Shown: one piece after another, positions 1 to 64,000 of the stretch | Layout: the number at the start of each line of letters is the position of its first letter | Numbering within the stretch: position 1 is the first letter of the stretch | Assembly: GCA_963768715.1 (NCBI GenBank) | Contig: CAVYJC010000007.1 | Location: 79,466 to 143,465, forward strand | From: an uncultured Bacteroidota bacterium | GTDB lineage: Bacteria > Bacteroidota > Rhodothermia > Rhodothermales > DATKEJ01 | Direction: 5' to 3' | Length of the DNA stretch: 64,000 nucleotides | Notes under the pieces: model-generated | The model's input: only the letters and a program-made list of their open reading frames with translations | Told to the model about the DNA's origin: nothing | Databases searched by the model: none | Program-made: the position numbers and the translations under genes

Positions 1-2640
1 GGCAGCTCCGCGATCCTGTTGCTCACCCAGAGCCCCGACAACCAAGTAATCCTCGCAAGTCGTAATCACGTGACCAAACAGATCGCCAGCTTGCCTGACG
101 GGCGCTACCAGCTGCTGTAGAAACTCGACGTTGACCCCATTGACCTCATAGACATAGACGGCGCCTCTGCTTTCGTCGTGGTATTCGGCGGCCACAAGAA
201 CGGTATTGTCATGAACGTCCACGACGTTTCCATACGCCATCTGGTCCAACTCACCGAACTGATCCGCGTCGAAGGGCAGTAACTTGCTCACGAAAGTCCA
301 CGATCCCGACGAATGCCCGTACACGTATGCGGCTCCATCGATAGGGCCTGCATCACTGTCACTTCGGTCTCCAACAACCAATAGGTCACCTTCGACTGCT
401 ACGGATCTTCCAAACTCGTCGCTGGGCTGCGTGGGTAGCAACACCTCACCGAAGCTCAACAGACCATTGGTCTCGCTGTACACGACAGCGCGTCCGCTCC
501 ATGTTCCAAAAACAGCTGTGGACCCGTCGTAATCAGCGGCGACACCAAAATGTGAGATACTCTGTCCACTCGGCGGCACGACTTCCTGGAGCTGAACCCA
601 ATTGTCGGATCCCCGAACAAACATGTACGCAGCTCCGTCATCGCCGCGTGCGTGTGCAGTCACTATCAGTTTCCCGCCATTCACGGCCAGCGCTTCCCCA
701 AACTCGTCACCTTGCTCGCCGTCGGCAGCATGGAGTTCCTCCACTTGTTGAAACAGGGGGTTGTCGTCATAGATCACGAGGATCTCGTCAGTGTCGGCGT
801 TCCCGTCCGTGTCAATGGCAGTCACGGTTATCACATTTGCGCCCGGCTGAAGAAGAATATCGTCGACGGTCCAGTCAGTGGTTCCGATCGCGACGCCGGT
901 ACCCCCCTTGTCGTTTGACCAGAAGATTTCTACCACCCCCACGTTATCAGTCGCGAATCCGGCAATGTCGACCGTCGGATCGGTTGTCCAGTATTCCTGG
1001 TAAAAAACGGGCTCGACAATCTGAACGCGCGGTCCCATAAGGCCTGGAGGACGCTCGCTAACCACAAAGGCAAGGACGGAAATTGCGGGATAGTCGGAGT
1101 TCGTCAGGAGTTGGTATCCCTGGCCATCGTCTAATTCGACCCATCCCTGTATCCATCCGTACGAGACGAAGGGGGCAGCCAACGCCTCGCCTTGGTACGT
1201 AACATCATCGAAGCTGTTCAGGCACAGTGGCGGATCGTATCGCTGTTCAGGCCATTCCCGCTGGTACGACTGGCCGGTAGTCGGATGGACAAAATCTCCA
1301 GTAGCCTTGAATCCTCGAATGCATACGTCGTCGGGACCGCCGTTCTCGACTGTAAACACGATTGGTAGATCCTCAGACGTGAAGGTGTTCACAACACCGT
1401 CAAACCGGATGCCATCTTCGATTTCTAGCGGCATGTCTGTCTCGACTTCCAAGACACCCAGATTGCTCGTGGACGACCATTCGCTAGTCCACGCCCGCAC
1501 ACTGTAAACCCCTATATCGCCGATCTGTGCGCTGGGTATCGAAAGAACGGCCTCGTCTTCACCGGGAATGGGCTGGCCCGCGCGGTACCACTGATACTGG
1601 ACGGACTCCTGGTCAGCCTTGCCAAGTTGCGTGGCTTCCGGACCGCTGATATATCCCCAAAGCGTCGAGACAATCTCAATTAGAGTGTCCCAGAACGTTT
1701 TTTGGCGTTCGGGGATTGTGACGTATGGATCGGTCGAAGGCTCGACGGGGACAACATGGTGGCTATCGATGAAATCGGACGGATCGAGAATTCCAATGTC
1801 TTTCATCGCTTGGTGGCTTCCAAAATAGCCTGGGGTGAACACGCCCCCCCAGTCATCTTTCCGGATCTCGAAATGCAGGTGGGGCCATGTATCTGGAAAA
1901 GCATCGGTGCCTTTGATATCTCCGATTCGCGCAATTGCCGTACCTCGACTGATCTGCGACTCGCTGATTACGGGTGGGATAATCTGACCATTCACATTTG
2001 CGGCGCCAGGGCTAGTGTCGAGTGCGGTAACGTGAGCATATATGGAATAGTAGATCTCTCCGTCACGCTCGTGCCTCAGAACAATCTGATATCCCCATGC
2101 GTTCGGATCGGACGAATCCACAACGCGGACCAGCGTACCGTCCGCCACTGCGTAAACACATTCCCCTAGATCGTAGTCTTGAGTACCAAGGTTCCAGTCC
2201 TCGCCACTGTGGTACGTTGAACCGTTTCGTGCACCAACATCCTGTGCGTTCCGCCAGGTACTATTGATGTCCGCTACATCTACTCCCTCTGTATTTGCCT
2301 CTCGCTTGTGCGGACCCTCTTGGTCTGGATACAGTGTGTTCACCTCATAGTCATCGCCAACGTCATAAGTGGTTGGCTTAAGCCCCCAGGGGAACTCAGC
2401 TACCGCTTGATACTCCTGCGCACTCTTCCATCCTCGGTTTCCGATCGGATACTCAAATCCGTCAGGGTTTTCAGACGGGTATTTGGTTGCGTTGGCGCAC
2501 GTCGATTTGTCCATGCTAAAGCTTGAACCCTTTGACAGGGTCGAGTTCGCATTTAGCACCTGTCCGGCAGCGAGCTCGGCTCCGGCTAGAACGATTGCCA
2601 AGACAAGCGGTGCCGTGAATAAACGCCACCTTGGGTCCAT
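1..2640 (-). CDS. Secreted multidomain protein, partial (start ATG at 2640, continues past the left edge): signal peptide, M23/LytM-type metallopeptidase domain, Ig-like/Big-like domains, FG-GAP-like repeats
   Basis: Absent from the ORF track because it is open at the window edge. My translation of the minus strand from 2640 gives MDPRWRLFTAPLVLAIVLAGAELAAGQ (signal). It continues with YHSGEDWN...GYQIVLRHE...YAHV...WPHLHFEIR (M23 zinc-ligand style motifs) and YQWYRAGQPIPGE...GVYSVRAW (Ig-like). It ends with repeated DEFG..(A/V)..G..L(I/V)V.A....GAAY(V/M) units (FG-GAP-like). No stop occurs over 880 codons. Confidence 0.8.
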   Translation of the reverse strand, partial: MDPRWRLFTAPLVLAIVLAGAELAAGQVLNANSTLSKGSSFSMDKSTCANATKYPSENPDGFEYPIGNRGWKSAQEYQAVAEFPWGLKPTTYDVGDDYEVNTLYPDQEGPHKREANTEGVDVADINSTWRNAQDVGARNGSTYHSGEDWNLGTQDYDLGECVYAVADGTLVRVVDSSDPNAWGYQIVLRHERDGEIYYSIYAHVTALDTSPGAANVNGQIIPPVISESQISRGTAIARIGDIKGTDAFPDTWPHLHFEIRKDDWGGVFTPGYFGSHQAMKDIGILDPSDFIDSHHVVPVEPSTDPYVTIPERQKTFWDTLIEIVSTLWGYISGPEATQLGKADQESVQYQWYRAGQPIPGEDEAVLSIPSAQIGDIGVYSVRAWTSEWSSTSNLGVLEVETDMPLEIEDGIRFDGVVNTFTSEDLPIVFTVENGGPDDVCIRGFKATGDFVHPTTGQSYQREWPEQRYDPPLCLNSFDDVTYQGEALAAPFVSYGWIQGWVELDDGQGYQLLTNSDYPAISVLAFVVSERPPGLMGPRVQIVEPVFYQEYWTTDPTVDIAGFATDNVGVVEIFWSNDKGGTGVAIGTTDWTVDDILLQPGANVITVTAIDTDGNADTDEILVIYDDNPLFQQVEELHAADGEQGDEFGEALAVNGGKLIVTAHARGDDGAAYMFVRGSDNWVQLQEVVPPSGQSISHFGVAADYDGSTAVFGTWSGRAVVYSETNGLLSFGEVLLPTQPSDEFGRSVAVEGDLLVVGDRSDSDAGPIDGAAYVYGHSSGSWTFVSKLLPFDADQFGELDQMAYGNVVDVHDNTVLVAAEYHDESRGAVYVYEVNGVNVEFLQQLVAPVRQAGDLFGHVITTCEDYLVVGALGEQQDRGAA

Positions 2641-2853
2641 GACGGGATTAGTACAGTTCGGACTTAACGATGTCCTAAACGTGCTCGGCTGAGTCTCTAA
2701 GGACGCTGAGGCAGGAGAATCATACGCTCTCCGGCTAGTGAGTGAGATGCCTAACGCGAGTGCCTCCAAGCGTTGGTCTCACGATGCACATAGAGGATAC
2801 GAAAAGACAGAATCGAAACACAATAAGAACGCGGAACACCTAGCACCGTGTCG

Positions 2854-3066
2854 CTACGGGCTGACATCCTCCTCATACGTCAGCCCAAACACCGTATCCG
2901 TCAGCCACTTCTTGAACGACTCGTTGTCGCTGAATTGCTTGAACAGCTGGCTGTCATCTTTCATGATAGCCAGCATGACTCGCCCTAAGGCCTTATCGTG
3001 CTCTATCCTGGCGTTTGCCTTGTCTGAGTTCTTTCGGGCGTTTTGATAGGCTGTATCGGCCGCCAC
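2854..3066 (-). pseudogene. Orphan C-terminal fragment of a type I restriction enzyme R subunit (HsdR, COG0610-type tail)
   Basis: The 70-aa ORF reads AYQNARKNSDKANARIEHDKALGRVMLAIMKDDSQLFKQFSDNESFKKWLTDTVFGLTYEE. This matches my memory of the conserved extreme C-terminus of roughly 1000-aa HsdR proteins. No helicase or nuclease part is present upstream, because the next gene ends 44 nt away. Confidence 0.6.
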
Positions 3067-3109
3067 TAATCTTCAAGGACCCTTTGCTTCCGACTCACAG
3101 GAAACGCCC

Positions 3110-3631
3110 TTACTTGTTTTCATCTGGGGAGTTTTCCAAACGAGAGGCATCAAAGTCCTTTTCAACGTTACGGAGAGCCGCCGTCACGTCGTCCAGATCA
3201 GCTTCCCAGATAACCCCATCAGCAAACCTAACTTTACTCACATAGGCAACCCCGGTATGAAAACTGAAGTCAGCGTATGAAGAAGAGACCCAAGTCCCCT
3301 TCCCGGTCTTTCCGGGACTCGTATCACTCATGTCTATTCCACCCGTCCTATCAAGGAATTCGTTGAAGATGCTAAACGAAACGAGGCCGATCTGACAAGC
3401 AACGATCTCTTTGTCGGACACATTCTGATACTCGACTGCATGATGGATTCCGTCCCTCGAATATGTACCCCCCTTTTGATAAGTGGCCACGTACTTAGTG
3501 ATCTTCATCGGCGCATCGGTCTGGCCAATGACGATCGACACAGGTTCTTGGGCTGTTGCCTCTGCGCGTAGATAGAGAATGGCCGACAGGGTGAGGACGG
3601 TTCGAAACATTACAAGCATGAACGTTTTCAT
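3110..3631 (-). CDS. Hypothetical secreted protein (signal peptide, no recognised domain)
   Basis: 173-aa ORF with N-terminus MKTFMLVMFRTVLTLSAILYLRAEATAQ. It is preceded by leader repeat copy A. Confidence 0.6.
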   Translation of the reverse strand: MKTFMLVMFRTVLTLSAILYLRAEATAQEPVSIVIGQTDAPMKITKYVATYQKGGTYSRDGIHHAVEYQNVSDKEIVACQIGLVSFSIFNEFLDRTGGIDMSDTSPGKTGKGTWVSSSYADFSFHTGVAYVSKVRFADGVIWEADLDDVTAALRNVEKDFDASRLENSPDENK

Positions 3632-3637
3632 GATTGA

Positions 3638-3703
3638 TCTCCATGGCTAGTAGAAATGCTTCCCCACTGGTTACGCGGGATTTCGGCGGCGGATTGGATC
3701 AAC
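3638..3703 (-). promoter_or_regulatory. Conserved roughly 65-nt upstream leader, copy A (paralogous to 4625-4688)
   Basis: Roughly 80 percent identical by eye to 4625-4688. Both copies end a few nt before the ATG of the downstream minus-strand gene. Confidence 0.5.
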
Positions 3704-3740
3704 ACGTCGAAACCTGTCACACCTAGTCAATTAACAGGAG

Positions 3741-4091
3741 TCAACGCTTCTTCTTCCGCGCGAGCAATCCGAAAACGATGGCTAGCAGCCCGAATACAAG
3801 CATGGGATCCATCACGTCGAGAACCTCGGGGCTTGGCGGAGCGGAAGGATTGTCGGCAATAACCAGGAGTATTTTCGCCAGAATGTAGATCGATATAAGT
3901 CCGCACGCCCACATCAGAAAGAGAAACACGAGCCGTGCTAGAGATCTGTTGGTCCGATGTTCTGCCTTTTTCCGAAGCGGATACCCGCAGTGCGGGCATG
4001 AATCAGCACGATCGGAAATTTGAGCGCTGCATTCGGGACAGGTTGAAAGAGCCACGGGCCTATTCTCCTTATGGATCATCAGCTCGCACAA
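3741..4091 (-). CDS. Zinc-ribbon membrane protein (N-terminal CxxC...CxxC, C-terminal TM helices)
   Basis: Contains ALSTCPECSAQISDRADSCPHCGYPL followed by two hydrophobic segments. It is a paralogue of the N-terminus of 4696..5328. The start may be the internal Met at 4079. Confidence 0.6.
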   Translation of the reverse strand: MCELMIHKENRPVALSTCPECSAQISDRADSCPHCGYPLRKKAEHRTNRSLARLVFLFLMWACGLISIYILAKILLVIADNPSAPPSPEVLDVMDPMLVFGLLAIVFGLLARKKKR

Positions 4092-4617
4092 GAAGGAACT
4101 CGGCCGGATCCCCTCGTCGATTCATTCCCTCGGCTTTCACAAAAATGGCCCGATGCTGACGACTGTAGGTTATCGTGTGAATACCCCAATCACCCTCCTG
4201 GCCACCGCGAGGTTCGCCCCGAACGGGAGTACCGGACTCAGTATACCGGTACTGCCCAGTGAACTGCAGACTGCCAAATTCTGATACTGGGATCGTACTC
4301 TCCCAACTTCCACGATTTGATTTGGCACGTAGATACAGACGAGGACGCAGTCGAACGATATTCCAAGGTGAAAATTCTACAACGGTGACCGCCTCTTCAT
4401 TCAGTTCACCTGCTAGACTTTGCGGGTGATAGACACCATCGATCCCTTTGAGATCGGAAAAGAACATTCGGACTCGAAATATGAGTCCAATCAGAAGTGC
4501 CGCTAAGATGGTCGCGGCAAGAGAGATTCGGAATTCTTGAGTTTTGGCGCAGACCGCCACAACGACTGGAAGGGCGACGACAATCAACACCGCAGTCGCC
4601 GCGCGAAGGGCCTTCAT
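4069..4617 (-). CDS. Hypothetical membrane protein (two N-terminal TM helices plus a soluble C-terminal domain)
   Basis: 182-aa ORF beginning MKALRAATAVLIVVALPVVVAVCA...ILAALLIGLIF. It is preceded by leader repeat copy B. Confidence 0.55.
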   Translation of the reverse strand: MKALRAATAVLIVVALPVVVAVCAKTQEFRISLAATILAALLIGLIFRVRMFFSDLKGIDGVYHPQSLAGELNEEAVTVVEFSPWNIVRLRPRLYLRAKSNRGSWESTIPVSEFGSLQFTGQYRYTESGTPVRGEPRGGQEGDWGIHTITYSRQHRAIFVKAEGMNRRGDPAEFLLVRADDP

Positions 4618-4624
4618 GGTGGAC

Positions 4625-4688
4625 CTCCAATGGCTAGTGGGAATGCCTCACCGCTCATTACGCGGATTCGGGCGGTGGACTGAATCAA
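4625..4688 (-). promoter_or_regulatory. Conserved roughly 65-nt upstream leader, copy B
   Basis: See 3638-3703. Shared blocks include CTCCA(A)TGGCTAGT, AATGC, TTACGCGG, GGCGG and ATCAA. Confidence 0.5.
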
Positions 4689-4695
4689 AGGATAC

Positions 4696-5328
4696 TCAAT
4701 GCCCACGCGCATATCTCTTGAGAGCTCTAACCTCTGGATCGGCCGAACTCGTAGCGGCTTTCGTAGACGACCCGTTGGGAGCTGCCGAGAACGCCTCCGC
4801 TGTCGCATCAACCGACAATACCATTCCGCTTGGTTCAGTTCGGCTTCCAGAAACCAACCAGACACCGATGGTCTTCTGATCCTCTAATCCTGGACAGTCC
4901 AGATAGGCTGCCACATACTGCGAGTTTGCATGACTGGAAGATTTCAATGACCAACCGCGCGTTGTCTGGCAACCATGGTTAATGTGGCCTCCACCGGATT
5001 CAATCATGTACTGAATATACTCGATCTGCTTTGCTGTTGCTTGGTGGACGTTCAACGGTGGAACGGCCGGCCCCTGAGCGCTCTCGGGCCTCGACGGCTT
5101 CGCGGTCTGTGTTGTCGCCCCCGGAGGCTCCGGTGCTTTTCCCTCATTGCTGTTCTTGGATAAGACTATTACCGCGAGGACCACTCCGATGGCTAATAGG
5201 GCCACTTTGAATTTCCCGGTATTCGGATATTCGGGCTTGGCTGGCTCAAATGGGCAGCCGCAGTGTGGACACTGCACTGCGCGATCAGAAACCTGACTGC
5301 CGCATTCGGGACATTTTGATAAGGCCAT
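4696..5328 (-). CDS. Zinc-ribbon protein with one TM helix and an extracytoplasmic domain
   Basis: Begins MALSKCPECGSQVSDRAVQCPHCGCPF, followed by a TM segment (FKVALLAIGVVLAVIVL) and a 140-aa tail. Confidence 0.6.
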   Translation of the reverse strand: MALSKCPECGSQVSDRAVQCPHCGCPFEPAKPEYPNTGKFKVALLAIGVVLAVIVLSKNSNEGKAPEPPGATTQTAKPSRPESAQGPAVPPLNVHQATAKQIEYIQYMIESGGGHINHGCQTTRGWSLKSSSHANSQYVAAYLDCPGLEDQKTIGVWLVSGSRTEPSGMVLSVDATAEAFSAAPNGSSTKAATSSADPEVRALKRYARGH

Positions 5329-5675
5329 GGTTTCTTTCCTCTAGTGGATTGGCTATTTCAACTTCACCACACCAGCCACCTTCCCCACAATCTTCAGATC
5401 AACCTCCAGGCCAGTGAGGCTTGATTAATACTTGTCGGCGGTGGTCATCCGTCAGCAAAAGATAGGCGAAATGTTGTTGACGACTGGTTCAGACCATGGA
5501 GACTCCCTTGAGCGACCGAAGGACATCGAGTGCGTGGTTGGCCCTCAACACGATTCGAAGATTCAGACAAAGTCAAGTGGCCCAGCCCCGAAACCTCAAC
5601 CAGGACCTTAAACCATATATAAAAGGCAATATCCATAACCAATTATGATTATGGGCCTTATATCGATGCTTCAAG

Positions 5676-5748
<73 letters not shown>

Positions 5749-5800
5749 TCGTAGGAACGAAGAATATAGGGAAGGCAACCGGGTTGCGACCAAGAGGTTT

Positions 5801-5843
5801 CGTGAATGAGGAATGAGAAATAATGAACGAGGAATGGCTTCCG
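5801..5843. repeat. Left inverted arm of heptamer units (GAATGAG GAATGAG AAATAAT GAACGAG GAATGG...) flanking the four-helix-bundle gene
   Basis: Aligned by hand to the reverse complement of 6304-6346 it gives 32/43 matches. The inner 21 nt match 20/21 (GAACGAGGAATGGCT[T/G]CCGC). Confidence 0.8.
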
Positions 5844-5863
5844 CCGGCTACTTTCAATCAGCC

Positions 5864-6235
5864 TCAGCGACCAATCTTCCGACGCTCGTTTCTCTTAGCT
5901 GTGCGTGCCGACGCAGCAAAAACGGCCAGAAGTTCATTTGCCTCGTGAATGAGGCTGTCCGCTGCGTCTCGCTTGGAGCAGCCTGAACTGACAATCAATT
6001 CCACCCAGTAGAGTGATTCCTCGAGCTCCTGAAGTGCCGTTTCAACCTTACTGATGAACTCCTTCCGCGATCGGGCTCGGCACGCCTCACTATAGTTGGC
6101 TCCAACCGAGGTTGCGCTCCTCACCAACTGCTGTCTTGCCGTTCGCATCAGAATGGTATCGGGCTCTGACTGCGCAAAATTGATTACGCCGAGACTGAAT
6201 TTGCGCGTCCTGTTCCGAAGATTCTCTCCCTTCAT
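5864..6235 (-). CDS. Four-helix-bundle protein (23S rRNA intervening-sequence protein family, TIGR02436/PF05635-like)
   Basis: From the Met at 6235 the protein reads MKGENLRNRTRKFSLGVINFAQS...QLVRSATSVGANYSEA...SRKEFISKVETALQELEESLYWVELI. These are the characteristic motifs as I remember the family. The 52-codon upstream extension in the track (to 6391) is translation of the repeat arm. Confidence 0.75.
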   Translation of the reverse strand: MKGENLRNRTRKFSLGVINFAQSEPDTILMRTARQQLVRSATSVGANYSEACRARSRKEFISKVETALQELEESLYWVELIVSSGCSKRDAADSLIHEANELLAVFAASARTAKRNERRKIGR

Positions 6236-6303
6236 GACCACCGGTTTACCACAAAGACACCTGACGGGCGAAATCATAACCTCCGCTTGGCCAAATAAAG
6301 GGA

Positions 6304-6346
6304 CGCGGCAGCCATTCCTCGTTCCGTATTCATTGTTCATCATTTC
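6304..6346. repeat. Right inverted arm of heptamer units flanking the four-helix-bundle gene
   Basis: Reverse complement of the 5801-5843 arm. A third partial copy (TCCTCGTTCCGTATTCA) lies at about 7362-7378. Confidence 0.8.
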
Positions 6347-6480
6347 AGTTCTCGATTGACACCTCTCCTCTTCACCCCCCCCAACAACCACAATAATCCA
6401 CCGCCCGGAACCGTTCTCTTCATAAAACCTTTACAATAGATACGCAAAGCCGCTCGCCCTCCAACTAACCGCGATTTGCC

Positions 6481-7137
6481 ATGGCCCTCCCCAATCGCCC
6501 CAACAAGTTTCGCCGGCTGTACCCGATCCTGATCGAGGTCGGATTCGTAGCATCCCTCCTCCTCGTCATCGGTGCGTTTCGAGCCAATTACCGGACCGAC
6601 ACAGGTCTTGATTTGACCAGTACGCCCATCGAGCCGATCGAGCTCGTCCCGATCGTTCCGACCAACATTACACCAAAACCGCCTCCCCCACCGATGCCGC
6701 CCGTTCCGGTTGAGGTGCCTAACGACGAAGTCCTCGACGACGAACCGATAGATATCGATTCGGAGATTCACATCAATGAAACGCCTCCCGTCCCGCCACC
6801 GCCGCCCCGAGTACCCACCGTGGACAACAGTCCAGGCGAAATCTTCGTCGTCGTCGAAGACTATCCGAAACCAATCGGCGGGATGGAAGGAATCATGCGT
6901 CGCCTCCAGTACCCCGAAATCGCCCGAAAAGCCGGCATCGAAGGACGTGTCACGGTTCAGTTCGTGATCGAGAAGGACGGAACCGTCTCGAATCCGCAGG
7001 TCCTCAAGGGCATCGGCGGCGGATGTGACGAAGCAGCAGTAAAAGCTATCCGCGATACGCGATTCACTCCGGGAATGCAACGAAAGAAACCCGTGAGGGT
7101 GAGGATGTCGATTCCCATCGTCTTTAAAATGAATTAG
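6481..7137 (+). CDS. TonB-family energy transducer (N-terminal anchor, Pro-rich spacer, TonB C-terminal domain)
   Basis: Has a TM segment (YPILIEVGFVASLLLVIGAF) and PKPPPPPMPPVP / PPVPPPPPRVP proline-rich tracts. The C-terminus is YPEIARKAGIEGRVTVQFVIEKDGTVSNPQVLKGIGGGCDEAAVKAI...RFTPG. Confidence 0.9.
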   Translation: MALPNRPNKFRRLYPILIEVGFVASLLLVIGAFRANYRTDTGLDLTSTPIEPIELVPIVPTNITPKPPPPPMPPVPVEVPNDEVLDDEPIDIDSEIHINETPPVPPPPPRVPTVDNSPGEIFVVVEDYPKPIGGMEGIMRRLQYPEIARKAGIEGRVTVQFVIEKDGTVSNPQVLKGIGGGCDEAAVKAIRDTRFTPGMQRKKPVRVRMSIPIVFKMN

Positions 7138-7178
7138 GATTGAGGATTGAGGATTGAGGATTGAGGATTGAGTATTGG
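7137..7178. repeat. (GGATTGA)x5 plus one degenerate unit, starting on the last base of the tonB stop codon
   Basis: Counted directly: perfect units at 7137, 7144, 7151, 7158 and 7165, then GTATTGG. Confidence 0.95.
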
Positions 7179-7231
7179 GGGCATTGCCACTCTTCCTCGC
7201 CTCCGGTCCCGCAGTGAGGGCTCACCCCTGC

Positions 7232-7386
7232 TGTTTGACTGTTTGCTGTTTGCTGTTTGCTGTTTGCTGTTTGGTATTTGCTGTTTGGTATTTGCTGTTT
7301 GGTATTTGGTGTTTGGTATTTGGTGTTTGGTATTTGGTGTTTGGTATTTGGTATTTCCGTTCCTCGTTCCGTATTCAGCATTCATC
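7232..7386. repeat. Heptanucleotide tandem array of about 22 units (T[G/A]TTTG[C/G] core)
   Basis: Sixteen perfectly phased units run from 7240 to 7351. The same 7-nt register continues through TATTTCC GTTCCTC GTTCCGT ATTCAGC ATTCATC to 7386. Confidence 0.95.
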
Positions 7387-7448
7387 GCCCTCCGCTCCGT
7401 ACATTGCTGCCTTGTTGTCATTTCGTCACCAGGTTGTAAGGCATCCCC

Positions 7449-8276
7449 GTGGGTAAGGAGACCAGCAAGAGCCAACGTTTGACGCCCGAGCTGTATCAAC
7501 AGGAATTGATCAAGCTCCAGGAAGAGTTGGTCATGCTGCAGGAGCACATTCGAAGAAAAGGCCTCCGCGTGGCGGTCATCTTCGAAGGACGCGACGCATC
7601 CGGGAAAGGCGGCGTCATTAAGCGGATCACGCAGCGACTCAATCCGCGAGTCGTGAGAGTCGTGGCGCTGGGTGTGCCTACGGAACGCGAGGTCGGAGAG
7701 TGGTACTTCCAGCGATATGCCCCGCACCTGCCGGCTGCAGGGGAAATGGTACTCTTCGACCGCAGTTGGTACAACCGCGCCGGCGTGGAACGCGTGATGG
7801 GATTCTGCACCGACAATCAGTATCGCGAGTTCCTTCGCTCATGCCCAGAATTCGAACGGATGCTGGTCCGGTCGGGCATCACGCTGATCAAGTACTGGTT
7901 CTCGATCAGCGCCGAGGAGCAACAGCGCAGGCTCGAGCAGCGCATGCGGGACCCAAAACGACGCTGGAAGATCAGCGACATTGATCTCGAGTCACGACGC
8001 CGATGGGTCGATTATTCGCGCGCCAAAGACGCCATGATGATGTACACAGACATCGACGTCGCTCCCTGGTACGTTGTCGACGCCGATCACAAGAAGGCGG
8101 CACGATTGAACTGCATGCACCACCTGGTCAGCCAGATTGACTACGATCATCTTGCGCCGGATCCCGTGGAAATTCCTGAGATTCGGGAGGATCCCGGGTA
8201 TCGTCGCCCGCCGATCGACAGCCAGAAGTGGGTGCCGGCTGTTTACGGAAGAAGCAAGAAGCGGAATGAGGAGTGA
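7449..8276 (+). CDS. ppk2: Polyphosphate kinase 2 (PPK2 family)
   Basis: Contains FEGRDASGKGGVIKRITQRLNPR (Walker A) and WYFQRYAPHLPAAGEMVLFDRSWYNRAGVERVMGF, typical of the PPK2 core. It has a GTG start. Confidence 0.9.
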   Translation: MGKETSKSQRLTPELYQQELIKLQEELVMLQEHIRRKGLRVAVIFEGRDASGKGGVIKRITQRLNPRVVRVVALGVPTEREVGEWYFQRYAPHLPAAGEMVLFDRSWYNRAGVERVMGFCTDNQYREFLRSCPEFERMLVRSGITLIKYWFSISAEEQQRRLEQRMRDPKRRWKISDIDLESRRRWVDYSRAKDAMMMYTDIDVAPWYVVDADHKKAARLNCMHHLVSQIDYDHLAPDPVEIPEIREDPGYRRPPIDSQKWVPAVYGRSKKRNEE

Positions 8277-8319
8277 GGAGTGAGAATCGTTAATTCTTTG
8301 CTAATCGCTAATTGCTGAA
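8264..8319. repeat. Heptamer array (GAATGAG GAGTGAG GAGTGAG AATCGTT AATTCTT TGCTAAT CGCTAAT TGCTGAA) beginning inside the last codons of ppk2
   Basis: Counted directly in a 7-nt register. The ppk2 stop TGA (8274-8276) lies inside unit 2. Confidence 0.85.
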
Positions 8320-8411
8320 TGCCACGTTCCACCATGCCGGTCGCCAGTGGCCGGAAGTCGCTCCGCGTTCATCATCCGTCTTCGCTTTCCCATCGTTCGA
8401 GCTTCCCCGCG

Positions 8412-9188
8412 ATGAATTCATCATTCATCGTTCTCCTCGTCCTCATGTCGTACGTGCCCGCCCTGGCGCAGGACGGAAATCGGTTCGTGAGATGGACCTT
8501 CCAGGACGGTTTGAACCTCATCGCCCACAAAACGCCCACCATGCTCCTTCTCGGCGCCGGTGGCGCGGTCATCATCGCCGGAGGGGCACAGGTGGATAAA
8601 GACATCAGCGAGGAGGTCCAGAAGCAGTTCGACGGCCACGAATTCTACCTCTCCGCCGCGAATGCGCTGGGTACGCCGCCCGCCGTGCTCGGACCGGTCG
8701 CTCTCTTCGGTCTGTCCACTGCGATCGGGAACCGGCGCCTGCAGGACGCCGCGTTTACCTCGCTTGAGGCCATCGCGTATGCGGGCACTACCACGCTCGT
8801 CGCGAAAGAGGTGATCGGACGCTATCGACCCGCCGACAGTGAGGGCGCGAAGAAGTTCGATCCTTTCTCCGGCAATACGTCGACTCCCAGCGGACATGCA
8901 ACCATCGTCTTTGCCATGTTCACGCCTTTCGTGTACTACTATCCACATCCTGCGACGTACGCACTCTTTGCTGTGGGAGTCACCACCGATTTGGCCCGCA
9001 TCGCGCTCAACCGGCACTGGTCTTCCGACGTCGTCGTGGGCAGCGGTATCGGTTTCCTCATGGCGCGGTATCTGTCAAGACGGCACTTGTCTGAGGCGGC
9101 CGTCAGTTCGGCGGTCTCGATCACGCCGCTTATTTCGCCGAACGCCGCGGGGGTGCATCTGACCCTGGCGCTCAATCGACCGCAGTAG
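8412..9188 (+). CDS. PAP2-superfamily phosphatase (secreted or membrane-associated)
   Basis: The signal-like start MNSSFIVLLVLMSYVPALAQ is at 8412. PAP2 motifs are present: KEVIGRYRP, PSGHAT and SDVVVGSGIG. The upstream extension to 8319 is unlikely. Confidence 0.8.
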   Translation: MNSSFIVLLVLMSYVPALAQDGNRFVRWTFQDGLNLIAHKTPTMLLLGAGGAVIIAGGAQVDKDISEEVQKQFDGHEFYLSAANALGTPPAVLGPVALFGLSTAIGNRRLQDAAFTSLEAIAYAGTTTLVAKEVIGRYRPADSEGAKKFDPFSGNTSTPSGHATIVFAMFTPFVYYYPHPATYALFAVGVTTDLARIALNRHWSSDVVVGSGIGFLMARYLSRRHLSEAAVSSAVSITPLISPNAAGVHLTLALNRPQ

Positions 9189-9230
9189 GTTCGGGGTTCG
9201 GGGTTCGATGTTCGCGACTTGGGGTTCGGT
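9189..9230. repeat. Heptamer array GTTCGGG GTTCGGG GTTCGAT GTTCGCG ACTTGGG GTTCGGT immediately after the PAP2 stop codon
   Basis: Counted directly. The first unit starts 1 nt after TAG (9186-9188). Confidence 0.9.
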
Positions 9231-9599
9231 AAAACGACAGAGCCGGGCGTGAACCGAGCGACGTACCCGTTTTGAATTTCATGAAACCGTTGAAACGGTT
9301 TCTGAGGTTGGTGCCACGCCTCAACCCCGGGTTGAAACCCGGGGCTACGAAAAGCCCCGAACAAGTTCGGGGCGTCGCGGGCTCCGCGTGGGCAGCCGTG
9401 GCAGCTGGGCCCGCGCGCTTGCTAAAGACTACGCTTGCCAATCCCGAACGCGTGCCGCGAAGCGGCGCACGGAGGAACCTCCGCGGGCGTGACAGATCCG
9501 CAGATAGACCGGCGGGCCGATAGACCGCCCGGGACCTTCCCGCCCCGTGTAACCGTGACATAGGTACGACACAACGTGTTCACCAACGAAAGAGGAAGC

Positions 9600-10187
9600 A
9601 TGGAAGAAATCCGCGCTGCGCTCAACTGGCTCTTGGGGATATCCGGGGGCGTTCAATCGCTCTCACTTATACAGGTAGCCGTGCGGGCGGTGCTCATCTA
9701 TTTCGCCGGCTACATTATGCTCCGCCTTGGAGAGCACCGCTTCCTGGGCAAGAGCACGCCGTTCGATATCGTTTTGGGCTTCATCTTCGGCACAACGCTG
9801 AGTCGCGCCATCAACGGCACGGCTCCGTTTTTCGACACGATCGCAGCGGGGGCCGTCTTGCTGGGGCTTCATTGGTTGTTCGCCAGCCTCGCTTTCCACT
9901 CCGATCGCATCAACACCTGGCTCAACGACCGGGCCGTCCCCCTCATTAAGGACGGAGCGATCCAGACGGCGAACATGCGGCGGAAGCTGATCGATCCCCG
10001 CCTCCTGGAGGAAAACGTGCGGATTGCCGGAAATCTGAACAACGTAGCTGACGTGGAGGAGGCGTATTTCGAACGAAACGGGTCGATCAGCATCGTTCCG
10101 AAAGCCAAACCGCGGGACGTTCGCGTGCTCGACTTCAAGGTGGAGGACGGTGTACAAACAGTCCGAATTGAGCTGAGCGGCTCTTAG
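9600..10187 (+). CDS. DUF421 (YetF-like) membrane protein
   Basis: Has three TM segments followed by IKDG.I...N....(L/I) and a C-terminal domain typical of the YetF/DUF421 family as I recall it. The ATG at 9600 is preceded by AAAGAGGAAG. The track start at 9576 is a GTG. Confidence 0.65.
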   Translation: MEEIRAALNWLLGISGGVQSLSLIQVAVRAVLIYFAGYIMLRLGEHRFLGKSTPFDIVLGFIFGTTLSRAINGTAPFFDTIAAGAVLLGLHWLFASLAFHSDRINTWLNDRAVPLIKDGAIQTANMRRKLIDPRLLEENVRIAGNLNNVADVEEAYFERNGSISIVPKAKPRDVRVLDFKVEDGVQTVRIELSGS

Positions 10188-10191
10188 ACGG

Positions 10192-10251
10192 GCACTCGAC
10201 GTGAAGGTCGAAGATGGCGTCCAGACGGTGCGAATCGAGTTGGCAGCCTAG
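10192..10251 (+). pseudogene. Relic duplicate of the last 20 codons of the DUF421 gene (out of frame with it, has its own TAG)
   Basis: It translates to ALDVKVEDGVQTVRIELAA*, versus VLDFKVEDGVQTVRIELSGS* for the live gene end (10125-10187). Ten of the nucleotide differences are synonymous third-position changes. Confidence 0.7.
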
Positions 10252-10289
10252 TAGGAGCGCAGAGCGGGTTGAGCGCATTACGGTTCAGC

Positions 10290-12950
10290 CTAGGGCGGTG
10301 AATCGCCTGCCTTACGCTCGCTCGCGGCAGGCACTTGGACTTCGGACCCCGGACTTCGGACCTCGGACGCATATACGCGATCCACGCCCCGTTTTGACAA
10401 CCAGGTGAACCAGAACAGCCCGAGCAGGAAGCCGCCCGATCCGATCCACGTCCATTCGCCGCCTCCGCCCACGTACATCATGGCCGCCGCTCCGATGGCG
10501 AGCGCCCCGGCCGCGAGTACGCCCAGCCGGCTGACGCCGGTTTCCAGCTCCTGCTCCTCTTTCTCTTCCTCCTCCGGCTTGAGCATCCCGGCCTTGTCCA
10601 GTCCGGTCTCTTCGGCCGTCGTGAGCATGCCCTTGAGCATTAACAGGAAGCGATGCCAGCTGAAACCGATAACGGTTTCCTTTGGGTGGACGAGTACTAC
10701 GGGACACTCCACATTGCGGGCGATACTGACCGGCCTGTTTGCGAAGAAACGCCGTTTGCGCCTCCAGTAGTTCGACGCCACGTCGAGTATCAGTGCGTCG
10801 TATCCCTCCGCTCCATCGATCACCGCTCGGAACGGCGACTGATTTGCAGTCTGTTTCAGGGACACCCACTCGCTGTCTAGACCATGCTCATCGGCGAACT
10901 CGTCCACGGTCTTTCGGAGATCGTCCATGAACGTCTCGCGGACCTCGTCGTCGACATCGGGATGGAACACGTGCAGGACGTCGATGTCCGAACGGTTGCC
11001 GCCGGCAGCGTATTGCGCGGCGCGAAGAGCGAACGCTACCTCCGAGGGTTCGTCTACCGGTACGAGCATCCGCTTGAACGGCGTCTCGGCGATCTTCTGG
11101 ATCACCAGTACGTCGCCGTTCACTTCCTGAATAATCCGATCGATATTGTGCCCAATAAGGCGTTTCGGATCCCGCGGCTTCCCGCGCCAGCCCATCACCA
11201 AAAGGTCTGCTTTCGTCTCCATTGCCATGTCGACGATTGCCTGGGCCGGCGAGTGGGCAATGCGAATAAAAGCCTCTGCTTCGATGTCCTGAGGAACCTG
11301 TTCGAGTGCCTTGTCGATGAGGGATTTCCAATCTTGCGCTCGGGAACGAGCCGCCGAGAGCGGAAGCTGCTTCGGGACATGAATGACATGGAGGAGCACC
11401 AGCGATCCGTCGTTTCGACGGGCCGCTTCCACGGCCGGCGGAATCAGCGTCTCGACGGATTCGGGTTTGGCAATGGATACCAGCACGGTGTATTCCTTGT
11501 CGGTCTGAAACGGTGCGGCTTGTTTGAGACGAGCAACGAGCGGCGTCCTCTCTTCCTCCGACGCGTGGCCGCGCGCATAAAAGTAGTAGAGCCCGAATCC
11601 GATCCCGATCCATGCCAGCGAGAAGTACCACGCGATCGCCGAATAGTTGAACATGAAGACGGCCAGAAAGAGCTTCGTCACGATGCCGATGATGGGAATG
11701 ATGGGAAAGAAGGGCATCATGTAACCGTAGCGGAGGCGCGTGCCGTACTGTCTGCGCAAACTGATCACGGCGATGTTCACCATCAGAAACAACAGGAGGA
11801 ACATGATGTCGGCGGCCGAGGCGACGTCCTGGATTGGAATGACGACCGCCATAAAAAGGATGAGCGCGCCCGTAAAGAGCAGAGCTTTGTAGGGCGTTTT
11901 TGTGCGATCGTGCACGGCCGCAAAGGCGTCGGGAAGATTCCGGTCTCTCCCCATCGCGAAAGAGACCCGCGTGGATGAATACGTCGTCGCATTGAGCGCA
12001 CTCATCGTCGAGAACAACCCGCCGATCAGGAGCATGACGGTGCCCAGAGGCATGAACTGGCGAGCCGCCTCGACGAGGCCCAACTCCTTGTTCGCCCCAA
12101 GCCAGACATAGGTCGCCTGACCGCCCGGTGGATCGACCGCGCCAATGGCGACAAATGCCACGAGCATGTAGATCGGGACAACAATCGCCAGCGAGTAGAA
12201 GACCGCCTTCGGAATGGTCCGGCGCGGATCACGGGTCTCCTCCCCCGCCTGGACAATAATTTCGTACCCCTCGAACGCGATGAACGTCAATCCCATCGCA
12301 CTCAAAATGCCGGGAAAGCCCTCCGGCGTAAAGTCCTCGAAGTGCTGAAAGTGCGTTGACGGCTCCTTGAAGAGGATCCACATTCCGCTGGCGACAAAGA
12401 GGAGCAGGATCGTCAGTTTGGCGAGCGTGACGATGTTGCCGATCAGACCCGTCTCGGAGGAGCCGCGATAGTTGATGTATAGAAAGGCCAGGATGATCAG
12501 GATGGCGAGCCCCCTCTCCACCACGCCCGTTCCTATACCGAAAAACGATACGTCGAACTCGGACATGACGAGGCGCAGGTAGGAGCCAAAAGCAAGACCA
12601 TAGAGACTCCCCGCAACGGCGTGCGCGAACCAGCTCATCCATCCTGCGAGGAAGGCGCTCGGCCCTGGGAGCCCCTCCTTGACCCAGAGATACCCGCCGC
12701 CGGCCTCCGGAATTGCCGACCCCAATTCGGCGTAGACCATCGCCGTGAAGATGGTGATGATGCCGTTAAGGGAGAACGAGAGGATAAGGGCGGGACCGGC
12801 CGCACCGGCCGCGATCCCGGTCAAAACAAAAATGCCCGCACCGACCATGGCCCCGACGCCGATCATCGTCACGTCCAGGAGTCCCATCGTTCGACTCAGC
12901 CCGACGCGGGCTCCCCGACCATTTTCGGAAGAGGCTGACGACTGCGGCAA
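10290..12950 (-). CDS. APC-superfamily amino acid permease fused to two universal stress protein (USP) domains and a C-terminal two-TM tail
   Basis: The N-terminal 470 aa are a 12-TM permease (GLLDVTMIGVGAMVGAGIFVLTG). Two USP-like blocks follow (VLVSIAKPESVETLIP...LLVMGWRG and MLVPVDEPSEVAFALR...VVLVHP), then GVLAAGALAIGAAAMMYV / GGFLLGLFWFTWL. It has a TTG start. The last 27 codons run through a heptamer array. Confidence 0.8.
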   Translation of the reverse strand: MPQSSASSENGRGARVGLSRTMGLLDVTMIGVGAMVGAGIFVLTGIAAGAAGPALILSFSLNGIITIFTAMVYAELGSAIPEAGGGYLWVKEGLPGPSAFLAGWMSWFAHAVAGSLYGLAFGSYLRLVMSEFDVSFFGIGTGVVERGLAILIILAFLYINYRGSSETGLIGNIVTLAKLTILLLFVASGMWILFKEPSTHFQHFEDFTPEGFPGILSAMGLTFIAFEGYEIIVQAGEETRDPRRTIPKAVFYSLAIVVPIYMLVAFVAIGAVDPPGGQATYVWLGANKELGLVEAARQFMPLGTVMLLIGGLFSTMSALNATTYSSTRVSFAMGRDRNLPDAFAAVHDRTKTPYKALLFTGALILFMAVVIPIQDVASAADIMFLLLFLMVNIAVISLRRQYGTRLRYGYMMPFFPIIPIIGIVTKLFLAVFMFNYSAIAWYFSLAWIGIGFGLYYFYARGHASEEERTPLVARLKQAAPFQTDKEYTVLVSIAKPESVETLIPPAVEAARRNDGSLVLLHVIHVPKQLPLSAARSRAQDWKSLIDKALEQVPQDIEAEAFIRIAHSPAQAIVDMAMETKADLLVMGWRGKPRDPKRLIGHNIDRIIQEVNGDVLVIQKIAETPFKRMLVPVDEPSEVAFALRAAQYAAGGNRSDIDVLHVFHPDVDDEVRETFMDDLRKTVDEFADEHGLDSEWVSLKQTANQSPFRAVIDGAEGYDALILDVASNYWRRKRRFFANRPVSIARNVECPVVLVHPKETVIGFSWHRFLLMLKGMLTTAEETGLDKAGMLKPEEEEKEEQELETGVSRLGVLAAGALAIGAAAMMYVGGGGEWTWIGSGGFLLGLFWFTWLSKRGVDRVYASEVRSPGSEVQVPAASERKAGDSPP

Positions 12951-12994
12951 AACGGGGGTTCTTTAGTGGTGGTGGACTCTACGAAGAACAGCTC

Positions 12995-13071
12995 ACTTCA
13001 AATACCAAACTTCAGACACCGAATATTGGTCCGGGGTTCGCACCCCGCACCCCGCACCCCGCACTTCGCAC
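12995..13071. repeat. Heptamer array of 11 units that changes flavour while keeping register (ACTTCAA ATACCAA ACTTCAG ACACCGA ATATTGG TCCGGGG TTCGCAC CCCGCAC x3 TTCGCAC)
   Basis: Counted directly. The first 20 nt are identical to 21131-21150. Confidence 0.9.
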
Positions 13072-13095
13072 GGACTGGCGCCAGGACCTCGGTTC

Positions 13096-14244
13096 TTAAA
13101 AAAAGTACTGCGCCACCACGAAATACACATTCCCGACCCTCCCGTACTCCGTGTCGCCGGCTCCGAAGAAGATGTACGCGCTGGCAGACAGTTCGAGGTT
13201 CTCCTTGGCCGACCAGAGAATCGCCGGTCCAGCCAGGCCGCTGCCGTCGTTAGCGTTCAGTATCCCGTAAAAGTTGCCCGAGACGAGTGGTGAAATGTTC
13301 TTGGATACCGATGCTGCGGCATAATATCGACCAAGGTTAAGAGTTTGTCCAGTAAGGACTTGTGAGAAGTCGTAGTCCGCACGATTGGTCGTTCCCGCGC
13401 CGTTGTAGTGCAATTCCACGAACGTGTAGTAGTCCCCGGGAAAATTGTAATCGGCGTTTACTACAGCGCGGATGAAATCCTTTCCCATGCTGCTGGTGAA
13501 CGCCGCTTCGCCACGGAAACCCGCGTTCCCGAGGTAGCCTGCATAGTCGCCGCCGAAGACCCAGGCATCCCGGATTCGCCCGCCCATGGCCGAAACGTCG
13601 AATTCGCCGAGATGGGAGCTGAGGCGCCCGGCGACGCTGGATCGTTCGGAATTCCTGGAGGGGGCGAAGGCTGCTTCCAGCCGGCTCATCGGGCCAAGGC
13701 CATACTCGACATAGGCCGCATCGACGCCGGCTTTTTCGTCACGTTCGATGGCGACCGGACTCACGGGATTGAGCACGTCGGTCGGCGTCCATACGAATCC
13801 TGTACCCCAGGCTATGCGCTGTCTTCCGACGACGGCCCGCACCTTTCCCACCGACGCGGTAGCGGTCAGTCGAAAGAGATTCTGGCTGATTCGGTAGTCG
13901 TCGGTTGACTCAATGGTCCAATCCAGATCGGCGAACTCATCGAAGACGACGTTCCGGCTTGCCCGATAGTCGGCGCTTTTCAGGAAGCTGCCGGCCAGCA
14001 CTTCCGTGTCGAGCCAGACCTCAGTCGAGACGTGCGACCCGATACCGACAGAAAACTGGTTACGTGACCGGAGGGTGTTCAGGAAGAAGGCGTCCCCACT
14101 GACGACCGATGAGCCGCGCGTGGCAAGATCCTTGACGTAGCCGTCGAACTGAACGTCCAGCGGTTGTCCCTTCACGGAGGCGAGGCCGTTCAGCAGGATC
14201 GCGAGAGCGACGGCGCTTCTCCTATAAATGACGATGACTTTCAT
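13096..14244 (-). CDS. Outer-membrane beta-barrel protein of the ABC/LolA-like cluster
   Basis: Has the signal MKVIVIYRRSAVALAILLNGLASVKG, alternating beta-strand-like sequence and a C-terminal ...YFVVAQYFF aromatic terminus typical of OMPs. The start at 14244 or 14262 is uncertain. Confidence 0.6.
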   Translation of the reverse strand: MKVIVIYRRSAVALAILLNGLASVKGQPLDVQFDGYVKDLATRGSSVVSGDAFFLNTLRSRNQFSVGIGSHVSTEVWLDTEVLAGSFLKSADYRASRNVVFDEFADLDWTIESTDDYRISQNLFRLTATASVGKVRAVVGRQRIAWGTGFVWTPTDVLNPVSPVAIERDEKAGVDAAYVEYGLGPMSRLEAAFAPSRNSERSSVAGRLSSHLGEFDVSAMGGRIRDAWVFGGDYAGYLGNAGFRGEAAFTSSMGKDFIRAVVNADYNFPGDYYTFVELHYNGAGTTNRADYDFSQVLTGQTLNLGRYYAAASVSKNISPLVSGNFYGILNANDGSGLAGPAILWSAKENLELSASAYIFFGAGDTEYGRVGNVYFVVAQYFF

Positions 14245-14965
14245 GATCGACGATGGCCCCATCGCGCAGCGTAACCACGCGATCCGCCTTCTCCATGACC
14301 ATCCGGTCGTGCGTGGAAAACAGGAAGGTTACCCCCGTTTCCATGTTCATCTGCTTCATCTTGTCGAGCAGCCGATCACCGGTCTTGGAGTCGAGGTTCG
14401 CCGTCGGCTCGTCGGCGAGAATGATCTTCGGCTCCGAAACCAGGGCGCGAGCGACGGCTATCCGCTGCTGCTGGCCTCCGCTGAGCTCACCCGGACGACG
14501 GTCGATGAGCTCTTCCTCGATTCCGAGCGTCGCGAGCTCCTCGATGACACGGCGACGGCGTTCGGCAGCCGAAACGCCCTGCAGAAGGAGTGTGAACTCC
14601 GCATTCTCGAATGCGGATAGGACGGGAATCAAGTTGTATGCCTGGAAGATGAAACCCAGGTTCCAGAGGCGGAAATCCGCCAGCTCCGCGCGATCCAACG
14701 TCGCAAGGTCCTTGCCGGCAACGACCACGGTTCCGGAGGTCGGCTGGTCGAGACCCCCGATCATATTGAGCAGGGTCGTCTTGCCGGAACCGGAGGGTCC
14801 CACCAGCGCCGTAAATTCGCCCGCTTCGATCGTCAGATTCACACTGTTGAGCGCTCGGACCGGCAGGCGCTGCTTCCCCTCGTCGTAGACTTTGACGAGC
14901 TCGCTCACCGAAACGATCGTCCCTGCCGATCGTCCGGCCACGGCTTCCTGTTGCACATCAGACAT
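14222..14965 (-). CDS. ABC transporter ATP-binding protein (LolD/MacB-type)
   Basis: Contains Walker A GPSGSGKTT, signature LSGGQQQRIAVARAL and Walker B ILADEPT. Confidence 0.9.
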   Translation of the reverse strand: MSDVQQEAVAGRSAGTIVSVSELVKVYDEGKQRLPVRALNSVNLTIEAGEFTALVGPSGSGKTTLLNMIGGLDQPTSGTVVVAGKDLATLDRAELADFRLWNLGFIFQAYNLIPVLSAFENAEFTLLLQGVSAAERRRRVIEELATLGIEEELIDRRPGELSGGQQQRIAVARALVSEPKIILADEPTANLDSKTGDRLLDKMKQMNMETGVTFLFSTHDRMVMEKADRVVTLRDGAIVDHESHRHL

Positions 14966-16187
14966 GTCGCAGCGCCTCCACCGGATTGAGCCGGCTCGCC
15001 TTGATCGCCGGATAGGCGGTTGCGAGCAGAACCACGAATAGAATCATACCAAATCCCGTAAGAATGTGACCCCAGTTGAGCTCGAGATACACTGTCGATC
15101 CAATACCGAACGAGGACAGGCCCTCCGAGAAGCCGCTCATATCGAAACCGTGGACGTTCCCATACCAGATCAGCGCAAAGGAAGGAAGGACACCCAGCGC
15201 CGCCCCCATGAGAACGACATAGATCGCTTCCGTGTAGAGCAATATTCGCACCTGGCGGGGCCGCAGACCGTTCGCCATCATCACGCCGAACTCTCGGATC
15301 CGCTCGATGATGACCATCAGGAACGTGTTGACGACGGTGAATGCGATGGCGGCGAAAAGAATGAAGACGAGGATGATACTCGAGTAGTCGTACGCCTGCT
15401 GCATCAACGAGAGCATCGGAAAGCGTTCCTTCCAGGTGAGCACTTCGAGGTCGGGGCGCCTAAGGGCCGCCCTCAGTTGATCCGCCATGGCGGCAGCGTC
15501 TGCGGTGGGACCGAGATAAAGCTGAAAGGCGGTCGCCGAGGACGGCTGGTACGCGAGCAGCGTCTGCGCATCCTGGAAACGGACGAAGACGGTCGTCTTG
15601 TCGAAATCCGAGCTCGTCGTTTTGAAGATACCGGCCACCCGGTAGGCCCCGGCCCCGACGTCATTGTGGACATCGTTCGCCATGAGGACCACTTTCTCAT
15701 CCAGCCGAACGTTCAACCTCTCGGCCAGGGAGGCGCCGATCACGATCTCGTTGGACTCGTCTTCGCCTAGAAACCGTCCCTCGATAAGTGAGGAAGAGAC
15801 GATGCCGACCTTCTGCTCCGCCTTCGGATCCACCCCAATAATGGTCACCCCGGACGCCTGCTCCGTCGTGCTCGCCATCCCACTGGCGCGGATGATCTCC
15901 AGATAGTTCACGTTCGGCATGGAGTCGAGCGTGGCCGCGATTACGCGCGTATCCGTAATTCGCGACTGCACGGTCGGGTTCTTGTTGAATCCTTCGCGGG
16001 CGATAAGGATATGTCCTCCCTGAAGCTGAATGGTGGACTGAATCATGCGCACCGCAAAGCCGTCCATGAACGTAATCGAACCGAGGAAACAGAACACGCC
16101 GGTCGCGACGGACAGCATGAGAACGATCGTCCTTCGACGATTTCTCCAGAGGTTCCTCCAGGCGACTTTGTATAAGATGCTGTTCAT
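14958..16187 (-). CDS. ABC transporter permease, FtsX/LolC-E family
   Basis: 409 aa with an N-terminal TM, a large periplasmic domain and a C-terminal FtsX-like three-TM domain. Its stop overlaps the downstream ATPase start. Confidence 0.85.
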   Translation of the reverse strand: MNSILYKVAWRNLWRNRRRTIVLMLSVATGVFCFLGSITFMDGFAVRMIQSTIQLQGGHILIAREGFNKNPTVQSRITDTRVIAATLDSMPNVNYLEIIRASGMASTTEQASGVTIIGVDPKAEQKVGIVSSSLIEGRFLGEDESNEIVIGASLAERLNVRLDEKVVLMANDVHNDVGAGAYRVAGIFKTTSSDFDKTTVFVRFQDAQTLLAYQPSSATAFQLYLGPTADAAAMADQLRAALRRPDLEVLTWKERFPMLSLMQQAYDYSSIILVFILFAAIAFTVVNTFLMVIIERIREFGVMMANGLRPRQVRILLYTEAIYVVLMGAALGVLPSFALIWYGNVHGFDMSGFSEGLSSFGIGSTVYLELNWGHILTGFGMILFVVLLATAYPAIKASRLNPVEALRHV

Positions 16188-16194
16188 AATCGGA

Positions 16195-17430
16195 TTAGAC
16201 GTGCCGCATCGCTTCGACGGGCAAATACTGCCTGACCTTCCACACCGGATAGATGATCGCGAGAAAAGAAACCACGAGAACCGAGATCAGTGGCTGGAAG
16301 AACACGACGGGTCGCGTCGAGAATCCAAAGCCCTCAACGGTAAATCCGAACGATGCGTACATGTCCCTCAGGCTCTCCGACAACGGAATGGTCAGGTTCG
16401 GAAATGCAAGGGCCAGGGCGATCAGAATTGCCATGCCCGCGCCTACGCCGATCACAATCTTGATCGTGAGTTCCAGGAAGACGAGTATGCTGAGCTGGTT
16501 CGGTCGCAGCCCGATCGACTGAAGGACGCCGAACTCGCGTACGCGCTCCAGTACGGTCATCGTGGCCGTGTTGAAGATCTCGAAGCCGACGAGCAGAATC
16601 AGGAAGAGAAAGAAGATGTTGTTGCCGGCATCGTCGAACGCGCGCGCTTGTTGAAGCTCCGGCATCAGCTCTTCCCAGGTGAGGACGTCGACGTCCAGAC
16701 CGGCGGTCGCTTTGCGCAGGTCGCGGGCGTGACGGCCGGCGCTTCGAAAATCATCGCTTCGGATCACCCATTCGGTGAACCGACCGTCCATGGCAAACAG
16801 CGTTTGCGCATCCGTCATGGTCATGACCAGCATGGCACGATCAACGTCACCGGTTCCCGTAAAAAGGAGTCCCTTAATCCGGTAGACTTCGGCGCCCATC
16901 TCGTTGTGGTATCCCTGTGTGAGGACGACGAGCGTATCCCCCAATCCGACGTGAAGATTTTCGGCGAGCGTCTTTCCGACCAGAATCTCGCCCTCATCGC
17001 CGGCCGACAGGGTATCCCCGGCCACAATCCGTCGCGAAAAGTTGGCGAGTTTCCTCTCGGTTTCCGGCTCGATGCCGATGATGGCGCCGCCGACGCTCGA
17101 TGAGTCCGAGCTGATCAGGCCGAAACCTGTAAGCCGCCTGGATCGCGCCGCCGTCCAATCGACGCTTGCGAACAGGCTGTCCCAGTCCGTTTCGTCTTCC
17201 GTCAACGAATAGGCCATCGTCTGCTCGTCGCGGTAGCCCTTGCGCTGGATTTGCACTTCGCCCGTAAACATGCGCACGGCCTGTCCTTCCATCAGGTCGT
17301 AAGTCCCATACTGGACGGAGTTTGAGAGAGTGATAATCACGAGTGTGAAAATCACTGCGGACATCGTGATAAGACTTCTGCGCCGGTTGCGTCCGACGTT
17401 GCGCCAGGCCAGTTTGAGGAGTCGTTTCAT
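16195..17430 (-). CDS. ABC transporter permease, FtsX/LolC-E family (paralogue)
   Basis: 411 aa with the same architecture. The N-terminus is LAWRNVGRNRRRSLITM. Confidence 0.85.
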   Translation of the reverse strand: MKRLLKLAWRNVGRNRRRSLITMSAVIFTLVIITLSNSVQYGTYDLMEGQAVRMFTGEVQIQRKGYRDEQTMAYSLTEDETDWDSLFASVDWTAARSRRLTGFGLISSDSSSVGGAIIGIEPETERKLANFSRRIVAGDTLSAGDEGEILVGKTLAENLHVGLGDTLVVLTQGYHNEMGAEVYRIKGLLFTGTGDVDRAMLVMTMTDAQTLFAMDGRFTEWVIRSDDFRSAGRHARDLRKATAGLDVDVLTWEELMPELQQARAFDDAGNNIFFLFLILLVGFEIFNTATMTVLERVREFGVLQSIGLRPNQLSILVFLELTIKIVIGVGAGMAILIALALAFPNLTIPLSESLRDMYASFGFTVEGFGFSTRPVVFFQPLISVLVVSFLAIIYPVWKVRQYLPVEAMRHV

Positions 17431-17446
17431 CGAACCAGGCTATGGT

Positions 17447-18205
17447 TCAGTGCCGCCGCAGATTCTGCTGCGTGAACGTTCCGGAATCGATGTCCTGATT
17501 GAACGTCACGTCGCGAATCTGAAGAATTGTCTGGTTCCCCGGCTTCTTCTCTTCGGAAAGGATCATCCGCGCGGGGATCACGCGGCCGCCCATATCCTTG
17601 ATATCCTCGAAGATGAGCGTCCGAATCAGCTCTTCCCGCTCGTTGTAGTACTCGGCCCGCATGGGCACATAGTCACCGACGCGAATCCACTCCACGACGT
17701 GCGACCAGGTGACCGGGGCATCCGGCTTTGCCTTCAGGTCGAGGACCCACGTCGAATCGCCTCGAAGCGTATCGGTTCGAAGCAGGGTGTGCTCGTAGTC
17801 GTGAACGATGCTCGACTCTTTGACCAGATCGTCGTTCGTAAAATCGGAGCCCATCCATGACTGCATCATCATGGACGGCGGGATCTTGATGACGCGATTG
17901 ATGCGCGGCACGAACTGCCACATTTCGCGTCCGATCTTGAGAAAGCTCGTGCCACGATGGCGGGCCGGATCGAGAATCTCGATAAATGACTTCTCCGTTC
18001 CCTCCGACCAGAACTCGAACACCATTTCGCGCTGCCAGTCGGGCCGGACCACTGTCATGGATTCCGTGCCGTGTTGGGTCTTTCCACGCGTCAGTTGGTC
18101 GGCGCGCGTGATGATCTCTGTCGCCGTCGGTTGCGAAAGCACGTCTACGGCCGTAGCGAGAACAAGGGCCAGAAGCAGCCAGAAGATCCTGGGTACCTGA
18201 TCCAT
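17447..18205 (-). CDS. Outer-membrane lipoprotein-sorting (LolA-like) protein
   Basis: Signal peptide plus ...SFLKIGREMWQFVPRINRVIKIPPSMMMQSWMGSDFTNDDL, a motif I associate with the LolA-like family encoded next to such ABC systems. Confidence 0.75.
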   Translation of the reverse strand: MDQVPRIFWLLLALVLATAVDVLSQPTATEIITRADQLTRGKTQHGTESMTVVRPDWQREMVFEFWSEGTEKSFIEILDPARHRGTSFLKIGREMWQFVPRINRVIKIPPSMMMQSWMGSDFTNDDLVKESSIVHDYEHTLLRTDTLRGDSTWVLDLKAKPDAPVTWSHVVEWIRVGDYVPMRAEYYNEREELIRTLIFEDIKDMGGRVIPARMILSEEKKPGNQTILQIRDVTFNQDIDSGTFTQQNLRRH

Positions 18206-18510
18206 TACGATTTGGAGTCGATTTGCAGTTGTACGCCGCGTTGGGCGAGAGCCTGAATCTACGAGGCGCGAGGTCGTCGGTTACCAACTTCGCAGAAGTT
18301 CCATATGAGCGCAGAGCGGCTTGAGCGCAGAGCGCAGAGGGAGAGCGGGTCGCCGCCACGCAATTTGCGTTTTGCATCCGTCTACGCACGATGTCATCTC
18401 GCTTCGCCGGACCGGTGGCTCTCATGATTGAATTGCGCCGAAACTCACGCAAAGTCCGCAAATACCCGGTAGATCCCTTCGAGTCCGGCACGTACCCTTC
18501 AACGGAGGAT

Positions 18511-18566
18511 CATTCTGCATTCTGAACTCTGAATTAATTCTTAATTCTTAATTATTAATTACTTGC
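18511..18566. repeat. AT-rich heptamer array (CATTCTG CATTCTG AACTCTG AATTAAT TCTTAAT TCTTAAT TATTAAT TACTTGC) abutting the HPS-like gene start
   Basis: Counted directly in a 7-nt register. Confidence 0.85.
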
Positions 18567-19261
18567 ATGCGTCCAGATCGTCCAAATATCCCTCGACGTC
18601 ACCTCCATCGACGAAGCGCTCGAAACGGCCGAAATGGCGCTGCGGGCGGGAGTTGACTGGCTCGAGGCCGGCACCCCGTTAATTATTGCGGAAGGCATGC
18701 ACGGTGTACGAGCGCTCAGAGACCGGTTCCCTGAAACTCCGATCGTTGCCGATCTGAAAACGATGGACGGCGGCTGGCTCGAGGCCGAAATCATGGCGAA
18801 AGCCGGCGCGACCCAGGTGGTAGTTATGGCCAGGGCTCATGAGGAGACCATCCGTTGCGTCGTACAGGCGGGCAAGGACCTCGGCGTGGAGGTCATGGGC
18901 GACAATCTCGGCTCTGAAGACATGATCGCCGGCGCCAAGCGTCTGGAAGATTTCGGGATGCGACTACGTGATTCATCACATCGGATACGACGAGCGTCGC
19001 GGCATCGCTAAACGAGGCGAGCCGGCCCCGAATCCCCTCGACCAGCTTCGCGAGATCGTCGAAGCAGTCTCCGTGCCCGTACAGGCCGTGGGTGGATTGT
19101 CGATCGAGCAGGCGGTTGCGACCCCCTCCTACGGCGCCCCGCTCGTAGTGCTCGGCGCCCCACTGGTCATCGATGCCGATGCATTTCGAACGGCTTCCGG
19201 CAACGTCGAAGACTCCCTCCGACTGATTTGTCAGAAAGTCCACGCGTACGGAGACGTTTGA
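18567..19261 (+). pseudogene. 3-hexulose-6-phosphate synthase / 3-keto-L-gulonate-6-P decarboxylase family gene, disrupted by two apparent 1-nt frameshifts (or sequence errors)
   Basis: The conserved N-terminus VQIVQISLDVTSIDEALETAEMALRAGVDWLEAGTPLI is in the frame of ORF 18634..19011. It has no in-frame start after the stop at 18556, and the ATG at 18567 is one base out of frame. The C-terminal half (DYVIHHIGYDERR...) is in the frame of ORF 18968..19261. The switch is near 18956-18962. Confidence 0.6.
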
Positions 19262-19309
19262 AACCCTCCGCTTGCCTATTCTCAGAGATTCACACCTTTG
19301 AGGGAAGCC

Positions 19310-20338
19310 ATGCAGATGCCAGCGGTCGTCAACTTCGCCCCTGAGCCCGGCAGCGTCGACATCCGGGAAATCGATCGCCCCGCGATCGGCGAACACGACG
19401 TACTTCTCGAAGTCGGCAACGTGTCCGTTTGCGGCTCAGATCTTCATCAGTGGACCGGCACGCACAGTTGGCCGGTAAACTATCCCGTCGTGCTGGGCCA
19501 TGAGTTCGCCGGCACAATCGCCGAACTCGGTCCGAGCGTTCGCGGATTCAGAGAGGGAGATCGCGTCGTGAGCGAAACGGCAGCGGTGATCGATCCGAAC
19601 TCTCCCATGAGCCGGCGGGGACTCTACAACCTGGATCCATCCCGGAAAGGGTTCGGTTACGGCGTCAATGGCGCCATGACTCGATACGTTCGAGTCCCCG
19701 CAAGATGCCTGCACCATCTTCCCGACACCCTCGAATTCCAGCGCGCCGCCCTTACAGAACCGTGCTGCGTCGCTTACAACGCCGTCGTGACCAACGGCGA
19801 CGTGAAGCCGGGAGACCGGGTACTGGTCCTTGGACCGGGTCCGATCGGCATGCTCTGCGCGCTCATGGCGCAGCTCCATGGAGCCGACGTCGCCATCGTC
19901 GGACTGGAGCGGGATCGAACCAGGCTCGAAGTGGCATCCGGGTATGGACTTACGACGATCATCGGAAGTCCGTCATCCTGGGCAATGGAAGGCGACGGAC
20001 TCGGCGTTGACGGTGTCGTCGATGCCGCCGGAGCCTCCGCAGCCCTCAAGATCGCCCTTGATGTGGTGAGACCGGCGGGCTGGATCTCAAAAGTGGGATG
20101 GGGACCCGATCCGCTGGGTTTCTCCCTCGACCCACTGGTCCAGAAAAACGTGACGCTGCGCGGCAGTTTCAGCCACAACTGGCCCATCTGGGAGGCAGTC
20201 ATTAACCTGTTGGCTACCGAGCGTCTGGACGTGAAGCCTCTTATCGGTGGTATTTGGCCGCTCGAAAAGTGGCACGAAGCCTTCGACGAAATGCACGAAG
20301 GCCGGATCGTAAAGGCCGTGCTGGCCCCCGGGCAATAG
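19310..20338 (+). CDS. Zinc-dependent alcohol/polyol dehydrogenase (MDR family)
   Basis: Contains VCGSDLHQW, GHEFAGTI and LGPGPIGM (Rossmann fold). The ATG at 19310 follows GAGGGAAGCC. Confidence 0.85.
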   Translation: MQMPAVVNFAPEPGSVDIREIDRPAIGEHDVLLEVGNVSVCGSDLHQWTGTHSWPVNYPVVLGHEFAGTIAELGPSVRGFREGDRVVSETAAVIDPNSPMSRRGLYNLDPSRKGFGYGVNGAMTRYVRVPARCLHHLPDTLEFQRAALTEPCCVAYNAVVTNGDVKPGDRVLVLGPGPIGMLCALMAQLHGADVAIVGLERDRTRLEVASGYGLTTIIGSPSSWAMEGDGLGVDGVVDAAGASAALKIALDVVRPAGWISKVGWGPDPLGFSLDPLVQKNVTLRGSFSHNWPIWEAVINLLATERLDVKPLIGGIWPLEKWHEAFDEMHEGRIVKAVLAPGQ

Positions 20339-20351
20339 CGACTTACTGACC

Positions 20352-21131
20352 ATGGAGCTCAAGGACAAGGCAATTATCGTAACGGGAAGTACGACGGGTA
20401 TTGGCCGGGCCATCGCTCGACGGTGCGTGACGGAAGGCGCCAATGTGCTGATCCACGGACGAAACGAAAAGGCCGCCCGGGAGCTGGAGGCCGAACTCGC
20501 CCCGCACGCGATGGTCCACATCGATGACCTGGCTGATCCGCAGGCGCCGGGTCGCATCGTAGCTGCCGCCCAGCGGGCCTTTGGAAAGCTCGACTGCATC
20601 GTGAACAATGCGGCATTTATCGTTCGAGGGGACATCAGGACGACCGACGCGGCGCTCTTCGATCGCCTGATGGCGACCAATGTGCGGGCCCCTTTACTCC
20701 TGATCCAGGCCGGTCTCGACCTGCTGGCGGCCTCGAAAGGCTGCGTGCTGAACATCGGCTCGATCAACGCCTACTGCGGCGAGTCGGCGATGCTGCCGTA
20801 CAGCGTTTCGAAGGGAGCGCTGATGACGCTGTCGAGAAATCTTGGCGATGCGCTGCATTTGGAGTATGGCGTGCGCGTGAACCACTTTAACGTCGGGTGG
20901 GTGCTAACCGAAAACGAGCACCGTTATAAGATCGAGGACGGTTTGCCGGAGGACTGGCCTTCGCGCCTGCCTCACGAGGTCAATCCATCGGGAACGCTAA
21001 TCAGCCCGGAAACGATCGCTACGGCCGCCGTCTTCTGGTTGAGCGATGCTTCGCGTCCCATCAGCAGCTCGGTGGTGGAGCTGGAGCAGTGGCCGCTTAT
21101 TGGGAGGAATCTGCCAAAAGATGTCGAATAA
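20352..21131 (+). CDS. Short-chain dehydrogenase/reductase (SDR)
   Basis: Contains TGSTTGIGRAIA, NNAA and YSVSKGAL (YxxxK). Confidence 0.9.
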   Translation: MELKDKAIIVTGSTTGIGRAIARRCVTEGANVLIHGRNEKAARELEAELAPHAMVHIDDLADPQAPGRIVAAAQRAFGKLDCIVNNAAFIVRGDIRTTDAALFDRLMATNVRAPLLLIQAGLDLLAASKGCVLNIGSINAYCGESAMLPYSVSKGALMTLSRNLGDALHLEYGVRVNHFNVGWVLTENEHRYKIEDGLPEDWPSRLPHEVNPSGTLISPETIATAAVFWLSDASRPISSSVVELEQWPLIGRNLPKDVE

Positions 21132-21405
21132 CTTCAAATACCAAACTTCAAATACCAAATATGGCGGCAGGCATGTTCAATGGGTTAGCCTTGGCGATAT
21201 CTGAAAATCCCCTCTCGCCGGGACTGATCGTTATCGGCAAAGGAGAAGTTCGGTGTTTGAAGTTTGGTGTTTGGTGTTGGCCGTTGCACGTTCAAGTCTG
21301 GCGTTTGCAGTTTGACGTTTGCAGTTTCCCAGTCCCGTGCGGGTATACCGCTACTGATATTTGCTGCTACTGATATTTGCTGTTTGATATTTGATATTTG
21401 AAGTG
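21131..21405. repeat. Composite heptamer-repeat spacer with dyad symmetry
   Basis: (ACTTCAAATACCAA)x2 lies at 21131-21158 and its approximate complement GGTGTTTGAAGTTTGGTGTTTGGTGTTGG at 21252-21280. GTTTGCA/GTTTGAC units lie at 21303-21327. CTACTGATATTTGCTG x2 plus TTTGATATTTGATATTTGAAGTG lies at 21351-21405. Confidence 0.85.
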
Positions 21406-21412
21406 TGAGGCT

Positions 21413-22295
21413 ATGCCGAAGTTAGCTGCCTTCCCGAAAGCCTATCATGGACGCGCTCTGCGTCGACGGTTCGATGGATCTCGACGAATGGATCGAACTG
21501 GCGGCAACGCTGGACATCGACGGCCTCGAGTTCTATTCCGGCTTCCTCGATCTGGAGGATGAGTCCAAGTGGCTGCACTATCGGAGCATGGTCGAGCGCG
21601 CCGGACTCGAAATGCCCATGCTCTGCTGCTCACCGGACTTTTGCCACGAGGATCGCGACTTCCGTGCATCCGAAATCGAGAAGGAGAAACGCTGGATCCG
21701 GATGACGGCTGAACTCGGAGGCTCGTACTGCCGCGTACTCTCTGGCCAGCGGCGGCCCGAAATCGCCGTTTCAGACGGCATCGACTACGTCGTGGAATCG
21801 ATCAAGGCCTGTCTTTCGACCGCCAGGGCTCACGGCGTCACGCTGATCATCGAGAACCACTACAAGGACAATTACTGGACCTATCCGGAATTCGCGCAGC
21901 GGATGGACGTGTTCTGCGCCATCGTGGACAGGATCGACGATCCGAACTTTGGCGTGAATTACGACCCGTCGAATACGCTCCTCGCGGGTGAGGATCCTCT
22001 CGAACTGTTGGAAAGGGTAAAGCACCGCGTCGTTACGATGCATGCTTCCGACCGCTTTCTCAAGTACGGGACCCTGGAGGACCTGCGTAAGGAGGAGGAC
22101 GTCACCGGATACGCGGCGCGTCTCAGTCATGGTGAAATCGGGCAGGGCCTCAATGATTACGACGCGATCTTCTCAACCTTGAAGGGCGTAGGCTTCGACG
22201 GCTGGATCAGCATCGAGGACGGCGTCGAGGGAATGGATCAACTCGAGCGCAGCGTCTCCTTTTTGCGGTCACAAATGGCCCAGCACTTCGTCTGA
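21413..22295 (+). CDS. Sugar phosphate isomerase/epimerase (xylose-isomerase-like TIM barrel), apparent 1-nt frameshift after codon 11
   Basis: The main ORF 21447..22295 has GLEFY, RVLSGQ, LIIENH and NYDPSN motifs. The ATG at 21413 encodes MPKLAAFPKAY in another frame. From memory, homologues begin M(P)KLAAFPK.(Y/F)MD.LCV, so the reading frames join at about 21444-21447. Confidence 0.75.
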
Positions 22296-22441
22296 ACGCC
22301 GTTGCGACCCGGGAATTGGCCGCTTTCAAAAAGTCTTCGAGTGAACGACTGGCACCGAGACTTGCACCGTCCCTGTGAGCGCAATATTATCGCATCGGCG
22401 ACAAGCCAAATCGTTACGAACACGAAAAAGGAAGCAGCATC

Positions 22442-22786
22442 ATGACGAACCCGAAGTTTCAGATCTACCAGACCAAGACCGGTAAATTCCGGTTCAAACT
22501 CAATGCCGTGAACGGACAATGCATCCTGACGAGCCAGAGCTACGCCAGCAAGGCATCGACTAAAGCGGGGATTGCATCGGTCCAGAAGAACTCCGCCAGC
22601 GAGGCACAGTTCGTCAAGGACGTCGCCAAGAACGGTCAGTTCTACTTCAATCTCATCGCTGCGAACAAGCAGGTCGTTGGAACGAGCGAGATGTACACGA
22701 CCAAGGCCGCGTGCACGAATGGCGTGAAGGCGGTGATGCGGGATGCGCCGAAGGCCGGCGTGGAAGACACTACTGTAAAGTCGTAG
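22442..22786 (+). CDS. yegP: YegP-family protein (two DUF1508 repeats)
   Basis: Contains FQIYQTKTGKFRFKLNAVNGQCILTSQSYASKASTKAGIASVQKN and a second repeat, GQFYFNLIAANKQVVGTSEMYTTKAACTNGVKAV. Confidence 0.85.
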   Translation: MTNPKFQIYQTKTGKFRFKLNAVNGQCILTSQSYASKASTKAGIASVQKNSASEAQFVKDVAKNGQFYFNLIAANKQVVGTSEMYTTKAACTNGVKAVMRDAPKAGVEDTTVKS

Positions 22787-23047
22787 GTCCGGGAGCTGCC
22801 CCGAACAGGCGAGCACGGGTTCTGAGATACCAGCAGGCGTGTCTGTCGCCCGGAGGGGTCCGTGGTCCGTGGTCCGGTAGCCCGAATTGCTGCCAGGCAG
22901 TGATCACGGACCATTCCAGTTTTTGCAATAACGGAATACACCGTTGGCATGCCTCCAGAACCACTTCGCTCGTGAATCCCGACTTCGGTCAGTTCGTCTG
23001 AAAACTGCAGTGGGCCCGGCATCCGAAACACCGGGAGTCTCAAACCA

Positions 23048-23629
23048 CTATTGCTCCTGCTTCTCGTTGGGAGTCTCCTCCTCCACATCGGCCGTCTGCG
23101 GTTCGGGCGCCGGGGGGGCCATTGCCGCATTCATGCTCAGATAGGCATCGATAAACTGATCAACCTGACCGACGACTTCGGAAGGAAGTGTGGGAAGACG
23201 GAATTTCCCGGCCTTGTCGACTCTGCTCGTTTGCCACGTCGACGCACTCGCATAGGACGGAAGCTCACCTTCACCAACATCTACCGTAACATTCTGAAAA
23301 AACTGCACCTCTGAGTTGTAGAAATAGACCGGATCGGCTGCCACGAAATCGAGTTTGATGAGCAGCGTAGGGCCGCGCGGATCCATCGTGAGCTCACCCA
23401 GGCCAAGCACCGGCACGCCTTTCTTGACGAGTCGGTCCTCGACGGCGCTTTTGATCCCAGTGGACGTAAGCCCGGCCTGTCGGACGGCCGGATTCAGCTC
23501 TTCGACGACAACGTGCACGCCGTGCAGACCGCGCAGCGACTCAGCCGTACTTCTAGCGGCAATTCCTTGAGATCGAACAACGCTTGCTGTCGACAGCAAC
23601 GCCAGCAATGCAAACAGAAATCGGTGCAT
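23048..23629 (-). CDS. Hypothetical secreted protein
   Basis: 193-aa ORF with signal MHRFLFALLALLSTASVVRSQG and an acidic, Pro-rich tail. Confidence 0.55.
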   Translation of the reverse strand: MHRFLFALLALLSTASVVRSQGIAARSTAESLRGLHGVHVVVEELNPAVRQAGLTSTGIKSAVEDRLVKKGVPVLGLGELTMDPRGPTLLIKLDFVAADPVYFYNSEVQFFQNVTVDVGEGELPSYASASTWQTSRVDKAGKFRLPTLPSEVVGQVDQFIDAYLSMNAAMAPPAPEPQTADVEEETPNEKQEQ

Positions 23630-23798
23630 CTTACTCCCTCTCGTGGTATCCCTACTGCTTCAAGGTTACTCCAGACACCCGGTCAGGTGCAAATGTACGG
23701 AATTTGACGGCGTCCTCGCATACGGCGTGACCCTACGACCCCGCGCCGTACATCAGCGGTCGACGAACGGCGCCGTAAATAGCTCGCCTGGCGTGACC

Positions 23799-26117
23799 CT
23801 ACTTCGGCACACGCTCCTCCCAGTACCTCAGTTTTCCGACGCCCGGCTTGTCGGGACTCCCATCGAACGCGAGTCCGAATTCCGCGGGGAACTGCTCATG
23901 GAGAACGCGATCGCCTTTCTTGATTTTCACGACGCCCGACACGGCGTAGTCGATCGAATCGGCGTCCTCAACGACGAACAGATTATAGGCATCGGTCTCA
24001 TAGTCATCGTAACGGGCTTTCCCCGATTCGTAGTCGTACATCGGGCGGCGCCAGTCGCGGAAGAGTTCTTTCTCCATGTCGAGCTTGGCTCCGACGAGGT
24101 ACTTCTTGCCGCCCCAATTGATAGAAACGCCGACTGCCTCAGGATAGGACGGAACGTCCGCCATCTTTACTGCCTCGCGCAGCGCCGCAACATCTGCGTT
24201 CTGATCATGCGGAATAAGGACAGTAACGAACGCCTGCAAGTCATTTCTGTAGCCGTGGCGCCCAATCATCTGGTATACGAACTGCTCCTGCTGCCAGTAC
24301 CGTGGCTCCGAGCCTGTCCCCTCCTCCAGATGCTCCCGCTCCGGAAACAGCACCAGGAGGCGCTCATTCCCCGACACGTCGGTGTTTTGCAGGGAATCAT
24401 ATGCCGTGACATACCACCCGTCACCCTGATCAAGAATCATCCGCGTGTGCCACATATCGGCCATCGTCAGGTAGCCCGGCTCCGTAAACCGTAGGACGTC
24501 GAAAACGACGAACCAGTCGAGGTCCTTTACGTAGTTGATGATGCGGTCGGCTTCGTAGCCCAGCCGGCGATCGATCACTCTGGTCCGACTCATGTCGAAA
24601 TGCTTCAGTTTGAGGAAATCGATCTTCCGCGTCTCGACCTGCTCATGGGCGCCCGAGTTACGTAGGAAGTCGAGGAGCGACTGACCCGGCACCGCGCCGA
24701 AGTCGGGCGATGCATATCGATATTCACCAGCCTTCTGGCCCAGGGCGATCTTGCCGTTGCGAACTACGAGCCGGTTGTGGTAATAATCTGCTCGGTAGGC
24801 CCCGTACGGCCCGCTCGGCATATAGTCGCGGTAACCGCCGTCATGAAGAAGGATCGAGTTGTTCTTCATCAGCAGGGCGATGCTGTTTTCGTCCGAGTGG
24901 CCGTGAGTCGCCTTCTCCTCCTCGATCGGGATGGTCGTGCGGAGGTACTCCCTGAAGAGCCAGCCGCCATCCCCTTCGTCCCGATAATTGTAGAGCATGT
25001 AGGTGCTGTTCGCGTCCCACCCGTCCCTGAACACGACTTTCTTGCCTACGATGTCATCCAGGACCTCCTGGCTTCCGGAAACGGGCGCCTCGGCCCCGAC
25101 GCTGAAATCGGTCCACCGGTAGGCATCCGACAGGCAGAGCGCCGCGAACATGCTGTGCCGCTCCGTCTTGAGGTCGACGAATTTTCTGAAATACTTTGCG
25201 GCGGCCCAGCGATACCGGGGATCTTTGTAGACCGCGCCTCCCTTCTCGAAGAAGGGAATCATGCGGATCCATTCCTGCCCCCATCCCGCATCACCGAAAT
25301 CCGGTATGATTCCGGCCGGACTGATCAATTTCAAAAAGTAGTTGAAGTAGTAATTCATGACCGGCGTGCGATAGAGGCTTTCATCCTCACGCACGTAGCT
25401 GGCGTATCCCAGGAGAGAGTACAGCCAGACGGAGTGATAGCCGGTGGCATCCTCGATTTCCCACTTCCCCCAGTTGTCGGCGGCAATCGCTTCACCGGCC
25501 ATGGCCCAGCGGTCGCTTCCAGGATGACCCTTCAGCACTTTGGCCACGTACGTCATCGCCTCGGCACGCAGCATGCCGCGATTCATCGGACCCCACTCCT
25601 GGAAATTGACGAGAAAGTCCGCACTCTTGCTCATCGCATCGACGAGGACGGCATCCTCTTTATCCGTGAGCCAATTGTGCCGCTTCAAGGCATCGTAGGC
25701 GTGAACGTATTTGCCGAATGAGAAGATGTTCGGGATGATGGGAAGTCCGGCGCTATACTCCGCCTTGGACTTGTAGAAATCCTCCGGGTAGGCATCCCTG
25801 TAGTTCCCGTAGTAAAGGAGCAGATCCTTGGCGTGATCGAGATACTTGCTGTCGCCCGTAATCTCGTAGAGGTTGGCGTCGAGGGCCGCCAGATAGAGGT
25901 CGTTGGGGGGCGGGTTGTATCCGAACACGTAGTCCAGATCAATGCTTTCCTTCCAGCGTTCCCGTGACGCCTGGAGGTTCTGCCAGCCTTCCTCGGCCGC
26001 CGCCACGATATAGGCCATGTACTCATTCTTGGATACGGCTTCCGTCTGGCCGTAGGCAACGTTGCCGATGGTCGTCCACGCGAAAACGATCGCGGTTATC
26101 TTGAGTAAGCGTGTCAT
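23799..26117 (-). CDS. Heparinase II/III-family protein (polysaccharide lyase-like), secreted
   Basis: Signal MTRLLKITAIVFAWTTIGNVAYGQ starts at 26117. The family motif HGHSDENSIALLMKNNSILLHDGGY is present, and the size of about 770 aa fits. Confidence 0.7.
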   Translation of the reverse strand: MTRLLKITAIVFAWTTIGNVAYGQTEAVSKNEYMAYIVAAAEEGWQNLQASRERWKESIDLDYVFGYNPPPNDLYLAALDANLYEITGDSKYLDHAKDLLLYYGNYRDAYPEDFYKSKAEYSAGLPIIPNIFSFGKYVHAYDALKRHNWLTDKEDAVLVDAMSKSADFLVNFQEWGPMNRGMLRAEAMTYVAKVLKGHPGSDRWAMAGEAIAADNWGKWEIEDATGYHSVWLYSLLGYASYVREDESLYRTPVMNYYFNYFLKLISPAGIIPDFGDAGWGQEWIRMIPFFEKGGAVYKDPRYRWAAAKYFRKFVDLKTERHSMFAALCLSDAYRWTDFSVGAEAPVSGSQEVLDDIVGKKVVFRDGWDANSTYMLYNYRDEGDGGWLFREYLRTTIPIEEEKATHGHSDENSIALLMKNNSILLHDGGYRDYMPSGPYGAYRADYYHNRLVVRNGKIALGQKAGEYRYASPDFGAVPGQSLLDFLRNSGAHEQVETRKIDFLKLKHFDMSRTRVIDRRLGYEADRIINYVKDLDWFVVFDVLRFTEPGYLTMADMWHTRMILDQGDGWYVTAYDSLQNTDVSGNERLLVLFPEREHLEEGTGSEPRYWQQEQFVYQMIGRHGYRNDLQAFVTVLIPHDQNADVAALREAVKMADVPSYPEAVGVSINWGGKKYLVGAKLDMEKELFRDWRRPMYDYESGKARYDDYETDAYNLFVVEDADSIDYAVSGVVKIKKGDRVLHEQFPAEFGLAFDGSPDKPGVGKLRYWEERVPK

Positions 26118-26297
26118 TCGAACAATGTTTGGTTCAGCAACCGGCATCACGGTCAGAGTCTCGTTTCGCTCGGAGCGAAGCGAATCAGGTTAGGACGTTC
26201 GGCTTGGTGAATCAAATGGAATACGTGCCGATTTGACGAAATAACGGCTCAGGGCGTTAACTTCGCCGCCGTCACAAAGAACGAGTGCAGGTCGAAT

Positions 26298-26732
26298 TTG
26301 GCTAAGACGAGCATCTTCAGGCAGTCGGGAGTCATTCCCTACAGGATCAAGAAAGGACGGGTGGAGATATTGCTGGTGACTTCACGCAGCGGTAAACGTT
26401 GGGTCATTCCAAAGGGTATCGTCGAGCCTCACCTGTCGTCACGCCGCTCCGCCGCAAAGGAAGCGCTGGAGGAGGCCGGCATCGAGGGTAAGCTGTCGCG
26501 GAAGTCCATCGGCTCGTACGTCTACAAGAAATGGTCGGGAACGTGCGAGGTCGAGGTGTTCACCATGAAGGTCGAGCAGCAGCGGAAGAAGTGGCAGGAA
26601 CAGGTGCGGACACGTCGTTGGTTTTCACCTGCCAAGGCAGCCACGCGTGTGGACGAGAAGAAGTTGACGCAACTCATCCGCATGGTCGGCGAGAGATTGG
26701 CGGCGGACTCGAACAAGCCTTCGCGAAAATGA
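26298..26732 (+). CDS. NUDIX hydrolase
   Basis: Nudix box GK.WVIPKGIVEPHLSSRRSAAKEALEEAGIEG. It has a TTG start, and its stop overlaps the next start (ATGA at 26729-26732). Confidence 0.8.
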   Translation: MAKTSIFRQSGVIPYRIKKGRVEILLVTSRSGKRWVIPKGIVEPHLSSRRSAAKEALEEAGIEGKLSRKSIGSYVYKKWSGTCEVEVFTMKVEQQRKKWQEQVRTRRWFSPAKAATRVDEKKLTQLIRMVGERLAADSNKPSRK

Positions 26733-27439
26733 CGCTCACGGCGCATCAACCCGGATATCTTCCCTGGCTCGGGCTCTTCCACAAAATGGGGCTCGCGAAC
26801 GAATTCGTCTTGTTCGACGGCGTGCAATACGAGCCGAAGGGATTCGACAACCGAAATCGTATTCGGTCCGGCGAGGGATGGATGTGGCTGACCGTGCCGG
26901 TCCTGCGCAAGGGCCATCGTAACATCCCGATCGAAGAAATTGAGGTCAATGAAACGCTTCCCTGGCGAAGGAAGCACTGGAAGGCGATTTCGTCCACCTA
27001 TGCGGGCGCGCCTTTCTTTTCGCGATACGCAGATTTCCTGGAGGCCGCCTATGCCCGGGAATGGAAGACGCTCGTCGAATTGAACGAACACCTCTTGCGA
27101 TGGCTCGTCGGAGAGCTTGGCCTGCAGGTCACACTACGGCGCGCTTCGTCGCTTGGCCTGGAGGGATCCGGGTCGGAGCGAGTTCTCGACATGTGCGTTA
27201 AGACCGGCGCTCAGGCGTACATTTTCGGGAAGCACGGTCGATCCTACGCCGATCTGGACGCTTTCATCGATGCCGGTGTCGAGGTATTCTTCCAGGACTA
27301 CAACCATCCAAAATATGCGCAGGTACACGGCGAGCCGTTCGTGGCGGATCTTTCTGTAATCGATCTCCTTTTCAACCACGGAGAAAGCTCGCTCGACATT
27401 ATCATGAGCGGGAATCTCCGAAGCCTGTACCCAAAGTAG
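26729..27439 (+). CDS. WbqC-family protein
   Basis: MTLTAHQPGYLPWLGLFHKM...FVLFDGVQY...NRNRI...GWMWLTVPV matches my memory of the WbqC N-terminus. Confidence 0.7.
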   Translation: MTLTAHQPGYLPWLGLFHKMGLANEFVLFDGVQYEPKGFDNRNRIRSGEGWMWLTVPVLRKGHRNIPIEEIEVNETLPWRRKHWKAISSTYAGAPFFSRYADFLEAAYAREWKTLVELNEHLLRWLVGELGLQVTLRRASSLGLEGSGSERVLDMCVKTGAQAYIFGKHGRSYADLDAFIDAGVEVFFQDYNHPKYAQVHGEPFVADLSVIDLLFNHGESSLDIIMSGNLRSLYPK

Positions 27440-27451
27440 ATTTATACCAAT

Positions 27452-28120
27452 ATGTCCATTTCAAGAGCCGAGATCGTCCAACAAGTCATTGAAGAGGGGG
27501 TCGTTGCCGTCATTCGCCTGCCGGATCCCGGCATGCTCCCTTCGGTCATCGAAGCGATTGCCGCCGGAGGCGTACGAGCCATTGAAATAACCCTCACCGT
27601 TCCGGGTGCGATCGAGCAGATCGCGATGGCCCGCGACCGCTTTGGCGACCGGATACTCCTGGGCGTGGGGAGCGTTCTCGATCGAGAAGCAACCACCGCG
27701 GCCGTTCAGGCCGGCGCTCGTTTTGTCGTGAGTCCGATTTTCAGGGATGAAGTCGTATCGACAGCCCACGAGCTGGGCGTACCGGCCTTCCCCGGCGCCT
27801 TTACGCCGACAGAGATTGCCACGGCCGTCCGCGCCGGCGCCGACATCGTCAAGGTTTTCCCCGCCGACATCGTCGGAATGCCGTTTTTCAAGGCCGTTCG
27901 CGCCCCAATGCCTGATTTGAAGCTGATGCCCACCGGCGGAGTGAGCCTGACGAATGCCGGGGAATGGCTGGCAGCCGGCGCCTGCGCCGTCGGCATCGGC
28001 AGCGCCCTCGTAACGAAGAAAGCGGTCGCCGAATCCGATTTCGCCCAATTGGAAGAGAACGCTCGCATCGTTCGCGAAAACATCGATTCGTACCGCGCGG
28101 GCAAGAAGGCGGGTTCATGA
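27452..28120 (+). CDS. eda: 2-dehydro-3-deoxy-phosphogluconate / 4-hydroxy-2-oxoglutarate aldolase
   Basis: Contains VVAVIRL, GGVRAIEITLTVPGA, GVGSVL, VSP, PG..TPTEI, VKVFPA and KLMPTGGV motifs. Confidence 0.88.
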   Translation: MSISRAEIVQQVIEEGVVAVIRLPDPGMLPSVIEAIAAGGVRAIEITLTVPGAIEQIAMARDRFGDRILLGVGSVLDREATTAAVQAGARFVVSPIFRDEVVSTAHELGVPAFPGAFTPTEIATAVRAGADIVKVFPADIVGMPFFKAVRAPMPDLKLMPTGGVSLTNAGEWLAAGACAVGIGSALVTKKAVAESDFAQLEENARIVRENIDSYRAGKKAGS

Positions 28121-30471
28121 GAATCATACTGCTCGCCGGTATTACGCTGTTCGGACTTCTCCCTCGTCCCGCAAACGCCCAGCCGGACGCGCCCTGGCTC
28201 CCCCGCTTCGTCCAGGCCCTCGACTCGACAAGCGTCGTTGCGGAACGGATCAGGGAACTGGGACCTGACGCCTCCGACGAAGCCATCATTGCCACGGCGG
28301 CAGCCTATTTCCGAACCCGCAACGACCCGATCGACCTGTGGGTGATACCCATGTCGGAACCGGCCACTGCGGAGGACATCGAGCGAGCGGACAAGGCGGT
28401 CGATCACGTCATTACCGATCGTTCCGGATCGGTGCAATTCGGAGACCACCTGCCGTGGTTTGACGCGCCTGTGAAGATGGGCACCCTCTCTCGGTTCCCA
28501 CACTTCGACTACCTCGCCCGGGCCTACACGTCGACGCGCGACGAGCGGTACGCAGAGGCTATGGTGCGCGACATGCTCGACTTCGTGGAACACGTGCCCC
28601 TCGCGAAATCGGAGGCATACCACGTACAGATCGCTCCGAACGTGAATCCTTGGAACTGGGTGCTGCTCCAGTGGCGCGTGAAACGATGGATCGACGCGCT
28701 GGCGCATCTGCGCGACTCGCCGTCCCTTTCCGACGCCGACCTGCTTCGAATTCTTCTTTACATGTGGGATGAGGTGGACTGGCTCGAGCCGCGGAAAGTG
28801 CTGGGACTTCATAACGGAACCCTGGGCAACATCTCGGCGATTCTCTACGCATCGCTTCACTATCCGGAAGCAGCGAGTGCCGCCGGATGGCAGCGAGACG
28901 CCACGGCTTTCTTCGAGGCTTTCCTGGACTTCGCCTTCTACCCCAAGGAGTTCTCAATCGAGCTTACACTGGGCTACTCGGAGGGAACGCTGCTGATGTG
29001 TCTTTCCATGTTCGAAGCGATGCCCGATTCACCCGCGAAGCGCCGGATCTCGAGCAAGCTCGAAGCAATCGTGGATGCTCATGTCGGCGTTATGAAACCC
29101 GACAGGGGCCTTCCGCGATATGGAGATAACGGCGTCTACGACATCTCAGATCGGGTCCTCCGCCGGAGCGCGAGACTGTTCGGGCGCGATGATCTCGAAC
29201 GGCTCGCAGACGAACCTTACAATCCTGAAGGCCTGAACGGACGGCTATCCTTCCCCTTCCATTCCAATCCGTACTACCTGAGCGGTTACTACGCCATGCG
29301 CGACGGTTGGGACGTCGACGCGCAGTACCTCTCGATGGATGCCGGACCCTTTGGAACGAACCACCACCACGGCGACAAACTGAGCATCACCCTTTCGGCG
29401 GATGGAGCACCGTTCATCGTCGACCCGGGGACCTCTCTCTACACTTCACTGGAGCCGGGACCTCGGATCGACCTCCGCCCGGGATACCTCCACAACGTGA
29501 TCACAATCGACGGCGTCGATCCGAATACAGGTTGGGACCGGCACTACGGATTCGACGTCCTCGACAACCGATGGGTGACAAATCCGACCTACGATTTCCT
29601 CGAGGGCATCTACGAGTACAGAAACAACCTCCTGGAAATCATCTGGAGGCGGAGTGTCGTCTTCATCAAGGGGGATTACTGGATCATGCTCGACGCGCTG
29701 TACGGCAGCGGTGAACACCGTGTCGAGAGCAACATGCAGTTCATGGTAGGGAACGACGTATCCATCGAAAGCGATCGGGTCGAAGCGACGGCTCCGAACG
29801 GCGCATCACTGGATATCGTCGAGGCGCTTGGCACCGGCCTCGCGCCGCAAGTCGTCATCGGCGATACCACGTTCCCAGGGACCACATTTCTGATTCAATA
29901 CCCGACGTTCGTCGACTGGACGCTCGGCGGTCGTGGGTGGGTCGGCACGTTTGGAAACGAATCGCCGCTCGATCCGGTCCGGAGTTATCCCGCACCGGCC
30001 TTGCTGCGCGCCGGAACGGTCCAGCTTCCGTTCCGATCGGTGGCGGTCATGACTCCCTCCATCGACAGGAAGGCCCGAAAGGCGCAGGTCGAGGTGCTCG
30101 ACAATACCCCGGGCGGATTCACGCTCCGGATCTCGAGCGACTCATCGACGGTCGACTGCTTCCATTGGGCGCCGTCGCCGTGGCAGAATCATCTAAAGAA
30201 ACTTCCGAAGGACTCGGGATGGTGGTCCAGAACCGTCGACGACCACATCACGCGCGTCATCGTGATGAACGAAGACTCGGTCTCGGTCACATCACCGAGC
30301 GAGACCCTGACACTTTCGTTCGACGGCCCGTTCGAAGGCGTCCTCGACAGGGATGGGGATACCTGGATCGTGAAGCCGGATTCGTACAATGCCGTCCCGC
30401 CAAAAATTGTGAGGTTTGAAATGCGATCGGGTGGGAAAGCGCGGCCGGTCGAGGTGATTCGGAAGGACTGA
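28117..30471 (+). CDS. Heparinase II/III-family protein, secreted
   Basis: Signal MRIILLAGITLFGLLPRPANAQ. The motif HHHGDKLSITLSADGAPFIVDPGTSLY...LHNVITIDG is present. The start overlaps the eda stop (ATGA). Confidence 0.7.
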   Translation: MRIILLAGITLFGLLPRPANAQPDAPWLPRFVQALDSTSVVAERIRELGPDASDEAIIATAAAYFRTRNDPIDLWVIPMSEPATAEDIERADKAVDHVITDRSGSVQFGDHLPWFDAPVKMGTLSRFPHFDYLARAYTSTRDERYAEAMVRDMLDFVEHVPLAKSEAYHVQIAPNVNPWNWVLLQWRVKRWIDALAHLRDSPSLSDADLLRILLYMWDEVDWLEPRKVLGLHNGTLGNISAILYASLHYPEAASAAGWQRDATAFFEAFLDFAFYPKEFSIELTLGYSEGTLLMCLSMFEAMPDSPAKRRISSKLEAIVDAHVGVMKPDRGLPRYGDNGVYDISDRVLRRSARLFGRDDLERLADEPYNPEGLNGRLSFPFHSNPYYLSGYYAMRDGWDVDAQYLSMDAGPFGTNHHHGDKLSITLSADGAPFIVDPGTSLYTSLEPGPRIDLRPGYLHNVITIDGVDPNTGWDRHYGFDVLDNRWVTNPTYDFLEGIYEYRNNLLEIIWRRSVVFIKGDYWIMLDALYGSGEHRVESNMQFMVGNDVSIESDRVEATAPNGASLDIVEALGTGLAPQVVIGDTTFPGTTFLIQYPTFVDWTLGGRGWVGTFGNESPLDPVRSYPAPALLRAGTVQLPFRSVAVMTPSIDRKARKAQVEVLDNTPGGFTLRISSDSSTVDCFHWAPSPWQNHLKKLPKDSGWWSRTVDDHITRVIVMNEDSVSVTSPSETLTLSFDGPFEGVLDRDGDTWIVKPDSYNAVPPKIVRFEMRSGGKARPVEVIRKD

Positions 30472-30903
30472 GATATGCGGCGGACGTCACGGTCCCGTCG
30501 TCGCGCGGGCAGCGACAGCAGCCGGGGCCGAGGTGCTCGCGCGCATTGTTACAAAACGGCCCTGTCATCCCGACGGAGCTTCGTGTCGGCGAAGCGGAGC
30601 GGAGTCGCCACGAAGCGACGAGGGACCTCTCCGGGCCTGGCATAACCGCCAATCCACGAGGCGAAACCCTCGCACGGGAATAAATCCCCGTGCTACACGG
30701 TGACCCGCTGCTGAAGCAGGCTCAGATGTGCACGATGCACACGGCAGGACCTGTGGGCCGCACCATCACTCAGCCCTGCGGAAGCAGGGCGAGATCTCGC
30801 TGTAGCACGGCTGTTTACGGCCGTGCAGGCCGATTTGCGGGTGCACCGAACCTCCACCTCGAACGTTCGTATTCGCTAGGTTCCTGCACGCAACCCCCAA
30901 ATC

Positions 30904-31743
30904 ATGACCACTGGCCCCCGCATCATCCTCAATACCATCGCCCTCGAGCCGAACCGCTGGACGGCCGACAAAGTCCCCTATTTCCGGCTTATCGATCTGC
31001 TGCCGGCGATTGCCCGGCATGGATTCGAGGCTTTGGAAATCTGGCAGTACCACGTTGACCGTCTGTCTGAATCGGAATTGGACGATCTCCGTTCCGCTAT
31101 GGAATCACTCGGAATCGAGGCGCCGGTACTCGGCATCTACCCACGACTCGACCTAGACGAGGACCAACGTCTTAAAGAGCTCTCGAACATCGAGCGGCTT
31201 CTCGACACGGCCCAGTTTCTGGGCGCCGGAATGGTCAAACTGTTCGTCGGCGCGGTGGCGAGCGGGCGTCTGGACACGAAGGGTACGGACCGATCCATCG
31301 CCTTTCTGGAAGAAATGAGCAATCTCGCCAGTGAGAGGGATATCAGGCTGACGGGCGAGACACACGCCAATACACTTTTCGACACGGTCGCATCGACCCT
31401 CCGAACTCTGGAGCGTCTCGACGCCACTCATTTTGGCGTGTGCTTCCAGCCGTATGATGCCAATCTCCCCGGAGCCATAGGAGCCTTCACAGCACTGCGC
31501 GAACGGATCTGGCACCTGCACTTTCAGGGACGAAAAGACGGCGCCATCAGTCTGCTGGAGGAAGCCGATCTGGACTACGGCAGCTACACGCGATTCGTCG
31601 CTGAGTCAGGATTCGAGGGCAACCTTTGCATCGAGTTCGTCAAAGATTGCGTCGTGGCATCACCTGAACTGCTGGATGTTGAACGGGTGCTGGCGAATGC
31701 TGTCGAGGACAGGCAATTCGTTGAGACACATCTTGGGAGATAA
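30904..31743 (+). CDS. Sugar phosphate isomerase/epimerase (xylose-isomerase-like TIM barrel)
   Basis: 279 aa containing GFEALEIW, VKLFVG, GETHANTLFD and CIEF. Confidence 0.75.
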   Translation: MTTGPRIILNTIALEPNRWTADKVPYFRLIDLLPAIARHGFEALEIWQYHVDRLSESELDDLRSAMESLGIEAPVLGIYPRLDLDEDQRLKELSNIERLLDTAQFLGAGMVKLFVGAVASGRLDTKGTDRSIAFLEEMSNLASERDIRLTGETHANTLFDTVASTLRTLERLDATHFGVCFQPYDANLPGAIGAFTALRERIWHLHFQGRKDGAISLLEEADLDYGSYTRFVAESGFEGNLCIEFVKDCVVASPELLDVERVLANAVEDRQFVETHLGR

Positions 31744-31962
31744 CAGCAAACACCAAACATCAAATACCAAACTTCTGGTGGTCGGCAGCACTGAGGTCGG
31801 GCGCTGCATCACATCTAGATACTTGCGGACATCAGAACCAATCGTTTTGGTTAACTAGAACGATCGGTTCCGTCGTCCCGCACGATAAAGATGAATTCGG
31901 TGCCTGACCCAGTGACAATGCCGACCACCCGATATTTGGTATTTGATGTTTGGTGTTTGCTG
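31744..31962. repeat. Hairpin element filling the convergent spacer: perfect 28-bp terminal inverted repeats built of heptamer units
   Basis: CAGCAAACACCAAACATCAAATACCAAA lies at 31744-31771. Its exact reverse complement, TTTGGTATTTGATGTTTGGTGTTTGCTG, lies at 31935-31962. The partly complementary inner segments are GGTGGTCGGC and GCCGACCACC. Confidence 0.95.
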
Positions 31963-31969
31963 TTGGACG

Positions 31970-33088
31970 CTACCTGATCGACTGATATCCTCCGACCACT
32001 CCTTTCTTCGACATCACGACCTGCCAGAGCTGGTTGGATCGCGCTCGGAAAGAGCCGGCGAAAGAGAGGAGGTAGTATTTCCACATCCGGTAGAACCGAT
32101 CACCGTAGGCTGCACGGAGTGACGGCCAGTTCTTATCGAAGTTCGCGAACCAGGCCAGCAGCGTCTTCTCGTAGTAAGCGGAGAAATTGTGCCAGTCCTC
32201 CATGACGAAAAGCCCTTCAATCGATCGACCGATCTCGGCGATCGTAGGGAGGTAGCCGTTGGGGAAGATGTATTTGTCCGTCCAGGCGTCGGGATCCTTA
32301 TTCGGCTTGTTTGCCCCAATAGTGTGAAGGAGGAATAGCCCATCGTCCTTAAGGCAGCGATCGACGACTTCCATGTACTTCCGGAAGTTCTTGGCGCCGA
32401 CCGCTTCGAACATCCCTATCGAAACGATCCGATCGTAGGATCCTTGCGTATCGCGATAGTCCTCGAAACGGATCTCAACCGGAAGCCCCTTGCACAGCTC
32501 GCTTCCGAGATCGATCTGCTCGTGCGCGTTCCCGATCCCGACGACGGACACCCCGTAGCGCTCCGCCGCAAACTTTGCAAAGCTGCCGAAGCCGCAGCCG
32601 ATGTCCAGTACACGCATCCCTCGCTCGAAACCGAGCTTCCGGCAAATCAGGTCCATCTTCGCCTCCTGCGCCTCAGCCAGGGTCGTCGCTTCCTTCCAGT
32701 AGGCGCACGTGTATACCATGCGCGGATCGAGCATGACGCGAAAGATATCGTTGCCCAGATTGTAGTGTGTGTCTGCAACCTCGACGGCGCGGTCCTTCTT
32801 CTGGCGATTGAAAAACTTTTCAGCCAGCAGCAGACGCAGACTTTTGAACGACCTCGGGACGTACTGACGCACATCCGACACGAGAATTCGATGGATGAAT
32901 TCGTCTATGTGTTCAGCGTCCCACCACCCATCCATGTAGCTCTCGCCCAATCCGAGCGAGCCCTCACGAAGGATCCGGGAGTAGAATCCCGGGTTGTGGA
33001 CGCGAATGTCCCACGACCGGTCGCCATCGACGCGGATATCCACTTTGGCCAGGACGTCGCGTACTAATTGTTCTGTATTACTTGCCAT
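31970..33088 (-). CDS. cfa: Cyclopropane-fatty-acyl-phospholipid synthase
   Basis: Contains HYNLGNDIF...DPRMVYTCAYW, the SAM motif VLDIGCGFG and ...YYLLSFAGSFRAR. Confidence 0.9.
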   Translation of the reverse strand: MASNTEQLVRDVLAKVDIRVDGDRSWDIRVHNPGFYSRILREGSLGLGESYMDGWWDAEHIDEFIHRILVSDVRQYVPRSFKSLRLLLAEKFFNRQKKDRAVEVADTHYNLGNDIFRVMLDPRMVYTCAYWKEATTLAEAQEAKMDLICRKLGFERGMRVLDIGCGFGSFAKFAAERYGVSVVGIGNAHEQIDLGSELCKGLPVEIRFEDYRDTQGSYDRIVSIGMFEAVGAKNFRKYMEVVDRCLKDDGLFLLHTIGANKPNKDPDAWTDKYIFPNGYLPTIAEIGRSIEGLFVMEDWHNFSAYYEKTLLAWFANFDKNWPSLRAAYGDRFYRMWKYYLLSFAGSFRARSNQLWQVVMSKKGVVGGYQSIR

Positions 33089-33147
33089 GATTCCTCAGGG
33101 AACGTCGGCCGCGAAGACGAGGCAGCTGAAAACGCGCACGACGGGGA

Positions 33148-34380
33148 TTAGTTGTGCTCTTGCATTTGCTTGGCGACCGCCTGTACCTCCGACCAAACGC
33201 GGAGAAGGTTCTCTCCCATGACCTTTCGCACGTCGTCGTCGGAATATCCTCGTTTGAGGAGCTGGTAGATGAGGTTCGGATAGGCGGACACGTCTTTCAA
33301 ACCCGTTGGAAGCGTGTCGCCGACGCCGTCGAAGTCGGATCCGATGCCGACGTGGTCGATACTCGTGAGCTTGACGGCGTGATCGATGTGATCTGCCACA
33401 TCCGAAACGTCGGCGAGCGGCGCGGGGTGATCCTTTCGATACTGCTCGATATACGCCTGGGCCTCATCACTCCCCTGATCGATATTGTTTTCCTTGAAAT
33501 ACTTCCGGATCTCGGCGTAGGCGTTGAATCCCGACTTGTTCGCCGCTTCCGTGAGGAAGCTGGAGCCGAAGGTGATCTGGATGACGCCGCCGTGATCTGC
33601 AAGCATCTGGATCATCTCGTCCGTCATGTTCCGCTCGAAGCCGGGCGTGAAGTATCGCGCCGAAGAATGCGATGCAATGGGAGGCGCCTCGGTAATAGCC
33701 ATGACGTCGTAGAACGCCGAGTCGGACACGTGCGAAATGTCGACCATGATGCCAAGTCGGTTCATCTCGTGGACGACCTGTTCTCCGAATGGACTCAATC
33801 CGTTCCATTTCCGCTCCTCATCGTAGGACGAGTCGGAGATTTGATTCACCTTGCTGTGCGTAAGCGTGATGTAGCTGATTCCTCGATCGTGAAAATGCGT
33901 CAGCTTGGCGAGATCGACGATTGGCGCGCCGTTTTCCATCCCCATCGGGAGTGAGATCAGGCCCTTCTGAAACTGACTCCGAACGTCGGCGGGCGACTTC
34001 GCGATGGCGAATTTGTCCGGCGCATGCGTGACGAATCCCTCAACCATGTCGATCAGCGAATCGGCAAACTCCGGCGCGCCGCCGGTCTCCTGGTATTCGG
34101 CCGGTATGTAGATGGACATGAAGGGGGCATTCAGTCCTCCTTTGACCGCACGCGGATAATCAAAATTCCCACCCTCGGCAGATTGCGAGACATCCTCCCA
34201 CTTTTCTGTCATCCGATACGGCACGTCGATGTGCGTATCGACGAGAATGGCCTGGTGAGCCAGTTCTCGGGCATGCGCCATCATCGCCGCGTCGTCGGAG
34301 TTGCCGTCTTGCGCCCGTGTGGCTGTCGGCAGGAAAATGGTCGCGAGAAATAGCGTCGAGAGGAGTACGGATCGTAGCAT
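33148..34380 (-). CDS. Membrane dipeptidase (peptidase M19 family), secreted or lipoprotein
   Basis: Signal MLRSVLLSTLFLATIFLPTATRAQ. Also contains VDTHIDVPYR, ITLTHSKVN, MVDISHVSD, SHSSAR and GIGSDFDG. Confidence 0.85.
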   Translation of the reverse strand: MLRSVLLSTLFLATIFLPTATRAQDGNSDDAAMMAHARELAHQAILVDTHIDVPYRMTEKWEDVSQSAEGGNFDYPRAVKGGLNAPFMSIYIPAEYQETGGAPEFADSLIDMVEGFVTHAPDKFAIAKSPADVRSQFQKGLISLPMGMENGAPIVDLAKLTHFHDRGISYITLTHSKVNQISDSSYDEERKWNGLSPFGEQVVHEMNRLGIMVDISHVSDSAFYDVMAITEAPPIASHSSARYFTPGFERNMTDEMIQMLADHGGVIQITFGSSFLTEAANKSGFNAYAEIRKYFKENNIDQGSDEAQAYIEQYRKDHPAPLADVSDVADHIDHAVKLTSIDHVGIGSDFDGVGDTLPTGLKDVSAYPNLIYQLLKRGYSDDDVRKVMGENLLRVWSEVQAVAKQMQEHN

Positions 34381-34489
34381 TAGATTCACGTTGCTTAGGA
34401 GGTGCGCGAGGATCGTACCCAATGTAAGAAGCTCAGGCGATTTACGCCGCCCCTGTCAGCTTGCCACGCCGCCGAACTATCGCCGATGC

Positions 34490-36307
34490 CTAACGATCGA
34501 CCCACTCCCTCACGGAGAGGTTGTTGAAATCGAGAACGCGGTGTGTCTTGCCGTAGCGGAGCTCCAGTTTCTTGCTTCCGCGATCCGCATGCATGTACGG
34601 TCCGTCGAACAGTGGCCAGTGTTCGTAATCCAGCTTCAGGCCGTCGACGGTGGGAACCTGGCCATAGGTGAACGACATTCGGTGACCCTGCAGCGACGTG
34701 TAGTCGACGGACGGAACCGAGTCCATCGACACCATCAGGGGGAGACTCACGATCGCTCGCTTGAAGCCGTTGATGCCCTCGAACTCGGACACCGGCGCAA
34801 CCTGCACCACAGCGCCATTCTTGAGTGACGCGCTGTGCAGACGCGACGATCCGTCTTCTTCAGCTTCCCAGACATACGGTGCGAGCGGATAGTAGGCTAT
34901 GTACGCGTCGCCCCCGCGTGCGAAAATCCATCCCGACTCATCTTCGAATCGCTCCTTCAGGTCACGCGAAAAGAAACCGTTGATATGAGGGTATCGCGTG
35001 CCTTCCGGGATATTGTAAAGCACGATCAGTGCATCCTCGTGCTGAAATACTTTCTCGTAGGGCGATCCGCCGGTCCACTTATCCGGCGAGTCGTAGGTCG
35101 TCTTCGACCGGACAACCCCTTCGGTGAGCCACCCTGTAATCCAGGAGAAATACATACCCAGCTCCTTGTAGGACGAGTACGGATGGATGGTGAACAGGGT
35201 GTTCTCGGCATCCTGGGGATGAGGGACAGCCCACGTTACGTCCCACGTATGCTGCTGGATCGGCTGGAGCAGCCCCCCTTGGAGAGATCCGATGGCATAC
35301 TCCTTCCGCATGTAAGTCGTCTTGTAGACCGGCGCATTCTTGACGTCGCTGAATCGCATTCTGTGCCTTGTCCGCTTCAACTCACGGTGCTCGTAGGCGA
35401 CATGCCGATCGGTCGCAATGTGATAAATGATCTCCGGCGGCTCGAATCCGCTCAGAGCCAGAATGAGGTTTTCTCCACGCGGATAGAAGGTCGTGTTGCC
35501 GAACATGAGCCAGGATATGCCGGTCGACGCCGTATGCCATTGGTTTTTCACAGGATCCGGATAGGTTCGGCTGTGTCCTCCCGTGTATAGACCGTCGAGA
35601 TCCTCTGCGGCAAAATCGGAAAGAAGCCACTCCAGCATCATTCCGGCCCGGATCTTCATTTCCGGATCCTTGGCCCAGGTATACAACTGCGACATGGGGA
35701 TGATGTAAACGCCGTAGTAATCGGGCGAGTCGAACTCACCCTGACCGATGGTCGTCGTGAGATCCATCCAGGAGATGAGGTACTCTTCGGCCTCGTCGAA
35801 ATTCTCCGTCGAGCTCTTTCCATTGAACCACTCGGTCCCCGGTTCATTGGGATACATCTGCGTGATGAGATACATCGCCGTGTAGTACATCGCCCAGTGG
35901 TTCTCCGTATCGCCCCGGTACGGGTGATACGTCTTCCACAACGAGCGCATGCGAGCCTGCGTGTCCGCCGGAAGGTTGTCCTTTCCGGCATACGTGACCT
36001 CGATGAACGGGTACATCCAGAACATGTCGCCGCGAGGGTCGGCCATGAGCGTATCGAGGCGTGCAACGCACCAGTCTATGTCCTTGCCACGGAAAAGCTT
36101 CGCCGCGATGTCGATGAAGCCTCCGTGCGAATAGTCATCCGCCGGCACTTGGTCGGCGAAATAGTCGATCAGACTGTCGCGCCTCGCCTGAAGGGCCTTG
36201 TGGAGGTCGTATTGCATGGACTGCGCCGGCAACTCGCCCGCGCAGAGTAACATCAGCAGCGGCAGGGCCGCCCAGAAAGTTTTCTTTGACATATCAGTCG
36301 CTCTCAT
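34490..36307 (-). CDS. Hypothetical secreted protein (about 600 aa, no domain recognised)
   Basis: Long clean ORF with signal MSKKTFWAALPLLMLLCAGELPAQS. The ATG at 36307 overlaps the upstream stop (ATGA); an alternative start is at 36292. Confidence 0.6.
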   Translation of the reverse strand: MRATDMSKKTFWAALPLLMLLCAGELPAQSMQYDLHKALQARRDSLIDYFADQVPADDYSHGGFIDIAAKLFRGKDIDWCVARLDTLMADPRGDMFWMYPFIEVTYAGKDNLPADTQARMRSLWKTYHPYRGDTENHWAMYYTAMYLITQMYPNEPGTEWFNGKSSTENFDEAEEYLISWMDLTTTIGQGEFDSPDYYGVYIIPMSQLYTWAKDPEMKIRAGMMLEWLLSDFAAEDLDGLYTGGHSRTYPDPVKNQWHTASTGISWLMFGNTTFYPRGENLILALSGFEPPEIIYHIATDRHVAYEHRELKRTRHRMRFSDVKNAPVYKTTYMRKEYAIGSLQGGLLQPIQQHTWDVTWAVPHPQDAENTLFTIHPYSSYKELGMYFSWITGWLTEGVVRSKTTYDSPDKWTGGSPYEKVFQHEDALIVLYNIPEGTRYPHINGFFSRDLKERFEDESGWIFARGGDAYIAYYPLAPYVWEAEEDGSSRLHSASLKNGAVVQVAPVSEFEGINGFKRAIVSLPLMVSMDSVPSVDYTSLQGHRMSFTYGQVPTVDGLKLDYEHWPLFDGPYMHADRGSKKLELRYGKTHRVLDFNNLSVREWVDR

Positions 36308-37278
36308 TGGTCCACAAAGACCATGTCGTAAACCATCGTGCCGTTCATGCCGGCATAGGTCCAGGTGGCTCCGCTGTCATCGCTATGGAAAATTCCGGCT
36401 TCTTTCGTTCCGATCCACAAACGGCCCGGCGCGTTCGGATCGAAAACCAGCTCGTCCAAATACGGGGTCGGTAGCCCGTCCCCTATTTGGCGCCACGACT
36501 GGCCGGCGTCCTCCGTCAGAAATGCACCGCTGCCATAGGTGACGAACGCGAATCGGTCAGCGCTCGTCGGATCGGCCGCAACCCCGGTGACCTCCGAGTC
36601 GGCATCTTTAGACAGGTTCCAGGTGACTCCACCGTCCTTAGAGAGATAGGCGCTCCCAGCCCGCGATCCGGTGATCCAGCGGTCGGGGTTGGCTGCACTC
36701 TGGGCAATGTCGATCATGGGCGCAACCGGACCGACAAGCGCCCAATGTGCGCTCGCATCCGACGTGACGTAAACGCCCCCCTCGGTGGCAGCCAGCGCGC
36801 GTCGGGGCGTCTTGCGATCTGCCACGATTGCCTGGGTGTAATGCTCCTTCATCCCCTCACTCGATTCGTACCAAGTCATTCCGTCATCCACCGAGTGCCA
36901 GACTCCATAGGAGGTGGCGAGATAGATCAGATGTTCGTCGAAGTGATCAATGGCGATATGTTGCGCCTCGGTGACGCGCCAATCCGTCGTGATCTTCCAG
37001 GTTTTGCCGCCGTCCGCGGACCGAAATTCGCCGTTCCCGGTTGCCAAGTGCCACGTACCCGTCGTTTTGCCGTACGCGATACCGCTGACGAAAGGATGGT
37101 TCCAACCCATGTGCGCCCAGGTCGTGTCCTGGACGTATCGGAACAAACCACTTTCCTGGAGCTTCGCGCCGACCACGTAACCTTTGGAATTACCTAAGCC
37201 TACGTATAGTGTCGACTGTGCAACGACAGTCGATCCGATCGCGGCGACTAATGCCGAAGTCAGAATGAGCTTGCGCAT
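36304..37278 (-). CDS. BNR/Asp-box repeat beta-propeller protein (sialidase-like or Ycf48-like fold), secreted
   Basis: Has five S/T-x-D-x-G-x-T/S-W boxes: SADGGKTW, SVDDGMTW, SKDGGVTW, TEDAGQSW and SDDSGATW. The signal is MRKLILTSALVAAIGSTVVAQ. Confidence 0.75.
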   Translation of the reverse strand: MRKLILTSALVAAIGSTVVAQSTLYVGLGNSKGYVVGAKLQESGLFRYVQDTTWAHMGWNHPFVSGIAYGKTTGTWHLATGNGEFRSADGGKTWKITTDWRVTEAQHIAIDHFDEHLIYLATSYGVWHSVDDGMTWYESSEGMKEHYTQAIVADRKTPRRALAATEGGVYVTSDASAHWALVGPVAPMIDIAQSAANPDRWITGSRAGSAYLSKDGGVTWNLSKDADSEVTGVAADPTSADRFAFVTYGSGAFLTEDAGQSWRQIGDGLPTPYLDELVFDPNAPGRLWIGTKEAGIFHSDDSGATWTYAGMNGTMVYDMVFVDQ

Positions 37279-37382
37279 GAGGAGATTCGTGTTCTTCAAA
37301 GATGCCGGACGAAAGTACGAACCTTCTCGATCCCCGTTGCGACAAGCAGTGGTTCTACGCAGCCAATTCAAACGCACAGCGC

Positions 37383-38204
37383 TCAGCCTACCTCAACGAC
37401 CGACTTGCCGTCGACGGTAACCCACTTCCCGCACGGCCCTCCTTCAGGACTCTCGTCGAGCTCGACGACGCTTCCATCCATCCTGAGAACGGGATGGTAG
37501 TAGTCGGCCACGCGTTCAGCATCGCCGTCGATGTAGTGCCCGATCAGACTTGCTCGAAAGCGATCTCGGCTGACATTGGGCAGACTGCCGTGGATCAGAA
37601 GACCGTCGAAAAAAAGGACATCTCCAGCCTCCATCGGTATCGGGATGGACTCGAGTTCGGGCGGCAGCTCTGATCCTACGCCCGTAAAGCTCACGGAAGT
37701 GTCTGCTTCGGCGCTGCAAAGCAGCGGGAGCTTGTGCGAACCGGGGACGACACGCAGGCAGCCGTTTTCTTCGTCGATCGTCTCGAGTGCCATCCAGGCC
37801 GCCATGCACACACCCGGCTTGACGCGAAGGAAGAGCTGGTCCTGATGAAGCGCCTGGCCGCGTGCGCCGGCAGGCTTGAAGTAAAGCATGGTTTGCACAG
37901 CGTACGGAGTGCGACCGCAGAGGCGCTCCAACCAGTCCCTGATGCGCGCGTCGAGAAGCCAGTCGAGGCTCGTCTCGTCCCAACGGTGCATATGGATCAT
38001 GCGCGGATACGCCTTCAACGGGTCGTCGTCGCCCGCCGCCTCGCCAGACCAATCGTCCTTATAGGACTTATTAGCCCTCAAATCGAAATAATGGGCACGG
38101 TACGCCGCCGCCTCTTCCGGAGAAAAGAGACCTTTCGCGACTACGAATCCACTCTCCGCGTAAACCGAAACATCCGACTGTTTCGCCTCGATCCAACCGT
38201 CCAT
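37383..38204 (-). CDS. Phytanoyl-CoA dioxygenase (PhyH) family Fe(II)/2-oxoglutarate oxygenase
   Basis: Contains GFVVAKGLFS, ALHQDQ (HxD), VVPGSHK and LIHGSLPN. Confidence 0.75.
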   Translation of the reverse strand: MDGWIEAKQSDVSVYAESGFVVAKGLFSPEEAAAYRAHYFDLRANKSYKDDWSGEAAGDDDPLKAYPRMIHMHRWDETSLDWLLDARIRDWLERLCGRTPYAVQTMLYFKPAGARGQALHQDQLFLRVKPGVCMAAWMALETIDEENGCLRVVPGSHKLPLLCSAEADTSVSFTGVGSELPPELESIPIPMEAGDVLFFDGLLIHGSLPNVSRDRFRASLIGHYIDGDAERVADYYHPVLRMDGSVVELDESPEGGPCGKWVTVDGKSVVEVG

Positions 38205-38427
38205 GCACCTCCAAATTTTGACTACCGAGTCAGGCCGCAAACTATAACGCTACGACCCATTTGAACGTCGGTTCCGACGTTTTGATGCCACCTATAGCTG
38301 TAGGGAACGACCCTACGTTGAGGAAGCCGCAACCCCCTCTTAGCAGACACGGCCCGACCTGTCGCTGCAGCGCCCGTAAGCAACGAATTTGCGGATAGCC
38401 AATGGTCCTGACCAAATGGAGGGCACG

Positions 38428-38946
38428 ATGCTTACCGCGACTTCTCCAGCTACGCAATTGACCGCCAAAGATCTGATGACGACACGGATCCTTGCCGTTC
38501 CGACCGACATGCCGGTCGAGCAACTTGCCGAGTTCCTTGTCAGTCACAACATATCGGGAGCTCCGGTAGTGAACGAGGAGGAAGCGCTCGTCGGCGTCGT
38601 CTCGTTGACGGACCTTGCGCGTCATGAAGGAATCCCGCTTCATCGAAATTCGAGCGATGACCGCCATGACTTCTACCTTCGCCTCGAGATCGACTCCCTG
38701 AGTGATTTCGGCATCGAAGACGTCGAGTCATTCAGGATCGGAGGATCGCCGGACATCACGGTAGCCGACATAATGACTCCGACGATTTTCAATGTTCACG
38801 AGGGTACTCCCATTCAAACGGTTGCCGACTACATGCTCCGCGGGAGGATCCACCGGCAGTTTGTCACCCGTGGGGATCAAGTCGTCGGCGTGATCACCGC
38901 GATGGACCTCTTGAGGGTCATCCGCGACCTGCCGCTGGAACTCTAA
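38428..38946 (+). CDS. CBS domain pair protein
   Basis: Two CBS modules are present (AKDLMTTRILAV...ISGAPVVNEEEALVGVVSLTDL and VADIMTPTIFNV...RIHRQFVTRGDQVVGVITAMDLL). The ATG at 38428 follows GGAGGG. Confidence 0.8.
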   Translation: MLTATSPATQLTAKDLMTTRILAVPTDMPVEQLAEFLVSHNISGAPVVNEEEALVGVVSLTDLARHEGIPLHRNSSDDRHDFYLRLEIDSLSDFGIEDVESFRIGGSPDITVADIMTPTIFNVHEGTPIQTVADYMLRGRIHRQFVTRGDQVVGVITAMDLLRVIRDLPLEL

Positions 38947-38984
38947 CGCTGACCGGCGTACGGCGCGTTACGTCCACCAGGGAC

Positions 38985-39012
38985 GTGCGTCGCACTTATA
39001 GGTGCGTCGCAC
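38985..39012. promoter_or_regulatory. Two direct copies of the 11-bp palindrome GTGCGTCGCAC separated by 6 nt, about 100 nt upstream of the D-aminoacylase gene
   Basis: Read directly at 38985-38995 and 39002-39012. An operator role is inference. Confidence 0.35.
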
Positions 39013-39106
39013 TCCGATGCGCGTCAGCAACCAATTCTTCAGGCGCTCCAACTCGCGCATGTGTAGATTTGAGTCGTTTGCCCCTTGAGGTTCCTCCTGT
39101 CTCCCC

Positions 39107-40786
39107 ATGAAACGACGTGAGTTCCTGCAGGTCGGCGTTGCCGCCGTCCCCGCACTCTTCTCCTTTCCGAACATAATTACCCCTCGAAACGTGAAGTCGA
39201 CCCGGATCCTCTTCAAGGGTGGACTCCTTTTCGACGGCCTCGGATCACCGCCCGTCGAGGCAGACGTGCTCGTCGAAGACGATCGTATCCATTCCTTCGG
39301 ACCTGACCTGGATGGCGGTGATGCCTTCGTTTTCTCCATTAAGGGCATGGCGATCGCCCCGGGATTCATCGACATACACGGCCACACCGATCTCTCGCTC
39401 CTCGTCGATTCGAGAGCGGTCAGCAAAGTGCACCAGGGCGTCACGACGGAAGTGGTCGGGCAGGATGGCGATTCGATGGGTCCGCTCCGGGAGGACGTTT
39501 TCGAGGAGTTGCGCGATGCGTATATGAATCAGTACGGCGTGGTCATCGATTTTCGGTATCTGCCCGAATTCTTCTCGCGTATCGAGCAGTCGGGTACATC
39601 GATGAACCTCGCCTCAATGGTCGGGGCGGGCACGATTCGTCAGTTCGTCGTGGGCGACGAAGACCGGGAGGCCACGCCTCGTGAGATGGAGGAAATGAGA
39701 GCGATGGTGAGGGCGGCGCTGGCAAGCGGAGCCTGCGGACTTTCATCGGGTCTGGAGTACCTGCCTGGGGCATTCGCATCGGCGGACGAACTGATCGCGC
39801 TCGCGTCGGAGCTGCGCGGATCGGGGCTTCCATACGCCACGCACATGCGGAACGAGGACGACCGCGGGCTGGGTGCCATCGAGGAAGCTCTGCACATCGG
39901 CCGCATGGCAGACGTCCCCGTACAGCTTTCGCACCTGAAGGCGCTCGGCCAACGCAACTGGTGGAAGGCTCCCATTGCGCTCGAAATGATTGACTCAGTG
40001 CACGCGGAGGGACGCGACGTTACGGCGGATCGATATCCCTACGTCGCGTACAGTACCACGCTGGCCGCTCTTTTTCCGGTATGGGTCAGGGAAGGTGGGG
40101 CCGAGGCGTTCATTGCACGCCTGTCCGATCCAGATCAGGAGCCTCGGATCAAGGAGGCGGTTGCATCGAAAATTGCCAGGCTCGGCGACTGGAATGCGGC
40201 CCAGATCACCATGACGGTGGATCCCGCTCTGTCATGGGCCAATGGGCGGCGACTCGGCGATCTGTCGGCTGAACGGAACGAGCCCCCATATCAGGTCCTT
40301 CGGAATTTGATTATCGGCGACAGGAGTAGAACCGGGATGGTGGGCTTCGGGATGAGCGAGGAGAATACGGTGTTGATCCTGTCGCACCCCTCGACCATGA
40401 TCTGCTCCGACGGTGGTGCACGGGCGCCGTCGGGACCGCTGGCCAAAGGATCACCGCATCCGCGCTGCTATGGGACTTTCCCGCGGGTGCTGGGCCGTTA
40501 TGTGCGGGAGCTGCACGCCTTCTCCCTTGAAACCGCCATCCGGAAAATGACGAGCATGCCCGCCGACCGAATCGGTCTCAATGGGCGCGGACGAATCGAG
40601 CCGGGAGCCTTCGCCGATCTCGTCGTTTTCGATCCTGATCATGTAGTTGACCGGGCCACGTTTGAAAATCCACACCAGTTGCCGCTCGGTATCCCCCACG
40701 TCATGGTGAATGGCGAGTTCGTGGTGAGAAACGGTGAGCATACGTCGCAAACTCCCGGACGAATCGTTCGCCCCTCTACTCCGTAG
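39107..40786 (+). CDS. N-acyl-D-amino-acid deacylase (D-aminoacylase, amidohydrolase superfamily), Tat-type signal
   Basis: Begins MKRREFLQVGVAAV. Also contains PGFIDIHGHTD, GVTTEV, SGLEY.PG and ATHMRNE... Confidence 0.8.
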   Translation: MKRREFLQVGVAAVPALFSFPNIITPRNVKSTRILFKGGLLFDGLGSPPVEADVLVEDDRIHSFGPDLDGGDAFVFSIKGMAIAPGFIDIHGHTDLSLLVDSRAVSKVHQGVTTEVVGQDGDSMGPLREDVFEELRDAYMNQYGVVIDFRYLPEFFSRIEQSGTSMNLASMVGAGTIRQFVVGDEDREATPREMEEMRAMVRAALASGACGLSSGLEYLPGAFASADELIALASELRGSGLPYATHMRNEDDRGLGAIEEALHIGRMADVPVQLSHLKALGQRNWWKAPIALEMIDSVHAEGRDVTADRYPYVAYSTTLAALFPVWVREGGAEAFIARLSDPDQEPRIKEAVASKIARLGDWNAAQITMTVDPALSWANGRRLGDLSAERNEPPYQVLRNLIIGDRSRTGMVGFGMSEENTVLILSHPSTMICSDGGARAPSGPLAKGSPHPRCYGTFPRVLGRYVRELHAFSLETAIRKMTSMPADRIGLNGRGRIEPGAFADLVVFDPDHVVDRATFENPHQLPLGIPHVMVNGEFVVRNGEHTSQTPGRIVRPSTP

Positions 40787-40826
40787 CGCAACGGCCTCGC
40801 GAACCGCAAGCCTAGATCGAGCCCGC

Positions 40827-41639
40827 ATGCACCACATCTTTATTGTTTCAGACGGAACGGGCCAGACAGCCGAACGAACCCTGAAAGCGGCGCTTACGCA
40901 GTTTACCGCAACCGATGTCGAAATCTCGCGTCGTGCCGAAGTTCGCACTCACGAACAGGCCCTCTACATCATCGAGGAAGCGGCGGCCGTAGACGGCATC
41001 GTCGTGCACACCCTGGTCTCCGACGATCTCCGTAGATCGCTTCGACGCTTCGGCAGACTGCGCGACGTGGAAACGATCGACCTCTTTGGCCCCCTGCTCG
41101 CCCGCCTGTCCGAATACTTCGCCTACACACCCGCCGAGAAGCCGGGACTCTTCCACAAACTCAACGAAGAATATTTCCGGCGGATCGAGTCGATGGAATT
41201 CGCCATCGCACACGACGACGGCATGCGATCGGCCGATCTCCCGAAGGCCGAGATCGTGCTGACCGGGGTCTCCCGTACGTTCAAAACACCACTGAGTATC
41301 TACCTCGCGTTCAAAGGATGGTTTGTTGCTAACATTCCTATAATAATGGACATACCGCCTCCTCCGATCCTGTTCAAATTGAAGCCGGGACGCGTCTTCT
41401 GCCTCACAACCTCTCCGCGCCGGCTGGCCGATCTTAGGAGTATCAGGGACGAGTATCTCGGGAGACGGACGGGCTCCTACGCCGATCCCGATTTTATCCG
41501 CCGTGAACTGGCATACGCCAAACGACTGTTTCGGAAGCGCCCCGACTGGCCGCTGATCGACGTGACGAACAAGCCCATCGAAGAGATTTCGTCTGAGATC
41601 CTTTCCATCGTTCGGAAAGGGGTTGAGGATCCCGGCTGA
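40827..41639 (+). CDS. Pyruvate,phosphate dikinase / PEP synthase regulatory kinase-phosphorylase (DUF299, PpsR/PdrP family)
   Basis: Contains HIFIVSDGTGQTAE, the P-loop-like GVSRTFKTPLS, and IDVTNKPIEE. Confidence 0.8.
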   Translation: MHHIFIVSDGTGQTAERTLKAALTQFTATDVEISRRAEVRTHEQALYIIEEAAAVDGIVVHTLVSDDLRRSLRRFGRLRDVETIDLFGPLLARLSEYFAYTPAEKPGLFHKLNEEYFRRIESMEFAIAHDDGMRSADLPKAEIVLTGVSRTFKTPLSIYLAFKGWFVANIPIIMDIPPPPILFKLKPGRVFCLTTSPRRLADLRSIRDEYLGRRTGSYADPDFIRRELAYAKRLFRKRPDWPLIDVTNKPIEEISSEILSIVRKGVEDPG

Positions 41640-41780
41640 TCGACTCAGAAAGCATCGAACGCCGGATGGTACGTCACCATGCCCGAGGCGAATTTGAGGA
41701 GCCCGTCCGCGAGCTCGAGAGCGAAGAAGAACGGAGCATAGCGCGTTGAATGAGCCGCACGATCCACTTACATTAACCAG

Positions 41781-42413
41781 ATGGTTGACAGCTCCCATGA
41801 ACAGACCGGACATCGCTCGTCTGAAGCGGCGGTTCTCGCCGCGGCGGAGCGCGTTTTCGTCGAGCGCGGCTACAATGGAGCGCGGATGCAGGAGATCGCC
41901 GATGCCGCAGGAATCAACAAGGCGATGCTCCACTACTATTTCCGGTCAAAGGAGAAGCTCTTCCGTACCGTTTTCGGTGGGATTCTCAACCGAACGCTGC
42001 CGCCGCTCGTTGAGGCTCTGGGGTCGGAGCTTCCGCTCGGATTGAAGATTCGACGGTTTATTGAGTCGTACATCGATGCCCTTGAGCGGACGCCCACGCT
42101 GCCGGCCTTCATTCTCGGAGAACTGAACCGGGACGCGTCTTATTTCGACGAGGTCATTCGGGAGGCGGCGGCGCCGATTATACCCGTCCTGGAGCGTCAG
42201 ATCCAGGAAGCGGCGAGTGCTGGCCGGATCAAGTTTGTTGCGGCGCACGACCTGTTGACGACGCTTCTGTCTCTATGCATATTTCCCTTTGTGGCCAGGC
42301 CGTTCCTGTCTGCTGTTTTCGGGATGGATGACGACAGTTACAGAAAGTTCTTGGATTCGCGGAAGGCGACGGTGACGTCGTTCGTGTTCTCGTCGCTCCA
42401 GCCGGAATCGTAA
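41781..42413 (+). CDS. TetR/AcrR-family transcriptional regulator
   Basis: HTH region FVERGYNGARMQEIADAAGINKAMLHYYFRSKEKLF. The short palindrome AACCAGATGGTT overlaps the start codon. Confidence 0.88.
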   Translation: MVDSSHEQTGHRSSEAAVLAAAERVFVERGYNGARMQEIADAAGINKAMLHYYFRSKEKLFRTVFGGILNRTLPPLVEALGSELPLGLKIRRFIESYIDALERTPTLPAFILGELNRDASYFDEVIREAAAPIIPVLERQIQEAASAGRIKFVAAHDLLTTLLSLCIFPFVARPFLSAVFGMDDDSYRKFLDSRKATVTSFVFSSLQPES

Positions 42414-42453
42414 CCGCCAGGTCCCGCATCGTCACGGATTCGCAGTGCAACCG

Positions 42454-43485
42454 TCAGAGATCTGGGACGATGATGCTGCGAATGGTCGAGGTGCCGTTTT
42501 CGAGATCATCCAGAACGGTGTTGATCGATCCGGCCTCGAGAGGAACCGAACGTGAGACGAATGGCGTGAGGTCCAGCATGCCTTGCGCGGCCCATCCGAG
42601 AATACTTTCGAGCTCCGACAAAAGATGGTCGGACACGCCGATAACCTCGGCCTCGCGATTGATCAAATCCGGATAGGGCTGCACGGAAATCCGGTCGTTC
42701 GAAATCCCCGCCAGGGCTGCCCTGCCCTTCGGCGCCAGGACCTTCACGGCCAGCTCGAAAGTCTCCTTCTTGCCAATCAGCTCTACCGCAGTGTCGACTC
42801 CCCGGCCCGAGGTCAATTCACGGATCGCTTCGGCCGGCTGACTGAGACCGTCGATTGCCTCTGCACCCAAATCACGCGCGATCTCGAGCTTTCGCGTATC
42901 GACGTCGACGGCAAAGATCCGATCCGCACCCATGATCCGAGCGAGAAGAATCGCCGACATGCCCAAACCACCGCAACCGACGACGGCGACAGTTTCGCCC
43001 GGGACGAGTCGCGCCTGGCGCAGCGCATGGTACGACGTGGCCGTCGAGCACATCATGATCGCTGCGTGCAGATCCGAAACGCCGTCGGGAACAGCCACGG
43101 CGTTCCGAACCGGCACCACTACAAACTCCGCATAGCCCCCGTCTCGGTGCTTCCCAATCATCTGCCCGCTTCGACAGAATTGCTCCTGCCCGGCGAGACA
43201 GAACGAACACTGACCGCAAGTTACGAGGTAGTGAAGGCACACCCTGCGGCCGAGGAGATGGTCGTCAGTCTGGCTGCCCACCTCCTCTACAATTCCCGCG
43301 ACCTCGTGACCAGGCGTTATGGGAAGGCGGCCCACCGGCGAAGTGCCGGATCTATAGTGCGCGTCGGAGTGGCAAATCCCAGCCGCTGATACCCGGACGA
43401 GAATCTCACCGGAATTCGGCGACGGCCTTTCGATTTCGCGGCCTTCGAGCGGGGCGCCAATCTTGAGAATTTGAACCGCTTTCAT
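42454..43485 (-). CDS. Zinc-dependent alcohol dehydrogenase (MDR family)
   Basis: MKAVQILKIG starts at 43485. Also contains GICHSD, GHEVAGIV, C..C..C..G and VVGCGGLG. The 10-codon upstream extension in the track (MKTCQVSLTT) is translation of the palindromic element. Confidence 0.88.
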   Translation of the reverse strand: MKAVQILKIGAPLEGREIERPSPNSGEILVRVSAAGICHSDAHYRSGTSPVGRLPITPGHEVAGIVEEVGSQTDDHLLGRRVCLHYLVTCGQCSFCLAGQEQFCRSGQMIGKHRDGGYAEFVVVPVRNAVAVPDGVSDLHAAIMMCSTATSYHALRQARLVPGETVAVVGCGGLGMSAILLARIMGADRIFAVDVDTRKLEIARDLGAEAIDGLSQPAEAIRELTSGRGVDTAVELIGKKETFELAVKVLAPKGRAALAGISNDRISVQPYPDLINREAEVIGVSDHLLSELESILGWAAQGMLDLTPFVSRSVPLEAGSINTVLDDLENGTSTIRSIIVPDL

Positions 43486-43498
43486 GGTCGTTAGGGAG

Positions 43499-43527
43499 AC
43501 CTGACAGGTTTTCAAAACCTGTCAGGT
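43499..43527. repeat. ACCTGWCAGGT element, cluster A (two 11-mers, 7-nt spacer TTTCAAA)
   Basis: ACCTGACAGGT lies at 43499-43509 and ACCTGTCAGGT at 43517-43527. With flanks it forms a 14-bp-stem hairpin, 43497-43529. Confidence 0.9.
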
Positions 43528-43686
43528 CTAGTTAGGTCATTCACACACTTCAGACAACCGTTCGTGGATCAATTGCCACGGTTCAACGGAAACTCAAATC
43601 TCTTCGAATGGCCTCCCGTAATGGAATGAAAGGTCGAGTCAAGAGAACCCGGCTAACTCACGAACTAACCACTTCTCGAGCACGTC

Positions 43687-44166
43687 ATGACTAAATCAGT
43701 TGTAACTGGGGCGCTGGCGCTGTCTTGCGTTTTGTTCTTGTCTGCGACCGTAAAGGCCCAGAATCAGACAAACTGGCAGCTGTTCAGCAAGGGCCTCATT
43801 CAAGCGGTCGATTCCGACAATTACGGAGCGAAACTGGGCGCCATCCAGCAGATTGCAATCTACGGATCAAACCTTCACGTGAACCCGGCGGTTTTTGATG
43901 TCGTCCGCGTTTATCGCAACTCGAAGAATGAGAACGAGCGGATACTCGCACTGAGTGCATTGGCCAAGATGCGCAATGCCTGGGCGATGGACTTCCTCGC
44001 TCGAAGCGTGCCGTTCGAGAAATCGGCGCGCGTCCGGCGGCATACGATCGACGTCGTGAATGCCTACCGGCTCGGAAAGAATCTGCCGGTGGGGGTGACC
44101 GCATGGGAATCTCACTTGGTTCCACCAAGTCCAGCGAAAGTTGACGAGCTCCTCGCCTTGAAGTAG
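43687..44166 (+). CDS. Secreted HEAT/PBS-lyase-like repeat protein
   Basis: Signal MTKSVVTGALALSCVLFLSATVKAQ. The repeats GAKLGAIQQIAIYG / ERILALSALAKMRN / ARVRRHTIDVV look HEAT-like. This is a weak call. Confidence 0.5.
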   Translation: MTKSVVTGALALSCVLFLSATVKAQNQTNWQLFSKGLIQAVDSDNYGAKLGAIQQIAIYGSNLHVNPAVFDVVRVYRNSKNENERILALSALAKMRNAWAMDFLARSVPFEKSARVRRHTIDVVNAYRLGKNLPVGVTAWESHLVPPSPAKVDELLALK

Positions 44167-44245
44167 ACGATCTGCGTTGGTGCAGGTCAGGTGACGCGAG
44201 GGCGGCAGCCGGGAAACCGGGGCCGCCCTTGTCGTTTGTTGAAAA

Positions 44246-44274
44246 ACCTGACAGGTTTTCAAAACCCGTCAGGT
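44246..44274. repeat. ACCTGWCAGGT element, cluster B (two 11-mers, spacer TTTCAAA, one mismatch)
   Basis: ACCTGACAGGT lies at 44246-44256 and ACCCGTCAGGT at 44264-44274. Confidence 0.9.
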
Positions 44275-44354
44275 TTGCCAAGTTGTGGCTTCCGGACGTA
44301 ACGTGTCGCCGCCAGTCGTAACAAACGCGGCGCCGGTTGGTCGTCGCCAATGCG

Positions 44355-45923
44355 ATGGAATCTGAATCCGCCCAAACTGACGGCACGAACGAGACGGGAA
44401 ACCAGACGATCGTCATCGATCATCTCTTCGGGTTCCATCGCGGATCCCGGCAGCTCGTGGCCGGAGACCGGATCACTATCGGATCGTCATCAAACGCTAC
44501 GATCCACTTCCCGGCCGCCCATGAGCCGGCCGTCGCACCCCACCACGCTGCGATTGTCCGCCACGACGGCGTCTGCGAGCTCATAGTCGCGGACGGCGAG
44601 CATGCCCAAGTCAACGGAATCGAGACGACTCGGCACCTCCTGAGTTCTGGCGACGTCATCGTCGTCGGTGCGCACGGCCCGGTGCTGAGATTCCGCGTGT
44701 ATGATGGTATCCGAAATAAATACAAGACTATACCTGAAGCCATTGCCGATTGTCGGGACAGTGCAAGGCATCAGAAGAACTCCGTTGTCGGACGAGCAAT
44801 CGCCTTCATCAGGGCGATGCCTCATGAGATGCTTCGCCAGACAGCCCCGTGGACCAGAAAGATGTCCTTCGCCCTGACCACGCTGCTCGTCTTCAGTACG
44901 ATCTATCTCGTCGTTCGAAGCTTCCAATTGGCAGGGGAGCTAGACGAGCAGGCGGAGCAGGTCCTTTCGCTCATCCAAGCCAACGACGAATCGATGACCA
45001 ACGATGAGCTGCGAGTCCTCCAGAGTGAGCTGGAGTCGAAGCTCTCGACTACCCTTGAGCGTGTCGAGGCGCTCGAGGCACTGACGGCGGCAGGCAGGAA
45101 GGTCGTGGCCTCATCTGCCGAATCGGTGATGCTCCTCCAGGGTGAATACGGATTCGTCGGACCCGAAGGGCGGGAGCTCAGATTCGTTATCACCCCGGGC
45201 GGACAGCCGCTGATGGATCGCAAGGGGTATCCCGTCGTTCGCCCTGACGGCACGGGCGAACCGTACCGAAGTCAGTTTACCGGAACCGGGTTTCTGGTAA
45301 GCTCCGGAGGTCTGGTGATAACCAACCGGCACGTGGCCGCCCCGTGGGAATTCGAGCCCAGCGCCGTCGCCGTACTCAGCATGGGATACCAGCCGGTGAT
45401 GAACCGAATGATCGGATATTTCCCCAACGTCTCGAAAGCATTCGACATCAAGCTCGTCCTGGGTAGCTCTACCGAGGATCTGGCACTCCTGCGTTGCGAG
45501 GGCGACCCGAAAGACATCCCACCGCTCCAACTCGCTGACGCGTCCGTCTCCCCCGGCGACGAGGTCATCGTCCTTGGCTATCCGACCGGCATTCGGGCCC
45601 TCCTCGCTCGAACCGACCTGCACTTTGTGAATCAACTTCTCGAGGAGAGCAAGCGAGACTTCTGGTACATCGCAAGGCGTCTGTCTGAGGAGGGGCGCAT
45701 CGCACCGCTAGCCACGAGGGGAATTGTCGGCCAGGTAACCCCAACCGCCGTCGTTTACGATGCGGAAACGACACACGGAGGCAGCGGAGGACCCGTGATG
45801 TCCCTGAGCGGAGAGGTCGTGGCCATCAACACAGCGATCCTGACAGATTTCGGCGGTTCGAACCTGGGCGTCCCAGTCGACGCCGCCCGCCGCCTCCTCG
45901 ATCTGGCAACGCGGCCGGAGTGA
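44355..45923 (+). CDS. FHA domain - TM helix - coiled coil - trypsin-like (S1C/DegP-type) serine protease
   Basis: FHA region: ITIGSSSNATIHFPA...HAAIVRHDGVCELIVADGEHAQVNGIE...LSSGDVIVVG. TM helix: MSFALTTLLVFSTIYLVVRSF. The stretch ELDEQAEQVLSL...LESKLSTTLERVEALEAL is heptad-like. Protease triad contexts: TNRHVA, DLALLR and THGGSGGPV. Confidence 0.8.
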   Translation: MESESAQTDGTNETGNQTIVIDHLFGFHRGSRQLVAGDRITIGSSSNATIHFPAAHEPAVAPHHAAIVRHDGVCELIVADGEHAQVNGIETTRHLLSSGDVIVVGAHGPVLRFRVYDGIRNKYKTIPEAIADCRDSARHQKNSVVGRAIAFIRAMPHEMLRQTAPWTRKMSFALTTLLVFSTIYLVVRSFQLAGELDEQAEQVLSLIQANDESMTNDELRVLQSELESKLSTTLERVEALEALTAAGRKVVASSAESVMLLQGEYGFVGPEGRELRFVITPGGQPLMDRKGYPVVRPDGTGEPYRSQFTGTGFLVSSGGLVITNRHVAAPWEFEPSAVAVLSMGYQPVMNRMIGYFPNVSKAFDIKLVLGSSTEDLALLRCEGDPKDIPPLQLADASVSPGDEVIVLGYPTGIRALLARTDLHFVNQLLEESKRDFWYIARRLSEEGRIAPLATRGIVGQVTPTAVVYDAETTHGGSGGPVMSLSGEVVAINTAILTDFGGSNLGVPVDAARRLLDLATRPE

Positions 45924-45928
45924 AAGAA

Positions 45929-45975
45929 ACCTGACAGGTTTTGAAAACCTGTCAGGTCTTGAAGCCCTGTCTGGT
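45929..45975. repeat. ACCTGWCAGGT element, cluster C (three 11-mers at 18-nt period)
   Basis: ACCTGACAGGT lies at 45929, ACCTGTCAGGT at 45947 and the degenerate CCCTGTCTGGT (9/11) at 45965. Spacers are TTTGAAA and CTTGAAG. Confidence 0.85.
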
Positions 45976-46833
45976 TTACGGCAGCGACTTCACCCGGTCC
46001 CGGAGTCGCTCCCATTCGGCCAGATAGCGCAACAGGTGCGCACCGTTCTGGCGAGCGCCCATCTCTCGCAGCAGCCTGCGGACGTTCTCCTGCTCCTCTT
46101 CGTACTCCTCCTCATCGAAGAACCCTCCGAAGTGCGCGAACCTGAGCCAAAGGAGATATGTGGTGACCGCATCGCACTCATTGTAGGCGACGATGTCGCC
46201 GAGTTTGCCCTCAAGCCAGCGATCGGCTACCTGCTGCCCATCGATCTCGAACTTGCCAGGGATACCCGACAGGGTCGTGAATTGATTGAGCGACGGTGCG
46301 CCGCGTCCCCAACCGCTGACAATGTCCATCAGATCGACGCTGCTTTCTGAGACCCGTGAAAAATAGTCGGGGCCCTCCCAGGGCTTGTCCGGTCGCTTTG
46401 CAAACGAGCCCGCCTCGATGCCATTCACAATCGCCCGCTGGATCAGAATCTTGATGTCCGCATTCATCGAGTTGAAACCGACTAGTTGCGGCTTCTTCTG
46501 ACCGACCGCATCGAGGAACCGCGAGATAATCTCCGCTTCCGATGCATTCTCGGGATCGGTGGGATCGTGCGGCAGCGAGACAAGAGTAAGTCCGACGCTC
46601 TTGTCGTCTCGTACGCGACGCTCAATCGCGGCGATGGAGACGATGCGACACAGCACCATCTTGAGAAACGGCCTGGGCTCCTCTTCGGTGCCCCCGCCCA
46701 TCGCCCACATATGCTCCATCACGGAGCGATCATCGAGATTGTCGTCGAGACCGTAAATCAGCTTGCCGGCTGTAGGATCGGGAACCCATTCGATATCGAA
46801 AGCCCAAACAGTCGGCTGTATCGTTTTAAACAT
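45976..46833 (-). CDS. DEDDy 3'-5' exonuclease related to the PolB exonuclease domain (COG3298 / DNA_pol_B_exo2-like)
   Basis: Exo I is WAFDIEWVPD, Exo II is VGFNSMNADIKIL and Exo III is YNECDAVTTYLLW. The start overlaps the upstream ATPase gene by 8 nt. Confidence 0.75.
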   Translation of the reverse strand: MFKTIQPTVWAFDIEWVPDPTAGKLIYGLDDNLDDRSVMEHMWAMGGGTEEEPRPFLKMVLCRIVSIAAIERRVRDDKSVGLTLVSLPHDPTDPENASEAEIISRFLDAVGQKKPQLVGFNSMNADIKILIQRAIVNGIEAGSFAKRPDKPWEGPDYFSRVSESSVDLMDIVSGWGRGAPSLNQFTTLSGIPGKFEIDGQQVADRWLEGKLGDIVAYNECDAVTTYLLWLRFAHFGGFFDEEEYEEEQENVRRLLREMGARQNGAHLLRYLAEWERLRDRVKSLP

Positions 46834-49525
46834 CTTCTTTCACTGTGGAGGTATCGTTAGCAAGTTCAATGAGTTGCGCCTCCACTACGGACTGAATTTC
46901 AGCGGCCAGCCACGGATGGCAGGTAAATACAAAGACCTGCCTGCGCGCCGCCAGGTCCTTGAGAATCTGATATCCGAGCATTCTGCGCTCCTGATCCCAG
47001 TTGACGAACACCTCGTCGAGAAATGCCGGAAGCCGCTCCTGATTTTCGTCGAGATGATCCATCAGGGCGAATCGGATGGAGAGGTAGATCTGGTCCCGCG
47101 TCCCCTGACTTAGAGACTCGTCAACGGTAATGGGAAAATGCGAAGCCTGCTCGAAAACCATGAGGTCGCCCGAGTCGTCCTGCAGCATGAGACGGACGTA
47201 GCGTCCGGCGGTAATCTTCGAGAGGTATCCGCTCGCTATGCGGATTACGTCGGGCTGGTGTCGAAATCTGAACTGCTGATCGGCGCGCCGGATGACGTTC
47301 GCAAGGAGCACGAGTTCGTCGCGTCGTCTCCGCGCATCGTCCATCTTCTCGTCGATAAGCGCAATCTCGCTTTCGACGTCCGCCACGGTCCGGTGCTTCT
47401 GCAGCTGTTGCAGCTGTGCGCGCTTTCGGGCGTGGCGAATGGATTCGAAATCGATCTTCTTGAGGATCTCGTCACGCTTCGCATCCCGTTCCATGCGCGC
47501 CGCCTCAGTGTACGAATTAAGTTCGTCGTCGGAGAGCTTGTCGATGTCGCTCACATAGTCTCGCCAGGTTGGATGATCCTGATCCAGCAAACTCATGTGG
47601 TGGTCAGCCATGATCTTGGACCTCCGCATCTCTTCGAGCTTCGCGGCGCCCTCCTCCTTGTCGCCGTCCCCAAGTTTTCGCAGAACGGCCTCAATCTGAG
47701 CGATTTGATCCTGCAGCGCCTGCTGATCGGATCGAATCCGTTCGCGGTCTCTGCGGAGCTTGAAAAGCCGCTGGCGCGCGTCCTCGGATTTTTGAATCCG
47801 ATCGTCTGCCTCCTCGAGACGATTCTCGAGCGCACTGACCGTCGTAAGCACGTCGAAATCATAGGGGACATCGACGGACTTCAGCAGCTGACGCATCTCC
47901 CGACGATTTGTATCGAGCAGATTGACGATCGTCCCAGCCCGTTTCGTGCGTTCACGCCGACGCTCGAAGAGCTGGTACAGCTGCAGCAATCGTGCGACGA
48001 GATCGCGGCCCGGTGTCTTCAGCTGGTCCTCTTTGACATGCAGCGGTGCGAGGAGTCGCGCGACCTCTTCGCGGTGCTCGGAGCAGCTCTGCTCTAGTCG
48101 GTCCAAGCCTAGAATAATCCTAGACTTACGCAGTCGACGCTGTTGACTGAGTGTCATTGCAAGCCAGATCACGCCTCCTATCGCGATGGCCACACCGGCG
48201 GCAATCATGAGATTTTGGGGCTGCATGATCCCGAAGGCTGCGACGACAATGCCTGCGAGCACGATCAGAATCGGAAATATGAACTTGCGGGAGCCCAATT
48301 GCGTTGCGAGATGCTGATCGCGAGCGCGTGCCGAGGCCAGTTTCTCCTCCGCATCCTCGAGCCGGAGAACATGGCTCCTGAGCTTTTCGGCTTCCATCGT
48401 CGGGATTTGCCTGAGCAGATCCATTTTGCCTTCAGGCGTGGCCAAGCTCTCAACGATGACGTTCATCCTGTAGCGGATCTCGCAAAGCTCGATTCCCACA
48501 CCTCTCAGGTTGGCGAGGTTGGCTTCATGCGCCCCGGCCCTTCTCGACCACGCGTGAATCTCGTCAGCATGCGTGAGGATGAGGTGGTCGTGGTCCTGTG
48601 CCGCTCCGCGTTCAAGCTCCCGCTCGTCCTCTTCTTCGGCGATATCGTCGATCTGCTTGCTGTACTCTTCGTCTCGTCGATGCCACTCGTCGAGAATCGC
48701 CACGGGATTCTCGGGGATACTGGAAAAGGACTCGACATTGTCGGATGCGCTCATCAGCCCTTTGATCTTACTCCAGCGCACGGCGATTGGCCCGATCCGA
48801 TCGTGATGCCGCATTACAGCCTGGAGTTGGACCTGTTCGTCTCGAAGCAGTCGAAGCTGTTCGGCATGCTGACGAACTTCGTCATTGAGCGTTTGGAGCT
48901 CCGACTCCCGTTCTCGGGATTGCGCGAGCTTTTCGACCCACTCGTCTCGCTCCTCACGAAGACGTTTCGACAACGGCCTGCCGCGTCGATCGTCGCGCCA
49001 TAGATCATTCGCCTCACGATCGAGCTCATCCAGCACCGATCGAGCGGATCTCAGAAAATCGAGATTGAAACCGGCGAGCAGCCGATCCTGCACGTCCGCC
49101 CAAGCACGATCCTTGAGGGCCGTCATATCGTGGAGATCGAGGGCATAGATAGCGTCGAAAACGCGGTGCGAAACAAACTCCGCCGCGGGAACGGGCTTGT
49201 TTCTCAGATCCATGTCCAGATCGCTCCCGTTCTGCAACCGCCCCTGGGGCGTTCGAGTCAGTCGTCGGGTGACCGACACCGTCTGGCCCGCGCCGAGTAC
49301 GAGATCCGCCGAACCTTCCAACGACGTACCGTCTCTCGGAGCGTAGCGGTGTGATTCAGGACTGGTAGGATAGATGCCGAACAGCATCGTCTGGAGAAAC
49401 TGGAAGAAGGTCGATTTTCCAGCTTCGTTTGGTCCGAGAATGACAACGAGGGCATTATCAATGTCCCGAATTTCTCGATCACGAAAGTGACCAAACGCCA
49501 TCAGTTTGCAGTCCCGGAAATACAT
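46826..49525 (-). CDS. SMC/Rad50-like AAA ATPase of the YhaN (SbcE, COG4717) type with two central TM helices
   Basis: Walker A is GPNEAGKSTFFQF. Long coiled-coil stretches flank the central FIFPILIVLAGIVVAAFGI / MIAAGVAIAIGGVIWLAMTL. The signature is LSQGTRDQIYLSIRFAL and Walker B is PAFLDEVFVNWD. Confidence 0.8.
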   Translation of the reverse strand: MYFRDCKLMAFGHFRDREIRDIDNALVVILGPNEAGKSTFFQFLQTMLFGIYPTSPESHRYAPRDGTSLEGSADLVLGAGQTVSVTRRLTRTPQGRLQNGSDLDMDLRNKPVPAAEFVSHRVFDAIYALDLHDMTALKDRAWADVQDRLLAGFNLDFLRSARSVLDELDREANDLWRDDRRGRPLSKRLREERDEWVEKLAQSRERESELQTLNDEVRQHAEQLRLLRDEQVQLQAVMRHHDRIGPIAVRWSKIKGLMSASDNVESFSSIPENPVAILDEWHRRDEEYSKQIDDIAEEEDERELERGAAQDHDHLILTHADEIHAWSRRAGAHEANLANLRGVGIELCEIRYRMNVIVESLATPEGKMDLLRQIPTMEAEKLRSHVLRLEDAEEKLASARARDQHLATQLGSRKFIFPILIVLAGIVVAAFGIMQPQNLMIAAGVAIAIGGVIWLAMTLSQQRRLRKSRIILGLDRLEQSCSEHREEVARLLAPLHVKEDQLKTPGRDLVARLLQLYQLFERRRERTKRAGTIVNLLDTNRREMRQLLKSVDVPYDFDVLTTVSALENRLEEADDRIQKSEDARQRLFKLRRDRERIRSDQQALQDQIAQIEAVLRKLGDGDKEEGAAKLEEMRRSKIMADHHMSLLDQDHPTWRDYVSDIDKLSDDELNSYTEAARMERDAKRDEILKKIDFESIRHARKRAQLQQLQKHRTVADVESEIALIDEKMDDARRRRDELVLLANVIRRADQQFRFRHQPDVIRIASGYLSKITAGRYVRLMLQDDSGDLMVFEQASHFPITVDESLSQGTRDQIYLSIRFALMDHLDENQERLPAFLDEVFVNWDQERRMLGYQILKDLAARRQVFVFTCHPWLAAEIQSVVEAQLIELANDTSTVKEDV

Positions 49526-49669
49526 GCTCCTCAGTGATCCTCCGCAAGTAATCGGGCTGCAGCCTCGGGGGCCAGGTGGGTGACGAGCTCCCTGAGGTAC
49601 AAATCGGTGTCGCTCGGCGTCGCTTCTGCGGCAGCTACCGGGACAGGCGCCAATTCCTGGAGCAACTCG

Positions 49670-50767
49670 TCATTCTTCTGCTAGCTCGTCGATCAGTTGG
49701 AGAACCTCTCCGAGTACGTGCTGCTGGTTTCTGTACTGGTCGAGGTTGACCGGCGGCATGATGTCGCGGCATACGACGGACAAATCGAGCACGCCGAGTC
49801 GCACACGAAGATCGGCGGCCAACTCCGACACATACTCCTCTCGAATAAGTTCAGATGCCATGGGGGTCGCACCCGACAGCACGATTCGGACCATCCGCTG
49901 GTCCGTTACGGCTGATCCGGCAACTGCCGAGTTGTACGCATCGACGACCCGACGCTCGAGCGACGATGCATCTCCGATCTCACTGAGGTCGTCGACGATA
50001 ACGTCTATCCATTCGACCTTATGAAACGGCATGAAAGTCGCGTGGACCTGGTCGTTGTCGATCACCACCAAGTATCCGCCGCGCGGTCCGCCTTCTTTCG
50101 GTGTCCTGCCTTGGATATTCCCCGAGTACTGGATGCTTCGGTCATCATCGACGCGCTGTCGTTCATGGATGTGGCCGAGCGCCCAGTAAGCGTATCCCTT
50201 CTTTTTCAGATCACCGGCCGTACAAGCCGCGTATCGATCGTGCGCGTCCACCCCGGAAGCCGTCGTAACCATGGCGTGCAGAACACCGACGGTAGGGAGG
50301 CTCATGTGCGCATCAGGAAAACGATCGGTCAGGTTGCGATCTTCGCGCTCGGACTCGTGGCCGGCACCTACAATGGCGGCAATCTCCTCGCCGTCGGACC
50401 TCAAAATGATCGACTCCGGCACGGCCGAACCGAAGTAGTGAAAAGACTCCGGCAAATCCATTCTCGACAACCTGGCGTTCGAACCACCTGGATCATGATT
50501 GCCGGCAGCATAGAACGTCGATATACCCGCTCTGTCGAGCCGCTCGATTTCCTGGATCAGGAATCGCTCCGTCGCGAAACTGAGCCGGCGTCCATCGAAC
50601 AGATCTCCCGCTATCAGCACGGCATTGACCTGTTCCTCGATGGCACAGGTCACCGCCTTCTGAAACGCAGCGCGTATTGCCTCCCTTAGCTGCCTCCGAA
50701 CCTCCTCCGATCGACAAAGGAAGGTCGTGTCCAGGTGAACGTCGGCTATGTGCAGCAGCTTGATCAT
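49670..50767 (-). CDS. SbcD/Mre11-like metallophosphoesterase (YhaO/SbcF type DNA repair exonuclease)
   Basis: MIKLLHIADVHLD starts at 50767. Also contains LIAGDLFD, AAGNHD, GVLH and ALGHIH. The C-terminus may continue to 49531 in another frame (see findings). Confidence 0.8.
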   Translation of the reverse strand: MIKLLHIADVHLDTTFLCRSEEVRRQLREAIRAAFQKAVTCAIEEQVNAVLIAGDLFDGRRLSFATERFLIQEIERLDRAGISTFYAAGNHDPGGSNARLSRMDLPESFHYFGSAVPESIILRSDGEEIAAIVGAGHESEREDRNLTDRFPDAHMSLPTVGVLHAMVTTASGVDAHDRYAACTAGDLKKKGYAYWALGHIHERQRVDDDRSIQYSGNIQGRTPKEGGPRGGYLVVIDNDQVHATFMPFHKVEWIDVIVDDLSEIGDASSLERRVVDAYNSAVAGSAVTDQRMVRIVLSGATPMASELIREEYVSELAADLRVRLGVLDLSVVCRDIMPPVNLDQYRNQQHVLGEVLQLIDELAEE

Positions 50768-50833
50768 GAACCTCCTCCCGTTCGGAAGAAAGGCCAAAAC
50801 AGGTGTTTCCGCAAACAATATTGTAGCGTCACC

Positions 50834-53077
50834 CTATCCATCTTGAAGAAGCTTTGCTGCTCGCTGAATCGAGTCCTTCGCGCGGTCGAGCGTTGCAGCC
50901 GCCACCACGACCTGGGCCTCCGCCTCAGACCACTGTCGTTGCTCAACGGCTTCCCTGACGCCAGGGATCGTCTTTACTCCGTATCCGGTGTAAAATCCGG
51001 GCGCATAAATCATGTGATGGAACCACGGCCGCCGCGGAAGTCCCTCCTCAATAAGCAAGTCCTGTTCGAGGTGCAGCAGAATGGCGTTCACGTCTTTGAT
51101 CGACCCGTCGTCCGATCGCTCGGCCCATTGCTGATACGTCTTATCGTATTCGACTGCCGCATCGTTCAGCCGGCGCAACGCATTTTCGAGGGGAGCGAAG
51201 TTGATGTGCGGCACGGGATCCTCCACTTTGGGCGGCACGCTCACTTTCGTCGGATCTGAAGTCAGCGTGTACACCCCATCCCGAATGAGGTCGTTCGTTC
51301 TGTCGGTCTCGGTTCTCATCTCCTCCGCTTCGTCTCTGATCTCCGTCAGATACGTGTCGACCTTGCCTGCCAGGGGTGAAAACGCCATGGGCAACAGGTC
51401 GGCCTGCGCGAGCCGCAACGTTGCCTTGCCTGCCAGATCGGCAAGAGTAGCTGTGTATTTGAATCCCGGATCGCCGTTCCGCTCGTAATGGGTGTAGGTA
51501 TCGTAGGCGGAATGATATGCACCCCATTCCGCCTCACCGGAAAAACCGAAATCCAGCGACGCTATGCCTGAATGCTGCAGGAAAGGCGAGTAATCGGATC
51601 CCGCTCCCAACGCGCCTATCGAGAAGCCTTCGGAAGGATCAAAATCCGTCGAGTTCATCCGCCTGAGGGCGAGCAATCGCTCGGCAACCGAGGCGTCGGT
51701 TTCCGGGTCGTCGACATCGCCCGCCAGTTCGGCGACGAACGCCTCGAGGGTGTGAGATCCTCCCGCGTTCAGATAGCCCCGGCTATTGCTGTCGGTGTTG
51801 ATGTACACCGCCACATGCTGCTTTAGCTCGGCTTCGTGCTGTTCGACCCACTCAGTAGAACCGATGAGTCCGGGTTCTTCTCCGTCCCATGCTGCATAGA
51901 CGATGCTGCGCTTCGGCCTCCAGCCGTCCTTGTAGAGGGACCCGACGACCCTCGCCTCTTCGAGAAGTGAAATGAGTCCCGAGATTGGATCGCGTGCTCC
52001 GAAAACCCAACCGTCGTGATGGTTTCCGCGCATGATCCATTGATCCGGATTCGTCGCTCCATCCAGCTGGGCAATCACGTCGTAGACAGGTTTTAACGAC
52101 CAGTCGAAGGCGAGTTTTAAGTGAACCACCGCCGGTCCCGGACCGACATGGTATGTGATGGGAAGACTCCCACGCCAATTCACCGGCGCTACCGGTCCCT
52201 CGAGCGCCTGGAGAAGAGGGAGCGCGTCGGCGTACGCAACCGGCAGCACAGGAATCTTCATGACGACGGGCGAAGTATCGACGGTAAGTCGCTCGGCGTC
52301 CTCCGTCGCGGCAACGTTCGGAGTGAGAGGATCACCCATGTACAACGGCATGTCGGCCACCGAGCCGCGTTGCGCGCCGTAATCACTTCGCATCGGACCT
52401 TTCGGATACGGGTCGCCCACGAAATACCCGTCGTCGTGAGGATCGGAGTACAGAATGCAACCCACCGCACCGTGCTCCGCAGCGACCTTCGGCTTGATTC
52501 CCCGCCACGAGCCACCGTAACGGGCGATTACGATCTTGCCCTTCACATCGACCCCCATTCTTTCCAGGTCTTCGTAATCTTTTGGTATTCCTTGATTTAC
52601 GTACACAAGACCGGCCGTCACGTCTCCGTCTGCAGAGTAGGCGTTGTACGTCGGAAGAGCCTCGTCGAGATATCGCGTTGAGGGGTCCTCTTTCAGCGGA
52701 GGCTCTTCGAGTTTCGCCGTGAATTTGGTCGGACTCACAAGGCGGAGCGATCGCTCGATCGGGACCGGAAAGAGCACCTGATAAGTGGCGATTTTCGTGT
52801 CGAAGCCCCACGAATCGAAGAGACTCTTCAGGTATTCGGCATTCTCCTTGTCGTAGGGCGAGCCGACGTGGTGAGGGCGTGCCGCAAGGTGTCGCAGCCA
52901 CTTTGCCGGCCCGTCTGTGGAGATCCGGTTTGAGAATTTTGTTTCGAGTGCCCGCTGATCCGCAACGCTCGCTGAACGAAAACCGATCAGGTGATCATCA
53001 TGCGTAACGGTCTTCGCCGAAGCGGCTGTCAGAAGGAACGCGATAAGCAATGCTCCGGAAGTCCTGTTCATCATCAT
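50834..53077 (-). CDS. M28-family metallopeptidase with PA and transferrin-receptor-like dimerisation domains (glutamate carboxypeptidase II-like), secreted
   Basis: Signal MMMNRTSGALLIAFLLTAASA. Also contains PA-domain-like GKIVIARYGG, RGNHHDGWVFGA, AAWDGEEPGLIGSTEW, GAGSDYSPF and YHSAYDT. Confidence 0.8.
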   Translation of the reverse strand: MMMNRTSGALLIAFLLTAASAKTVTHDDHLIGFRSASVADQRALETKFSNRISTDGPAKWLRHLAARPHHVGSPYDKENAEYLKSLFDSWGFDTKIATYQVLFPVPIERSLRLVSPTKFTAKLEEPPLKEDPSTRYLDEALPTYNAYSADGDVTAGLVYVNQGIPKDYEDLERMGVDVKGKIVIARYGGSWRGIKPKVAAEHGAVGCILYSDPHDDGYFVGDPYPKGPMRSDYGAQRGSVADMPLYMGDPLTPNVAATEDAERLTVDTSPVVMKIPVLPVAYADALPLLQALEGPVAPVNWRGSLPITYHVGPGPAVVHLKLAFDWSLKPVYDVIAQLDGATNPDQWIMRGNHHDGWVFGARDPISGLISLLEEARVVGSLYKDGWRPKRSIVYAAWDGEEPGLIGSTEWVEQHEAELKQHVAVYINTDSNSRGYLNAGGSHTLEAFVAELAGDVDDPETDASVAERLLALRRMNSTDFDPSEGFSIGALGAGSDYSPFLQHSGIASLDFGFSGEAEWGAYHSAYDTYTHYERNGDPGFKYTATLADLAGKATLRLAQADLLPMAFSPLAGKVDTYLTEIRDEAEEMRTETDRTNDLIRDGVYTLTSDPTKVSVPPKVEDPVPHINFAPLENALRRLNDAAVEYDKTYQQWAERSDDGSIKDVNAILLHLEQDLLIEEGLPRRPWFHHMIYAPGFYTGYGVKTIPGVREAVEQRQWSEAEAQVVVAAATLDRAKDSIQRAAKLLQDG

Positions 53078-53200
53078 GTATCGGTGGGTCTGGTTAGCAA
53101 ATGGAAGATATCACCTGTCGCGATCGTGTGCCGCTCGGATAAAGCCGGGAACGCGCTCCAATCGTACGAATAGAACCGGCACCCAAGCCGGAAGCCTCGC

Positions 53201-53560
53201 ATGTCTCGAGATAAAGCCCAAACTCCAACCCGCGTAACCGTCAATAATGCGGAACAGCAGCTCACGATCGACTGGGCGGATGGACACGTGTCGACCTACT
53301 CGCTCGACGGTCTGCGGCGGGCTTGTCCCTGTGCAGGATGTCAGGGTGGACATGAGCAGATGGGCAAGCTCCCCGATCCCGAAGTCTTTCTGGTTCCCCC
53401 GCTGATGCGCTGGGAATCGCTCAAGCTGTTGCCGGTCGGCAATTACGCGATTCGGTTCGTTTGGGATGATGGTCACGACGCCGGCATCTACAGTTGGGAA
53501 CGTCTGCGCAGGATGTGCCCATGTCCTTCTTGCCTCGAGTACTGGCGAATTCACGGTTAG
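53201..53560 (+). CDS. DUF971 protein (gamma-butyrobetaine hydroxylase N-terminal-like, zinc-binding)
   Basis: Contains L.IDWADGHVSTYSLDGLRRACPCAGC...NYAIRFVWDDGHDAGIYSWERLR..CPC..C. Confidence 0.7.
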   Translation: MSRDKAQTPTRVTVNNAEQQLTIDWADGHVSTYSLDGLRRACPCAGCQGGHEQMGKLPDPEVFLVPPLMRWESLKLLPVGNYAIRFVWDDGHDAGIYSWERLRRMCPCPSCLEYWRIHG

Positions 53561-53627
53561 TGAGAAGAAGGGAATCGAGGGCAGCAAATCCACGTTGGCG
53601 GGTCCTATTTGAGAAGCGGGCTTGAAA

Positions 53628-56600
53628 TCAGTCGATGGGTACGTACCGGCCGAGGTGCGTGAGCCAGAGCCCTTTCGCAGCAACCGGTTCGCCCGTAATT
53701 CTCGACCAGTGGTCTGCGTACGCGGCCACCTGTTCGCGGTAGCGATCTTTCACGCGCTCCACCTCGTTTTCGTTTTCTGCAGCGTCGGTCTTGAAGTCGA
53801 TGATTTTCCACCCTGCGGCCGTCCGGAAAAGAAGATCGATCCGACCGCGAACGATCGAAACCGGTTCGAGCGCACTGACGGCGGCGAAAGGCGCCTCAGT
53901 AAAGACTTCGCCCGATGACCGGAGCTCTCGAAACACCGCAGAGGAAGTAAATCCGACGACTGCCTCCTTCAGTGGCGCCCGGAACTCCTGGGGGATACTC
54001 ACTGCTGCGTATTGATCGAACATCGACATGTCACCGCCGAAAACATCGCGAATCACCAAATCCAGCGCTTCGTGAACAAACGTTCCGTAGTCCGCTCCGC
54101 GGCGTTCACCGCTCAACGGAATGAACTCTTCCTCTTCGGCGGTTGAAACCGTCTCGAGACCCCAACTCGATCGACGGATCGACTCGAATCGGAGTCGCCT
54201 CGTCTCACCGTCGGGCACTAGATGCGTGGCATCAGGCTCAGGCTGCGGCGCCGGAGGATCCTCGAACTCGGGAAGCTCCTCGACACGGCGCAGGTAGTCA
54301 TCGAGTTCCGACCATGAGCCGTGTCCTTTCTCTGAGACGGATACGACAAGCAGGTTTCGTGCGCGCGTGGCGGCGACGTACCGGAGACGCGTCTCCTCCG
54401 CATCCAGGAATCGCCGTTCTTCCGCCTCGTCGTCATCCCATCCTACCGGCTCAGCGATCGTCTTGGCCGAACGGCTGCCCTCGCGCCATTCGGAAACGGT
54501 CATGGAGAGGTATCGCGTCTCACCAAAACGATGGACGTGGAAGTCGGGTGCGATATTTCCGTAAGTCGAGTCGTAGGGATCGGCCAGAAAGACGACGTCT
54601 GCCTGTAGCCCTTTCGCCTGATGGAGATTCATCACGCGTACAGCGTCCGGCTCACCTGCCTCGAGGGTCATGCCGGCAATCTGGTAATCATCCTCATCCG
54701 TCAGCGCCCGCATCTCGCCCACGATCTCCACCCAGTGCATGCCTTGTCGCTCCCAGCGCCGGACGTTCGCCAGCAGCCGGACGAGGGCTCCGGCACGAGA
54801 CGAGCCTGCATCGTTCGCGGCAGCCGCAAACCACGGAATCACACCGAGTTCGTCAGCAAGCGTCTCCATCGCTGATGACGAAGTTCTCGTCTTGAATAGT
54901 TCCGCAGCACGGGCCAGTCGGTCAAAAGCACCGCCGACCTTTGCTCTCACATCTGGAGCCAGCCCGCTGGGAGGCCCGAGCGAAAAGTTGAAGCGGGCGC
55001 CCGCGTTGCGAAGTGCAAGCAGTTCGGGGTCAGAGCACCCGACTAACGGTCCACGCAAGTATCCGACGAGCGCCACGGGGTTCTCCGGATCCGCCGCAGC
55101 CTCCAGCATCTGAGTCAGGGCTGCGACCTCCTCCGACTGGCCCAAGTTGTTGCCACCCACCAGATCGTAAGGAATTCCTCTCGCTTCGAGCGCCCTGGCG
55201 TAGTCGTTTAAGTGCTTCTTGTTTCTCGTCAGGACCATAAAGCGGCCGTACGACACCCCGTCGTCGAGAAGTGCATCGTCGGATCCCGTAAACGCCGTCT
55301 TCCCGGAAACGATCGCCGCGATGCAGTTTGCGATGCGACGCGCGTCCTGCTCGACAACCAGCTCCCGACGCCCGAGATCCTTGGGGAATGAAATGCTGCG
55401 AACGCACAGTTCATCCGCCCCGTCTGGACGATACTGGAGGAGTCGCTCATACTCCGCCTGATATCGAGTCGGCTGCTCGCTGAAGATCGGATCGAACGTC
55501 TGATTTAACCAGTGACAGAGTTTGCCCAGTGAACGAAAACTGGTATTGAGTCGAACGATCGTTCCACCGGTCGCCTCGATACGATTCCGCACGAATCGAA
55601 ACGTGTCGACGTCTGCCCGTCGAAAGCGATAGATGGATTGCTTTTCGTCCCCTACGACGAAAAGACTTCCCGACCTGGGAGTGGCCAGTTGCCAGTCTGT
55701 CTCCTCCAGATCGTCGGCGGTGAGAAACATCAGCACTTCCGCCTGAATCGGATCCGTGTCCTGGAACTCGTCTACCAGAATCACTCGGTACTTGCTTTGG
55801 AAATAACCCCTGACCTCAGGAAAGTCACGCAGGATGTCGCGCGCCTTGATCAGCAGATCCTCGAACGTGACCGCGCCGGACAGACGTCTGCTTTCGGCGT
55901 AGTGCGTCATGGCATCATCCACAATGCCCGCCAGGAGTGTGAACAGGTATTGCTTCCAGCGTTTCAGGGAGGGTATGATGACGCTTTGCCGGAGCCCCGG
56001 TACCAACTCGCTCTTCAGGCGCCGGGCGAGCGTCGCATCCCTCCAGCCGTTCAGCGTGATGCCTCCTTTGTCGAGCGTGGTACTGTCAAAGAAACTCAGG
56101 TAGGCCGCCTGTTCGTCGACAGAATCCAGGCTGCGGTTCTCACGATACCGCTCAGCAAGCTGCGCGCACGATGTGAACTTGTCCCATTTCTCTCTCCCCT
56201 TGTCGTTGAGGAACGGAAGCACGGAGGTCACCAACTCCACAACCTGCCTGACGGCTTCCGCCAGATCGGGCTCCGGCACATCCGTCGGCTTGAGCTGCAG
56301 TTCGGGGAAACTGCATCTCCGTGAGTAGAATCCGTAGATCTTTTCCGTATTCAGCCGAATCTCCAGCAGGCGCTTCAGCCGAGCATCCCCCGCTCGGTGC
56401 CTGTCGTTCAAAAACGAGTTCCAAGCCTGCCGGCGTGCACGCGGCTCGTCTCGCTCATCGAGTTCCTTGAAATCGAAGGGCAGGCCTGCTTCGAGTGGAC
56501 GCTCCCTGAGGAGGCGGCTGCAGAAAGCGTGAATGGTGCCGATGAAGCACTGATCGATACGATCTGCGGCATTGCGAAGCAGCGTGGCACGCGGTCCCTC

Positions 56601-56891
56601 CGCCTGCACGGACTCTTCCTGCAGGCGCTCGTAGAAGCGACTTCGGAGCTCACCCGCCGCTTTTCGCGTGAAGGTAATCGCGACGATATTCCGGATGTCG
56701 AGGTCACTGCGCCCCAGCAGTCCGACCATTCGCTCGACCAACTCATGCGTCTTGCCGGCGCCCGCACCCGCGAGAACCATCATGTTTGCGTCGAGACGCT
56801 CTCGGATAATCAGTCGTTGGTCCTGATCCTCCGGGACCCTTGTATCCTGGAATAGAGGCAGCTGCATCTGTCCGTTCTGATCCGACATCAA
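53628..56891 (-). CDS. addA: UvrD/Rep-type helicase with C-terminal PD-(D/E)XK nuclease (AddA/RecB-like)
   Basis: Walker A is LAGAGAGKTHELV. Also contains VDEFQDTDP, SFRS and LHQAKGLQADVVFL. The C-terminal nuclease motif is GRIDLLF...WKIIDFKTD. Confidence 0.75.
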   Translation of the reverse strand: MMSDQNGQMQLPLFQDTRVPEDQDQRLIIRERLDANMMVLAGAGAGKTHELVERMVGLLGRSDLDIRNIVAITFTRKAAGELRSRFYERLQEESVQAEGPRATLLRNAADRIDQCFIGTIHAFCSRLLRERPLEAGLPFDFKELDERDEPRARRQAWNSFLNDRHRAGDARLKRLLEIRLNTEKIYGFYSRRCSFPELQLKPTDVPEPDLAEAVRQVVELVTSVLPFLNDKGREKWDKFTSCAQLAERYRENRSLDSVDEQAAYLSFFDSTTLDKGGITLNGWRDATLARRLKSELVPGLRQSVIIPSLKRWKQYLFTLLAGIVDDAMTHYAESRRLSGAVTFEDLLIKARDILRDFPEVRGYFQSKYRVILVDEFQDTDPIQAEVLMFLTADDLEETDWQLATPRSGSLFVVGDEKQSIYRFRRADVDTFRFVRNRIEATGGTIVRLNTSFRSLGKLCHWLNQTFDPIFSEQPTRYQAEYERLLQYRPDGADELCVRSISFPKDLGRRELVVEQDARRIANCIAAIVSGKTAFTGSDDALLDDGVSYGRFMVLTRNKKHLNDYARALEARGIPYDLVGGNNLGQSEEVAALTQMLEAAADPENPVALVGYLRGPLVGCSDPELLALRNAGARFNFSLGPPSGLAPDVRAKVGGAFDRLARAAELFKTRTSSSAMETLADELGVIPWFAAAANDAGSSRAGALVRLLANVRRWERQGMHWVEIVGEMRALTDEDDYQIAGMTLEAGEPDAVRVMNLHQAKGLQADVVFLADPYDSTYGNIAPDFHVHRFGETRYLSMTVSEWREGSRSAKTIAEPVGWDDDEAEERRFLDAEETRLRYVAATRARNLLVVSVSEKGHGSWSELDDYLRRVEELPEFEDPPAPQPEPDATHLVPDGETRRLRFESIRRSSWGLETVSTAEEEEFIPLSGERRGADYGTFVHEALDLVIRDVFGGDMSMFDQYAAVSIPQEFRAPLKEAVVGFTSSAVFRELRSSGEVFTEAPFAAVSALEPVSIVRGRIDLLFRTAAGWKIIDFKTDAAENENEVERVKDRYREQVAAYADHWSRITGEPVAAKGLWLTHLGRYVPID

Positions 56892-59800
56892 CCCTCCTCC
56901 ATCCAGTGTGCCAGTGCATCCATGAAATCAAGCTCGGCGTTGGGCACCCACATCTCAGAAAGATCCCGTTTTGTTTTCGACTCGGTTCCGCATACGGCCT
57001 TGAAATCACAGAACTTGCACTCGCCTCCCTTCTTGGTCACGTGGAGAAACGCACCTTTGCGGACAAGGCTGAATAGCGGCGCCAGAACATGGTTCATCTC
57101 AGCGCGATCCGGGGGTCTCTCAGCAATTCGCCTGCCGTTTTCGCGGTCACTGGCGAAATAGTAGCCGGAGCGCGTCACGCGCCCCGACAAACCCAGAGAG
57201 GACGCGAGCTCTTCCAGCGCGTAGGCGTAGAGCACCCACTGAAGATTCAGCCCGCCCCGGAGCAGCGATCCCTGATCAAAATCGTAACTGCTTCCGGTCT
57301 TGTAATCCCAGATGACCAGCGAGTCGTCGGGAAGTACGTCGACGCGGTCGACGCGCCCGCGGAGAAGGAAGTCGAGATCCTCACTCAATCGAATCCTCAC
57401 CGGCTCGACAAGTCGCTCACTTCCGGCATACTCCGACCCGAATACGAACTCGAAAAGAATCGGCCGGGTATCCGGATCGAGTGCCTCCGTTCTGAGAAAT
57501 GCCAGCGCCGACTCTTCGAGCCTCTTGCGCTCATACTCGTAGGCCGCCTGGTTATCGGGAGGAAATTGCTTGACGTACTGATCAACGAGTACGCCGAGCT
57601 GATCGAGGATCGGGCCACGGTGTCGTTCAAGATCGGGACGTTCGCCGCGCTCACTCAGATCCTTCAAGAAGTCGTGATAGAGATCGTGCAGGAGCGTTCC
57701 GAAATCACGCGGATCGAGCCAGCGCGTCGGGTTGGGCTGGTAATAGTCAGGCTTACGGATCCCCAGTTCATAATGCAGGAAATAGCGATAGGGACACGCC
57801 GCGAGTTTCTCCATCCGGTTGGGAGAGAACACGGTACCCCCGTTCAGACGCTCGATGGATACTCGGGACAAATCGAGCCGGCCGTCGAAATGTGAGAATA
57901 CCGGACTTCGTCTCGAATCGGCCGCAATACTTCCCTCCAGGAGCCAAGGGAAACGGGACGCAACGAAGTCCCGATAATCGCTTCTCCTGCGCTGTGGGAG
58001 CAGCACGCCCGTGTCTTCGATGTGAAAGGGGTGGGACGACAGCGCCGGAGGGCTCAGATAATCGGCGCCAAGGTTCTTTGCGACAGATTGAAAGAAGGGA
58101 GAGGGGTAAACAACCGTCTCTTCTCGTTCGGCATTGAACACACTGGTCCCAAAATAGACGTTTCCCGGCGCCATCCCGAGAGCTCGGACCAGGTGCCAGA
58201 TACGATCGGTCGCCTGCGACGACTTGAGGTCGAGGTTGGCGGAAAGCTTCGTGCGCTCCACATCGAGCAGGATGGGGTCTTCGGCCGCTCGTCCAGGAAA
58301 GTTGTCCACGTCCAGCCCGACGACAAACAGGTGCCTGCGGCCGCTGTAGGCCGCTCGCTCAATTGAAACAGCATGAAGTGAACCGGGACGCGCGGTGGAT
58401 GCCTGAACCGAGTGCCGCTCCACCATGTCGGCGGCAATCTGCAGCGCGAGACGCCTCGGCAATCGCGTGCCTCCTTCCCTGCCGTACTGGACGAAACGAT
58501 CGTTGAGCGACTCTACTGCACGCTCGTCACGTTCGCCGTGAACGACGGCGAATCTGGTCAGATAGTCGGCGCACAAGCCGGCCGTCTCCTCCGAACTGAG
58601 TGTGGATGCCGTCGGCACGATGTCGACCAACAACTGGATGCATCGCTGCAGCAAACGGGATCGTTTCTGGAATGGCGTCTCACCCGACTCCACGCCAGAC
58701 TGCTGTGACCGGGAACCCGCCAGCCGTTCCACGGCGGGAACGTAGCGCTCGATTCCTTCGTCGAGCACGGCGTGACGAAAATGAGCGGCGAGCGCCGGCA
58801 TGTCAGCAATCCGAACACCCTCCACCTCCCGATGAAAGCTCAGGATGCCCGCGTCCATCAGGGCGGCCAATTGCGGGGCCGGACAGCTCGCACCGATCCA
58901 TTCGAGGAAACCTTTCAGTCCAGCCCCGGGGCGCGTTAGTGTGGCGGCTACACCCTCGGCGAAACTGACGTCAAACTGAAATCGATCGGCAAGGTTGACT
59001 AGAGCTGGGACGTATATCGGTCCGCTCGAGTAGGCAATTTCGACGTCGTCGAGCGGAAGATCGCATTCAAGGCAGAATCGTATTACGTCTCCCACTTCCG
59101 CTTCCGGTCCCCTGGCGCCGAACACGCGTACAAGATCCTTCTCTTGTTGCTCGATGCCGCGGTTCTTCACAAAAGCGGCGGCGCCGATTCGCCCACCCGC
59201 GGGCGGCGCCGAATCGAGGAAAGATGCGCCCACGGTCGCCGGTATTGGGACGCCATAGTCGGCCCTGCCAATTCGGATCAGCCTTTCGCCAAAAGTTTCC
59301 CCCAAGTATCGAAGGCTGCGGCGCGTCATCGGCATCTCGTCCAACACCGCGGCTACGCCATCGACCTGGTGCGACGTGGAGGCTCGGATGGCATAGTCGA
59401 GGACATACGCAGAGTCGTACAGTCCTCGTTCACTCATCACTGAATCGAGTCTGCCGAGGAGGTAGGCCAACGCTTTTGTCTTCTCCGTCCGAACGGGACC
59501 GGTCTTCAGGTCCTTCATCGTGATGCCCGCCATTCGAAGGGCTTGGAGCGTCTCCCAAACGGATCGTGCCAGCGAAGGCGTAACTCCAACCGGCTCGAAG
59601 TAACTGCTGGCATCACGTTCCTTCAGCTCTCGCAGCAGATCGGCTGTCACGGCGACCGCAACGTCGTTGTGCAACGGCCGGAGGCCTTCGGCCCGAAGCC
59701 TTGGTTCGAATCGCCGCTCGGCATGCTCCCGAGCCGACAGCGCCTCAAAATTGACCCAGTCGACGCCTTCCCTGGTGAGCGCCGTCAGGAGGTTGTATCC

Positions 59801-59908
59801 AACCTGACCGCTAGCCACGAACAGGTATTTCGGCGCCGTCGGGTGTTCCCCGCAGAGCGTCGCAAGTTGCGAAAGGTGATAGGGCAGCGGATTCGTCGGG
59901 TCAATCAT
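56888..59908 (-). CDS. addB: AddB-like helicase-nuclease subunit (degenerate N-terminal ATPase, C-terminal PD-(D/E)XK nuclease with 4-Cys Fe-S cluster)
   Basis: The nuclease motif is GRVDRVDVL...LVIWDYKTGS. Cysteines lie in ACPYRYF and CKFCDFKAVC. There is a 4-nt ATGA overlap with the downstream addA-like gene. Confidence 0.7.
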   Translation of the reverse strand: MIDPTNPLPYHLSQLATLCGEHPTAPKYLFVASGQVGYNLLTALTREGVDWVNFEALSAREHAERRFEPRLRAEGLRPLHNDVAVAVTADLLRELKERDASSYFEPVGVTPSLARSVWETLQALRMAGITMKDLKTGPVRTEKTKALAYLLGRLDSVMSERGLYDSAYVLDYAIRASTSHQVDGVAAVLDEMPMTRRSLRYLGETFGERLIRIGRADYGVPIPATVGASFLDSAPPAGGRIGAAAFVKNRGIEQQEKDLVRVFGARGPEAEVGDVIRFCLECDLPLDDVEIAYSSGPIYVPALVNLADRFQFDVSFAEGVAATLTRPGAGLKGFLEWIGASCPAPQLAALMDAGILSFHREVEGVRIADMPALAAHFRHAVLDEGIERYVPAVERLAGSRSQQSGVESGETPFQKRSRLLQRCIQLLVDIVPTASTLSSEETAGLCADYLTRFAVVHGERDERAVESLNDRFVQYGREGGTRLPRRLALQIAADMVERHSVQASTARPGSLHAVSIERAAYSGRRHLFVVGLDVDNFPGRAAEDPILLDVERTKLSANLDLKSSQATDRIWHLVRALGMAPGNVYFGTSVFNAEREETVVYPSPFFQSVAKNLGADYLSPPALSSHPFHIEDTGVLLPQRRRSDYRDFVASRFPWLLEGSIAADSRRSPVFSHFDGRLDLSRVSIERLNGGTVFSPNRMEKLAACPYRYFLHYELGIRKPDYYQPNPTRWLDPRDFGTLLHDLYHDFLKDLSERGERPDLERHRGPILDQLGVLVDQYVKQFPPDNQAAYEYERKRLEESALAFLRTEALDPDTRPILFEFVFGSEYAGSERLVEPVRIRLSEDLDFLLRGRVDRVDVLPDDSLVIWDYKTGSSYDFDQGSLLRGGLNLQWVLYAYALEELASSLGLSGRVTRSGYYFASDRENGRRIAERPPDRAEMNHVLAPLFSLVRKGAFLHVTKKGGECKFCDFKAVCGTESKTKRDLSEMWVPNAELDFMDALAHWMEEG

Positions 59909-59998
59909 CCGGAAGAATCCTCATCTGGCCCCTCGCCTCGTGCGGGGACGGATGCATGTTTCGACGAAATGACCTTCCCCTCCCACGCCGTGAACAAA

Positions 59999-60571
59999 TC
60001 AAGCATTGGCGCCATCATATGTCTCCATCCTTCGTACGAGGGCCTCCTTCACTTCCGGCCATTCATCCGCCAAAATGCTGTAGTACACGGTATCGCGCAC
60101 ACGTCCATCGTGGGCGATCATGTGGCTTCGCAATATGCCTTCTTCTTTCGCTCCGAGACGCAAGATGGCCCGTCGAGATGTTTCATTCATGGCATCCGTC
60201 TTCAGTTCGAGTCGACGACAACGGAGTTCCTCAAAAGCACGTGTCATCAGAAGTAGCTTGCACTCGGAGTTGACTCTTGTCCGCTGCCACGGGGTTCCGA
60301 TCCACGTCCATCCAATTTCCAAACGCCGGTGCTCCCGGCTGATGGCGCCGTAGCGAGTCGATCCGATCGCTCGACCCGAATCCTTAAGCACGATCGCGAA
60401 GGGAATGGAATCCCCGCGGTCCCGTTCGGCGATTGCCTCCTCTACGTACCGCCTCATGTCGTCGCCTGTCACCATCCGGCGCGTGTTCCATCTCCAGGTC
60501 GACGGCTCCAGCCCCACCTCGACGAGATCCGGCACGTGTTCCGGCGTCAGCGGCTCGAGACGTACGAGCAA
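59999..60571 (-). CDS. GNAT-family N-acetyltransferase (RimJ/RimL-like)
   Basis: Contains LEIGWTWIGTPWQRTRVNSECKLLLMTRAFEEL...RLELKTDAMNETSRRAILRLGAKEEG. Confidence 0.85.
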   Translation of the reverse strand: MLVRLEPLTPEHVPDLVEVGLEPSTWRWNTRRMVTGDDMRRYVEEAIAERDRGDSIPFAIVLKDSGRAIGSTRYGAISREHRRLEIGWTWIGTPWQRTRVNSECKLLLMTRAFEELRCRRLELKTDAMNETSRRAILRLGAKEEGILRSHMIAHDGRVRDTVYYSILADEWPEVKEALVRRMETYDGANA

Positions 60572-60620
60572 GCCTTCAAGGGTTGGAGGGAGGGGATGAC
60601 ATTGGCACTAAGTCTCTGAT

Positions 60621-60711
60621 AATTAATAATTAAGGATTAAGGATTAAGAATTAAGAATTAAGAATTAAGAATTAAGAATGAGTAGTCATTAGTGATTAAT
60701 GGGGATTGCTG
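60621..60711. repeat. AT-rich heptamer array (AATTAAT AATTAAG GATTAAG x2 AATTAAG x4, then degenerate units)
   Basis: Eight well-phased units run from 60621 to 60676. The register continues through AATGAGT AGTCATT AGTGATT AATGGGG ATTGCTG. Confidence 0.9.
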
Positions 60712-60725
60712 GTGTAGCGCAGCGG

Positions 60726-61901
60726 TTAGCCGACGAGGATTGGTTCGGTCTGGAGTTCTGTGGTAACAGTCGGGCCTTCGACTTCGTCGATATACACATC
60801 GACTTCGGACCGGACACCGAATTCAGGCAGGTAGATGCCAGGTTCTATCGAGAAACCGACGCCGGCGATGAGGCGTCTCGTATCATGCGTCTCGAGGTTG
60901 TCGATGTTTGCACCCAGTGCGTGCGGGCTCGGCGCCGGACCCATGCTGTGGCCCGTCCGGTGCCGGAAATATTCACCGTATCCGGCGTCCGAAATGTGCT
61001 TCCGGCAGGCATCGTCGACCTGCCATCCTTGCAATACGGTTCCTTCTACCCACGCATCCTTGAGCACCTCGATGGCCCTGTCTCGCGCACCGGTAACCAG
61101 ATCGAAAATTTTCCGAAAACGATCGGGCACGTCGCTTCCGGCGAATCCCGTGAAGGTGATGTCACAGTAGACGGCCTCGGGATCGGGATACTTGGCCCAG
61201 AGGTCGATCAGGATCCAGTCGCCGTCGCGGATAGGCGCGTAGTTCTCGGCATCGGGCTCGTAGTGGGGATCCCCGGCATGGCTGTTGACACCCACGATCG
61301 GTCCGTGATCGGTGACCAGCCCTCGTCGGTCGAACTCACCTCGGATGAACTGTTGGACCTCATACTCATTCAGATCTTCCCGTCCAAGATGCTCGCGGAT
61401 GTAGTCGAAAGCGGCATCCTTGACCGCCAAGACCTCTATACAGGCTTTTCGATGCAGGTCGACAGACTTCTTTGACCATCGGGCGGCCGCAACCTGAAAA
61501 AGGTCCGCCGACGAGACGACTTCCAAACCGAAGGACTGAATCAGTTCGACTGTCCCGGCATCCACGAAGGCATGCATTGGTAGCGCGCCATTCGGGCTGT
61601 ACTCCATCGCGACGCGTTCGCAGCCGGCCAAAAGATCCTGCAAGGCTTCGTGCATTTCTTGCCATGTCAGGTACTCCCGTTTCGGAAAAGGCGCACCTTC
61701 GAATAAGAGGCGATCGATCACGTGGATGAGGCAGACGGCCTCGTCTCGAGCCGGAACCCAGACGTAGTTTCTTCGACTCGTCGACTGTGTCCCGCCCAGA
61801 ACTTGCCAAAGTACCGGGTTATTCGCCCGGAAGTCGTACATCAGCCAGCCATCGATATCGTGGGACTGCATATAGTCCCGGGCAGCATTCAGATCTATCA
61901 T
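60726..61901 (-). CDS. M24-family Xaa-Pro aminopeptidase/dipeptidase
   Basis: Contains DGDWILIDL, FRHRTGHSMG, GFSIEPGIY and the pita-bread metal-ligand context. Confidence 0.85.
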   Translation of the reverse strand: MIDLNAARDYMQSHDIDGWLMYDFRANNPVLWQVLGGTQSTSRRNYVWVPARDEAVCLIHVIDRLLFEGAPFPKREYLTWQEMHEALQDLLAGCERVAMEYSPNGALPMHAFVDAGTVELIQSFGLEVVSSADLFQVAAARWSKKSVDLHRKACIEVLAVKDAAFDYIREHLGREDLNEYEVQQFIRGEFDRRGLVTDHGPIVGVNSHAGDPHYEPDAENYAPIRDGDWILIDLWAKYPDPEAVYCDITFTGFAGSDVPDRFRKIFDLVTGARDRAIEVLKDAWVEGTVLQGWQVDDACRKHISDAGYGEYFRHRTGHSMGPAPSPHALGANIDNLETHDTRRLIAGVGFSIEPGIYLPEFGVRSEVDVYIDEVEGPTVTTELQTEPILVG

Positions 61902-61926
61902 TGTCAGTCGCTCCTAACGGAATCCC

Positions 61927-62202
61927 GTGGTAAAAAGGTTAGGCTGCAAACTGGTCTGTATGCGCCCGAAAGTCAACACGTTTTGGGATTCAGTTCCTCA
62001 TTCCTCCTCTGATGTCGTCACGCTGAAACAAAGCACGCCCGCCGGATGTGTATCTATCGTCCCTCCAAATGGACAAACCACCTATACCTTGACTTGGATC
62101 ATCGTCGCCGCCTTCCTCGGATTCGCCTTGCTGGCCTTCCTGCTGCTCTATCCCATCTATCGATTCCTGAAGAAAGAGGCAGCCCGCAACAACGACGAAT
62201 GA
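61927..62202 (+). CDS. Possible small membrane protein (only the C-terminal 35-40 aa look genuine)
   Basis: The TM segment is WIIVAAFLGFALLAFLLLYPIY, followed by the basic tail RFLKKEAARNNDE. The start codon is uncertain (an in-frame TTG lies near 62090). Confidence 0.3.
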   Translation: MVKRLGCKLVCMRPKVNTFWDSVPHSSSDVVTLKQSTPAGCVSIVPPNGQTTYTLTWIIVAAFLGFALLAFLLLYPIYRFLKKEAARNNDE

Positions 62203-62219
62203 GCACGAGGGCCTGCGCG

Positions 62220-62684
62220 TCATTGTGCCGTGACCAACCGGCTGATCCGTTCGAGCTTTGCTGGACCGATTCCTTTGACCTTAATGAGATCCTCGATTCT
62301 GGAAAACGGCCCGGCTCGTTCTCTGTACTCAATAATTCTAGTTGCGAGCGCTGGACCAATTCCGGGTAGGGATATCAATTCCCTCAGACTGGCGTGATTT
62401 ACGTCCAGGAGTCCGTCGACGATGCTACCGAGCGTATCGGCACCGAGCGAGTCCAATTCGCCGGAGTGTTTATTCGGCTTCGGAAACGTATCCAGAGGCG
62501 TCAATCCGCCCGAAGCAATGAGTGAATCGAGCCCGGCATATATCTGGGGATCGAAGGGAGCCGTGTTTTGCTGCACGTAACGCCACGTAAACCCGACGAG
62601 GTAGAGTGAAGCAATAACAACGAGCGCCGCAGATTCAGTTCGCGTAAATGCCAGCCGTTCGGCCAGCCGCTTGAGTCTCTTCAT
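62220..62684 (-). CDS. comEA: ComEA-family DNA-binding protein (N-terminal anchor, tandem helix-hairpin-helix)
   Basis: Contains LDVNHASLRELISLPGIGPALATRIIEYRERAGPFSRIEDLIKVKGIGPAKLERI. Confidence 0.85.
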   Translation of the reverse strand: MKRLKRLAERLAFTRTESAALVVIASLYLVGFTWRYVQQNTAPFDPQIYAGLDSLIASGGLTPLDTFPKPNKHSGELDSLGADTLGSIVDGLLDVNHASLRELISLPGIGPALATRIIEYRERAGPFSRIEDLIKVKGIGPAKLERISRLVTAQ

Positions 62685-62750
62685 GGCATGCTATGGTGAG
62701 GTTCAGTAATCTCTCTATAGACACCTGAGCGCCTCGATTCATAACCTCCC

Positions 62751-63509
62751 ATGATCGTTCGAACAGAAGCCGTTGCCTTGCGAAGCGTCGACTACGGAGA
62801 GACGAGCCAGATCGTGACGCTGTACACGAGGCGTCTCGGAACGGTCGCGGTAATGGCACGCGGCGCCCGCGGCGCAAAGAGTCGCTTCGGCTCAGCGCTT
62901 CAGCCAATGTCGCACCTGCAGGCCGTCTTTTATCACAAGCCATCTCGCGAAGTGCATTCCCTGAGCGAGGCGACGCACCTCACGGTGTTCAGGCAGATCC
63001 CGAGAGAAATCGATCGCCTCTCGCTCGGACTCCGCATCGTCGAAACAGTCAATTCGCTCATGCCCAGACCGGAGGCAAACGACGAGGCTTTCGACGTCAT
63101 TCTAGGAGTTCTTCGGCGACTCGACACTGAATCCGGACACTGGAAGAATCTACTCCCCTACTTTGAGCTTCAAGTCTCTGCATTTATGGGATTTGCCCCC
63201 CTCCTTGACAAGCCGCAAATCGAGGAGATTTCGGCGTCTGGCGGCTACCTGCGACTGGATGACGGGTGCGCGACAACGTCCAAACCGAACACACCCGCCG
63301 TGCCGGCCACCCGCCAGGCGATCCGCGCCCTCGGCGTCATGCTTCATACCGACATCGATACGATCATGCGCATGAACGTCCCGACGAACGTGCTCGACGA
63401 AGTGATCACGATCGTCGAAAGCTACCTCACCTACCACGTCGTCGATTTCCGGCAATCGAGGAGCAAGCGCGTCTTCGAAACCATGCGATCCGGCCTCGCC
63501 CGCGGCTAA
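62751..63509 (+). CDS. recO: DNA repair protein RecO
   Basis: The OB-fold N-terminus is TEAVALRSVDYGETSQIVTLYTRRLGTVAVMARGARGAKSRFGSALQP. The size of 252 aa fits. Confidence 0.85.
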   Translation: MIVRTEAVALRSVDYGETSQIVTLYTRRLGTVAVMARGARGAKSRFGSALQPMSHLQAVFYHKPSREVHSLSEATHLTVFRQIPREIDRLSLGLRIVETVNSLMPRPEANDEAFDVILGVLRRLDTESGHWKNLLPYFELQVSAFMGFAPLLDKPQIEEISASGGYLRLDDGCATTSKPNTPAVPATRQAIRALGVMLHTDIDTIMRMNVPTNVLDEVITIVESYLTYHVVDFRQSRSKRVFETMRSGLARG

Positions 63510-63568
63510 GCCCAGCGATCGCTCCCAATCCTGCTTTCACTCGATTCGGAACCTTCATGCATTCTTAA

Positions 63569-63586
63569 CAATACGAACACGTATTG
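63569..63586. promoter_or_regulatory. Perfect palindrome CAATACG-N4-CGTATTG upstream of lexA (candidate LexA operator)
   Basis: CAATACGAACACGTATTG was read directly. It is centred about 54 nt upstream of the lexA ATG and overlaps a TTGACA hexamer at 63584-63589. Confidence 0.4.
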
Positions 63587-63630
63587 ACACATATGTTAGG
63601 CGAAGTAAAACGCATGTATGAGGGACAACA

Positions 63631-64000
63631 ATGAGCAGACGACAGCTGACCAAAAAGCAGAAGGACTTTCTTCAGTTCCTGCGCGATTTCGTCATGGACT
63701 CGGGTGGGGTCTGGCCAACGTATCGCGAGATTGTCGACAGTTTCGACTACAGATCGCCGAATAGTGTTACGCAGAATCTGCAGGCCTTACTGAAGAAGGG
63801 TTTCCTCAAGCGCGACAATGACGGATATCGTTTCGCCGAGCGCCCACGCTTCAAGAACGGTTTTGCGAGCATTCCGATCGTTGGGATCATTACGGCCGGG
63901 CATCTTCAGGAGGCAGTTGAGGCTAATCTGGGCTCCATCACGCTGGAGACGCTCTTTCCGAATCTCGACAGGATGTTCGCCATCCGCGTCTCGGGCCAGT
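63631..64000 (+). CDS. lexA: LexA-like repressor, partial (runs off the right edge)
   Basis: My translation gives MSRRQLTKKQKDFLQFLRDFVMDSGGVWPTYREIVDSFDYRSPNSVTQNLQALLKKGFLKR (winged HTH). It continues ...IPIVGIITAGHLQEAVE...FAIRVSGQ, which is the start of the S24 peptidase G.SM motif at the edge. Confidence 0.8.
   Translation, partial: MSRRQLTKKQKDFLQFLRDFVMDSGGVWPTYREIVDSFDYRSPNSVTQNLQALLKKGFLKRDNDGYRFAERPRFKNGFASIPIVGIITAGHLQEAVEANLGSITLETLFPNLDRMFAIRVSGQ

Follow-up and report, generated by a model that had tools for sequence, protein, structure and literature searches.

A probable lineage-restricted variant of an SbcF/SbcE-type repair module with an adjoining PF10108 exonuclease gene in Rhodothermales

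Does an SbcF/SbcE-type DNA-repair module need a dedicated 3'-5' exonuclease, or has such a gene merely come to lie beside it in some lineages? The question is raised by three DNA-processing genes in a row on the minus strand of a 64,000-nucleotide stretch of DNA from an uncultured Rhodothermales bacterium (hereafter the window). Among SMC-like repair systems, SbcEF counts as a fourth and poorly understood one, usually regarded as a feature of Firmicutes, and in B. subtilis the gene directly downstream of yhaN encodes YhaM, a 3'-5' exonuclease combining HD and OB folds. A sequence-only reading of the window had proposed that an unrelated exonuclease fills this third position here, implying that the need for a partner with 3'-5' exonuclease activity is conserved. 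Our ORF check confirmed the three co-directional genes, with positions, motifs and overlap as that reading had them: an SbcF/YhaO-type, Mre11/SbcD-like phosphoesterase gene (49670-50767, minus strand, frameshift-shortened to 365 aa), an SbcE/YhaN-type AAA_27 Rad50/SMC-like ATPase gene (46826-49525, minus strand, 899 aa) and a PF10108 DEDDy exonuclease gene (45976-46833, minus strand, 285 aa). All three domain assignments were upheld by Pfam, profile searches and AF2/Foldseek. The best explanation, to which we give a probability of roughly 0.6, is that the locus represents a lineage-restricted variant of an SbcF/SbcE-type repair module, with the exonuclease as a passenger or accessory.

The product of the third gene carries the motifs FDIEW, NSMNAD and YNECD and matches PF10108 DNA_pol_B_exo2 (COG3298) at E=9.4e-59 and 199 bits, against a cut-off of 24. 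Its catalytic residues D13/E15/D126/Y217/D221 are invariant in a 24-sequence cross-phylum alignment of the family, and the best PDB fold matches of its AlphaFold2 model (pLDDT 92.7) are the Pol epsilon and archaeal PolB exonuclease domains (Foldseek, E=1e-6 to 1e-5). Profile and model both point to a PolB-like DEDDy 3'-5' exonuclease of predicted activity, unrelated, as had been proposed, to the HD/OB-fold YhaM. Sequence searching for a solved structure of a PF10108 member returned only weak PolB matches, and ten longer representatives of the family (376-511 aa) showed no second Pfam domain. A literature search found no biochemical study of PF10108 exonucleases; the sole studied PF10108 protein that it recovered, Cj1132c (WlaX) of C. 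jejuni, is likewise a stand-alone PolB-like DEDDy exonuclease, which binds DNA in a pull-down and affects the spontaneous mutation rate (PMC4611032). Cj1132c is thereby linked to DNA maintenance, with no connection to an SbcEF-like module reported (PMC4611032).

In the ATPase, the N-terminal AAA_27 domain (PF13514) reached 65.2 bits (E=8e-18), the Pfam cut-off being 22, accompanied by matches to AAA_23 and SMC_N. PF13514 is present in all but one of the 120 homologues listed, and homologues carry the JGI name YhaN. The family alignment (A3) shows no variation in the columns of Walker A, the signature, Walker B and the H-loop, and the profile matches the Rad50 head 3qf7 (E=7e-12). The AF2 model (pLDDT 85) shows a split ABC head and long antiparallel helices, with Rad50 7zr1 as top Foldseek match (E=3e-18); two central hydrophobic helices, 416-434 and 438-471, are separated by a 3-residue turn. 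On the sequence itself this feature appears as a hydrophobic two-helix hairpin at aa 415-457 (48155-48283, minus strand; Kyte-Doolittle peaks 2.85 and 2.35), placed where Rad50 has its zinc hook. The hairpin is predicted, from sequence and model, to insert into the membrane. The membrane anchor named in the earlier reading is no peculiarity of this locus: a central hydrophobic segment occurs in 96 of 121 ATPase family members, Bacillota included, and is a trait of the whole family. Literature searching on PF13514, AAA_27 and COG4717 gave irrelevant matches only.

The phosphoesterase gene starts with an ATG at 50767 and encodes the motifs DVHLD, GDLFD, GNHD and GHIH, whose columns are invariant in the family alignment (A4). 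The protein matches Metallophos (Pfam, E=4e-12), and its family profile matches Mre11 1ii7 (E=2e-19) and E. coli SbcD structures. Unlike canonical SbcD/Mre11, it falls well under the cut-offs of the NCBIfam SbcD/Mre11 models, its best matches scoring 62.7 and 55.7 bits where 600 and 77.65, respectively, are required. Judged by these scores, it is a subfamily related to, but distinct from, canonical SbcD/Mre11.

We then asked how far the pairing of these two genes extends. The phosphoesterase gene lies immediately upstream of the ATPase gene in about 76 of 88 ATPase-seeded loci among the matches listed. The matches examined were the best 80 of 492 from genomes and the best 80 of 335 from metagenomes, and several loci are near-duplicates. 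Eleven of the 12 exceptions are uninformative on pairing because the retrieved stretch begins at the ATPase gene and holds no upstream sequence; the twelfth (L088) has the inverted order. The same pairing is found in Longimicrobiales, Paenibacillus and Longibacter, and synteny between the pair and housekeeping genes extends across phyla. Phosphoesterase and ATPase are a widely conserved two-gene module of the SbcF/SbcE kind.

Comparison with characterized systems agrees with the earlier assignment of these two genes to the yhaO/yhaN (SbcF/SbcE) type. Like B. subtilis SbcF-SbcE (YhaO-YhaN), the window has an ATPase of the AAA_27 family, with COG4717 naming and Rad50-like architecture, encoded directly downstream of a Mre11-like phosphoesterase gene; as in SbcE, the central domain of the ATPase is hydrophobic and lacks a CxxC hook. 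Compared with the partner of a Paenibacillus AAA_27 gene, the window's phosphoesterase family shows 33% identity (E=1e-41), and the similarity of the window's ATPase to the Paenibacillus protein lies in the heads alone (13% coverage). SbcCD and Mre11-Rad50 share with the window a nuclease carrying all phosphoesterase motifs, its family profile matching both Mre11 and SbcD, and a Rad50-type head with coiled coil in the ATPase, whose apex is a hydrophobic hairpin in the window and a zinc hook in SbcCD/Mre11-Rad50. In B. subtilis, SbcE has a hydrophobic, insoluble central domain lacking CxxC, an SbcE-SbcF interaction was described, and the genetics revealed sensitivity to double-strand breaks (DSBs) and a transformation defect (PMC2811018). 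By analogy with those genetics, the pair in the window may act in DSB repair and transformation. A 2019 survey analysed SbcEF in Firmicutes only (PMC6452273).

Analysis of the phosphoesterase gene also revealed that the window copy has a 1-nt insertion severing a conserved C-terminal tail. Alignment of the DNA with L090, L091 and L086, together with three-frame translation, placed an extra A on the minus strand at ~49673/49674 (GAAGAATGA versus GAAG-ATGA), seen relative to 97%-identical relatives, and the insertion creates a premature TGA at 49672-49670. The 46-aa tail persists as an out-of-frame remnant at 49531-49669 on the minus strand (frame-1 translation NDELLQELAP...YLRELVTHLAPEAAARLLAEDH) and ends 5 nt before the ATG of the ATPase gene. 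What looks like a 144-nt gap separating the phosphoesterase gene from the ATPase gene is not intergenic sequence but the frameshifted 3' end of the former. Intact phosphoesterases of relatives are 411 aa long and the tail is conserved over 24 homologues, so the window copy falls 46 aa short of a full-length protein.

Since the gene is frameshifted, the module may be non-functional in this genome, unless the insertion is a sequencing error. A module in decay, in which a real frameshift has removed the ATPase-docking tail and left the complex non-functional or altered, is a possibility that we hold tentatively, with the odds against it. It is consistent with an insertion found in the window against three relatives and with the conservation of the lost segment in 24 homologues. 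The C-terminal helix-loop-helix of Mre11 is its Rad50-binding domain, as in entry 3qku, titled 'Mre11 Rad50 binding domain in complex with Rad50', which is among the fold matches of the window's ATPase. The out-of-frame tail, however, is nearly identical to that of relatives and bears no further damage, as would be expected of an error in sequencing or assembly, or of a very recent event, and the ATPase and exonuclease genes are intact.

The ATPase and exonuclease genes share an 8-nt start/stop overlap (ATGTTTAA, 46826-46833, minus strand), found identically in relatives L086, L090, L091, L092 and L093. More widely, the exonuclease gene follows the ATPase gene in L006, L086, L090-L094 and L096, with the 8-nt overlap wherever both gene ends are annotated, and in L095 and L174, with a repeat-filled spacer of ~100-130 nt. 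All linked loci among the matches listed belong to close Rhodothermales relatives whose ATPase is at least 49% identical to that of the window; in a sister clade, where the ATPase is 49% and the exonuclease 63-66% identical, the two genes are still adjacent. An overlap conserved in all close relatives and adjacency at 49% ATPase identity are what real functional coupling would resemble. Flanking synteny is likewise retained in the closest relatives, so the adjacency is inseparable from simple shared ancestry.

Beyond this group the arrangement dissolves from both sides. Among the matches listed, the exonuclease gene is absent downstream of the ATPase gene in 67 of the 71 other ATPase-seeded loci with at least 900 nt of downstream sequence. 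The genes found there encode non-nucleases, among them hydrolase, deacetylase, nitroreductase and methylase; an alpha/beta hydrolase follows the ATPase in 16 loci, and some of these unrelated downstream genes overlap the ATPase gene. Clustering and Pfam annotation of the downstream genes yielded no recurrent third-gene nuclease, and none follows the pair examined in Paenibacillus (where a YhaM gene is also lacking) or that of Longibacter salinarum. When the search was seeded with the exonuclease instead, 72 loci among the matches listed had 1 kb or more of upstream sequence, and none of them carried the module. Orthologues elsewhere are 54-60% identical across many phyla and stand alone: when all ORFs within 4 kb were clustered over 85 loci, no neighbour conserved across phyla emerged, and synteny was within lineages only (EEP-family protein, RidA, glycosyltransferase). 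The linked clade's exonuclease is 55.6% identical to other orthologues, which are 57.4% identical among themselves; by this measure, it appears no more diverged than the others are from each other.

Taken together, the 67 downstream absences and the non-nuclease successors among the loci examined speak against a conserved three-gene operon of yhaO, yhaN and a 3'-5' exonuclease. Co-occurrence of the three families in other genomes, on which the sequence-only reading had itself staked its proposal, essentially fails outside one narrow clade, and a conserved need for the exonuclease goes unsupported because linkage is clade-limited and orthologues elsewhere stand alone. The three-gene arrangement is probably a local operon variant limited to one small Rhodothermales group and no conserved three-part machine.

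On the view of the sequence-only reading, the exonuclease would be a genuine third member of the SbcEF-like complex, a non-orthologous replacement of YhaM serving a machine that needs a dedicated 3'-5' exonuclease. The overlap implies coupled translation and is kept in at least five relatives, the sister clade retains the adjacency, and the DEDDy site is intact. We nevertheless consider this unlikely, as no lineage examined beyond one Rhodothermales clade shows the association, unrelated enzymes occupy the same slot elsewhere, the Paenibacillus and Longibacter pairs do without a third nuclease, and the clade's exonuclease has neither insertions nor added divergence of the kind expected from adapting to a new partner. 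YhaM itself is described in the SbcE paper as a presumed exoribonuclease and not as a demonstrated partner (PMC2811018). We similarly doubt a more specific version, in which this Rhodothermales lineage has taken a normally autonomous exonuclease into a membrane-tethered SbcEF-type machine as its third subunit, coupled in translation. The complex would then have its own activity for trimming 3' tails, employed with AddAB at DNA ends near the membrane.

The surroundings of the locus favour repair over defence, as in the earlier reading. A co-directional gene for an M28/PA/TFR-dimer peptidase (50834-53077, minus strand; Pfam) lies 66 nt upstream of the phosphoesterase gene and holds the same position in relative L090. 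Beyond it are an addA-like gene (53628-56891, minus strand; Pfam UvrD-helicase and PDDEXK_1) and an addB-like gene (56888-59908, minus strand; Pfam PDDEXK_1), together a helicase-nuclease pair. AddB-AddA is 2.9 kb from the phosphoesterase-ATPase pair in the window and directly upstream of it in two Rhodothermia-type relatives (L087 and L088), a linkage that sets these relatives apart from B. subtilis SbcF-SbcE. The order in L087, addB-addA-nuclease-ATPase, is reminiscent of the B. subtilis addBA-sbcDC cluster. The window also contains recO and a comEA-like gene. Over 45700-53800 we detected no promoter-like sites with a tool that does not cover Bacteroidota-type promoters, and terminator-like sites were at chance level.

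An anti-phage or anti-plasmid role of the SMC-like-ATPase-plus-nuclease kind (Lamassu, Gabija, Wadjet, PARIS) could draw on weak PADLOC matches of the ATPase (mad3, E=3e-8; P-loop-only to AriA, LmuB and GajA), on GmrSD or methylase genes beside the pair in L088 and L114, and on JetABC and Lamassu structures far down the ATPase fold-match list. After PADLOC, PHROGs, phage and plasmid searches we rejected this reading as very improbable: PADLOC gave no match for the exonuclease and no full-length match for the other two proteins (the phosphoesterase matched a single model, at E=0.005), Rad50 is the best ATPase fold match, the pair keeps its housekeeping synteny across phyla, the base composition of the module equals that of its surroundings, and the exonuclease family gave 1 weak match in 50,697 phage records, where it is nearly absent, and 10 in 72,556 plasmid records, where it is rare.

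Under the lineage-restricted reading, the core would be the two-gene SbcF/SbcE-type module, in which a Mre11/SbcD-like Mn-phosphoesterase would dock on a Rad50-like ABC ATPase. The antiparallel coiled coil of the ATPase is modelled as ending in the hydrophobic hairpin in place of the zinc hook, which would anchor heads and nuclease at the cytoplasmic membrane, on its inner face. If Mre11-Rad50/SbcCD and B. subtilis SbcEF are a guide, such a complex may recognize and cut DNA ends in an ATP-driven manner during double-strand-break repair; in Rhodothermia it probably shares a pathway with AddAB, encoded nearby. The exonuclease gene, otherwise autonomous and very conserved, would have come to adjoin the ATPase gene in one Rhodothermales lineage, where the two genes are probably transcribed together and, in the sub-clade of the window, also coupled in translation. 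The enzyme would be a passenger or accessory that this lineage has added to the operon, not a defining component, and may trim 3' ends in that pathway.

These findings place the locus as a lineage-restricted variant of an already known, little-studied repair module. The SbcF/SbcE-type pair with its apparent membrane hairpin is widespread beyond Firmicutes, its named sources including Rhodothermales/Rhodothermia, Longimicrobiales, Deltaproteobacteria, Myxococcota (Archangium, Sorangium), Planctomycetaceae and Actinomycetota. The exonuclease variant yields no general rule about the module, and its value lies mainly in correcting annotation and in tempering the three-component hypothesis. It is also a small, testable natural experiment and one of the few hints from gene context as to what the very conserved, uncharacterized PF10108 family does.

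Three co-directional open reading frames (ORFs) occupy positions 45976-50767 on the minus strand of the window, and ORF, Pfam and fold matches confirmed the domain types assigned to them in the sequence-only reading. The phosphoesterase gene (ATG at 50767) carries Mre11/SbcD motifs and a Metallophos match; its family profile matched Mre11 (1ii7, E=2e-19) and E. coli SbcD, and the protein scores far under the NCBIfam SbcD and Mre11 cut-offs. The ATPase gene (46826-49525; 899 aa) belongs to the YhaN family (PF13514 AAA_27, 65.2 bits vs a cut-off of 22). Its family profile matched Rad50 heads (3qf7, E=7e-12), and its structural model, with Rad50 as top fold match, combines a split ABC head with long helices and, at the centre, a pair of hydrophobic ones (416-434 and 438-471). 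Overlapping it by 8 nt (ATGTTTAA), the third gene (45976-46833; 285 aa) encodes a DEDDy exonuclease, as had been proposed: it matched PF10108 DNA_pol_B_exo2 (E=9.4e-59), its Exo I/II/III residues D13, E15, D126, Y217 and D221 are invariant in a 24-sequence alignment from many phyla, and its AlphaFold2 model (pLDDT 92.7) best matched the solved exonuclease domains of Pol epsilon and archaeal family-B polymerases.

An apparent 144-nt gap between the phosphoesterase and ATPase genes is the out-of-frame 3′ end of the former, because a 1-nt insertion, an extra A at ~49673/49674 (GAAGAATGA vs GAAG-ATGA in relatives), creates a premature TGA at 49672-49670. The tail (49531-49674, minus strand) can still be read in the +1 frame and stops 5 nt short of the ATPase ATG, the point at which the phosphoesterases of relatives (410 or 411 aa, 76-97% identical) also end. 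The 46 C-terminal residues thereby lost (DELLxxLAP...YLRSLLxxLDxEAAxRLL) are conserved in 24 homologues. C-terminal helices of Mre11 bind Rad50; if the insertion is real, docking of the phosphoesterase was probably lost. Since the tail is otherwise undamaged, a sequencing error and a very recent mutation or inactivation are indistinguishable, and either would fit.

We scanned two sets of homologous loci, some of them near-duplicates, using profile HMMs built for this analysis over six-frame ORFs. The ATPase-seeded sample (n=88) comprised 80 metagenome loci, the best 80 of 335 matches to ATPase alignment A3, and 8 loci from exact look-ups. In ~76 of these 88 the phosphoesterase gene lies immediately upstream of the ATPase gene; in 11 of the 12 exceptions the ATPase gene starts the retrieved stretch, placing its upstream side outside the sequence, and in the twelfth, L088, the two genes are in reverse order (ATPase-phosphoesterase). 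The same pair occurs in Longimicrobiales, Paenibacillus and Longibacter salinarum, with Paenibacillus and Rhodothermales phosphoesterases 33% identical (E=1e-41). One metagenome contig, L114, carries two pairs ~6 kb apart (1837-5783 and 11728-13760), the first followed by an N6-DNA-methylase gene. Of 121 ATPase homologues, 96, a Bacillota protein among them, have a hydrophobic hairpin near the middle, at 0.45-0.52 of protein length, and the central domain of Bacillus subtilis SbcE is described as hydrophobic, insoluble and lacking CxxC (PMC2811018). The predicted membrane anchor of the ATPase is thus a family trait, not peculiar to this locus. Some long AAA_27 proteins (1150-1420 aa; P0189, P0196, P0203, P0206 and others), with examples in Sorangium, Actinomadura and Pseudonocardia, have no such hairpin and may form a soluble sub-family.

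Linkage of the exonuclease to this pair is far narrower. The PF10108 gene follows the ATPase gene in L006, L086, L090-L094 and L096, loci whose ATPase is at least 72% identical to the window's, and the overlap is 8 nt wherever both gene ends are annotated (L086, L090-L093). Two loci of a sister group (L095 and L174; ATPase 49%, exonuclease 63-66% identical) keep this order, with a spacer of ~100-130 nt of short tandem repeats instead of the window clade's 8-nt overlap: AACCCAAT/AACCGAAT units in L174 (2054-2185) and three copies of ATACAGAA in L095 (about 3530-3632). Among ATPase-seeded loci that extend 900 nt or more downstream, 67 of 71 lack the exonuclease. A co-directional alpha/beta-hydrolase gene follows the ATPase gene in 16 loci, often overlapping its 3′ end (L148, 10484-11428, and 15 others, such as L123, L132, L141 and L168), so an overlapping downstream gene need not be a nuclease. 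In this hydrolase-linked lineage, and likewise in L089 from Longimicrobiales, a large gene for NAD-glutamate dehydrogenase also borders the pair. Other genes found after the ATPase encode a polysaccharide deacetylase, nitroreductase, HAD hydrolase, N6-methylase or FMN-binding protein.

Exonuclease-seeded loci (80 from species-representative genomes, the best 80 of 492 matches to exonuclease alignment A1, plus 5 from look-ups) came from Acidobacteriota, Planctomycetota, Myxococcota, SAR324, Pseudomonadota and others, with 53-60% identity to the window's exonuclease in all 80 genome loci except L006 (Rhodothermales, 80%). In 72 of these loci the sequence reaches 1 kb or more upstream (3 kb or more in 61), and none of the 72 contains the ATPase or the phosphoesterase; a neighbour search of the exonuclease-seeded loci found no cross-phylum conserved neighbour. 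In the loci scanned, co-occurrence therefore fails outside one clade, leaving the proposed conserved need for a 3′-5′ exonuclease partner unsupported; the premise of that proposal is also weak, because the SbcE paper calls YhaM, the B. subtilis counterpart, a presumed exoribonuclease (PMC2811018). The exonuclease is a clade-specific addition to the pair. Identity between the clade's exonuclease and other orthologues is 55.6%, vs 57.4% among those others, and its sequence suggests no specialisation. The family is nearly always single-domain, and longer PF10108 members contain no second Pfam domain. For Campylobacter jejuni Cj1132c, the one member we found studied, a DNA pull-down recovered the protein along with SSB, and deleting the gene reduced the rate of spontaneous mutation (PMC4611032). 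The plasmid collection includes two 2.17-Mb Neisseria gonorrhoeae records that are evidently chromosomes (NZ_CP119142.1 and NZ_CP119140.1); they encode an unannotated homologue in the PF10108 family that shares 30% identity with the window's exonuclease.

The closest named homologues are in Rhodothermales MAGs. The three genes are bordered downstream by a convergent FHA-trypsin gene and upstream by an M28/PA peptidase gene. The addAB-like, recO and comEA neighbours named from sequence are all present: addA- and addB-like genes in the adjoining upstream region, and, ~11-12 kb upstream of the phosphoesterase gene, a comEA-like HHH_3 gene (62220-62684, minus strand) divergent from recO (62751-63509, plus strand), both by Pfam. 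Between addA and the peptidase gene, a 550-nt stretch (53078-53627) holds an opposite-strand ORF of 119 aa (53201-53560, plus strand), at whose position L090 has a 119-aa GBBH-like_N gene; if the window ORF is the same gene, addBA and the three genes are not one transcription unit here. AddB-AddA directly precedes the pair in two Rhodothermia-type loci, L087 (471-10670) and L088 (1417-11854). We take this abutting arrangement to resemble the B. subtilis addBA-sbcDC layout, with an SbcEF-type pair in place of sbcDC.

That the module is an anti-phage or anti-plasmid defence system appears very improbable. Two loci do place the pair beside restriction-type genes, and the stretch just downstream of it in L088 (12120-18592), with genes for a GmrSD_N protein, two N6/N4 methylases and an MjaI-type restriction enzyme, resembles a defence island beside a repair cluster, but most contexts of the pair are housekeeping. 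PADLOC gave no match for the exonuclease and weak or P-loop-only matches for the ATPase, PHROGs returned generic SbcC, SbcD and exonuclease similarity only, and searches with the exonuclease found a single weak match among 50,697 phage records and ten matches among 72,556 plasmid records. The region is even in base composition throughout.

Beyond the identities and folds of the three proteins, their gene order and their phylogenetic distribution, which the analysis showed, the most likely reading is an SbcEF-type complex with a non-defining co-expressed exonuclease. Work on B. subtilis reports that SbcE and SbcF interact, and describes sensitivity to double-strand breaks, impaired transformation and, in competent cells, polar foci (PMC2811018). 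By analogy, phosphoesterase and ATPase would form a Mre11/Rad50-like complex, with the coiled-coil apex of the ATPase inserted in the membrane, that processes DNA ends in an ATP-dependent manner during repair. In Rhodothermia this complex probably acts in one pathway with AddAB, and in the window's clade the exonuclease, presumably co-expressed with the pair, may trim 3′ ends in that same pathway. The locus represents a variant, confined to one lineage, of a known but poorly characterised module.
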